A stretch of DNA of 64,000 nucleotides from Macrostomum lignano (Eukaryota). The first letter of the stretch is position 1. Each line of letters opens with the position of its first letter. The notes under the pieces were generated by a model that worked only from the letters and a program-made list of their open reading frames with translations, did no database searches and was not told the DNA's origin. Positions 1-64,000 of this stretch are shown piece by piece. A program made the translations under genes and the position numbers. Location of the stretch: the NCBI GenBank assembly GCA_002269645.1, contig NIVC01003294.1, positions 1 through 64,000 of the forward strand, read 5' to 3'.

Positions 1-2290
1 ACTAAAAATCCCCACTGGGTAGTTAACCGTTTCATACTAGACAGCAGGCCTCAGGCAGAGTGGCAATGTCGTTGTTTTCGATGTTGAATTCGTCCAATTT
101 TTGGCAGTTGGCCAAAGTCTTCGGTAAATGGGTCAGACTGCGCAGTTCACCAATGCTCTCAGGCAGAGCTGTCAGGCTGTTGTGCTGCAGGTTCACGTCT
201 GACAGTAGGATGCACTTGCCTGTAGGTATTGGGGATTCAGGGCGATTAAGGGGCGATTCTTGGAGGCGACTTAGGGGCGATTCTTGGAGGCGATTTAGGG
301 GCGATTCTTGGAGGCGATTTAGGGTGATTCTTGGAGGCGATTTAGGGGCGATTCTTGGAGGCGATTTAGGGGCGATTCTTGGAGGCGATTTAGGGGGCGA
401 TTCTTGGAGGCGATTTAGGGGCGATTCTTGGAGGCGATTTAGGGGCGATTCTTGGAGGCGATTTAGGGGGCGATTTAGGGGCGATTCTTGAAGGCGATTT
501 TTGGAGGCGATTTAGGGCCGATCCTTGAAGGTTATTTAGGGGCGATTCTTGAAGGCGATTCTTGGTGGCGATATAGAGGCGATTCTTGGTGGCGATATAG
601 AGGCGATTCTTGGTGGCGATATAGAGGCGATTCTTGGTGGCGATATAGAGGCGATTCTTGGTGACAATTTAGGGGCGATTATTGGTGGCGATTTAGAGGA
701 GTTCTTGAAGTCGATTTAGAAGCGATTTTTGAAGGCAATTTAGGGGCGATTTTAAAGTCGATTTTTGGAGGCGATTATTTAAGACGATTTAGGGGCGATT
801 TTTGAAGACAACTTAGGAGGCGATTCTTGAAGGTGATTCTTAAAGATAATTTAGGGGCGATTCTTGAAGACAATTTAGGAGGCGATTCTTGAAGGCGATT
901 CTTGGTGGCGATATAGAGGCGATTCTTGGTGGCGATATAGAGGCGATTCTTGGTGACGATTAAGAGGCGATTCTTGGTGACAATTTAGGGGCGATTATTG
1001 GTGGCGATTTAGAGGAGTTCTTGAAGTCGATTTAGAAGCGATTTTTGAAGGCAATTTAGGGGCGATTTTAAAGTCGATTTTTGGAGGCGATTATTTAAGA
1101 CGATTTAGGGGCGATTTTTGAAGACAACTTAGGAGGCGATTCTTGAAGGTGATTCTTAAAGATAATTTAGGGGCGATTCTTGAAGACAATTTAGGAGGCG
1201 ATTCTTGAAGGTGATTCTTAAAGACAATTTAGGGGCGATTCTTGAAGACAATTTAGGAGGCGATTCTTGAAGGTGATTCTTAAAGACAATTTAGGGGCGA
1301 TTCTTGAAGACAATTTAGGAGGCGATTCTTGAAGGTGATTCTTAAAGACAATTTAGGGGCGATTCTTGAAGACAATTTAGGAGGCGATTCTTGAAGGTGA
1401 TTCTTAAAGACAATTTAGGAAGTGATTCTTAGAATCGATTCTTCGATTGAAATTTGAAAACAAAAAATATCGAAGCTCACCAATTTCGTCCGGAATTTCC
1501 GAGATTTTATTATGCGACAAATCCAGCTTCTTTAACTGTCGCAGAGTGCCAATAGAGCTGGGGATCGGCATCCGAATTGTGTTGCGATTCACTACCAGCA
1601 CTGTTAGACTGATCAGGCTGCCAATATCTGGATCGATTTCGGCAATCTTATTGTAGGTCAGCAGAAGCTGGGTGAGGCCGTAGAGCTTGTAGATCACCGC
1701 AGGTATTCGATTCTCAAGTCTGTTGTGCCGCAGATCCAGCACCCTCAGCTTAGTCAGGTACTGCATAGTGAGCGGCAGCGATGTCAGGCAGTTCTGCTGC
1801 AGCATAAGCTTCTCCAGGCTCACCATAGCTCCAATTTCGTCTGGCAGCTGCGTGAGCTTGTTGTCGTACAGGTACATCTCAGTGACGCAGTTCAGGTCGC
1901 GTACAGCCGGGGCAGGGCCGTTAACCTGTTGCCTGACAGGTCCAGGATTGTCTCACTGTTGGCCTTGCACCTGCGGGACGGCGGCGTGGGGTAGATGGAT
2001 GATGGATAGATAGATAGATAGATAGTAGATAGCGAGAAAGAGCGAGCGAAGCGAGCTCTTTCGAGCTTGCTTGCCGCAGCCAATCAAGCTGAAAGCACGC
2101 ACACAAGATCACCGGAAACGATTAAGGCAGCTGGAAAGCTAATGGGCGCGGTAAGCGCTTTTATCCAGAGGAACTACCTACTGGAACCAGCCATGCCGAA
2201 CGAAAATCAGACTACTCAAGTAGTGTAAAAGAGTGCGAGCAACTACCGAGAAATCTAATTTTCGTAACCGCTCCGGTGCAGGTCCTGGCA

Positions 2291-2336
<46 letters not shown>

Positions 2337-2395
2337 CGATAGATAGATAGATAGATAGATATAGATAGATAAATAGATAGAGAGATAGACAAACG

Positions 2396-2459
<64 letters not shown>

Positions 2460-3022
2460 CAGACTAGACACAGACAGGCGCCCAGCCCAGTCCTCACTTA
2501 GCAATATCCTTGGTTACGTCCGGCCCCTTCTCGGGCACGGTGGGTTTCCTGGGCGCCTCCAGCTTCTTGCTAGATGGCGTCTGCACCATGACCCGCTTCT
2601 GCTTCTGCCTGATGTCCATCGATGCCAAACTGCCAGCCAGACTCTCGGGCGAGCCGCTGCCAAACTGCACAGTACTCGGACTGGACGAGAACAGTTGAGA
2701 GTCGGTATCAGTGGAGGTGCCGCCGCCGCTAGGCGATATTGAATAATAAGCATCCTGCTCGTCCTCGTGAGAGTAAAACTGAGGCGGCTGGTCGAGTATC
2801 TCCTGCGGTATGTGGCCCAGGCCGGGTATGTAATAGTCCCGCTTGTAGTGCACTAAGCGTTCGGCTTTGCGCGGATCCGACGGCTTAGGCGGGGATTGGC
2901 CAGACACGTTAGACATGCTGGACACAACGCTGCTCTGGCCGACAGATCTGGTGTCAACCGGCTTGGACATTGCTGAGCTACTAAGACGCAAACCCTTGTG
3001 TTCGGCTGGTTTGATATAGAAA
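1..3022 (-). CDS. SHOC2: SHOC2/Sur-8 leucine-rich repeat scaffold (partial; runs off window start)
   Basis: Exons (minus): 3022-2498, 1970-1481, 219-<1, with GT-AG junctions in matching phase (GCT AA|gtgagg...cag|G TGC; ATT G|gtgagc...cag|GC AAG). Spliced peptide DVTKDIAKCKANSETILDLSGNRL...LRVLDLRHNRL...NLQHNSL...EFNIENNDIATLP matches SHOC2 LRRs from recall. Single-base frameshifts at ~1909-1912 and ~49. The start is ATG 2970 or an upstream exon. Confidence 0.85.
245..1430. repeat. Intronic minisatellite, 24-bp unit TTAGGGGCGATTCTTGGAGGCGAT grading into longer derivatives
   Basis: Tandem copies visible; lies in the SHOC2 intron 220-1480. Confidence 0.95.
2292..2460. repeat. Compound microsatellite (GATA)n(GACA)n
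   Basis: Seen directly; a further short (GATA)n lies at ~2006-2030. Confidence 0.95.
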
Positions 3023-3059
3023 CTGAAATATGAAGGTGTGTGGATAAGGGGACGATTGT

Positions 3060-4165
3060 TATAAACGGGACTAGGGACGCATCCTAAACGGGACTAGGGA
3101 AGCGTTCTTGGAAACGGGACTAGGGAAGCATTCTTGGAAACGGGACTGGGAAGCATTCTAGGAAACGGGACTAGGGAAGCGTTCTTGGAAACGGGACTAG
3201 GGAAGGATTCTTGGAAACGAGATTAGGGAAGCATTCTTGGAAACGGGACTAGGGAAGCATTCTTGGAAACGGGACTAGGGAAGCATTCTTGGAAACGGGA
3301 CTAGGGAAGCATTCTTGGAAACGGGACTAGGGAAGCATTCTTGGAAACGGGACTAGGGAAGCATTCTTGGAAACGGGACTAGGGAAGGATTCTTGGAAAC
3401 GGGACTAGGGAAGCATTCTAGGAAACGGGACTAGGGAAGGATTTTTGGAAACGGGATTAGGGAAGGATTCTTGAAAACGGGACTAGGGAAAGATTCTTGA
3501 AACGGGACTAAGGAAGGATTCTTGGAAAGGGGACTATCGAAGCATTTTTGGAAACGGGACTAGGGAAGCATTCTAGGAAACTGGAATAGGGAAGCATTTT
3601 TGGAAACGGGACTAGGGAAGGATTCTAGGAAAGGGGACTAGGGAAGGATTCTTGGAAACGGGACTAGGGAAGGATTTTTGGAAACGGGACTAGGGAAGGA
3701 TTCTTGGAAACGGGACTAGGGAAGCATTCTTGGAAACGGGACTAGGGAAGGATTCTTGGAAACGGGATTAGGGAAGGATTCTAGGAAACGGGACTAGGGA
3801 AGCATTCTAGGAAACGGGACTAGGGAAGCGTTCCAGGAAACGGGACTAGGGAAGCATTCTTGGAAATGGGACTAGGGAAGCATTCTTGGAAACGGGACTA
3901 GGGAAGCATTCTTGGAAACGGGTCAAAGGAAGGATTCTTGGAAACGGGACTAGGGAAGGATTTTTGGAAACGGGACTAGGAAAGGATTTTTCGAAACGGG
4001 ACTAGGGAAGCATTCTTGGAAACGGGACTAGGGAAGCATTCTTGGAAACGGGTCAAAGGAAGGATTCTTGGAAACGGGACTAGGGAAGGATTTTTGGAAA
4101 CGGGACTAGGAAAGGATTTTTCGAAACGGGACTAGGGAAGCATTCTTGGAAACGGGACTAGGGAC
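3060..4165. repeat. Minisatellite, 26-bp unit GGAAACGGGACTAGGGAAGCATTCTT
   Basis: Roughly 40 tandem copies visible. Confidence 0.95.
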
Positions 4166-4619
4166 GAATCGCAAAGGAACTAAGGAATGACTCGAGGGGT
4201 GCTAGGATGGATTCGAATGAGGTATTGATGTGGATTCATAGGGTATTGGGGTAGATTCATATGGCATTGGTTGAATTTAATGGTTTATTTAATTAAATGT
4301 GAAACGCAAAGTTCAAGACCAGTGGCAGTGTGAGAAAGCAGTCAATATAGTTTGTTTGTATTTCTGTTAAGCTACAAAATTACTTTATACTAATTTATAC
4401 TAATTATTGCCGTGGTAAAAACAGTTGCTGGAATATTAACTATCAGCCTCAGCAGAGCGCCTTACCGAGTAAAAAGTGTATAAAATTGTACTTTTATTGA
4501 GGTTGTCAATCGTTGATGATCACTATTGATTGGAATTGTGTATATATATCCAATCTACGCTGATATCTGTACAATTGAGATATTCATTGTTAGATGTAGA
4601 TCCAGGCAAACAGTATAAA

Positions 4620-5098
4620 CAGATCTAGCTGTAGATCCAGATCTAGCTAATCCGTAGTCATAGATCTAGCTGCAGATCCAGATCTAGCTAATCCGTGGTC
4701 ATAGATCTAGCTGCAGATTCAGATCTAGCTGCAGATTCAGATCTAGCTGCAGATTCAGATCTAGCTGTAGATCCAGATCTAGCTAATCCGTAGCCATAGA
4801 TCTAGCTGCAGATTCAGATCTAGCTGTAGATCCAGATCTAGCTAATCCGTAGCCATAGATCTAGCTGCAGATTCAGATCTAGCTGTAGATCCAGATCTAG
4901 CTAATCCGTGGTCATAGATCTAGCTGCAGATCTAGATCTAGCTAATCCGTAGTCATAGATCTAGCTGCAGATTCAGATCTAGCTGTAGATCTAGATCTAG
5001 CTAATCCGTAGTCATAGATCTAGCTGCAGATTCAGATCTAGCTGTAGATCTAGATCTAGCTAATCCGTAGTCATAGATCTAGCTGCAGATCTAGATCG
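4620..5098. repeat. AGATCT/TAGCTA-rich quasi-palindromic tandem array
   Basis: Mixed units such as GATCTAGCTGCAGATTCA and GATCTAGCTAATCCGTAGTCATA. Confidence 0.9.
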
Positions 5099-5857
5099 AA
5101 GTTAAACAGCATCTCTAATTTAAGTCACAAAGCCGTCCAATCAAAGCCAGATAAGCTTTATTACAATGTATTTTTTCACTAACAGCAATGCGATGTGTTT
5201 CATGGAAAAAGTAAACAATGTTTAAACTTACCGTTGTCAGGAAACAATAAATAATATATATATATATATAAGTTTGTTGATATGGTAAAATCATAACACT
5301 AGCAGAGAGCTGCGCATAGACAGAAGGAATTCTATCTAAGCACTCTAAACAGGATAGGGAAAACATAGGCAGAACGACAGAAATGATCAGTTCGTTTCAA
5401 CTAACTAAAATTTACAGTTTAAAAGACTTAAACTCGTGCATAAAAATGCAGTGCAATAGAAAAGGAGGGGTCATTGTGCGCTGTTTAACAATAACAAATC
5501 TGCATTTTCTTAAGGAATATTTCATAAAAAATATCAAAAAAACAGAACTACAACATTAGTAGTAAAGCGCAATTTCTGTTGACTAAACTTGTTTATAACG
5601 ACAACAAAAATATCAATAAAAACACGACTAGAATGTACAGACGAAAAAGTCTATATGAAACGAATAAACTTATCACAACGGAACATTAATAGAAAGGTAA
5701 TTATTATGCATTAATTATTATAATTTAAAGCAATAAAAAACACTTACAAAGCTTTTATAGTAGAGACTACTACTTGTACAATAGTAGTACTTAGTGTAAA
5801 CGTTAACAACTTTTTAACAGAGGAAAATTGAACCCAAGAGAACAGAATTAGACCAGA

Positions 5858-8800
5858 TCAGCCTTGATTAGCATAGTGCGCGTACAGAACCCCTGGATTC
5901 TGCTGCTGCTGATGATACAGTTGCTGCTGTTGTTGCTGCTGTTGAAGCTGCTGGCTAGGCAGAGTTCGGTACATACTGCCGCTAGTGCCGCTACCATTCA
6001 CACCGTGACCATTATTAGTTCTGCCCAGTGTTGCAAACTGCTGTTGCTGCTGTTGCTGCTGCTGCAAAAGAAGCAACTGCTGCTGCTGCTGCTGCGGATT
6101 TAGTGGAGTCCGCTCCATCAGCAGCTCGTCCTGTTCGCCGTATCCGTCAATATCTGGCGGCGGCAGTGGCGGCTTCTCGTTCGGCAAAATCAGCGGCTTA
6201 CTGGGAGCAGAGGGGCGCTCTTCCAGCTCCTCGGCGAATATGATTGGCACGTGTTTGCTGGTTAAACTGAAGTCGCCGCCGTGACGAGACAGGCTGGCAT
6301 TGTGATACTGTTGTTGCTGCTGCTGCTGCTGTTGATAAGACACGTGTCTGCTTCTCTGCTGCTGCTGCTGCTGACCGCCTCTGCTATTTGCTGGTTTCCT
6401 TTTATACAGACAGCAGGCCACTAGCAGAGCCACTAGCAGAGCCAGCAGCACCAGACCGCAGGCCGGAGCAACTGTAATTAACAATACATTTGAATCTCCA
6501 ATTGAAGCTGTTTCAACATCGTTGCTGCCGCCAGCTGCATTTTTGTTAACAATGGCATTATCGCTGCCTCCTCCGCCAGGATAAGCTGGATAATCCGGCA
6601 CAATGGTATTAATAGGATGATGACTTTGCATATAATTATCGTATAGTCGGAATAGATCTCCGTAATTATAGCTGCTGCAATTGCCTTCCAATAGGAATTC
6701 CAGGGTGTGCATTCCAATGGCATTGGAGATTAGCATTCCGGCCAGCTTCTCTGACGCTACGCGGCGGAGTATGACTAATTGATCTACCGGACAGAATATG
6801 CGGTACCTGATGGATGAGTGCAAATTAATAAGTTTACTTATATCGTATAATTATCATATAGTTAGCGTTAAGAATAACGTTCTTTTGAGTTGCAAGACAA
6901 AAAACATCTGGAGATAAGAGGGGATTAAAAACACCTGGAGATAAGAAGGGGATTAAACACCTGGAGATGAGGTTAAAACACCTGGAGGTGAGGGGATTAA
7001 AGACACCTGGAGATAAGATGGGATTAAAAACACCTGGAAATAAGAGCGGATTAAAAACTCCTGGAGATAAGAGGAGTTTACGAATACCTGGAGATAAGAG
7101 GGGATTAAAAACACCTGGAGATAAGAGGGGATTAAAAACTCCTGGAGATAAGAGGAGTTTACGAATACCTGGAGATAAGAGGGGATTAAAAACACCTGGA
7201 GATAAGAGGGGATTAAAAACTCCTGGAGATAAGAGAAGATTAAGAATACCTGGAGATAAGAGGGGATTAAAAACACCTGGAGATGAGGGGATTAAAAACA
7301 CCTGGAGATAAGAGGGGATTAAAAACTCCTGGAGATAAGAGGAGTTTACGAATACCTGGAGATAAGAGGGGATTAAAAACACCTGGAGATAAGAGGGGAT
7401 TAAAAACTGGAGATAAGAGGAGATTAAGAATACCTGGAGATAAGAGGGGATTAAAAACACCTGGAGATGAGGGGATTAAAAACACCTGGAGATAAGAGGG
7501 GATTAAAAACACCTGGAGATGAGGGGATTAAAAACACCTGGAGATAAGAGGGGATTAAAAACACCTGGAGATGAGGGGATTAAAAACACCAGGAGATAAG
7601 AGAAAAAAAACTAGAAATTGCATCTTTTAGCTTACAAATATCAGATAATTAAAACACCTGAGGATATAAAGGTGAAACATAGGTTAAATCTACGTTTGTA
7701 AAGAATCTACCCAAACAATGCGAACAATGCAGTGGAAACAACGCACTTTCCAAATCCATCAATAACGGCGCCGTCGCTGTCGTAACCAACCACGGTCCAA
7801 TCAACCGTGAAATTCACAACACTACCAGGCACTTTTAATTGGTGCTGCAGATCGTCAGGCGGCAAGCGCATGTAGACTTTATTTCCGGATAGCGCGGCCG
7901 ATACTAAGTCGTTTAGTTGTCGAAAAAATCGATATTGACGATTCAAATCTGCAACCCGATAGCGGTCAACAGCGATACGTATTCGAACTCGATGGAAACG
8001 GAATGGGCCCCACTGAGGCTGCTCGACAACTACGGAGAGGTTGAATCGAACTGGCGGAGCGTTTGGCGACACGGTGCTGCGGACCAGCACTACAAACTGC
8101 TTGGGACCGACATCGGCGTCGAATGGAATGCCCTGAAAGTGCACAGAATTTATTTACTTAAAAGTACATCTTGGGCTTAAAGTACAAAGTATATAAAAGA
8201 AGTACGATGCTTGTAACACAGGTAAAAATAGGATAAGAAGTGACTGTAGACGACTTCTAAATCTAAAACCTCGAGATGTGACGATAAAAGTCGTCAAGAG
8301 TCGCTAAAGAGACGTTCTAGAGTCGCTGTAGAATCACAGAGTTGCGTCTGAAGCACATCTGCGTCATTTGATAAATTAGAATCGCATTTTGCATTTAAAA
8401 CAACTCTATTTAGTCTACTTGAGTTAGTACAAAGTTAAGCGCTAACACAACGTCTCTCGTACGACTTTTTCGTGACTTTTTTTTCGCCTCAGAGTCGCCA
8501 GCGATTCTTGCCACGGTAGTTATGCTTTCAAATTGCGAAAAATTTTACATTGGGACAAAAAAGCACAGGAAAAATTAACAGAAAGAGTAATCTAGAGGAC
8601 TACACATGTAAATAATATAATAGTAATAAAAAGATAATAATTGATTACACCTGCATTAATAGGCAGATATGCAACCGACAGCTCAGCCGCAGCTATTGCG
8701 CGGCGCATCTGAAGGCTGCGTTATACGGCTGTTCAGTCCAAGGACTGGGGGGGGGGGTCGCCACACACAGCCTCAATTACCCCAGCTAATGCTGGCAACC

Positions 8801-11800
8801 ATTTTACAGCTGGGTGAACTGAAGCAATGCAGAGTTAAGTGTCTCTTGCTTAAGGACACAAATTGTTCCGAGTGAGTTCAAGTCGTGAGTCCGACGCTCC
8901 AACCACTAGGCTACAACCCTGATCATTAAATATGTAAATACAATGATCCAAAAGTACATTCTAAAGAAGCCTAGAATCCAAGTAGGTAAAAGTACAAACC
9001 TCAAAGCCGCGAATAGTGGCATTCCAAGCGATAAATTTATTAGCATTGCTACACACTTCTCCGTCATCGCTAGCGTGGGTGCACAATTGCAACGGCAGCA
9101 CTCGCAGATTGTTGCCATAGGAATCGTTAACGCAGCCTAATCGTTTAATTGGCCGACTAAAGCCGCTACCAGCGCTAGTTGAAAATGGCAACAAACAATA
9201 CACTCCGTGCTCTTTAGTAGTGACGTAGTTCACCCGCAGTCCAGATCGGCTGCTACTAGGAGCAAAGGTTGGCGGCCAAATCGGCTGAGGCGGCAGCATA
9301 GGGTCAGGCGTGGTGACCCTGTTCTGTCCTGTATCGGGACACGCCGCGGGCGATGCCAGATAGTAGCGCATCGGGAATTCGTACTTGCTAGACGTACAAG
9401 TGCCCAACGGCATGTCAATCAGCTGTATCGGTGTCAGATGGGGCGCCAGAGCGGCTGCAAAGTCTGGCCAAGGCTGGCCGTCGGCTTTGCTGTCTTTGCA
9501 ATAGCGAAACATTTTCTTGGCCTCTTCAATGATTGACAATCGAGGACAATAGTTGATGCCGTAGTTGATAATGCAGCCAAATACTAGTACCATACTGCGC
9601 GATCGGCTATCGGTGCGGTTCAGCCATTTCAAATGAATGCCGGTTTCTGGCAGCAGTCTACTACTACTGATAATAATACCGACAACATTTTTTGTTTTAG
9701 TGGACAAAAATTTGCCAATTTTTTCAATAATACTGTAGAGAGGCGCTGTTTCGGTTTCCAGTTTGCGAAGATAATCTAGTTGAGATTCGACGTGCAGTCT
9801 GTACTCATGGTTGACCTGCGATTTGTTAGAGTGCTGGATTATGTAGTTTGTCATTAATGCATTTGGTCGCTTTAATGCGATTCTATAACACGGATTTTTA
9901 TTAGTACCTAAATTTGATCTGGGATGTCGAACTGGGATTTGAGGGGCGCCTAAATGAGATTTAAAGGGGCGCCTAAATGGGATTTGAGGAGGCGCAAAAA
10001 AGGAATTTGAGGAGGCGCCAAAAAGGAATTTGAGGAGGCGCCAAAAAGGAATTTGAGGAGGCGCCAAAAAGGAATTTGAGGAGGCGCCAAAAAGGAATTT
10101 GAGGAGGCGCAAAAAAGGAATTTGAGGAGGCGCCTAAATGAGATTTAAAGGGGCGCCTAAATGGGATTTAAAGGGGCGCTTAAATGGGATTTGAAAGGCA
10201 ATAAATGGGACTTAAAGAGAGACGTCAATACCAACTACGATAATAATAATTTAAAACGGGCTATAAAACACCAAAATTGCTACCAGTAGCCGCAGTTGAC
10301 TAACCTTATTCTGGTGAGCATAATCTTCTGTCCTAGATTCGGTCACCTTATAGCCAACGGTTAGTACGGCAGTTTTATTATACTTGCTAGTAGCCAACAG
10401 ATAGACGGGGTAGGCAGAGCTGTCAGCTGCTGTTTTCGCCAGGCCAGACCGTACACTCGACTAGTTGTCGCGTTGAATTGCAACGGCGACTGCGGCGAAA
10501 AACCAACGCAACGATTTCTAATCGGACTGACGCAGATTCTGATATCGTGGGCCAACGCGTGAGCGAAATAATCTGCCGGATCGATTAGCCGATTGTAGCG
10601 AAGGCCTAGAATGAGGCGGAACAGCTTCTTGTCGGCCTCGATGGAGAGTAGCCGCTGGGGCGGTTTAGGCTCCGGCACCCGGATGGTAAAACCAATGTAG
10701 GCCTGCTTGCCTCCGCTGTCCCTCACGTGCAGGCTGCACTTGTGCTGGGAACCGATGTCTTTGGCGGCTGGGTTGGGTGCGGGAGGTGTGACAGACTGTT
10801 GTTTTGCTCATATGGCAGTTAGATTGCAATGGTATACAGCCAGTGCTTGTATACACTGCTAGATCTATAGTAGCTAGATTTACAGTAGCTAGATCTGCAG
10901 TAGCTAGATCTATAGTAGGTAGATCTACAGTAGGTAGATCTACAGTAGCTAGATTTATAGTAGCTAGATCTGCAGTAGCTAGATCTATAGTAGCTAGATC
11001 CACAATAGCTAGATCTATAGCAGCTAGATCTATAGTAGCTAGATCTGCAGTAGCTAGATCTACAGTAGCTAGATCTGCAGTAGCTAGATCTATAGTAGCT
11101 AGACCCGCAGTAGCTAGATCTGCAGTAGCTAGATCTATAGTAGCTAGACCCGCAGTACTTAGATCTGCAGTAGCTAGATCTACAGTAGCTAGATCTGCAG
11201 TAGCTAGATCTATAGTAGTTAGACCCGCAGTAGCTAGATCTACAGTAGCTAGACCCGCAGTAGCTAGATCTATAGTAGCTAGATCTGCAGTAGCTAGATC
11301 TACAGTAGCTAGATCTGCAGTAGCTAGATCTATAGTAGCTAGACCCGCAGTAGCTAGATCTACAGTAGCTAGACCCGCAGTAGCTAGATCTATAGTAGCT
11401 AGACCCGCAGTAGCTAGATCTACAGTAGCTAGACCCGCAGTAGCTAGATCTATAGTAGCTAGACCCGCAGTAGCTAGATCTACAGTAGCTAGACCCGCAG
11501 TAGCTAGATCTACAGTAGCTAGACCCGCAGTAGCTAGATCTATAGTAGCTAGATCTATAGAAGCTAGTCTGCAGTAGCGTGATCCGTATTACCTAGATCA
11601 ACAACAATAAAGCCCCAACTCACTCGGATGGCCCTCAAGAACCATCTCCTCTGGAATATACCGACCAAACACGCCCAACGCATTGGCGTGACCGCAACCG
11701 GTAACCGAAGTTGTCAACTCCGCCAACAAAGAGTCCTGCCTAGCGTTCGGCATGAGAACAATTCTAGTCAGGACACCAACTGGGAAACTATACGGCTGCG

Positions 11801-14800
11801 CGCTTAATTGAACCAGCTGTTGAATTCCCCGCTCAGTTGTGGTTGTCGGCGCTGGAGTTGTCGGAGTCGTAGTAGGAGTCGATCGGACGGTCGGGAGTTC
11901 GATTCTACGCGTAGGAACCGGCGGCTGTGGCGGCGGCCTAGTCGGCATAGGGGGAGAAGCGAAACCAGACGACTCGGACACGGAAGAGGGCACCGCGGCG
12001 GAGTCAGACAGGAACGATCTGCCAGAGTACAGATTTGCATTGCGGCGCAACCGAGGTGACCCTCTGCCGGTGTAGCCGCCGCCGACGCCTCCATCGACAG
12101 CAGACGTCGAAGCGTCAACATCGACAATAAGATCGGCCACATACCAGAGCAGCACAGGCTCGGGCGTCAGTTCCCCAGTGATTGCTAATCTCTCTAACCG
12201 TTCCAACGCTTTCAAATGTCTGGCATCGATGGAGCCGCAGCCGACTTGCCAGCTGACTCGGCCGGCTTGAACGCTTCGACGAATGTTGGCGTTGCCGGGT
12301 CCGGATGCCAGGAGGTACTGGCGCGGCTGCTGCTGCCGCCTCTGCGAGTTGGGAACGTCTGGAGACACCTCCAGGGTGGATATTTTCACCTGAAATCAAT
12401 GGGGAGAGAAGATGTAGGAGGCCATTTTTCAAGGGAAGTAGAGATGTAGGAGGCGATTTTGGGGAAGTATGGATGTAGGAGGCGATTTTGGGGAAGTAGG
12501 GATGTAGGAGGCGATTTTGGGGAAGTAGGGATGTAGGAGGCGATTCTGGGGAAGTAGGGATGTAGGAGGCGATTTTGGGGAAGTAGGGATGTAGGAGGCG
12601 ATTTTGGGGAAGTAGGGATGTAGGAGGCGATTTTGGGGAAGTAGGGATGTAGGAGGCGATTCTGGGGAAGTAGGGATGTAGGAGGCGATTTTGGGGAAGT
12701 AGGGATGTAGGAGGCGATTTTGGGGAAGTAGGGATGTAGGAGGCGATTTTGGGGAAGTAGGGATGTAGGAGGCGATTTTGGGGAAGTAGGGATGTAGGAG
12801 GCGATTTTGGGGAAGTAGGGGATGTAGGAGGCGATTTTGGGGAAGTAGGGATGTAGGAGGCGATTTTGGGGAAGTAGGAGAGGATAAATACAAGGGGCGA
12901 TTATTCAGCAAAAAGTAAAGCATTTGAAATCAATAGGCAGTCTGAAAAGTAGAAGAAAAATCAGCGATAGAAATAGAAATCCAAATCCATCATTATCGAA
13001 AACAAAAAAACTGAGAAATAACTTACCAGTTTAAATCAAGGTTTTGAAGTTTAGTAACCAAAAAATCAAATCAATCTCAATCACTTTTTGAATTTTTCGT
13101 CAAACTTCGCGCTTTCTTTTTCGACGCGTAGGGAGAAAAAATTGCAGTAGCCAATTTAAAAAGTAGGGGGCGAGAAACCAAATAGGCTCCATCCAGACTT
13201 GTCTCTGGGGGGATTCGAGGACGAAATCGGATTGCCCATTTTAATTAGCGTCAATTTCTATTCCCAAGCAATCCCGGGCAGACAATTTATGCTAATTTAT
13301 TCTCCCAGTTGTAAGCTTTCTAGTTTGGGATGGAGTAGTACACAAGAAATAAGGTGGTCGCATAGAAATTAGACAGATTACTCGATTTTGGCATTTGATT
13401 CGTGCTTTTTCACTCTTGGTTTTGGATTCTATACGCTACATTTATCTGCTAATATCGACCTACAAGAACTTATATCTATCTGCTGGAGCTCACATCTATC
13501 TGCTGTAGCTCACATCTATCTGCTGTAGCTCACATCTATCTGCTGTAGCTCACATCTATCTGCTGGAGCTCACATCTATCTGCATCTATCTGCTGGAGCT
13601 CACATCTATCTGCTGGAGCTCACATCTAACTGCTGGAGCTCACATCTATCTGCTGGAGCTCACATCTATCTGCTGGAGCTCACATCTATCTGCTGGAGCT
13701 CACATCTATCTGCTGGAGCTCACATCTATCTGCTGGAGCTCACATCTATCTGCTGGAGCTCACATCTATCTGCTGGAGTTCACATCTATCTGATGGAGCT
13801 CACATCTATCTGCTGGAGTTCACATCTATCTGCTGGAGCTCACATCTATCTGCTAGAGTTCACATCTATCTGCTGGAGCTCACATCTATCTGCTGGAGTT
13901 CACATCTATCTGCTGGAGCTCACATCTATCTGCTGGAGCTCACATCTATCTGCTGGAGCTCACGTCTATCTGCTGGAGCTCACATCTATCTGCTGTAGCT
14001 CACATCTATCTGCTGGAGCTCACATCTATCTGCTGTAGCTCACATCTATCTGCTGGAGCTCACATCTCTCTGCTGGAGCTCACATCTATCTGCTGTAGCT
14101 CACATCTATATACAGTTTTATGGAAGCTACATCAATTAGAGCTCAAAAAGCCAACACAGCTTCCATAAGCCACATTAATTAGAACTCAAAAAGCCAACAC
14201 AGCTTTCATAAGCCACATCAATTAGAGCTCAAAAATCCAACACAGCTTCCATAAGCCACATTAATTAAACCCAACAGCTTCCATAAGCTACATCAAATAG
14301 AACTCAAAAAGCCAACACAGCTTCCACAAGCTACATCAATTAGAACTCAAAGCCAAAAACGAACCAACTAGACGCACCTGCAATTTCGCTGACAGATTTC
14401 GCAGCAAAGAGGCAAGCCGCTGAGGTCCCGCAGTCTCCGGGTCAACATCAACGAGCACGGCGGCCACTGTAGGCGGACGCCTTGAGCAGCTGGCGTTGCT
14501 GCCAAACGCCGAACCAGACGATCTGGGCAGGACTTCAACAGAGACGCCTCCGCCCAGGTGCACATCTTTATCGCCACTGTTCCTATCAAGCGGAACTCCT
14601 TCAATTAAACCAGAGTCCGCATTGCGATGCAGCCAAGATGGAAGCTGTTGGGCCGATAATTCGCCAGATTTGGCTGACGCTAATCTGGCAATAAAAATTC
14701 TGCCAACCCGTGCCCTATAGCGAGGCGTTGACGACGCGTTGCCATGGAGACACAGGGCGGAATTGACAACTATGCAAATAGTTATCAGGGAGTAGCAACG

Positions 14801-14821
14801 AATTTTGGCGATTATTAACAT
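5858..14821 (-). CDS. DAG1: Dystroglycan-like protein with extra cadherin-like(Ig)/SEA modules
   Basis: Exons 14821-14378, 12389-11624, 10767-10347, 9815-9000, 8132-7747, 6806-5858, all GT-AG with consistent phases. Features: signal-peptide-like start MLIIAKIRCYSLITICIVV; LPSWLH...IEGVPLD (first Ig domain); furin-like RLRR; Thr/Pro mucin tract STPTTTPTTP; SEA motifs DGQPWPDFAAALAP and PGSVV; TM helix then YKRK; cytoplasmic VPIIFAEELE...PLILPNEKPPLPPP typical of beta-dystroglycan. One -1 frameshift at ~10433-10436. Confidence 0.88.
6905..7600. repeat. Intronic minisatellite, 27-bp unit GGATTAAAAACACCTGGAGATAAGAGG
   Basis: Tandem copies in DAG1 intron 6807-7746. Confidence 0.95.
8634..8919 (-). 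mobile_element. tRNA-derived SINE family A copy (B-box region deleted)
   Basis: Reverse complement matches the 55767 copy (GTGTCCTT...GCAAG, CACCCAGCTGTAAAAT, CAGTCCTTGGACTGAACAGCCG). Shares the 3' tail CAGGTGTAATCAATTA with the 19.6-kb copy. Confidence 0.85.
9935..10200. repeat. Intronic minisatellite, 23-bp unit AAAAAGGAATTTGAGGAGGCGCC
   Basis: In DAG1 intron 9816-10346. Confidence 0.9.
10860..11570. repeat. Intronic minisatellite, 15-bp unit AGATCTACAGTAGCT
   Basis: In DAG1 intron 10768-11623; source of the spurious ARS-repeat ORF. Confidence 0.95.
12430..12890. repeat. Intronic minisatellite, 29-bp unit GATGTAGGAGGCGATTTTGGGGAAGTAGG
   Basis: In DAG1 intron 12390-14377. Confidence 0.95.
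13475..14105. repeat. Intronic minisatellite, 20-bp unit CACATCTATCTGCTGGAGCT
   Basis: About 30 tandem copies. Confidence 0.95.
14110..14350. repeat. Intronic tandem repeat, ~43-bp unit (CAGCTTCCATAAGCCACATTAATTAGAACTCAAAAAGCCAACA)
   Basis: Five to six diverged copies. Confidence 0.8.
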
Positions 14822-15544
14822 CCCAAAATTGGGTTGTTGAGCTGAAAACCAAAGGATAAATCGATTTGATTACAGAGCAAAGAAATTGATTAAACAACAT
14901 ATCGGCCATGAGAAAGTCAGGGCCTACTCGTACGTGCTCAGGACGTCAATGCCCAAAGCAAGGTAACTCTTCGCCAAGGGGAAAAAGGGCGCCCACCTCC
15001 TCCCGAGCTAATTAAAGCTAAAAGCAGTGCCAGGTAAAATGACCAACACAAAGCAGTCTGGCACGTACTAGACTGCATGTATTATAGAAAGATAAAAAGA
15101 AACCCAAGCCAACTAGACATAATCTACAGGGCTAAGCTTTCCAATTTCTAAGCTTTGATCTGCATTCCCCGTTCCCGCTTCAATTCTCCTGATCAAAAGA
15201 ACCCAGCCAGGCCGCTGAGTCTTACTGTAAATTCTGAATGTAACAGCCGCATATTCGAGGCTTATTCCAAGCGGAAAATGATTTTCCGTGTTTGCCTTGC
15301 AACTATAAGAGACAGCTGAGACAAAATCAAAGCCAAAAAATAGATGCAAGCATCAATCGATAGAAATCATGACTGTCACAGATGCGTATACAAGATTACA
15401 AGGCAGATTTTTATGCTTCTCAATATTGTTATTTGCAAAAACATGTTATCCTTCTAGTCACCCCTCTGCGTGTGCCAGACCGTTCCTTAGATTGCCCCTC
15501 CCTCTCTGCTTTTGCATCTCCCTCTCTTCTGCGTCTTTCCGTCT

Positions 15545-17425
15545 TTTCTTCAACACTCTCCCTTTCTTCTTCTACACCTCTCCCTTTCTTCTTCTACACC
15601 TCTCCCTCTCTTCTTCTACACCTCTCCCTCTCTTCTTCTACACCTCTCCCTCTCTTCTTCTACACCTCTCCCTCTCTTCTTCTACACCTCTCTCTCTCTT
15701 CTTCTACACCTCTCCCTTTCTTCTTCTACACCTCTCCCTCTCTTCTTCTACACCTCTCCCTCTCTTCTACACCTCTCCCTTTCTTCTTCTACACCTCTCC
15801 CTCTCTTCTTCTACACCTCTCCCTCTCTTCTTCTACACCTCTCCCTCTCTTCTTCTACACCTCTCTCTCTCTTCTTCTACACCTCTCCCTCTCTTCTTCT
15901 ACACCTCTCCCTCTCTTCTACACCTCTCCCTTTCTTCTTCTACACCTCTCCCTCTCTTCTTCTACACCTCTCCCTCTCTTCTTCTACACCTCTCCCACTC
16001 TTCGACACCTCTCCCTCTCTTCTCCTACACCTCTCCCACTCTTCTCCTACACCTCTCCCTCTCTTCTCCTACACCTCTCCCACTCTTCTTCTACACCTCT
16101 CCCTCTCTTCTCCTACACCTCTCCCTTTCTTCTTCTACACCTCTCCCTCTCTTCTTCTACACCTCTCTCTCTCTTTTTCTACACCTCTCCCTCTCTTCTT
16201 CTACACCTCTCCCTCTCTTCTACACCTCTCCCTTTCTTCTTCTACACCTCTCCCTCTCTTCTTCTACACCTCTCCCTCTCTTCTTCTACACCTCTCCCAC
16301 TCTTCGACACCTCTCCCTCTCTTCTCCTACACCTCTCCCACTCTTCTTCTACACCTCTCCCTCTCTTCTCCTACACCTCTCCCTCTCTTCTTCTACTCCT
16401 CTCCCTCTCTTCTTCTACTCCTCTCCCTCTCTTCTTCTACACCTCTCTCTCTTTTCTTCTACACCTCTCCCTCTCTTCTTCTACACCTCTCCCACTCTTC
16501 TTCTACACCTCTCCCACTCTTCTCCTACACCTCTCCCACTCTTCTTCTACACCTCTCTCTCTCTTCTTCTACACCTCTCCCTCTCTTCTTCTACACCTCT
16601 CCCACTCTTCTTCTACACCTCTCCCACTCTTCTCCTACACCTCTCCCACTCTTCTTCTACACCTCTCCCACTCTTCTCCTACACCTCTCCCTCTCTTCTT
16701 CTACACCTCTCCCTCTCTTCTTCTACACCTCTCCCTCTCTTCTTCTACACCTCTCCCTCTCTTCTCCTACACCTCTCCCACTCTTCTTCTACACCTCTCC
16801 CTCTCTTCTTCTACACCTCTCCCACTCTTCTTCTACACCTCTCCCACTCTTCTTCTACACCTCTCCCTCTCTTCTCCTACACCTCTCCCACTCTTCTTCT
16901 ACACCTCTCCCTCTCTTCTCCTACACCTCTCCCTCTCTTCTTCTACACCTCTCCCTCTCTTCTCCTACACCTCTCCCACTCTTCTTCTACACCTCTCCCT
17001 CTCTTCTCCTACACCTCTCCCTCTCTTCTTCTACTCCTCTCCCTCTCTTCTTCTACACCTCTCCCACTCTTCTTCTACACCTCTCCCTCACTTCTTCTAC
17101 ACCTCTCCCACTCTTCTTCTACACCTCTCCCACTCTTCTTCTACACCTCTCCCACTCTTCTCCTACACCTCTCCCACTCTTCTTCTACACCTCTCCCACT
17201 CTTCTTCTACACCTCTCCCACTCTTCTTCTACACCTCTCCCTCTTCTTCTACACCTCTCCCACTCTTCTACACCTCTCCCACTCTTCTTCTACACCTCTC
17301 CCTCTCTTCTTCTACACCTCTCCCACTCTTCTTCTACACCTCTCCCTCTTCTTCTACACCTCTCCCACTCTTCTTCTACACCTCTCCCACTCTTCTTCTA
17401 CAACTCTCCCTCTCTTCTTCTACAT
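15545..17425. repeat. Polypyrimidine minisatellite, 22-bp unit TTCTACACCTCTCCCTCTCTTC
   Basis: About 1.9 kb, almost G-free on the + strand. Confidence 0.97.
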
Positions 17426-18029
17426 CTCTTCGTTTCTCTTTACTTCTGCCTCTGAATCTCTTAATCTCCCACTTTTACTCGCTGCTTCTGCATCTCCCTC
17501 TCTACCTCTCTGCCTCTGTATCTATGTCTGGCATCCCATTTCCGTTAGATACATTTACAAGAGCCAATTTAATTTGTACAATTCCACGCTAACTCAGTCC
17601 AATATAGCCGTACACATTGTGAGGAACAAACGCGAACAGGAATTATTTTTATGACACCCGAGTGAGCAATGAATGAATGACTTTGTGTGGTACAGCGTCA
17701 ATAAGCCAGCAGAATGGGATGCGGAATGATGCGGGAACAGGACTTAGCAAGAGAGCAGAACCAGCACTAACCATGTAAAATAGTCTCATACAGCTTATTA
17801 GGCTGCTCCATCTGCGTCGGTCAGACACAGACAGAGACAGGGGAGAGCCGAAACAGCAATAAATAATAATAAGCTGGGCCGGCCCAGCTGCCAATGAGAG
17901 AAAAAGTGGCTTTTTATGCCATCCTAGGATTGTGAGCCATGGACGCCCAGCAAGTTCTGCGCTGGACTGGAAAACACAGGACGCATGTTGGAATTGAAAA
18001 CCTTAACCAAATTAAAATATCCGAAATTT

Positions 18030-18815
18030 CTTAAACCCGAAAATTCACCAGTCCGAAACTTTACAAGCCTGAAAATTCCTCACAACTCGGAAACTTCACA
18101 AACCCGAGACTTCACAAACCCGAGACTTCTCAAACCCGAAACTTCAAAAACCCGAAACTTCACAAACCCGAGACTTCACAAACCCGAGACTTCCAAAACC
18201 TGACTTCACAAACCCGAGACTTCACAAACCCGAGACTTCTCAAACCCGAGACTTCATAAACCCGAGACTTCCCAAACCCGAGACTTCTCAAACCCGAGAC
18301 TTCCCAAACCCGAGACTTCACAAACCCGAGACTTCACAAACCCGAAAATTTCCGAACCCGAGACTTCCCAAACCCGAAACCTTCCAAATCCGAGACTTCC
18401 CAACCCGAAACCTTCCAAATCCGAGACTTCCCAAACCCGAAACCTTCCAAATCCGAGACTTCCCAAACCCGAAACCTTCCAAATCCGAGACTTCCCAAAC
18501 CCGAAACCTTCTGAACCCGAGACTTCCCAAACCCGAAAACTTCTGAACCCGAGACTTCCCAAACCCGAAACCTTCCAAATCCGAGACTTCCCAAACCCGA
18601 AACCTTCTGAACCCGAGACTTCCCAAACCCGAAAACTTCTGAACCCGAGACTTCCCAAACCCGAAACCTTCCAAATCCGAGACTTCCCAAACCCGAAACC
18701 TTCTGAACCCGAGACTTCCCAAACCCGAAACCTTCTGAACCCGAGACTTCCCAAACCCGAAACCTTCTGAACCCGAGACTTCCCAAACCCGAAACCTTCC
18801 GAACCCGAAACTTCA
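18030..18815. repeat. Minisatellite, 16-bp unit CAAACCCGAGACTTCA and variants
   Basis: Seen directly. Confidence 0.93.
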
Positions 18816-19567
18816 CAAGCCAGAAACACAAATCTAAGAAAACGCAATGTTCACTTTTAGCTGTGAAAATATTTTTCGCATTTTTTCCACGCCAGCAGCT
18901 TCTAGTCCAGTGGGGAATTGTCAGGAGTCCTTGGCTCTGAGCAGAGAGGGGAGAGCAGAGAGTTGAGAGATGTTTCCGATAACGCAGAGGCAGGAAGAGA
19001 AGGGAAAGTAAGAGGAGGCCAGTCCGCGCACACATTAAAGCTCCCATCCCCAAGGGAGTGAGCTGCCGGTGTCAAGACCATTAACAATTCGCCTATAGAC
19101 AGACCCAAAGCCAAGAGTTTTCCCACTACAATCTGATCCAGCGACTTTATACGCAAAGGAACATAACTGAACTTATAAACATTTTAGTTGCAAACTAAGC
19201 TAGCTCAGAGGTGCCTACAAAAACATTGATTACGTAATAATAAATAATAATAAGTAGCAACAAGGAAAGCAGAGTAACGCTATTATTATAATAATTATTG
19301 CCTGTCAAAAATGGTTGAGAGAAAAATCTGGCATAGAAATACAAGTTATCTTATTTGACAAAGGATTTCTGAGCTAGAACCCGAAATGTGAAATCAACTA
19401 CGACTTAAGTAATTCGTGGGATAAAAGAAGCATCGATTCTTAGAAAGATATTCTGTGTCGGTTGGTTTTTCGTCTTTTAGTAAAACTTCAAAACCATTTG
19501 AACATGCTGAGCATGGGTTTTATAAACCGATCTGTACACATTTGCCAGACAAGTTGCTAATGGAATA

Positions 19568-19849
19568 TTAATAATTGATTACACCTGCCCCAATTGGGCC
19601 AGATGTGCAACCGACAGCTCAGCCGCAGCCATTGCGCGGCGCATCTGAAGGCTGCCTACGGCTGTTCAGTCCAAGGACTGGGGGGTCGCCACACACAGCC
19701 TCAATTACCCCAGCTAATGCTGGCACCCATTTTACAGCTGGGTGAGCTGAAGCAATGCAGAGTTAAGCGTCTTGCTCAAGGACACAAATTGTTCCGAGTG
19801 GGATCGGGAATCGAACCCCCGACCTTCGAGTCGTGAGTCCGACACTCTA
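19568..19849 (-). mobile_element. tRNA-derived SINE family A copy (5'-truncated)
   Basis: On the minus strand: B-box GGTTCGATTCCC, central GTGTCCTTGAGCAAGACGCTTAAC and CACCCAGCTGTAAAATGGG, and the shared 3' tail. Confidence 0.88.
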
Positions 19850-20614
19850 TTGCCTAGCCAGTCAAACTTATGCCTAGTCATTTTTTAACCAATTATTCGA
19901 CAAAGACAACATCTTCCAATTGACGTAAACTTGCCGACAAACATTCTCTAAAAGTGCTTTCTAAGAAACGAAGCCCCCCCGTCCTTCTACTACCTTAAGT
20001 CGTCCTTGATCGAATTGTTCCACATATTTGTACTAACACATATCGCATTGATTTCTCTAGGTTCTGGGTACTCGTACTTTGGTAAGGCAGTTGGTAGTTC
20101 TACCGATATGTAGAATTATACAAAACACAATAATACAGCGTCGATTCCTGAATATTGTACAATTTAATACATTGCTCGGGCAAACACCATATACGCTAAT
20201 GTATAATCAGATACTGATATTATGAAACTCTGTGAGATATATACACAGCCCTAGAATCTAATTACTAAATAATAAAGGCTGGGCTGGGGATAAACAGCCA
20301 CAATCGCAATAATGAACAAGATTACACGCAATATGTATGTACAATAAATCATTCATGACAGAAATTCAACGCCGGCTTCAAACTAAAAAAAATATGAATT
20401 GTCATAAATAATAACCGTAGCCGAGGAAAACCGTCGACCGGATTATCTTGGAAATTGCAATGCCGACTCAGGCCTCAAGGAACTGAAAATTGATATAGGA
20501 ATTCGATAGGAATATGTCATGCATATGTTTCGGGAAAAAAGTTCAAAAATCGATTTTATGGCTCAGTGAGCAGTGTTGCTATCGTAGGTTTCACTCAAAA
20601 CCCCAAAACCTCGA

Positions 20615-21085
20615 AACTTCAATAAGCTGGAAACTTCACTAATCTGGAAACTTCACTAATCTCGAAACTTCACTAAGCTCGAAACTTGACTAAGCTCGAA
20701 GCTTCACTAAGCTCGAAGCTTCACTAAGCTCGAAGCTTCACTAAGCTCAAAGCTTCACTAAACTTGCAACGTCACTAAGCTTGAAACTTCTCTAAGCTTG
20801 AAACTTCACTAAACTCAAAACTCCACTAAGCTCGAAACTTCCCTAAACTCGAAACTTCACTAAGCTCGAAACTTCACTAAACTCGAAACTTCACTAAGCT
20901 CGAAACTTCACTAAACTCGAAACTTCACTAAGCTCGAAACTTCACTAAACTCGAAACTTCACTAAGCTTGAAACTTCACTAAGCTTGAAACTGAAACTTC
21001 ACTAATTTCGAAACTTCACTAAGCTCGAAACTTCACTAATCTCAAAACTTCACTGAGCTCGACAGTTCACAATCTCCAAACTTCT
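20615..21085. repeat. Minisatellite, 17-bp unit CTCGAAACTTCACTAAG
   Basis: Seen directly; shares the GAAACTTCAC core with the 18-kb array. Confidence 0.92.
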
Positions 21086-21799
21086 CAAGCTTAAAAACCT
21101 TTCGCTAATCCTTTGCCACGTATTCCCAGACAGCCACTAACAAGCGTACTAACTTGCCCCTTCTTACTCTAGACCCGCCCAATATGGAAGCTGTCTTGTT
21201 TCCAATAAAGAAGGCTCCCCATTGCACCTCTCTCTTCTTTCCTCACTGACCTTCTTCTCCAGCTTCCCAATGAGAAACTTGAGACGCTTAAATAGAGGAG
21301 AGAGAGCTAACCTATATTGCGTAATAACACTAGAAAACTAACTGAATGCATTAAATATATGAGCATATATACTGCATATATACAGGCTGAACTCAACACA
21401 CATGCAGCTGCTGTTTGATGGAGTTTTGATGGCGTGACAAGCATTTTCCTTCCCTTAAATATTCTCTGCTTGCTAATCAATTATATATATGCACACAATG
21501 TTTATAATATAATATGCACGGCCCAGTTGACACTTACAGAGCACAATGCGCGTTTAGCATGCAACGGGGTCTGCATCATAATTCTCAATTCTGGCTGGCA
21601 CCATAGGGGTGGATGGTAGCTGGGCTAGGCTAATCAAATTCTGACTCCATGAAACAGCACGATTGAGATCCCGGGCAGCTAAAATCCCCAAATACGACTC
21701 CTTAGTTGAATTCGAAATATATTGCAGATTTGAATGCTAATTCTTTAAATCTAGATCCATAATCTCTAATTCAAAATACCAGATTCCACATTAGAGATT

Positions 21800-22770
21800 G
21801 CATATACTAAATCCCAGATGCTCAATCCTAAATCCTAGTCCTAATCCTGAATCCCAGATGCCTAATCCTAAATCTCAGATACCTAATCCTAAACCCCAGA
21901 TGCCCAATCCTGAATCCGAAATGCCTTATCCTTAATTCCAGGTGCCTAATCCCAAATCCTAGATGCCTAATCCTAAATCCCAGATGCCTAATCCTAAATC
22001 CTAGTAGCCTAACCCTAAATCCCAGATGCTTTATCCTTAATTCCAGGTGCATAATCCTAAATCCTAGTAGCCTAACCCTAAATCCCAGATGCTTTATCCT
22101 TAATTCCAGGTGCATAATCCTAAATCCTAGTAGCCTAACCCTAAATCCCAGATGCCCAATCCTGAATCCGAAATGCCTTATCCTTAACTCCAGGTGCATA
22201 ATCCCAATTCCTAGATGCTTAATCCTAAATCCCAGATGCCTAATCCTAAATCCCAGATGCCTAATCCTAAATCCCAGATGCCTAATCCTAAATCCTAGCA
22301 GCCTAACCCTAAATCCCAGATGCTAATCCTAAATCCTAGTAGCCTAATCCTAAATCCTAGTAGCCTAATCCTAAATCCCAGATGCTAATCCTAAATCCTA
22401 GTAGCCTAATCCTAAATCCTAGTAGCCTAATCCTAAATCCCAGATGCTAATCCTAAATCCTAGTAGCCTAATCCTAAATCCTAGTAGCCTAATCCTAAAT
22501 CCTAGTAGCCTAACCCTAAATCCTAGATGCCTAATCCTAAATCCTAGAAGCCTAACCCTAAATCCTAGATGCCTAATCCTAAATCCTAGATGCCTAATCC
22601 TAAATCCTAGATGCCTAATCCTAAATTCTAGTAGCCTAATCCTAAATTCTAGATGCCTTATCCTCAATTCCAGGTGCCTAATCCTAAATCCAAAATGCCT
22701 AATCCAAAATCCCAGATGCTCAATCCTAATTCCAGATGCCTAATCCTAATTCTAAATGCATAATTCTAAA
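21800..22770. repeat. Minisatellite, 21-bp unit CCTAATCCTAAATCCCAGATG (telomere-like hexamers)
   Basis: Contains CCTAAT/CCTAAA/CCCTAA motifs. Confidence 0.92.
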
Positions 22771-22821
22771 CCCTAAGCAGGAATCAAAACTCACCCAGAA
22801 CAGAAAGTACCGCAGGCGTAA

Positions 22822-33514
<10,693 letters not shown>

Positions 33515-34703
33515 GACTTCGATATTATAATGATTCTTATTTTTATCATATATGTTGTACTAATGCATCAAAAGAATTGAAAAAGTATAAAAATATAGTC
33601 TTCATTGAAGAAAACACCAATAGTTGTTTCTATGTAAGATAAAATTTTGTTGATACTTTCTTACTTTCTTATAAATTGGCATTTTTTTAAAACCATCACT
33701 GTTATACTGTAGGAATATTAAACTATTTTAGTATAACTACAAGTATTATTGCATATAATTTTGTTGTTTTCAACAGTAAGGATCTTTTAGTATAAAATAG
33801 GATTAAGCTATAAGCTAAATAATAAACTCGTTTGGATCTTTGCTTCTTCTCTTTGATGTAACCACGTTCTGGTCGCGGGATAGGGCAGGGAAACTTTTTC
33901 GAAAGTGCCTCCTATCGCCGTGCACCCCCTGCACAGAGCTGTTGAGACTCGGCCAGGTCTTCAACCAGGCCTGGAGACTCCCGCTCTGCTGCACCCTCCT
34001 GCTGCCTTGGCTCCGTCTTCCCTGCCGCCACACTTGCCTTTCCGGAGCCCCCCCCTCCCTCTTTGTACCTTCCCCTCTACCCTATCTCCCCTGCGCGCCT
34101 CCCTATTCTTTATGTACTTTTCCTGTCCCCCCCTCTTTTTGCCCCTTTTCACCCTATTTTTCGGCTCCGTCCTCCCTTTCCCGGCGTCTACTTACAGTAT
34201 GTTGTGTGCTCACCGTCTCCCCATCCCCTCTCAAACTCCCAAACGGTGACGCAAGTCGTGTGACCCCTTCTCCCCCTCGGTGACTCATCGATGACTCATC
34301 CCCCTCTCTTGCGCAACCTTTTCTCATACCATTGTTCTCCTCCCCAAATTTCTCATGCGACACCCACCCCACCTCCGCTTCTATTGTTCTCGTTTTTGAT
34401 TCTTTTGTTCTCTCGACCCCACCAATTATCACATTTTCTCCGATTTTCTCTTTCTTTTGTTCTCGTTTTCGCACCTAATTATCACCTTTTCTCCAATGTT
34501 TACTTTTCTATTGTTCTCAATTCTCCCCAATTATCCCCGTTTTCGAATTCCTTTGTTCTCGACCCCAGTCCCATTGTTCTCAATGTTTGCTTGCGCAACA
34601 TTTTCGCGACCACCCGCTGCGCCAATTATCCCCCCACCCCACCTCCGGATTGCGCAATTTCCCTATTTCTCATGTTGCTATGCCGGTCTCATGTTTCTCA
34701 TCA

Positions 34704-35120
34704 TGACTCATTCTGACGTCATTCGGCCGGCAGCCAATCAGAGAGAGGGAGTCATGGAAACGACCTTGGAGAGGCGGCTGTGAAGGCTATAAAAGGAAGC
34801 GATTTCGGCATGAGAATCCTCAGACTGTTCGTCTCCTCGTCCTTCTTTGGACTTGCGGTCAGACATTGGTCTGACTTTCCCGTCTATAAGACGAACCCCT
34901 ACCGGTCCGCGGTCTGTTACCGCCAAGTTATCTTCAGCTCCCCAAGTGAGCTCGCCTATCGGCCAGCGGTCTGATACCGCCCAGCATCATCAGCATCGCC
35001 TGATCTACATCAGCGCCTCGTCGCTTCAGCGCATCGCCGCTTCACTGTCTGCCTGACTGCAGCCTACAGCCGCCCTCGGTCACTCCGCCTCTCTCTCTCT
35101 CTGTGCAGCTGCCGGTAAGT
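34704..35120 (+). promoter_or_regulatory. Candidate Pol II promoter (AP-1, CRE, CCAAT, TATA) with a downstream splice donor
   Basis: TGACTCA 34704-34710, TGACGTCA 34714-34721, CCAAT 34734-34738, TATAAAA 34788-34794, then G|GTAAGT at 35115. Confidence 0.45.
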
Positions 35121-36903
35121 TCGAAAGTTCCTATCACTAATTTGTGCTCTAATCGCCTTTGCTTATCCGGGGTTTGCCTATTTTCCATTGCTTAATTAGA
35201 GAGCTGAGCCAATTGTGATACCGTATCTTTTGCTGTATTTTACTCAATAGTGAAGCCGCCTAATTGCCTGATTATTTGCCTAAGGGCCTAATTATTAACT
35301 ATTAACTAACCTCATCATTATTCACTCTTTCACCATCATTTCACCCATGGCTTGCTAAGCCTTTCTCCCGGGGTGGCGAAGCATAAGGAAGTGGGGTAAG
35401 CTAATGGCCTCTCCCCGTGCAAAACCCGCCTGTGAGTGCGTGCTGCGGGGCCGCGTGTGCGTGCAGTAGAGGGATTAGCGAGTCTTGGCACAGAATGGCA
35501 GTAGGAAGGTTGCAACCCCATGCTGACGCGTCCCTTCGCCCTGAGCCATCTAAATTATAGACAGTACATATTCACCTCATACTACTCTTAGTAATCAAAG
35601 TCGCAAGTCAGCCTCGCTCACAGCCACAAATGATCCCCTGCTGAGAAATCCTCCAGATTGAGCCCAGAGTTCCCGATCATGCCCCAAGCAGAGTCCCTGT
35701 ACTCGGCTGCATGTGTCTCCCCTGTTAGCCTAAATCTCCTGGTAACCATCCCAGGCGGGGCTCTAGCCTCGAGAGGTCTGGTAGTAAGATCCAGGTGCGC
35801 CAGGTCAGGTCACATAGAGTGGTGGCAGCCACTCGGTCATACTAGGACCGAGTGACCAACTATTGCACCTTGGCTACAGGTGGGGTCCATGTGGGTCCTT
35901 GGCCCTCTGGTCACGAAGCGCTACCAAAGCTATCAATCATGTGGGCGGGACAGTCTGGTGCTGGAGGTCCGTCAGGTCATTGCCCGGTCATAGGCAGCCT
36001 ACGGTCATTGCCCCCTCTAGTCATGCGTTCGTCTCTCAACGGAGCGGACAGGCGACAAGGGCGGTTATATCATCTTGATCATTTGATCATGTCTCTTGAT
36101 CATGACTCTATTTGGAGAAAAAATGATAATCAGCCTCAAGGCTAGTATTTACTTCGATGTTAATTACTTATAGTAGTAGATAGTAGCATCAGAATAAATC
36201 CAAAGATTAGGAAAATAAATTGTTTAGAATGTGAGACATCTAGATCTATAATCTAGGAAATTGCCTTAAGGGCAGAACAACTATCAGAGGATAAGAACAT
36301 CTAGACTTAGGATCTAAAGAACTTAATAGAAGAAAAAATCTACCAAGGTGTAAGCCTCAACCCTCTGATCCTAGTAATTCCCAGACTGAGGGAAAAGCTC
36401 AATAGGATAAAACTAATACATAAAGTAACAAAAGTAATATAGTTCCAGAAGACTGCTTAGAACAATAATACATAATATGCAGCCAACTTTACATAATACA
36501 TTTAACATTAGGCCTACCAACTTACATAATATGCTACCAGTTTTAAAAATATATCAAGACATTGCTTTAGAAGATAATCCTTAGCAGTCTAGCACAACAT
36601 AGGTGGCAATGGTGCAATTGTTATAAAAGACAGACAAAACCCCTAGGACAATATTATTAAGTCATATATAAAACAATGAGATATTGTCAAAATATTAGAT
36701 GGACAAGTTATATCATTCCACAATAGGGTCCCATCATGTTTTTGAACTTTAAGCACTTGTAACTTTTGAACCATAATAGATAGAACAAAGCTGCAAAAAG
36801 CAATCTGTGTTGAACTTCTAGTTCTATATTTTTCACATAGCTGCTTATGAATTCTAAAACAACTGAAAACATAGCAGAGCATAAACTATGCTATGCTTAT
36901 GGT

Positions 36904-37179
36904 CATACATGCGCAACCTCCAAAATTCGGTCGGCCGTGCGACTAAGTTTTAACAAAAATGCGACTTAGATGTAAGAAACCGTGAAGAAAAATTAACGCA
37001 ACTTTGGGTAAACGGCAGGAGTAACTATGACTATCCTTTAAAGCCAAAATGCCTCGTCAGCTACTTAGTACTACTACTTCGGTGTGTGTTTTTCGGGTGG
37101 GCATTTTTGCGACTTCCTTGGTTGGCCGCCAAATCGGTCGGCCGGATCGGCCGACTCGGCCGACTGTTGCGCATGTATG
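36904..37179. mobile_element. MITE with 14-bp TIRs and 8-bp TSD (hAT- or P-like), containing a 28S rRNA fragment
   Basis: TIR CATACATGCGCAAC (36904-36917) / GTTGCGCATGTATG (37166-37179); TSD CTTATGGT at 36896-36903 and 37180-37187; subterminal CGGCCG repeats. Confidence 0.9.
36970..37069 (+). other. Diverged ~100-bp 28S rRNA fragment (helices 68-71) inside the MITE; not an rRNA gene
   Basis: GTGAAGAAAAATTAAC...GGGTAAACGGCAGGAGTAACTATGACTATCCTTTAAAGCCAAAATGCCTCGTCAGCTACTTAGT versus recalled eukaryotic 28S GTGAAGAAATTCAA...GGGTAAACGGCGGGAGTAACTATGACTCTCTTAAGGTAGCCAAATGCCTCGTCATCTAATTAGT. Confidence 0.85.
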
Positions 37180-37859
37180 CTTATGGTGATCTCTTCATTA
37201 AAAACGACCATTACAAATCTTTTTTCAGACTCCACCAGTCAGATGCATTAGGCATTTTTCCCGAAACTTTAGGAGTAAATAGTTGTAGATATTTTCTATT
37301 AATTTGAGAGTTTTCATTATAATACTTGAAATATTTTCAAAGTTATAGGCATTAAAAGTTGAAAAAGCTATACCAAAAACGACTATTACTCTCATGGAAT
37401 TACCCTACCTAAGTGTGCTGCATGCCTAGCCTAAGTAGCAAAGGCACAAGGTAAGTATTAAATTTTAATAGTCAGTCAATCAATAGAGAAAACCCCTTCC
37501 AGTATATATTGATAGTAATACCAGGTTCATGTATTTTTATTTGAGAGAAATGTCTCTAAAAACTTAACTAGCATATTCAATGCTAGATCCTTGTATTAAA
37601 CTAGCAATGTTTATAGTATCATAAAAATCAAATTCAAACAATATGTAAATAGATCACTATTGTTCAATGCCAAGACCTAGACCCTGATTGAAACCTTGGA
37701 GACAGCTAGATGCTGCACAAAAAACATGCAGCCATGCTATGTGTAACACTTGGAATACACAGTAGCCTAGACAGCAAGACTAATGCCATGCTCTATACAA
37801 AGGTATGCCTAATGCAGCCTTTTGACCTACTATACAGGCAACAATAGCAATGTCAACTA

Positions 37860-38030
37860 TTAAGATTTGCTGCAAAGAATCAGCTTTGGTTGATTGCACA
37901 CAGTGGGGTAAAAAGGTGGGAATAAGGGGCATGCAATCTACCAATTATCCACAATCCCAAGGGGCCTCTGCAAAGATCTGCAATACTTTTACTATGTTTG
38001 CAAATGTTCTTAACTTTATAAAAACTATAG
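37860..38030 (+). mobile_element. Possible decayed rve-type integrase remnant
   Basis: WGKKVGIRGMQSTNYPQSQGASAKICNT resembles GIxHxxSxxYHPQSQGxxERxNxT; there are no other supporting domains. Confidence 0.35.
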
Positions 38031-38419
38031 CACTCCTTGATATATTCAATTTGATAAAATTAATTGAGACCCATATAAATATATATACATGTGTAGTTGC
38101 AAAATATAAATATACAAGATTCATAAGGCACAGATGCATATGGGTTAGAATTGGAGTTGAGTACACATGGCCAATGATGCATTTACATAGAAAATTTATA
38201 TCAGAGTATTATATTTCACTTCTAGTGTATGCATATATGTATATTGTATATACAAGTAATAGTAGGCCTAATAAAGAAATTGAATGCTAAATTTAATCAT
38301 TTTAAATAAAATAGAATAATTAGTACAATAACATCAATATATAAATAACAATTATTATAAGCAGCAAATTATTACAGTTGTATCAGATATATATCATTCA
38401 AAAAAAGTAAATTTTAGTC

Positions 38420-39470
38420 ATTTGTCAATAAGCAATTGCTTTGGTCATTGGTCATTTTGTCAATAAGCAAGTGCTTTAGTCATTGGTCATTTAGTCAATA
38501 AGCAAGTGCTTTAGTCATTGGTCATTTTGTCAATAAGCAAGTGCCTTAGTTATTGGTCATTTTGTCAATAAGCAAGTGCCTTAGTTATTGGTCATTTTGT
38601 CAATAAGCAAGTGCCTTAGTTATTGGTCATTTTGTCAATAAGCAAGTCACAAGTGCCTTAGTTATTGGTCATTTTGTCAATAAGCAAGTGCCTTAGTTAT
38701 TGGTCATTTTGTCAATAAGCAAGTCACAAGTGCCTTAGTTATTGGTCATTTTGTCAATAAGCAAGTGCCTTAGTCATTGGTCATTTTGTCAATAAGCAAG
38801 TGCCTTAGTTATTGGTCATTTTGTCAATAAGCAAGTGCCTTAGTCATTGGTCATTTTGTCAATAAGCAAGTGCCTTAGTTATTGGTCATTTTGTCAATAA
38901 GCAAGTGCCTTAGTTATTGGTCATTTTGTCAATAAGCAAGTGCCTTAGTTATTGGTCATTTTGTCAATAAGCAAGTGCCTTAGTTATTGGTCATTTTGTC
39001 AATAAGCAAGTGCCTTAGTTATTGGTCATTTTGTCAATAAGCAAGTGCCTTAGTTATAGGTCATTTTGTCAATAAGCAAGTGCCTTAGTCATTGGTCATT
39101 TTGTCAATAAGCAAGTGCCTTAGTTATTGGTCATTTTGTCAATAAGCAAGTCACAAGTGCCTTAGTTATTGGTCATTTTGTCAATAAGCAAGTGCCTTAG
39201 TTATTGGTCATTTTGTCAATAAGCAAGTGCCTTAGTTATTGGTCATTTTGTCAATAAGCAAGTGCCTTAGTCATTGGTCATTTTGTCAATAAGCAAGTGC
39301 CTTAGTTATTGATCATTTTGTCAATAAGCAAGTCACAAGTGCCTTAGTTATTAGTCATTTTGTCAATAAGCAAGTGCCTTAGTCATTGGTCATTTTGTCA
39401 ATAAGCAAGTGCCTTAGTTATTGGTCATTTTGGCAATAAGCAAGTGCTTTAGTCATTGGTCATTTTTTCA
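38420..39470. repeat. Minisatellite, 35-bp unit GGTCATTTTGTCAATAAGCAAGTGCCTTAGTTATT
   Basis: About 29 head-to-tail copies, some with a 7-bp TCACAAG insert; no spacers. Confidence 0.96.
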
Positions 39471-39859
39471 ACTGTCAATAAAGTTGCCCCAACACTTTGG
39501 TCAATTTGTTGATAAAGTTGACAAAATGCTAGTGCAATTGACAAAATGACTATTATCCATTTCCTATCCTTTTTTCTAGTTGTCCCTGATTGATGTAGAT
39601 AATCTACACTATATTTAGAATATTGGTTAGTATCCAACCTAAGAGGGCTTTTTAGCCTTTTTATTTTTCAATTTTATTTTATATTTCAAATTCTTGTCAC
39701 TTTCTTTAATCAAGATTCAATTGAGAAAAAAGTCAAAATCTAGAATATTGATTGCAAGATTAAGATCGTGTCTAACCTCTAGTCAATAAGTTGAATAGGC
39801 TTAGGTCTAATACTAGAAAACCCTATTAGAATAAGTGTAGAAAACCTGTGGATGTGCAA

Positions 39860-40224
39860 GGGGGCCGTAGCCCAGCGGTTTAGCACAGGCTCTGGTATGC
39901 CAACGACCCAGGCTCAATTCCAAGTGCAATCACATTAATTTGGGGCTGAATTGGAATCTTAGCTTGGCTCTGCTTGTGCAATTAATGGCCTTGAGAGCCA
40001 GCCTCCCAAGGCGCAATGAAGTGTACATGCCTAACAATTCCTCGTATAAAGTTAGGGCCACTATACACTCCTATGTGAGTGTGTGCCTACGTACGTATCT
40101 GTACGCTTGTGTGCTTGCTCAGGGGAGTCAGCGGAATGGGCAGTAATGCCTCTCGCCAGTTGTGTGCCTATGTTGCTTAAAATGCGCCAAGGTGCACACA
40201 ACCCCCTGCCTCTAACAAAAAAAA
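39860..40224 (+). mobile_element. tRNA-derived SINE family B, apparently full length with 13-bp TSD
   Basis: A-box TAGCCCAGCGG, B-box-like GGCTCAATTCC, A-tail, and TSD TGTGGATGTGCAA at 39847-39859 and 40225-40237. Confidence 0.9.
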
Positions 40225-41641
40225 TGTGGATGTGCAACATAGGATCTAAAATTGTAGCTCAAAAATGCAATGCAATATAGAACATATTTTAACTTTTATA
40301 CTAACTAAATACAAACATAGTACTAATTAGATGATGAGGCATTTAGCCACCCTTAATACAATAGTCATAGTTACTTTTGATATTTATCTAAAAACCATAC
40401 TAGGCCTATGCTACAACATTACCTGCTTTTGATTCTAGCTATGACAAAAATACTGCAAGGTTCCAAAATTATGACAATAAATGGTTAGATATCTTTTGTC
40501 TACTTATTCCAATATACCTAGGGATAGTCAGATAGAGAACATGGCATATACAATTTCTAGGCCTACTTAAAATTCTACTTGGAGTAATTTCTACTTAAAA
40601 TTCAAATTTGAATAATTTCTATTTAGAAATAAAATGCATAATACTAATACTGTAATAGTATTTTTATGATTATGAATTTAGGAACAATTATATTTTTAGT
40701 ATATAGGAAAGTATATAACATTAGACAAATAAAACTGACAAAATTTTTCTCATCCCAAGCCATACTAGACAAGTAAAACCAACATTATATCCAACTAATA
40801 TTGGACAAAAAACAAATATTAATTATCTAGTTACAAATAAAAGAAACATTATTTGTATAATATTGGATTTGGATAAAAAATCACTTTCATTGACAATTGT
40901 GTAGATCCCCTTAATATTGGTAGGATATATGTCTACTCTATACCTATATTTTAGACTTGTTTTAATACTATTGATATTGACAGGGTTGTTGATATTGATA
41001 CTATTGATAGAGTTATGAACAATGAACAAGTTAACCCCTATTACAGTAGGCCTATTAGTAATAGGGTTAGCATTTAGCGAGGCCAATAATATCTATCAAA
41101 TAGGCTTATTAGTTTTGATTTCATTTAGGTCGTATTGTTAGCAAGAAGTCTGGTTAAATCAGTCAACATAGACAACGTCACAACAGTAAATTCTAAAAAA
41201 CTTATTTTATTTTAATAGATTAGATACTCGTTTTATTTTCAATTTAAATAGTTATAACTTTAATGCTTATAAAAATGCTTATAAAAATGAAATTATACAT
41301 ACTGTAAACATACTAATGGCACTACAACTATTACTATTAGGAATCCGCTTCATGTTCGCAGCATTTGCCTTCACAAAGCTGTTTCCAAGAAATCGTAAAT
41401 CTTTTTTAAATCGTACCACAACAAATTGCTATTAAACAAGTTGTAATGGTATATTACACTTGAAACAAAAAATCATGTAGCCATACTCAATGAAACTGTA
41501 CGCAAGTTTTTGTAAATAATATCTTCAATAATTAATCGCTAAGTAAGCAGTTAGTTTTTAAGGACGTACCGTACCGTCAACAACTTACCAATTCCCAGCT
41601 TTTATATTTTCAGCGTGATCAAAGTATTATGGGTTTGGATA

Positions 41642-42196
41642 CCATGGTCAGGAAGGTGCAGCGTGTGCGCCGGAATAACATCCATCAAAATTTTTGTTGT
41701 GCGCCGCGTGCGCCGAGAAAAAAAAATTACTTGTGCGCCATGCGCTGAGAAAAATACACTTAAAAAAGCACCATCAAGTATTAAGTATCTAAATTGAATC
41801 AATACCAATGGAAGTTCAAGCAGTTCAATCATAGCTTCTATTTGCAAAATATAAGCAAAAAGACGCAACAAAAGCCGCGAAAGGCGCAAATTTGTTAAGT
41901 TTGTTAAGTCGATTAATGAAATTTGAAATAGAAACAACATTGGAAATAACGGCTATCGTATCGACTATCGTTTATTTTATTGATTGATTGACATTTAATA
42001 TACAATATCATTATTATATTGTCACGTACACTGACGTACCTTGTGCGCCATGCGCCGAGCCATGCACCGATGCACCGAGCCATGCGCCGATGCGCCGAGC
42101 CCATGCGCGCGGCGCAGTGAAGTGTGCGCCGTGCGCCGGCAAATTGCTGATTTGCGCCGGAAAATTCCGAGGATTCTACCGTCTTCCTGGCTGTGG
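41642..42196. mobile_element. MITE with imperfect 14-bp TIRs and 8-bp TSD (hAT-like)
   Basis: TSD TTTGGATA at 41634-41641 and 42197-42204. TIR CCATGGTCAGGAAG versus CCACAGCCAGGAAG (reverse complement of right end). Many subterminal TGCGCC(G) motifs. Confidence 0.75.
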
Positions 42197-42546
42197 TTTG
42201 GATAGAGTTTGTGCAGTCATTCTGGTCCTATTACCAATCAAACAACTGCTTCTTTTCTTACATGGATTTACAATACAGAAATTATTTGTGTTTGTAATTG
42301 TGGCGAGACAAAAACAAAAATAACTTCGATATAACTAGGGCCTATATCAACTATTAGGCCCTAAACTATGTGAACTAGGCCTAGCTACTTAGAAAATATC
42401 TGTTGCCACTATAACCACAGCCATATCTATAGCTATAGCAAAACCCTATATGTTAAAGTTATATTTATTAATTATTGCATTTGTTAGCATTTTCATTTAG
42501 AGATTCTGAAAATGATTTTATCATAATTAGTGTCCTATTTATAATT

Positions 42547-43762
42547 GGGTCCATGAGATTTGAGAAATGCCCGCAGACAAATTGCCCGCCAAGATTTGCC
42601 CGCCGAGCTTTTCCTGCCGTAATTTTCCCGCAATGCAATCTGCCTGCGAGTGAATTGCCCGCAGAGATTTGCCTGCCAAGATTTCCGCAATGCTTTTTCC
42701 TTTAGTGCTGCATTTACTCGTACATGTAATGTAGCCTTGCGAGTAGCAACAGATTTGCCTGCATTGCGTTTTGTCAACACCCAATGCTAAGTAATATCAT
42801 TTTTTTATAAAAATATTTAGCCAATCAAATTGCTCCTGTAATATACATGTAATTGTATTTCAAATTTCTCTATGCAGATTTTTCTTGTGGGAGAAGTTTT
42901 CATTTCTATAGCAGCATATCAGTGAGCCACATATATTCTATGTAGCTAATGTCCTCCTAGACTAGAGCATGCTCGATGCAATTTTTGGCGCCACAGTTGA
43001 GATTTTTTGTGGGAAATGAAAAATCTAAAAAACTAAAATTCCTTTTGCAACAACTTTTCTACAATTATGTCTTGTCAATGGAGGAAAGAATAGAATGGAG
43101 TGCTAATCTGAGCCAGTTATTTTTATCTCGCTCAATCTTAACTTTTAACATCCTTTTCCCCCATTCCTTCCTATTGGCTAAAAGCATATTTTGATGTGAG
43201 CTTATACTATGCTGGGACAGACCTTTTAGAGGGGAACAAAAGTGAAAACAAGACAAAAAATACTTTGTCTATGGCAGTCACGAGCCAATAGGAAAGAATG
43301 GAGGGGAAAGGGATGTTAAAAGTTAGCTACATAGCATTAGCTACATAGAATATATGTGGCTCACTGATGTGCCACTATAGAAATGAAAACTTCTCCCATA
43401 AGAAAAACTTGCATAGAGAAATTTGAAATACAATTACATGTATACTACAGGAGCAATTTGATTGGCTAAATATTTTTATAAAAAAATGACATTACTTAGC
43501 ATTGGGTGTTGACAAAACGCAATGCAGGCAAATCTGTCGCTACTTGCAAGGCTACATTACATGTACGAGTAAATGCAGCACTAAAGGAAAAAGCATTGCG
43601 GAAATCTCCATGGGCAATTCACTTGTGGGCAGATTGTATTGCAGTCAAATTTCAGCGGGCAAACCCCCTGCAGGCAAATCTCCTGCGAGCAAATCTCGGC
43701 AAGAAAAGCTCGGCGGGCAAATCTTGGCAGGCAATTTGTCTGCGGGCATTTCTCGTGCTCCC
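42547..43762. mobile_element. Non-autonomous Mutator(MULE)/foldback-like element
   Basis: 9-bp TSD TTTATAATT at 42538-42546 and 43763-43771; GGG...CCC termini. Inverted arms of ~400 bp (42547-~42950 vs ~43335-43762), plus an inner arm pair ~43140-43180 / ~43283-43323. Confidence 0.88.
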
Positions 43763-43867
43763 TTTATAATTATATATGATAAATAGATTTGTTTATTATA
43801 GTATATATTGTCTTCTAATATATATTATATGCAGAAAATATGTTTTGGTATTTTGTTTATTTGTTTA

Positions 43868-44623
43868 TGTGACAGGCCTTTTGGCTCTGTCTTTCTAAAC
43901 TTCTAACTATTAGTGTTTATTAAATATCCTACGAGCTGCCACCAAAGTTGTTACAGGCCTTTCACCTCTTACTTTATCAATTTTAATCCCACCGATTTGC
44001 CAACTACAGTTATCCTGATTATACTTGCTTTTACTCCCTAACTATTTCTTAGAATTTCATTTAAATATTTCTGGGTAGCGTTCTTAGTAGCGTTTCTGGT
44101 AGCGTTTCTGGTAGCTTATGGCTTGCTTTCTGGTAGCGTTCTAGTAGCTTATGGCCTGAGCGGTCTAGTACTGGTATATGTATTAGTGTATAGTCCTAAT
44201 CGGGCGTTCACCGAGACTAGAGGGTCACGGCGCCTCTCTTGGTATATCTCCAAGAATTAGTCCCAATTCCCTTCTCTTAGCAAATTTCTTAGAATCGTTT
44301 CACAGGTTTTGCAAATAAATAAGTCGCTATTTAGCTCAAAGACTTTGAAATGGTTTAGATTGAACTGCTTATTCTGTTCGCAATTATTTGCTCACGAGTA
44401 AAAGACAGTTAGAGTATATTTGTCGCAAAACCGCTCCTATATATAGTGATTTTTCCCACATACGATTAAAACAAAAAAATAATTCTCCAATTTATTTCGC
44501 GCATTAAAACAAACTATTATTTGGCGTTCGCGTAGATTCAGTTTCTAAGAAAGATTCGAATATACAGTTATTACATTGAAAGAACATTCGAGTATACTAT
44601 GATAAAGGCATAGCACTAGTACA
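43868..44623 (-). repeat. 3' LTR (756 bp)
   Basis: Direct repeat of 48155-48922, abutted by the PPT. Confidence 0.95.
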
Positions 44624-44909
44624 ACTTTCCTCCTCTATATATCAAATTTTGAACGAAATACTATATTATATGTATACAGTGAAAAATTGATATCGTAGGA
44701 AAATGCAGGTGAAAAGGTGCAAAGCAAGGTGCAGAAAACACAATTCAGTGCTAAAACAATTGGTGCATAAAATGGTTGTGATAGAACTATTATGTAGGTA
44801 AACCATTAAAGTGAGAACTATTATGGAAGCAAAACGAACTATTATAAAAGTATTATAAAAGGCAAAATTGTTATTAAAGGCAACGCAAAAGTTAGTTCAC
44901 CTCAATAGT

Positions 44910-45785
44910 TCAGATAAACATGCAGGGCTCCGGGAGGTCGCGATAGTAGGGCCAGCCGACTTGAGCGAAAAACCATCGGTACTCTTCGTCGAGGACCGTC
45001 AGCGCTGGCGGCGGGTTGGCTCTTATAGCTCGCTGGAGGCGATAGGCGACGTCCTGGAGAACAGCGACAGCTTCCTGGTAACTGAATTGATCCCTCAGAA
45101 ACTTCAGGTGTGTCCAAATTTGCGAGCATTGGGGGTAGCGCTGTCGGCTGTCGGATCGGTGGTATGCTACTTTCAGTGCGTATTGCTCAATGTGGAAGCG
45201 TAGCTTTTCCACCTCTGCTCCGCGAGTCTCCACAAGTTCTCGGACGATGCGATGAAAATCTCTCTGCGAATTCGATTGCTGCTGGCTCGGCTGTAGTGCT
45301 GATGGCTGGCTAGACTGCTGCGCTGATTGCAGGCTCGGCTGCAGCGCTGACTGCTGCGCTGATTGCAGGCTCGGCTGCGACGCTGGCTGCTGAGCTGGCG
45401 GTGTCGCAGCTGTCGATTTCTTCTGCCGTGGTGCCGGGGTCTTTCTCGATGATGGGGCAGCTGGCGGTGACACCAACTGCTGCGTTCGGCTTGATGTCGA
45501 CGATCCTGGCGTGGCCTTGACAACATAGGAGCGCACGGGCGCAGCTGCCTGTGCTGCCACCAGGGCGGCGCGCTTCTGCTCGGGGCCTTCGACCCTCATT
45601 TGGCGGCAAGGCGATGAAGCTGGCGATGATGTTCTTGGCCGTTTGCTGGATACACCAGGCGCCTTTGGACGTGTTGCACATCGAAGCGGTGCCTCATTTT
45701 CGTCGGTGTTGGGCGCTGGCTGGGGCTCCATATCGTCTGACAGATTGCCAATTAACTCGTCCAAGATATCAATAGAGTTGTTCAT
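44910..45785 (-). CDS. Extra ORF of the LTR element, 291 aa, unknown function (disordered N-half, predicted helical C-domain)
   Basis: ATG-to-stop intact, GC-rich and not repeat-derived; preceded by a GC box and TATA. Confidence 0.7.
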   Translation of the reverse strand: MNNSIDILDELIGNLSDDMEPQPAPNTDENEAPLRCATRPKAPGVSSKRPRTSSPASSPCRQMRVEGPEQKRAALVAAQAAAPVRSYVVKATPGSSTSSRTQQLVSPPAAPSSRKTPAPRQKKSTAATPPAQQPASQPSLQSAQQSALQPSLQSAQQSSQPSALQPSQQQSNSQRDFHRIVRELVETRGAEVEKLRFHIEQYALKVAYHRSDSRQRYPQCSQIWTHLKFLRDQFSYQEAVAVLQDVAYRLQRAIRANPPPALTVLDEEYRWFFAQVGWPYYRDLPEPCMFI

Positions 45786-45837
45786 TTTGATTTCTCTGCG
45801 AATGGCTCTTAGAATAGAAAGGAAGCTAGCAGTGAGC

Positions 45838-45936
45838 TATGGGATCTGTGGGGCCTGCGGGGTGCTCGTATTTATAGGCTGGCGGGCCGAAAAACTGGAC
45901 CTCTTCGAAGCACTCCCCTCGCGCGTGGGGCGGGGC
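45838..45936 (-). promoter_or_regulatory. Internal promoter of the extra ORF: GC box, TATAAATA, Inr-like TCACT
   Basis: GGGGCGGGGC at 45927-45936; TATAAATA (minus) at 45876-45869, about 30 nt before an Inr-like site and ~85 nt before ATG 45785. Confidence 0.6.
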
Positions 45937-46185
45937 ATGCCAGATTTGACAGATTTGACAACTAAATTTTTATGGATTTTCTATTTCTTTTTATAACTTT
46001 TTTATTTTTTGATAGATTTTCTTGAGTAAAGTATCAAATTAAAGATCGCATTTTGTAGATTAATATGGTATTTACAGATTCGCTCTATGTACAGCATGTC
46101 AAATTTTATAAGCAGATAAGTAATTCTAATACGGAATTTTAACTATTTAACACTGTTTCTTATGGGAAATTGCTTACGTCATGAT

Positions 46186-46659
46186 TTAAGGTGCTAAATA
46201 TTTCGCGTAGCGCCTTCGGGGCACAAATCCTGTCGCGCCTTCTCTTTCTCTCCTTCGCTGAGTCATCCTAAAGTTATACCTATTCTCTGGCTGAACTCGT
46301 TCCTCCTCTAACTCTAATGCTCCTTCTTCTTCTTCTGATGGCTCATCTGAGTCAGTCACTCTCTCTGTATTCTCACTGTTCAATTCTTCATTTCCTTCGT
46401 TTTCACTCTGCGAATTCGGATCTGCGAATACTCTCCATTGAATTCTGTTTTCTTCGTCTGAGCTTTCCTCCTCTAAAATTTGAACTTCTGGAATTCTAAC
46501 TTCTTTTTGTCTATGGCAAATTCTTTTCTTCGGCTTCGGCGGTTCCTTCTTCTTAGTTGACACTGGTGCTGGTTTTAAATTATTATTAATTTCCTCTGGT
46601 AAATCAATTTCGGATTTCGGTACTGGAGTCAGATTATTTCTATGTTTCTCTTCGAACAA
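46186..46659 (-). pseudogene. Probable remnant of the pol/integrase C-terminal tail
   Basis: Acidic low-complexity stretch ending PENRYNFRMTQRRR...RRRYAKYLAP, like Gypsy integrase tails (RYNLR); no catalytic domains. Confidence 0.4.
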
Positions 46660-47474
46660 CTTTGCAAATTCTCACAGCTTCTCCTCGAAATCTCATCTTC
46701 ATTCCATCTCATCTCAACTCAACAACTTCTCGACTCAATATCTCGACTCGACCCTGACCTCTCGAAAGCTTCTCTGCTGAACTCATGCCAGCTACAGCTC
46801 TACTGTCACGGGTCCTACAACTCTTAACAAATTCTCAAATCTCGAATCTCCTTCCGCTATCTCAGTTTGGCCTCGTCAGTAGAATCATAGAAATTCTGTA
46901 TTAATCTGCTCTTTAGGCCTTACTGCCCTTCCTTTCCTGCATGGCCTGACTCTCTGAACCTTTTTTGGCTCTTCTGAAAGCGTCATCGGCCTCTTCTTTC
47001 TGCCTTTGGCCAATCCGCAATTGGTCAGTATGCGTAGCTGTCCGCGCGTCATGCCAATCTCTGCAATCCAATCTTTTCGACAATTCTCTTCGCACAATTC
47101 TGCACAGTTCTCTCAGCATCAACTTCTCGTCAACTTCTCTGAGTAAAATAATCTTCCTTCAATGTTTTCAGTCCGAAATTGCAGTTCCCTGGCTTTCCTA
47201 AATAAGTTTCTTAGTAAAACGGCCCTTTTAAGGTCAAACGGCCCTTTTAAGGGTCACCTTCCTAAAATTTAATTATTTTATTTCTTTTAGACAGCTTATT
47301 TAATCAGTTGCCTTGCAATATGCCAACAAAATACCTCTTAATCAAATGTTTTTGGGTTTTTCTGAATTTTTTATTCGTTTTTATATTTATGCATATATAT
47401 TTGAAACATATTTACAGATTTGCTTTACAGACACTTTTAATTTGCTGATTCGCTTGAGTTCGCTCACTTTCTGA

Positions 47475-48053
47475 TTATGGCGGCTTCTGCTGGGCGTACC
47501 GATTGAAGTTGATTCGGCACTGGTGTCCTGCTTGAGGCCTAATGGGTCCTGGCTGGTTGCAGAAGAAGCAGTGACCAGGTGTCGGCTCTGGCCTGATTCC
47601 ACTGAATCTGTTCAGGCGGCGCGGTCTTGGCACTGACTGCTGCTGCTGCCCTGTCTTTGGTTCTAGGCTAATGTTTGTTAGCACGAAGGTCAAGGTCATT
47701 AGACACTCTACTAATGCATCAATTCCCTCTTTTCGGTTCTGCTGCTTCGGCTCAAATTCTTCGATTATTCGTCGCCTAATTTCCTGATACTGACTCTGCT
47801 CTTTTCTGTGACTGATTCGGCGTTTCAGTCCCTCTGGGATGTTTAGATTAGCAAAGAGAGCTTCCTTCTGTTTCTCGCCTGTAATCCCTTGGATTCTGCA
47901 CTGCTGCTCAAACGTGTTCATCCACTGCCTAATGTTCTGACCAGGTGTGAACTTTTCTACTTGCACTTCAGCCTCCTTCGATCCTAACTTGAGATGTTTC
48001 CTCAGTTCCTCTGCCAGCATGGCGATGGCATCATTAGCCTGATTCTGATTCAT
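47475..48053 (-). CDS. Gag-like protein with a degenerate CCHC zinc knuckle
   Basis: First ORF after the PBS; KFTPGQNIRQWMNTFE capsid-like motif; CFFCNQPGPIRPQA knuckle with the His and last Cys lost. Confidence 0.75.
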   Translation of the reverse strand: MNQNQANDAIAMLAEELRKHLKLGSKEAEVQVEKFTPGQNIRQWMNTFEQQCRIQGITGEKQKEALFANLNIPEGLKRRISHRKEQSQYQEIRRRIIEEFEPKQQNRKEGIDALVECLMTLTFVLTNISLEPKTGQQQQSVPRPRRLNRFSGIRPEPTPGHCFFCNQPGPIRPQAGHQCRINFNRYAQQKPP

Positions 48054-48141
48054 CTTTTCTCTACGAAAAACTTTTCAAATTATTCTTCGGAATTCTTCTG
48101 AATCTAGCTTTAAGAGTTCGCGCCGTTTCTCTAATCCTTAT

Positions 48142-48152
48142 CGCTGCCACCA
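48142..48152 (-). other. Primer-binding site complementary to a tRNA 3' end (CGCTGCCACCA, tRNA-Leu-like)
   Basis: TGGTGGCAGCG lies 2 nt inside the 5' LTR end. Confidence 0.8.
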
Positions 48153-48154
48153 GC

Positions 48155-48922
48155 TGTGACAGGCCTTTTGGCTCTGTCTTTCTAAACTTCTAACTATTAG
48201 TGTTTATTAAATATCCTACGAGCTGCCACCAAAGTTGTTACAGGCCTTTCACCTCTTACTTTATCAATTTTAATCCCACCGATTTGCCAACTACAGTTAT
48301 CCTGATTATACTTGCTTTTACTCCCTAACTATTTCTTAGAATTTCATTTAAATATTTCTGGGTAGCGTTCTTAGTAGCGTTTCTGGTAGCGTTCTTAGTA
48401 GCGTTTCTGGTAGCTTATGGCTTGCTTTCTGGTAGCGTTCTAGTAGCTTATGGCCTGAGCGGTCTAGTACTGGTATATGTATTAGTGTATAGTCCTAATC
48501 GGGCGTTCACCGAGACTAGAGGGTCACGGCGCCTCTCTTGGTATATCTCCAAGAATTAGTCCCAATTCCCTTCTCTTAGCAAATTTCTTAGAATCGTTTC
48601 ACAGGTTTTGCAAATAAATAAGTCGCTATTTAGCTCAAAGACTTTGAAATGGTTTAGATTGAACTGCTTATTCTGTTCGCAATTATTTGCTCACGAGTAA
48701 AAGACAGTTAGAGTATATTTGTCGCAAAACCGCTCCTATATATAGTGATTTTTCCCACATACGATTAAAACAAAAAAATAATTCTCCAATTTATTTCGCG
48801 CATTAAAACAAACTATTATTTGGCGTTCGCGTAGATTCAGTTTCTAAGAAAGATTCGAATATACAGTTATTACATTGAAAGAACATTCGAGTATACTATG
48901 ATAAAGGCATAGCACTAGTACA
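48155..48922 (-). repeat. 5' LTR (768 bp)
   Basis: Direct repeat of 43868-44623, followed by the PBS. Confidence 0.95.
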
Positions 48923-49227
48923 TTTAGGCCTACCATGAAATTGTTCAAGCCTACAAGCTATATATCAAGTTATAGCACTTGAAACTCTAAATTAAAAGTT
49001 TATAGGCCTACTTTTAGGCCTAATATATAGCCAGTTTGCTTTTTGCTAGTTTGTCTCTGAAATAGCTAAATAAGTGTTTTGTCTACATATGTTATGGCTA
49101 TTATGGCTAAATAGTTAAACAACTGTTCCTAGTTGCACTTGCACTGATAATTTTATAGTTGGCTTATCTTAATAAAACTTATAAAAGCATAGGCCCTAGT
49201 GTTTTTGTCCATTGGATAGTGTTCCAA

Positions 49228-49540
49228 TGGATGGGTTATAGTCTAATAGTTAAAGTGTTGGACTCACAACTTGAAGATTATGGGTTCAATTCCTAATCCA
49301 ACTGAAAAAATTGTGTCCTTGAGCAAGACACTTAATTCTATATTGTTTCAGCTTACCTAGCTATAAAATAGTTGCTAGCATTAGCTGGGATAATTGAGGC
49401 TATGTGGTGCCCCTCCCCTCCCCCTAGTCCTTAGATTGAATAGCCATATGCAGCCTTTAGATATGCTATGCAATAGCTGTTGCTAAGCTGTCAGTTGCAA
49501 ATCTGCCCATTATGGCAATTTTGTTATCAATTATTATTAA
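49228..49540 (+). mobile_element. Heavily C->T/G->A-mutated SINE family A copy
   Basis: Colinear with the 19.6-kb and 55.8-kb copies (GTGTCCTTGAGCAAGACACTTAA intact); zero CpG remains. Confidence 0.85.
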
Positions 49541-49542
49541 CA

Positions 49543-50166
49543 CAAGGGTTGTCCCAGAAATAGCAAGAAAAACCAGTACAGAGGCTGATTATGATATTCA
49601 AAATTGATGCAACTTGTGTCATAAGTTTAAAAAAATCCAATGGTTGTTTTGCTTTTTAAATGGGGTAAAAAGGTCAATTGATTTAAAAGTTGTGCCTATA
49701 ATTTAAACAATGGAAAGGGGATATAGAGTTAAACCAAATCGAGCCTACTGCTAACCATAGACTAAACTTTTGATGTTTAGTCAGAACCATCGATTCAAAA
49801 ACAAAAGCAAACAAAGAAGCTGAAGAGAAACAAGAGAGCACATAAGCTCTCAAAAAAGCAGAAGCTAATCTGAAGCAGAAGCAGAACAGCTGCAGGCTGA
49901 GGGGTGACTTTGTTGAAAAGTCATCAGTTAAGGGCAATGGCGATGCTGCGTGACCAACTTTGCAGACCCCTCGACTTGGTGTAACTCTACCCCTACCCTT
50001 TGTTCTATTTATAGACACAACTTTTGAATGAATTGACATTTTACCCCATTTAAAAAGCAAAACAACCGTTGGATTTTTTTCTACTTATGACGCAAGTTGC
50101 ATCAAATTCAAATGTCATAGTCAGCCTCTGTACCAGTTTTTCCCACTATTTCTGGGACAACCCTCG
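49543..50166. mobile_element. Tc1/mariner-like MITE with ~160-bp inverted arms
   Basis: Arms 49543-~49705 and ~50005-50166. The right end reads TA|CGAGGGTTGTCCCAGAAA in reverse complement (mariner-type terminus); the left TA has decayed to CA. Confidence 0.8.
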
Positions 50167-50501
50167 TATTATTAGTATTGCATTTATTTGTTTACAAAAT
50201 CGATTAGCAATCATGTATATATTATTAATAGGCATCTCAAATATCTTTGTACCAATGATGTTAATTGATACTCTGATCAAACAAGTAAATATATTATCTG
50301 GACTATAAATTAGTCATTTTATTCATTTAGCATATTTTTTATGGCTTGTGTAACAATCAATTAATTAATCTGCTCCCATGTCCAATTTTGTCCTTGTACT
50401 TGTAATGTATGCTTGTATTTATCTAAATCTGTGCTAGTTCGTTCTAAAATGAATATGCGCTCCACTCACTACTAAACCTTCAGCTCCATCAGTAGCCAGT
50501 C

Positions 50502-52828
50502 ATGGGTGTACGCGGCCTGAAGAAGCACCTGAAGCGGGTGAACGCCCCCCGGCACTGGATGCTGGACAAAATGTCCGGCTGCTTCGCCCCCAAGCCGGCC
50601 GCTGGGCCGCACAAAATGCGCGAATGCCTGCCGCTGTGCCTGTTCCTGCGCAACCGGCTGAAGTACGCGCTCACTTACAAGGAGACCACCAAGATTCTGG
50701 CGCAGCGCTCTATTAAGGTGAGTCTCGTCTCTCGCTCGCTGTTTTCTTTTGGAAGAGGCAGAGATTGTAGTGATAAAAATAATATATCGAGATGGGATGA
50801 GAGGAGATAAATGAGGAGATGGGTGAGATTGGAGGGCGGAAGGCGTGAGATTGGATGATGGAAAGGGTGAGATTGGAAGGCGGAAGGGGTGAGATTGGAG
50901 GGCGGAACTGGTGAGGTTGCTGGGCGGAACTGGTGAGGTTGCTGGGCGGAACTGGTGAGGTTGCTGGGCGGAACTGGTGAGGTTGCTGGGCGGAACTGGT
51001 GAGGTTGCTGGGCGGAGCTGGTGAGATTAGAGGGTGGAAAGGATGAGATTGGAGGGCGGGAACTGGTGAGATTGGAGGGCGGGAACTGGTGAGATTGGAG
51101 CGTGGAAAGGGTGAGATTTGAGGGTGGAAAGGGTAAGCTTGGAGGGTGGAAGGGTGATATTAGAGGACAAAAGGGATTATTTTAGAGAGTGGAACGGGTG
51201 AGATTAGAGGGCGGAAGGAATGAGACCGGGTTGTTAATAGATCATATTGGAGGTAAAAAAGTGTAGGCCGAATAAAAGACAGAGATGACAAACATTAAAA
51301 AAAATTTGACACATGTCAAGTAAAGCCGCTTTGACACGTGTCAAGAGGTGCATGAATTTGACTTCGGTGTCAGATCAGGTTGGCTATAAAGATGTCCCCC
51401 GTCTTGGCGCCCTGCTCAGGTGGACGCCCGCGTCCGCACGGACAAGCGATTCCCGGCCGGCTTCATGGACGTCATCAGCATCGAGCGGACTGGCGAGAAC
51501 TACCGCCTGATCTACGATGTGAAGGGTCGCTTCGCCTTGCACGCGATCACCCCGGAGGAGGCCAAGTATAAGCTGTGCCGCGTGCGCAGGTGAGCGGGGT
51601 GGGAGAGTTCGTTTAGCTTTGTCACACAACCGGCGAGAGGCATTGCTGCCCATTCCGCCGACTCCCCCTGAGCAGGCACACACACAGGAGTGTACAGCGG
51701 CCCTAACTTTATTTATCGTTAGGCATGTACACTTCACTGTGCCCTGGGGTTGGCCTCAAGGCCGTTAATTGCACAAGCAGAGCCAAGCTGAGATTCCAGT
51801 TTAGCCCCAAATTAATGCAACTGCACTTGGAATCGAGCCCGGGCCGCTGGCATATCAGAGCGCCGCGCTGGACCACTGGGCTATGCCCCCCCCCGATGTG
51901 AATTACAAAATTACAAAAAAGTTTTCGTCCATAGGAAGTTTCTCAATTTGTGCTGCACCATCAACTTAACGAAGCTGAAGTTGGCACCAAATTGAGGGCA
52001 CAGAGAGTGTAGTACTCAAGCTACCAGTAGTAAACTCCAATCGCCAGAATCCCATTCCCTGAAATCCATCAGCTGAATCCTCTCCAACTTCTCTATAAAA
52101 CATCTCAAATTTAAGTATCATATCTTGCTTTCCCTGTGTGCAGAAATTGACTGCCTCAGACTGAGACTTTTTCTGACTCCTCTCTCCTCTCTGTTCTCAT
52201 CGCTCCTCTCCCATCTCTACTCTCTTATCTATCAATTCTCATCTCTCCTCTCCCTTTTATCGCTTGTCTCTCCTCCCTACGAAGGGACCTCTCCCCTATT
52301 CTCTCCTCCCTCCACTATCATCTCTCATCTCTACTCTCTTATCTCTCGTCTCTCCTCTACCTTGTAGTCACTAAAGCTACTGATATGTATCGATAATAAG
52401 TTCACAAAGCTGGCACACATCACCGCAGGGTGGCCACCGCCCATGGCAACGTGCCGCTGCTCAACACGCACGACGCCCGCACCATCCGGTACCCGGACCC
52501 GATGGTGAAGGTCAACGACACGATCAGGGTGGACCTGGCCACCGGCAAGATCATCGACTTCGTGAAGTTCGAGCCCGGCAACCTGTGCATGATCACCGGC
52601 GGCGCCAACACCGGCCGAGTTGGCGTCATCACCCACAAGGAGCGTCACCCGGACTTTGACATTGTGCACGTGAAGGACTCGCTTGGCCACACCTTCGCCA
52701 CTAGGGAGAGCAACGTCTTCGTCATTGGCAAGGGCAACCAGCCCTGGGTGTCGCTGCCGCGCGGCAAAGGCGTCAAGCTGAGCATCGCCGAGGAGCGCGA
52801 CCGCCGCCTGGCTGTCACCCGCAAGTGA
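50502..52828 (+). CDS. RPS4: 40S ribosomal protein S4 (eS4), 261 aa
   Basis: Exons 50502-50717, 51420-51589, 52429-52828 with GT-AG junctions in frame. Motifs [66 protein letters not shown]; AATAAA at 52948. Confidence 0.98.
50820..51220. repeat. Intronic G-rich minisatellite (~20-22-bp GGTGAGATTGGAGGGCGGAA / GGTGAGGTTGCTGGGCGGAACT)
   Basis: RPS4 intron 1. Confidence 0.85.
51620..51894 (-). mobile_element. SINE family B copy in RPS4 intron 2
   Basis: Reverse complement matches the 39860 and 58663 copies (TAGCCCAGTGG...GGCTCGATTCCAAGTGCAG...AAAGTTAGGGCCGCTGTACAC). Confidence 0.88.
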
Positions 52829-53064
52829 GCGAGCGGTCTCTGTCACCAATGGCTAACCTGCGGAGAAGTTTGCTTTGAAATCTGAGATTTTTGGAACTCG
52901 TTTCACGCTATTGTCTGGTTAATGCTTTTTGAGGGTAGGAGAACATTAATAAAATAACAAATTGGCTATCGGCCGTTTGGCTGGTTGGTTTGTTTCGAGT
53001 GAATCTTTGGCCTGGATTGAAACTGATTTTGTTTGACTGGCTTCTCTTTTCCTTTTTTACAAGA

Positions 53065-54870
53065 CACCAGATATCTTGGTACTACTCTGAGACACCAAAT
53101 ATCTTGGTACTACTCTGAGACACCCTGGAGATATCTTGATACTATTCTGAGACACCCTGGAGATATCTTGGTACTACTCTGAGACACCCTGGAGATATCT
53201 TGGTACTACTCTGAGACACCCTGGAGATATCTTGGTACTACATTAAGACACCTTCAGCACTCATGACACCTTGGTACTACTCTGAGACACCAGACACCTT
53301 GGTACTACTCTGAGACACCCTGGAGATATCTTGGTACTACTCTGAGACACCCTGGAGATATCTTGGTACTACTCTGAGACACCAGATACCTTGGTACTAC
53401 TCTGAGACACCAGACACCTTGGTACTACTCTGAGACACCAGATACCTTGGTACTACTCTGAGACACCAGACACCTTGGTACTACTCTGAGACACCAGATA
53501 CCTTGGTACTACTCTGAGACACCCTGGAGATATCTTGGTACTACTCTGAGACAGCAGACACCTTGGTACTACTCTGAGACACCCTGGAGATATCTTGGTA
53601 TTACTCTGAGACACCAGACACCTTGGTACTACTCTGAGACACCCTGGAGATATCTTGGTACTACTCTGAGACACCCTGGAGATATCTTGGTACTACTCTG
53701 AGACACCCTGAAGATATCTTGGTACTACATTAAGACACCTTCAGCACTCATGACACCTTGGTACTACTCTGAGACACCAGACACCTTGGTACTACTCTGA
53801 GACACCCTGGAGATATCTTGGTACTACTCTGAGACACCCTGGAGATATATTGGTACTACTCTGAGACACCAGATACCTTGGTACTACTCTGAGACACCAG
53901 ACACCTTGGTACTACTCTGAGACACCAGATACCTTGGTACTACTCTGAGACACCAGACACCTTGGTACTACTCTGAGACACCCTGGAGATATCTTAGTAT
54001 TACTCTGAGACACCAGACACCTTGGTACTACTCTGAGACACCCTGGAGATATCTTGGTACTACTCTGAGACACCAGACACCTTGGTACTACTCTGAGACA
54101 CCCTGGAGACATCTTGGTACTACTCTGAGACACCAGACATTTTGGTACTACTCTGAGACAGCAGACACCTTGGTACTACTCTGAGACACCAGACACCTTG
54201 GTACTACTCTGAGACACCAGACACCTTGGTACTACTCTGAGACACCAGACACGTTGGTAATACTCTGAGACAGCAGACACCTTGGTACTACTCTGAGACA
54301 CCAGACACCTTGGTACTACTCTGAGACACCAGACACGTTGGTAATACTCTGAGACACCAGACACCTTGGTACTACTCTGAAACACCCTGGAGATATCTTG
54401 GTACTACTCTGAGACACCAGATATCTTGGTACTACATTAAGACACCTTCAGCACTCATGACACCTTGGTACTACTCTGAGACACCAGACACCTTGGTACT
54501 ACTCTGAGACACCCTGGAGATATCTTGGTACTACTCTGAGACACCCTGGAGATATCTTGGTACTACTCTGAGACACCCTGGAGATATCTTGGTACTACTC
54601 TGAGACACCAGACACCTTGGTACTACTCTGAGACACCCTGGAGATATCTTGGTATTACTCTGAGACACCAGACACCTTGGTACTACTCTGAGACACCCTG
54701 GAGATATCTTGGTACTACTCTGAGACACCAGACACCTTGGTACTACTCTGAGACACCCTGGAGATATCTTGGTACTACTCTGAGACACCAGACACCTTGG
54801 TACTACTCTGAGACACCAGACACCTTGGTACTACTCTGAGACACCTCAGCATTCCTGACACCTTGGTGTT
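53065..54870. repeat. Minisatellite with mixed 28- and 32-bp units CTTGGTACTACTCTGAGACACC(AGACAC/CTGGAGATAT)
   Basis: About 1.8 kb, with a visible higher-order duplication of blocks. Confidence 0.96.
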
Positions 54871-55369
54871 ACTTCTGTACATGAAACAGACAAAAACCAA
54901 GTGCGAACAAATATTTGAGAAATTACTAGTATGCATTTCGTGCAGTCTTGCCGATTTAGTTTAGTTTTTGTATGTGTGCTACTACTTTCAGAAAGAAACT
55001 CCTACAAGTACTCGTATGAAGGACACTTTACATTACAAGTAAATTTTACGTTTAGGGATTCCACTCTTACATTATACCTCTAGCTCTATGCTTGAACACG
55101 CACGTATGTGTTATCGCTAAGAAGCCTTGCCAAAAATGAATAGCAATACACTAGCGTACTAAAATGTATCCCACGCAGCTAGCTCTTATCTAATGCATGT
55201 AACTATACACACCCCAGTTAAGTTCGTATGCGTATAAATTGTAAATTACAGGGCAGTGATTTAACAAGCTTCCTAAATAGCCACTTTTAGCCGGTGCCTC
55301 GAGAATTGCACGGAAACTATTCTTGAAAGCAAAGATTTTAAGCGAAGCCTTTTAAACAAATCAATAATC

Positions 55370-57275
55370 ATGGAGCCTCCGTTTCGTTGCTTCCGACTTC
55401 ACCGGCCCGACCTAGCGGCCGTGGCTGACTGCCTCGATCGAGCCTGTCGAGACGCTTTCGAAGACGCTAGCGTTGAGTTAATTGACAGCTGTCCGGATTT
55501 GTCCGAGCCTCCGTTTTGCCTGGCCGGCCGAGGCATCTGCGGCGGCGGAGGAGAGAACAGCGGCCCTGTGCTTCTATAGCTGGCGGGGTGCCGTATCTGC
55601 TGCCGACGCCTCAGGTGGAGCAAAGGTTTGGCACTCAACCATGTGGGTTCGATTCCGCCTTAATTAGCTTGTTATTGGATTATTCATGCCCATTGCATGG
55701 GGTCACATACCCAATTCAAAGACTGACTGTGAGTCCTGTGACGGCGTAACTGTACGCGTGCAACATGGGGTTGCAGCCTAGCGGTAGCTAGAGCGTCGGA
55801 CTCACGACTTTAAGGCCGGGGTTCGAATCTCGACCCACTCAAAACAATTTGTGTCCTTGAGCAAGATACTTAAAACTCTGCATTCACCCAGCTGTAAAAT
55901 TGGTACCAGCATTAGCTGGGTTAATTGACGGTATGTGGCGACCCCCCAGTCCTTGGACTGAACAGCCGTACGCAGCCTTCAGATGCGCCGTGCAATGGCT
56001 GCGGCTGAGCTGTCGGTGGCACATCTGCCCATTAGGTCATTCTTGAGTGTGCTTAAGGATCAACAAGGATATGCATTCTGTACATGAAACCGTTTGTTAC
56101 TTTACTGACTGAGTCTACTGTCTGCATTTACTACTTGTACTTTAAAGTATGGTAACGTTTGGTATGGTATAATGACGTAACTTTATAAGTATGGTGTACG
56201 TACAGGTAATTGACGTCTGACTTGACTTGAAAGGATATTGTCGGATCTAAGTCGTCCGGAAAATTCTACTTTCTAGATTTTGCCTATGACCATTCACCAC
56301 TTGTACTTTTATCCTCCCACCTTTGTTTTGCCCTGATTTGGACACCAATTCCTTTGAGAAAGAGAAATTTCCTTTGAGAAGGACACCATTTCCTTTGAGA
56401 AGGACACCACTTCCTTTGAGAAGGACACCAATTCCTTTGAGAATGACACCATTTCCTTTGAGAAGGACACCAATTCCTTTGAGAATGACACCATTTCCTT
56501 TGAGAAGGACACCGTTTCCTTTAAGAAGGACATCATTTCCTTTGAGAAGGACACCATTTCCTTTAAGAAGGACACCAATTCCTTTGAGAATGACACCATT
56601 TCCTTTGAGAATGACACCGTTTCCTTTAAGAAGGACATCATTTCCTTTGAGAAGGACACCATTTCCTTTAAGAAGGACACCGTTTCCTTTGAGAAGGACA
56701 CCGTTTTTTTTTAGAAGGACACCATTTCCTTTGAGAAGGACACCGTTTCCTTTGAGAAGGACACCGTTTCCTTTGAAGACAGGATTTCTTTGAGAATGAT
56801 ATTTTCTTTTGACCTTGATAGTTAGCACAGTGAAAATATATACAGTGAAAATCAATTAGTTAACTCTAAATTTTCAGACGCTACGACCTGCGCAACTTGC
56901 TGAAAGCGACCGGCCATCTTGACGGTCTCATCATCGGCGCTGGCGCTGCTTCGTCGACCAGATTTGGGCGCAACGCTGAGCTCGTGGCCAACCTGGGCCC
57001 GCTAGGCAACGGATGTCGGGTGGCCAGCCTCCGAGCTGATGGTGAAGACGATGGCACTGAAAATCTGGCTAATTGTCGGTTGAGCAGGCCAGATTTTGCC
57101 GAGGCCGGTCTTATGGTGGACTCTTTGTGCTCCAGCGGCCAGACTGACGGCCCAGTCCTTCGGCTGCGAGCTTCTCGATGGCGTCCGGAGGCTGCGACAC
57201 CAGATGAGTCGGCGGCCAAGACAAGAGGCCGCCTGGCGGAGCTGCTGCAACGAGCGCTCGCCAAAGAGTTCTCGG
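55370..57275 (+). CDS. C11orf54: C11orf54/PTD012-like ester hydrolase (DUF1907), first two exons, copy A
   Basis: Exon 1 55370-55625 (CPDLSEPPFCLAGRGICG...GGVPYLLP, frameshift ~55540-55575); exon 2 56878-57275 (RYDL...IIGAGA...LANCRLS). Junction CAA AG|gtttgg...ttttcag|A CGC is in phase. The 3' exons were not found. Confidence 0.82.
55767..56033 (+). mobile_element. SINE family A copy in C11orf54 intron 1
   Basis: A-box CAGCCTAGCGG, B-box GGTTCGAATC, and the conserved central domain. Confidence 0.88.
56340..56790 (+). repeat. Minisatellite, 21-bp unit ATTTCCTTTGAGAAGGACACC
   Basis: Upstream of C11orf54 exon 2. Confidence 0.95.
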
Positions 57276-57314
57276 GTGAGTAGAGAATATAAGTGTTTAC
57301 CTTGGTCTCCTTCT

Positions 57315-57750
57315 CAAGTGAAATGGTGTCCTTCTCAAAGGAAACGGTGTCCTTCTCAAAAGAATTGGTGTCCTTCTCAAAGGAAATGGTGTCCTCAAAA
57401 GAATTGGTGTCCTTCTCAAAGGAAATGGTGTCCTCAAAAGAATTGGTGTCCTTCTCAAAGGAAATGGTGTCCTTAAAAGAATTGGTTTCCTTCTCAAAGG
57501 AAATGGTGTCCTCAAAAGAATTGGTGTCCTTCTCAATTAAATGGTGTCCTCAAAAGAATTGGTGTCCTTCTCAAAGGAAATAGTGTCCTCAAAGGAAATG
57601 GTGTCCTTCTCAAAGGAAATTGTGTCCTTCTCAAAGGAATTTGTGTCCTTCTCAAAGGAATTTGTGTCCTTTTCAAAGGAATTTGTGTCCTTCTTAGAGA
57701 AAATGGTGTCCTCAAAGTAAATGGTGTCCTTCTCAAGATAGTTGGTGTTC
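57315..57750 (-). repeat. Same 21-bp minisatellite in inverted orientation (GGTGTCCTTCTCAAAGGAAAT)
   Basis: Downstream of C11orf54 exon 2; its unit is the reverse complement of the 56340-56790 unit. Confidence 0.95.
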
Positions 57751-58029
57751 TTCTGAAAGTAAAGTAAGTTAACTTTTGAGTAAAGTATTTTTAAGCTGTT
57801 GTACGACGTTACGTAGTTACTATTTTATCACATGATGAGAAAATTCAAGGTTGTATATTTGTTTATTTGCATTTTTCATACCGTCTTGTGGCGTCTGAGT
57901 TTATGGTAAAAATAATAAAATTACAACTTTTTGACTACATATTGCTTCTATACCAATCATACGTTTCAGTCCAATTGACTGGTTTCCAATTAAAGGAAAC
58001 CAGTCAATGTCGATTTTTCCCAACTTTGA

Positions 58030-58660
58030 CACTCTCCGATAGCCATGCAGACCGCTATACGAGCGTATAATGCCTTGTCCTCTATCAAGCTATCAACCAA
58101 GTCATTCTCGGACTGTTTCAAAAGCTTGCAAAACCTGGCAATCCTCAATATGATCAACGTAATCAAGGTACAGTGCAGTGACATATTTGGCAACGAGCTG
58201 GTGGATCAACTCGCCAAATTAGTGCGCACCACTCAAGCTGTCTGCCAAGAAAATCACCTGTAAGCCGCGCGATTCACAATTGCCTGAGCCATCGAAACCA
58301 TCTTCTCTGGAATTGCTGCTCCGAGTATATCGGAAAATGCGAGCCAGCTTTGCGATGCCTGCTATGAATCGCAAAGTATCCGAATACCGGATCTCCTTAA
58401 AAAAACTGACCTTAGAGACATACCTTACTACGAAGTGGTTCCTTCCCTAACCTCTTTTGTGTGGAACTTCAACGAAGCGCGGAGACATCACCTCGGCTAA
58501 TCTCTATAAGGTTGGACGAGCTGACCAACCCGGACCGGATCCGTGCCTTATGGCACATTCGTCCGGAACTCCGGGCGGATGAAGATTGCTCACGTCACTC
58601 TCGAGAGCTCTTCAGCTGCTGGCAAAGGGTTTTCGATCAGCCACCAAAGCCCCAAGCCTA
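58030..58660 (+). mobile_element. Decayed non-LTR retrotransposon RNase H / C-terminal remnant
   Basis: LSDS[fs]QTAIRAYNALSS...SK...C...L..L...GNELVDQLAK matches the LINE RNase H pattern SDSQAAxxAL...GNExADxLAK. Confidence 0.6.
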
Positions 58661-58662
58661 AA

Positions 58663-58895
58663 GAGGGCCGTAACCCAGTGGTCCAGCGCGGCGCTTTTAT
58701 GTGCCAGCGACCCAGGCTCGATTCCAAGTGCAGTCACATTAATTTGGAGCTAAATTGGAATCTCAGCTTGGGTCTGTTTGGGCAATTAACGCCATTGAGG
58801 GCCAACCCCCAAGGCGCAGTACATGTACATGCCTAAGTGTACAACTGTACATGCCTACCGATAAATAAAGTTAGGGCCGCTGTACACGCCTGTGT
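58663..58895 (+). mobile_element. SINE family B copy (3'-truncated)
   Basis: Matches the 39860 and 51894 copies. Confidence 0.85.
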
Positions 58896-60569
58896 GAATG
58901 TTGTTGCGTCGAGACAAGAGAGCCCTTAAAAGGGCCGTTTTACTACATAACTAATCGGGATTTTTCTTACTACTCTACTGTAAGTAGGCGTCAACGTAAA
59001 TTTTACGCAAACAATTAATACTTTTTTGTGATGCCAAATTTATCGATCGTGCAATAATTCATGTTTGGATGCAAAATATAAGCGCGGGGCCGGTTGTCGC
59101 CCTAGTGGAGCGTACTTTTTGGCCGAATTCTTACTTGCCTAATTATTCGCGGCTTTTCCGTAAAATCGATAAATTGTGGTATCGATTGTGGGATCGAGAC
59201 ACCACAAGTATGCCTGTGCGCATGACGGCGTACGTATCCGCGCGCTTGTGTTCTCACGCTTCAAAAAGAAGCATAGCTACTTAAAGAAGCACATCTCAAA
59301 TATTACAACTAATCTCTGACAATTCGTGAAGATAAAAATAAATACTTAATAAACATTCAGAAAGCTGAGCTGTCATTTTGACAGAAACTGCATTAAATTC
59401 TAAAATCGATGTGATAAAATGTTCATGTAATAAAAGCAGAACTGTCCAATCTCAACCTCTATATTTGATGCAAATTGGCGCAGCTAGTCCGCTTTAAGTT
59501 TTCCCAAAACGGCATTCGCTTCCGTCGATCCTGGTTACTACGCCCTCGAGCATGAGACACCGCGAGGAAGAGCTTGCAAGCAAACTCGTAGGTAGCGTGG
59601 GTCCACTGATATCATGTACGAGCACTAGCAACATGCACACTGTTCGCTTCCCTTTGTCTTTGCCCCGTCTATAGCTGGTTCCCCCTAATTAAGCTTTCGT
59701 GTATGTAGCAATTGTCATCACGTGACCTTAATCATCTATCTGCCACTTTGCTCATTCCATCATTAATAAATTGTTGGTAATATTAAATTGATCTGACGAT
59801 TTTGCCAAATTACACGGCCTGATAGGTATACAATCGTATTATGAGTTGCCGATGTGGCTCAAAGTTGGACGAGGCCTCTCTCTCGCTAATTACTATTGAA
59901 TTATTTACACTCAGCAACAGCTGTTAAAGTTTCCACCCAAGTGATCTCAGGGTAATGCGATTTGCGTCACAAGGCCCTGTGTGCTTAGGCTGTACTGGTG
60001 AGGAGAGCTATTGATAGAATGGAGAGTTATGGCCTAATTGAGTTGGAATAAAGCTACCACGCGCAGTTCCAGTCCCAATAATGAACATCTGCCTTCGGAT
60101 GGCAACTTTAACACGTTGCTGAGTGTATCCGCATATTGTTAATCCGAAGGGCTTAACTTTGAGCGTCGAAATGATAATTAGATCCTAAATGTACGAGTAC
60201 GAGCGTAATCTTTGCTACGTAAGATCGCAGTATTAGCAGTATCCGAAAGAGTCCATGCAGTAGTTGCCTGGTGACTGATTGAAAGCAAAAAACGAAGAAC
60301 AAAATTTCTGGCTCATTGTGAAGAAGCTGGTTTATTTTTACGTGTAAAATAAGAATCAAACAACTAAAAGACTAAAAAAGATTTATACTTTAACTATAGT
60401 GTAAGAATAGGTTAAAAGAAATCTTTTAAAGCGTTATACCGGAGACAATTCTGGTTAAAATTATATTGTTACGAGCTCGTTATTAAAATAAAACCAACTG
60501 TGAATATGATAAACGATAGCATAATGTATACCAGCGTATGTACATTTTAATAAGTAGCATCTTGACAAA

Positions 60570-61106
60570 NNNNNNNNNNNNNNNNNNNNNNNNNNNNNNN
60601 NNNNNNNNNNNNNNNNNNNNNNNNNNNNNNNNNNNNNNNNNNNNNNNNNNNNNNNNNNNNNNNNNNNNNNNNNNNNNNNNNNNNNNNNNNNNNNNNNNNN
60701 NNNNNNNNNNNNNNNNNNNNNNNNNNNNNNNNNNNNNNNNNNNNNNNNNNNNNNNNNNNNNNNNNNNNNNNNNNNNNNNNNNNNNNNNNNNNNNNNNNNN
60801 NNNNNNNNNNNNNNNNNNNNNNNNNNNNNNNNNNNNNNNNNNNNNNNNNNNNNNNNNNNNNNNNNNNNNNNNNNNNNNNNNNNNNNNNNNNNNNNNNNNN
60901 NNNNNNNNNNNNNNNNNNNNNNNNNNNNNNNNNNNNNNNNNNNNNNNNNNNNNNNNNNNNNNNNNNNNNNNNNNNNNNNNNNNNNNNNNNNNNNNNNNNN
61001 NNNNNNNNNNNNNNNNNNNNNNNNNNNNNNNNNNNNNNNNNNNNNNNNNNNNNNNNNNNNNNNNNNNNNNNNNNNNNNNNNNNNNNNNNNNNNNNNNNNN
61101 NNNNNN
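60570..61106. other. Assembly gap (537 N)
   Basis: Run of N. Confidence 0.99.
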
Positions 61107-61345
61107 CAAAAATGAATAGCAATACACTAGCGTACTAAAATGTATCCCACGCAGCTAGCTCTTATCTAATGCATGTAACTATACACACCCCAGTTAAGTT
61201 CGTATGCGTATAAATTGTAAATTACAGGGCAGTGATTTAACAAGCTTCCTAAATAGCCACTTTTAGCCGGTGCCTCGAGAATTGCACGGAAACTATTCTT
61301 GAAAGCAAAGATTTTAAGCGAAGCCTTTTAAACAAATCAATAATC

Positions 61346-63251
61346 ATGGAGCCTCCGTTTCGTTGCTTCCGACTTCACCGGCCCGACCTAGCGGCCGTGG
61401 CTGACTGCCTCGATCGAGCCTGTCGAGACGCTTTCGAAGACGCTAGCGTTGAGTTAATTGACAGCTGTCCGGATTTGTCCGAGCCTCCGTTTTGCCTGGC
61501 CGGCCGAGGCATCTGCGGCGGCGGAGGAGAGAACAGCGGCCCTGTGCTTCTATAGCTGGCGGGGTGCCGTATCTGCTGCCGACGCCTCAGGTGGAGCAAA
61601 GGTTTGGCACTCAACCATGTGGGTTCGATTCCGCCTTAATTAGCTTGTTATTGGATTATTCATGCCCATTGCATGGGGTCACATACCCAATTCAAAGACT
61701 GACTGTGAGTCCTGTGACGGCGTAACTGTACGCGTGCAACATGGGGTTGCAGCCTAGCGGTTAGCTAGAGCGTCGGACTCACACTTTAAGGCCGGGGTTC
61801 GAATCTCGACCCACTCAAAACAATTTGTGTCCTTGAGCAAGATACTTAAAACTCTGCATTCACCCAGCTGTAAAATTGGTACCAGCATTAGCTGGGTTAA
61901 TTGACGGTATGTGGCGACCCCCCAGTCCTTGGACTGAACAGCCGTACGCAGCCTTCAGATGCGCCGTGCAATGGCTGCGGCTGAGCTGTCGGTGGCACAT
62001 CTGCCCATTAGGTCATTCTTGAGTGTGCTTAAGGATCAACAAGGATATGCATTCTGTACATGAAACCGTTTGTTACTTTACTGACTGAGTCTACTGTCTG
62101 CATTTACTACTTGTACTTTAAAGTATGGTAACGTTTGGTATGGTATAATGACGTAACTTTATAAGTATGGTGTACGTACAGGTAATTGACGTCTGACTTG
62201 ACTTGAAAGGATATTGTCGGATCTAAGTCGTCCGGAAAATTCTACTTTCTAGATTTTGCCTATGACCATTCACCACTTGTACTTTTATCCTCCCACCTTT
62301 GTTTTGCCCTGATTTGGACACCAATTCCTTTGAGAAAGAGAAATTTCCTTTGAGAAGGACACCATTTCCTTTGAGAAGGACACCACTTCCTTTGAGAAGG
62401 ACACCAATTCCTTTGAGAATGACACCATTTCCTTTGAGAAGGACACCAATTCCTTTGAGAATGACACCATTTCCTTTGAGAAGGACACCGTTTCCTTTAA
62501 GAAGGACATCATTTCCTTTGAGAAGGACACCATTTCCTTTAAGAAGGACACCAATTCCTTTGAGAATGACACCATTTCCTTTGAGAATGACACCGTTTCC
62601 TTTAAGAAGGACATCATTTCCTTTGAGAAGGACACCATTTCCTTTAAGAAGGACACCGTTTCCTTTGAGAAGGACACCGTTTTTTTTAGAAGGACACCAT
62701 TTCCTTTGAGAAGGACACCGTTTCCTTTGAGAAGGACACCGTTTCCTTTGAAGACAGGATTTCTTTGAGAATGATATTTTCTTTTGACCTTGATAGTTAG
62801 CACAGTGAAAATATATACAGTGAAAATCAATTAGTTAACTCTAAATTTTCAGACGCTACGACCTGCGCAACTTGCTGAAAGCGACCGGCCATCTTGACGG
62901 TCTCATCATCGGCGCTGGCGCTGCTTCGTCGACCAGATTTGGGCGCAACGCTGAGCTCGTGGCCAACCTGGGCCCGCTAGGCAACGGATGTCGGGTGGCC
63001 AGCCTCCGAGCTGATGGTGAAGACGATGGCACTGAAAATCTGGCTAATTGTCGGTTGAGCAGGCCAGATTTTGCCGAGGCCGGTCTTATGGTGGACTCTT
63101 TGTGCTCCAGCGGCCAGACTGACGGCCCAGTCCTTCGGCTGCGAGCTTCTCGATGGCGTCCGGAGGCTGCGACACCAGATGAGTCGGCGGCCAAGACAAG
63201 AGGCCGCCTGGCGGAGCTGCTGCAACGAGCGCTCGCCAAAGAGTTCTCGGG
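61346..63251 (+). CDS. C11orf54: C11orf54-like exons 1-2, copy B
   Basis: Duplicate of copy A, including the same exon-1 frameshift; one extra G at the exon-2 donor. Confidence 0.75.
61743..62010 (+). mobile_element. SINE family A copy (within the duplicated segment)
   Basis: Duplicate of 55767-56033. Confidence 0.85.
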
Positions 63252-64000
63252 GTGAGTAGAGAATATAAGTGTTTACCTTGGTCTCCTTCTCAAGTGAAAT
63301 GGTGTCCTTCTCAAAGGAAACGGTGTCCTTCTCAAAAGAATTGGTGTCCTTCTCAAAGGAAATGGTGTCCTCAAAAGAATTGGTGTCCTTCTCAAAGGAA
63401 ATGGTGTCCTCAAAAGAATTGGTGTCCTTCTCAAAGGAAATGGTGTCCTTAAAAGAATTGGTTTCCTTCTCAAAGGAAATGGTGTCCTCAAAAGAATTGG
63501 TGTCCTTCTCAATTAAATGGTGTCCTCAAAAGAATTGGTGTCCTTCTCAAAGGAAATAGTGTCCTCAAAGGAAATGGTGTCCTTCTCAAAGGAAATTGTG
63601 TCCTTCTCAAAGGAATTTGTGTCCTTCTCAAAGGAATTTGTGTCCTTTTCAAAGGAATTTGTGTCCTTCTTAGAGAAAATGGTGTCCTCAAAGTAAATGG
63701 TGTCCTTCTCAAGATAGTTGGTGTTCTTCTGAAAGTAAAGTAAGTTAACTTTTGAGTAAAGTATTTTTAAGCTGTTGTACGACGTTACGTAGTTACTATT
63801 TTATCACATGATGAGAAAATTCAAGGTTGTATATTTGTTTATTTGCATTTTTCATACCGTCTTGTGGCGTCTGATTTTATGGTAAAAATAATAAAATTAC
63901 AACTTTTTGACTACATATTGCTTCTATACCAATCATACGTTTCAGTCCAATTGACTGGTTTCCAATTAAAGGAAACCAGTCAATGTCGATTTTTCCCAAC

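Follow-up and report, generated by a model that had tools for sequence, protein, structure and literature searches.

A non-autonomous LTR retrotransposon of Macrostomum lignano carries a conserved open reading frame that may encode a nuclear accessory protein

Why should an LTR element with no recognizable polymerase core hold an intact additional gene, and what might its product do? This question is raised by a 5,055-bp element on the minus strand (48922-43868) of the 64,000-nt stretch of Macrostomum lignano DNA analysed here (contig NIVC01003294.1, positions 1 to 64,000; hereafter the window). A sequence-only reading of this DNA had proposed that an open reading frame in the env position (the extra ORF) is an independently expressed nuclear accessory factor that could be why the element persists. 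The ends and signals of the element are as follows.

48923..48926, minus strand: upstream copy of the TSD, TAAA, 4 bp
48155..48922, minus strand: 5′ LTR, 768 nt, TG...CA ends
48801, minus strand: E2F-like GCGCGAAA, upstream of the LTR TATA box, a motif with 31 occurrences in the window
48737..48744, minus strand: LTR TATA box TATATATA
48355..48454, minus strand: tandem array of about eight 12-nt units with seven GCTAC cores (TRF and k-mer counts)
48222..48249, minus strand: inner duplicated LTR end (…GGCCTGTAACA), then a second PBS-like TGGTGGCAGC
48142..48152, minus strand: PBS TGGTGGCAGCG, tRNA-Leu type
44637..44909, minus strand: T-rich 3′ UTR lacking both AATAAA/ATTAAA and a poly(A) relic
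44625..44636, minus strand: PPT, 12 purines
43868..44623, minus strand: 3′ LTR, 756 nt
43864..43867, minus strand: downstream copy of the TSD, TAAA

The LTRs are identical in 756 of 756 aligned columns (0 substitutions), and their single difference is one 12-nt indel inside the tandem array. Together with the TAAA TSD, the PBS at 48152 and the PPT at 44636-44625, this bears out the earlier claim of a recent insertion with its signals intact. Being downstream of the LTR TATA box, the tandem array falls in the transcribed part of the LTR, and the duplicated LTR end with its PBS-like copy is present in both LTRs (43962-43935 in the 3′ LTR). Since the extra ORF is followed by no poly(A) signal before the LTR, its mRNA would end in the 3′ LTR. 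The GCGCGAAA motif is presumably of E2F type. Unlike the heat-inducible M. lignano LTR families, the window has no match to the published canonical HSE pattern on either strand. The element occurs once in the window (n=1), and a matching tRNA gene was not found there. The 11 nt of the PBS are also present in a primer for the internal region of ta-TRIM, whose PBS is of the Leu-tRNA type (PMC4558846); a Leu PBS is compatible with the Mag clade (PMC3286476), which with 78 of 137 families is the largest in M. lignano (PMC12801592), without proving Mag membership.

The region that separates the 5′ LTR from the extra ORF holds three parts.

47475..48053, minus strand: short gag-like ORF of 192 aa whose zinc knuckle is non-canonical
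46672..47474, minus strand: spacer at the pol position, with 15-21 stops in each frame and no recognisable domain
46186..46671, minus strand: 161-codon acidic open frame with no leading ATG and an Arg-rich tail at its end

The gag-like frame has 199 open codons, a length equalled in 2/2000 shuffles, and its knuckle (C-X2-C-X11-H-X-C) departs from canonical spacing, in line with the damaged Gag knuckle reported before. We tentatively take it to be gag from its position and its motifs; no homologue was matched in Pfam, in PDB sequences or in a word-based search (0/506 among longer proteins). No PR, RT, IN-zinc or CCHC motif was found in the three sense frames, and the six frames of 46189-47480, with stops as X, returned a single Pfam row at E 7.6. 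The 161-codon frame was as open in 0/2000 shuffles and has no Pfam match; it is probably the C-terminal end of pol/integrase, a likeness to the integrase C-terminal tail that its motifs suggest. The reported loss of Pol thus stands for the PR/RT/RH/IN core, which is not detectable, while pol is perhaps not wholly gone (46671-46186). With direct LTRs, TG...CA ends, TSD, PBS and PPT, and no PR/RT/RH/IN found, the element is a non-autonomous LTR retrotransposon.

The extra ORF lies between the pol-tail-like frame and the PPT and has no intron.

44910..45785, minus strand: extra ORF, 291 aa, uninterrupted, sense
45741..45773, minus strand: acidic amphipathic helix at the N-terminus (residues 5-15), matched by residues 59-70 of relative P0001
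45564..45695, minus strand: short motifs in the disordered half, EAPLR..TRP (31-40), KRPR (48-51) and KRAA (71-74)
44913..45287, minus strand: five-helix C-domain and aromatic tail, residues 167-291, the conserved core of the family

A stop-free frame of at least 291 codons arose in 3/2000 dinucleotide shuffles of 44900-45950, so the intact ORF seen earlier in the env position (45785-44910) is a rare outcome. Its highest 19-residue hydropathy is 1.02, which agrees with the earlier statement that the protein has neither a TM helix nor a signal-peptide core. Residues 1-30 are acidic (net -8), residues 31-130 are basic (+15), and residues 131-172 consist of 88% S/P/Q/A/T. The AlphaFold2 model (five-row alignment) has disorder to about residue 165 and then five helices (167-275), with the pLDDT of 10-residue blocks mostly 80-95 across 171-290. 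Composition and model agree on a basic/Ser-Pro-Gln disordered half followed by a helical C-domain, as first described; the end of the protein had been misplaced at WFFAQVGWPYY and is in fact …YYRDLPEPCMFI, 10 residues further on. The base composition of the extra ORF (A 0.25, GC3 0.60) is like that of host exons, against A 0.34 in gag and 0.41 in the tail, and the GC-rich block runs from the upstream GC box to the stop codon. A codon-usage score failed to tell the true frame from shifted frames and was discarded.

A homology search of 1.84 billion representatives (E<=0.001) returned five matches, four of which are real relatives (E 2e-18 to 5e-5); P0004 (924 aa, repeat-rich, matching over a 39-residue stretch) was dropped as noise. 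The relatives have 29-44% C-domain identity to the extra ORF (best relative 42%), and pairwise identity within the family is 29-60%. Two named relatives (BOX15_Mlig016073 and Mlig026206) are both M. lignano proteins from an RNA-seq-based annotation, which indicates that the family is transcribed (PMC5730564). The helical C-domain is common to all, and its net charge of 0 to +8 is only mildly basic, so DNA binding is not evident. Two long relatives share EAPLR..TRP, KRP and K[RK]AA with the disordered half of the extra ORF, and this region is identical to P0001 at 45/87 positions (E 2e-12). The basic KRP(R) motif, noted before as NLS-like, is conserved in 3/3 members long enough to hold it; the acidic amphipathic helix is present in 2/3 long members and missing from P0002. 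A neutral frame would stay stop-free with P = 1.8e-4 at 0.3 substitutions per site and P = 1.4e-5 at 0.5, where the expected identity is 39%. In addition, replacements are milder than neutral ones (mean BLOSUM62 -0.13 to -0.43, s.e. ~0.2, versus about -0.8). Taken together, these sequence comparisons support the extra ORF as a conserved protein-coding gene under purifying selection.

The family has no known counterpart in the collections searched. An exact look-up found 0/3 window proteins in the protein collection. Pfam searches with the ORF, the C-domain, the gag-like ORF, the tail and two spacer frames gave best rows at E 0.11-1.4, below the cut-offs; a Histone row (residues 122-193), also below the cut-off, falls in low-complexity sequence and was rejected. 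The family alignment had no match in Pfam or PHROGs, PDB sequence searches gave nothing significant (best E 0.61), a word-based search with the C-domain yielded 0/43 candidates, and the ESM Atlas gave no usable match. The Foldseek check that had been suggested for the C-domain returned 0 PDB matches at E<=0.001, as did BFVD with the single-sequence model only. The best VIA-align Z scores (7.5, 8.2 and 7.9 across runs) are in the range of generic helical bundles, among them Gle1 CTD (Z 8.2, rmsd 3.4, 121 aligned) and AppA SCHIC (Z 8.0, rmsd 2.4, 82 aligned), and no fold was assigned or excluded. Resemblances to a death-effector domain, an integrase core and a WRPY-type motif were dropped because the motifs are not kept in the relatives. 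The two Mlig identifiers are absent from the supplements of PMC5730564 that were examined and from the full texts searched. Short terms had no match in the supplements of PMC12801592, a weak result as alignment rows there stop at 400 characters, consensus sequences are broken across lines, and 6 of 137 families are given, under another gene-id scheme. No earlier description of the family was found in the literature searched, largely without subscription papers. The family is apparently limited to one flatworm genus, and it defines a protein family without a Pfam entry. The single copy here is the one member known to lie in an element, and an element origin of the whole family is hypothetical.

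Two routes could express the extra ORF, and both have sequence motifs upstream of it.

45869..45960, minus strand: candidate internal promoter, with TGTCAAATC twice (45960-45941), a GC box (45935-45928) and TATAAATA (45876-45869)
45796..45836, minus strand: splice-acceptor-like stretch, with a putative branch point CTCAC, a pyrimidine tract and AG at 45808 and 45796
48255..48259, minus strand: splice-donor-like GTAAG (AAA/GTAAG) in the LTR

There is no ATG between the GC box/TATAAATA and the start codon. When the 175 nt upstream were shuffled 100,000 times, TATAWAWR turned up in 0.9% of cases; with the 401-nt AT-rich spacer the share rose to 20.9%, and the element has six such boxes; the TATA box is suggestive of an internal promoter. 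The Inr-like site of the earlier reading proved uninformative: the sole hexamer at canonical distance places +1 near 45849, 27 nt from the TATA box, and the other, near 45833, is 43 nt away. No significant motif is common to the internal promoter and U3 (102/500 and 491/500 shuffles reach such a score), and the unit of the LTR array does not recur at this promoter. An own promoter had been proposed from a GC box (45935) and TATAAATA (45876), both of which are present, but the splice-site-like motifs fit equally, and an mRNA spliced from the LTR donor to the acceptor before the ATG would explain expression equally well. In M. lignano, 38.8% of genes are trans-spliced (PMC5730564). The 661-nt leader contains 1 ATG against 6.9 expected (7/2000 shuffles).

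One further signal runs antisense to the element.

47235..47279, plus strand: histone-3′-UTR-like stem-loop, core 47240-47255

It matches RF00032 with 27.8 bits (E 0.00097 over the whole window), below the gathering threshold of 34; all 46 model positions are aligned, with a 6-bp stem (6/6 pairs formed, one of them G-U), a 4-nt U-rich loop and conserved flanks. A comparable score was reached in 1/100 shuffles, and a partial tandem copy directly precedes the stem-loop. The three plus-strand frames of 46190-47241 have no Pfam match, and no antisense histone or other antisense ORF was found. The literature searched, largely without subscription papers, held no precedent for a histone stem-loop in an LTR element.

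Starting from intact cis signals, the missing Pol core and a protein conserved by purifying selection, we tentatively prefer the possibility that the element is a non-autonomous Ty3/Gypsy type, trans-mobilised by an autonomous relative, and that its extra ORF encodes an element-borne nuclear activator or anti-silencer. Such a protein may help the element switch itself on. A subgenomic mRNA, started some 27-30 nt downstream of the TATA box (near 45849), would run into the 3′ LTR and end there, and the KRPR/KRAA motifs would import the protein into the nucleus. In the least secure steps, the helical C-domain would dock, by itself or via a host factor, on element chromatin, perhaps where the LTR tandem array lies; the acidic N-terminal helix and short motifs would recruit co-activators; and the outcome would be higher LTR transcription or an offset of silencing. 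The stop-filled spacer next to an intact extra ORF argues for an element-borne gene, whereas its host-exon-like composition and the passage of the named relatives through a filter against annotated repeats (PMC5730564) argue against it. That annotation left out transcripts overlapping annotated repeats; its repeat library dropped unclassified elements and used an LTRharvest minimum TSD of 5 bp, so an element type with a 4-bp TSD could have been missed (PMC5730564). The claim that the extra ORF is the reason the element persists is weak: the gag and pol-tail-like frames are also open (2/2000 and 0/2000 shuffles), flatworms have thriving non-autonomous LTR elements that hold no ORF (ta-TRIM, PMC4558846), and a trans-acting protein would benefit copies without it too.

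The main rival, itself somewhat unlikely, is a fast-evolving Macrostomum-specific host gene captured fairly recently with its promoter region, with selection acting on the host genes and the element as carrier. It would account for the host-like composition from GC box to stop codon and for the retention of the named relatives in a repeat-filtered gene set (PMC5730564); the element is young, so the intactness of this copy needs no selection on the element, and the antisense histone-type 3′ end suggests that the element has taken up host sequence. Against it, the protein collection has no close donor (best relative 42%), although the donor species may be missing there, and the locus shows no intron and no poly(A) relic. 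Several intron-blind paralogues of 29-60% identity, limited to one genus, would also be typical of element-borne genes, and capture of a processed mRNA would not bring along the upstream TATA box.

A decoy or adaptor with an outside target, which would block a host defence protein (piRNA or chromatin) or alter the stem or germ cell cycle, is less probable still. Conserved short motifs in a disordered arm beside a small helical bundle would suit an interaction adaptor, and accessory TE proteins of Arabidopsis had more predicted host contacts than core enzymes (PMC13547354), but no result points to a partner and no recognised docking motif could be assigned. Similarly doubtful is a CERV/Rev-type factor acting at the RNA level, whose own mRNA would be spliced or trans-spliced and which would bind unspliced genomic RNA, for example at the LTR array, and export or stabilise it. 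The donor-like site at 48259 and the acceptor-like stretch at 45836-45796 are consistent with this, as are the ATG-poor leader (though the gag mRNA needs that too), the presence of the array in RNA, a leucine-rich N-terminal helix that could be an export signal, and the precedent of CERV, a nuclear, lineage-restricted protein of an animal Gypsy element (PMC10309623). Yet the aligned family members conserve neither an Arg-rich RNA-binding motif nor a Cys finger, and this reading would leave unexplained a clean TATA box that is normally spaced from the ATG. An Env or fusogen remnant is very improbable: its one argument is position, between the pol-tail-like frame and the PPT, whereas 5/5 members have no signal peptide or TM segment (highest hydropathy 0.22-1.02), as the earlier reading had held for the extra ORF, 4/5 have no N-glycosylation sequon, and errantiviruses of Platyhelminthes carry a gB-type Env in the order GAG-ENV-POL (PMC13524379). 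A chance ORF in GC-rich, repeat-expanded DNA, suggested by 52-65% GC, in-frame 12/36-nt repeats and a C-domain region not unusual in being open (146/2000 shuffles), is refuted beyond reasonable doubt by four homologues that keep the same frame and whose replacements are conservative.

Extra ORFs are common in LTR retrotransposons and few have a known function, CERV being a tested animal case (PMC10309623). M. lignano offers transgenesis and a working LTR reporter assay (PMC12801592), which makes accessory-ORF function in an animal LTR element directly testable. If the preferred nuclear activator or anti-silencer were sequence-specific, Tas or VANC would have a counterpart in animals, and autonomous and non-autonomous elements might be dividing labour between them. 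Extending this speculatively, and improbably on balance, Macrostomum LTR elements might have an independent foamy-virus-like circuit in which an internally promoted sense gene supplies a nuclear activator or anti-silencer that reads the element's own LTR array; Pol-less derivatives would have kept it, perhaps supplying it to the autonomous elements that supply enzymes, and the histone-type stem-loop would perhaps end a non-polyadenylated antisense RNA from the internal promoter region before gag. RT-seeded surveys (PMC12801592) cannot find Pol-less elements of this type, and LTRharvest with a 5-bp minimum TSD (PMC5730564) would miss one with a 4-bp TSD.

Known systems resemble this element in different parts. 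TR-GAG and ta-TRIM elements likewise have intact LTRs, PBS and PPT and lack Pol (PMC4350172, PMC4558846), and in E. multilocularis the PBS of ta-TRIM has the same Leu-type start and its TSD is mostly 4 bp long (PMC4558846); however, TR-GAGs are <4 kb with gag only (PMC4350172) and TRIMs are described as without an ORF (PMC4558846), against 5,055 bp and three open frames here. Among animals, bdelloid rotifer LTR elements have captured various ORFs at the env position, and their ORF3 products are recognisable GDSL esterases, DEDDy exonucleases or TM proteins (PMC5408684), unlike the extra ORF. CERV of C. elegans Cer1, an accessory protein, likewise belongs to an animal Gypsy element, is restricted to one lineage and has a candidate basic NLS, but it has 517 aa, exons in common with gag, a Cys loop and a G-protein-like domain (PMC10309623), in contrast to a separate 291-aa ORF with a predicted all-helical domain. 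By analogy, the activator or anti-silencer role may tentatively be likened to foamy-virus Tas, to Grande gene23 and, loosely, to VANC, without family membership in Tas or VANC. VANC proteins are TE-encoded diverging paralogues associated with tandem repeats in non-coding DNA (PMC5735166, PMC13547354), their targets forming such repeats (PMC5735166), but they belong to plant VANDAL DNA transposons and are MAIN-related (PMC5735166, PMC13547354), a domain with no Pfam match in the extra ORF or its relatives. Plant LTR retrotransposons have additional ORFs between pol and the 3′ LTR; one of them, Grande gene23 of maize, is not an env gene, is of unknown origin, and has a nuclear product and its own promoter; it is antisense and in a plant element (PMC7264820), whereas the extra ORF is sense, in a Pol-less animal element, with no sequence link found. 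Tas/Bel1 is retroviral, with its promoter in the 3′ end of env and a C-terminal activation domain (PMC13220597), whereas the extra ORF has its acidic helix at the N-terminus, no env beside it and an activation role that is hypothetical, and 5/5 members have no Tas/Bel1 Pfam match at E<=1. Even so, the extra ORF shares with Tas its place as a sense accessory ORF just before the 3′ LTR and, as candidates here, an acidic-class activation domain and an internal promoter (PMC13220597).

Judged from its sequence, the extra ORF encodes a real protein. Residues 171-291 served as the query for a phmmer scan of all 1.84 billion representatives, which returned five hits, comprising four clear relatives and one repeat protein that was discarded. 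The relatives are 29-44% identical to the query in the C-domain (the predicted helical C-terminal part) and 37-60% identical to each other, and conservation continues in the disordered half as short motifs. Under an analytic neutral model, the chance of a stop-free frame is 1.8e-4 to 1.4e-5 at 0.3-0.5 substitutions per site. In addition, replacements are milder than neutral (mean BLOSUM62 of -0.13 to -0.43 observed vs about -0.8 predicted), a contrast somewhat flattered because the aligner prefers similar pairs and the relatives were picked by similarity. The four relatives and the improbability of the stop-free frame thus uphold the proposal that the uninterrupted 291-aa sense ORF is a genuine protein. 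Two relatives among the 8000 candidates scored, P0001 (BOX15_Mlig016073g1) and P0005 (Mlig026206g2), come from M. lignano; since its GenBank annotation was built from RNA-seq, according to excerpts of PMC5730564, at least these two are transcribed.

With five sequences as input, AlphaFold2 predicted a short helix at the N terminus, a chain that is disordered up to about residue 165, and then a confident five-helix domain, in agreement with the helical C-domain of the sequence-only reading. Both the query and P0001 have an acidic, amphipathic N-terminal helix, which is missing from P0002. The KRP(R) motif, a putative nuclear localization signal as in that reading, occurs in each of the three long members. 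A hydrophobic segment was found in 0/5 members, which fits the claimed lack of a signal peptide or TM helix and excludes Env identity. Searches of family libraries and solved-structure sequences gave no name for the C-domain.

The features in and around the element are as follows.

48922-43868, minus strand: the LTR retrotransposon
48745-48732, minus strand: LTR TATA box
48714-48054, minus strand: leader, 661 nt
48249-48155 and 43962-43868, minus strand: LTR ends with a second PBS
47235-47279, plus strand: histone-3'-UTR-like stem-loop (47217-47279 with a partial tandem copy)
46671-46186, minus strand: acidic tail frame
46183-46174, minus strand: TGACGTAA, presumably CRE-like
45877-45864, minus strand: internal TATA box
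45785-44910, minus strand: extra ORF
42663-43623 and 49532-50177: MITE-like inverted-repeat pairs on the element's two flanks (289 nt, 94%; 139 nt, 87%)
49232-49335: weak tRNA-like match (25 bits) adjoining TGTCTTGCTCAAGGACAC, together probably a tRNA-derived SINE
56243-57772 and 62219-63748: near-identical duplication with a DUF1907 exon, flanking an N gap (about 60570-61110), possibly an assembly artefact

The young anatomy ascribed to the element was confirmed: the LTRs (768 and 756 nt) show 0 substitutions over 756 aligned columns and differ solely by a 12-nt indel in a tandem array, the termini are TG...CA, the TSD is 4 bp, and both PBS and PPT were found. In its first 11 bases the PBS matches a primer for the internal part of ta-TRIM, a cestode element whose PBS is given as Leu-tRNA in excerpts of PMC4558846; Leu or Ser PBSs are reported for Culex Mag-clade elements (PMC3286476, in part). 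The last 81 nt of each LTR form an extension with an older LTR end and PBS-like sequence, which places a second PBS, followed by AATAAA, inside each LTR. As both LTRs carry this extension, we infer at least one round of replication of the element after the LTR-end/PBS duplication. A canonical HSE is absent from the element, which is therefore unlike the heat-induced families in the excerpted text of PMC12801592.

Three frames in the interior are open beyond chance: the gag-like ORF (199 open codons; as long in 2/2000 shuffles), the tail frame (161 codons without a leading ATG; 0/2000) and the extra ORF (291 codons reached in 3/2000). Between the first two lies an 800-nt spacer with 15-21 stops in each frame. 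A search of the element for PR, RT or IN catalytic motifs found none, consistent with the proposed loss of PR/RT/RH/IN. The zinc knuckle of the gag-like ORF has non-canonical spacing, as expected of the damaged Gag knuckle described earlier; we assigned the gag and integrase-tail labels from position and motif resemblance, and sequence searches confirmed neither. The tail frame may correspond to an integrase tail; alternatively, it may be an exon that splicing joins to other sequence. The leader contains 1 ATG vs 6.9 expected (7/2000 shuffles). The stem-loop, antisense to the element (27.8 bits, gathering 34; E 0.00097), is one of three Rfam matches with E<=0.05 across the 64 kb, and a pattern drawn up post hoc gave one match (1/100 shuffles). 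No histone coding relic was found upstream of it, and a competing fold is possible with the tandem copy. The stem-loop may derive from capture of a histone 3' end or mark the terminus of an antisense RNA.

The window is eukaryotic and minisatellite-rich, with exons that match RPS4, PHAF1, dystroglycan, an LRR protein and DUF1907 (6/9 frames gave a match). The host is probably a Macrostomum flatworm, as the named relatives of the extra ORF suggest; an exact look-up of three window proteins gave no match. An AT-rich stretch contains the element, which is located about 1.6 kb upstream of where RPS4 translation starts and is oriented away from that gene. Host genes in 1-39500 and 50600-64000 are broken up by numerous long arrays of minisatellites, with units of about 15-35 nt, and by shorter microsatellite runs; the arrays create long repetitive pseudo-ORFs.

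The ATG of the extra ORF is preceded by a GC box 150 nt upstream and a perfect TATA box 91 nt upstream, and the interval from the TATA box to the start codon contains no other ATG. The TATA, Inr, E2F and splice-site labels follow consensus sequences. Of the promoter elements claimed by the sequence-only reading, the GC box and the TATA box are there, but shuffling the nearest 175 nt yields a TATA box in 0.9% of cases and shuffling the wider spacer in 20.9%, and the same stretch can be read as a splice acceptor, with a donor-like GTAAG at 48259 in the LTR. We consider expression from an internal promoter somewhat probable and expression by cis- or trans-splicing a little short of an even chance; the two are not mutually exclusive. 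The TGACGTAA site lies directly past the tail-frame stop and precedes the internal TATA box by about 300 nt. This TATA box and that of the LTR have 12/14 bases in common, including the downstream GAGC, a likeness not significant vs shuffles. No poly(A) signal was found in the extra-ORF 3' UTR ahead of the LTR, so its mRNA would terminate within the LTR. Trans-splicing is reported for 38.8% of M. lignano genes (PMC5730564, in part).

The family is quite probably element-borne. Recent capture of a host gene by the element is unlikely, although P0001 and P0005 point to host genes, since transcripts overlapping annotated repeats were left out of their gene set (PMC5730564, in part), and the base composition of the extra ORF is host-like, unlike that of gag. 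The repeat library, as described in the same excerpts, dropped unclassified elements and used an LTRharvest TSD minimum of 5 bp; the filter could therefore have let through Pol-less elements whose TSDs are 4 bp. In addition, a close donor, introns and a poly(A) relic are all absent, and a putative core promoter lies upstream of the extra ORF, which argues against recent capture.

A nuclear regulator boosting expression of the element itself would best fit the extra ORF, because of its position, probable promoter, basic motifs, acidic helix and small helical domain, and we tentatively propose a nuclear activator or anti-silencer. The LTR tandem array would be a candidate target; tests for a response element common to the LTR and internal promoter were negative, and the C-domain is not strongly basic. 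An adaptor acting against host proteins is quite unlikely. The tandem array is within transcribed sequence, which would also suit an RNA-level role, with CERV of C. elegans Cer1 as precedent (PMC10309623, in part). RNA export as such appears improbable. The suggestion that the ORF is why the element persists is unneeded, since flatworms retain elements that have no ORF at all and two further frames of this element are open as well.

Both plants and animals are known to have LTR elements of the class with extra ORFs ahead of the 3' LTR. A literature search, with most subscription papers outside its scope, found no earlier description of this family; what is new is a protein family in a familiar slot, carried by an unusual Pol-less element. 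A nuclear regulator would have precedents, as described in excerpts, in Tas of foamy virus (PMC13220597), gene23 of maize Grande (PMC7264820) and VANC of VANDAL (PMC5735166).
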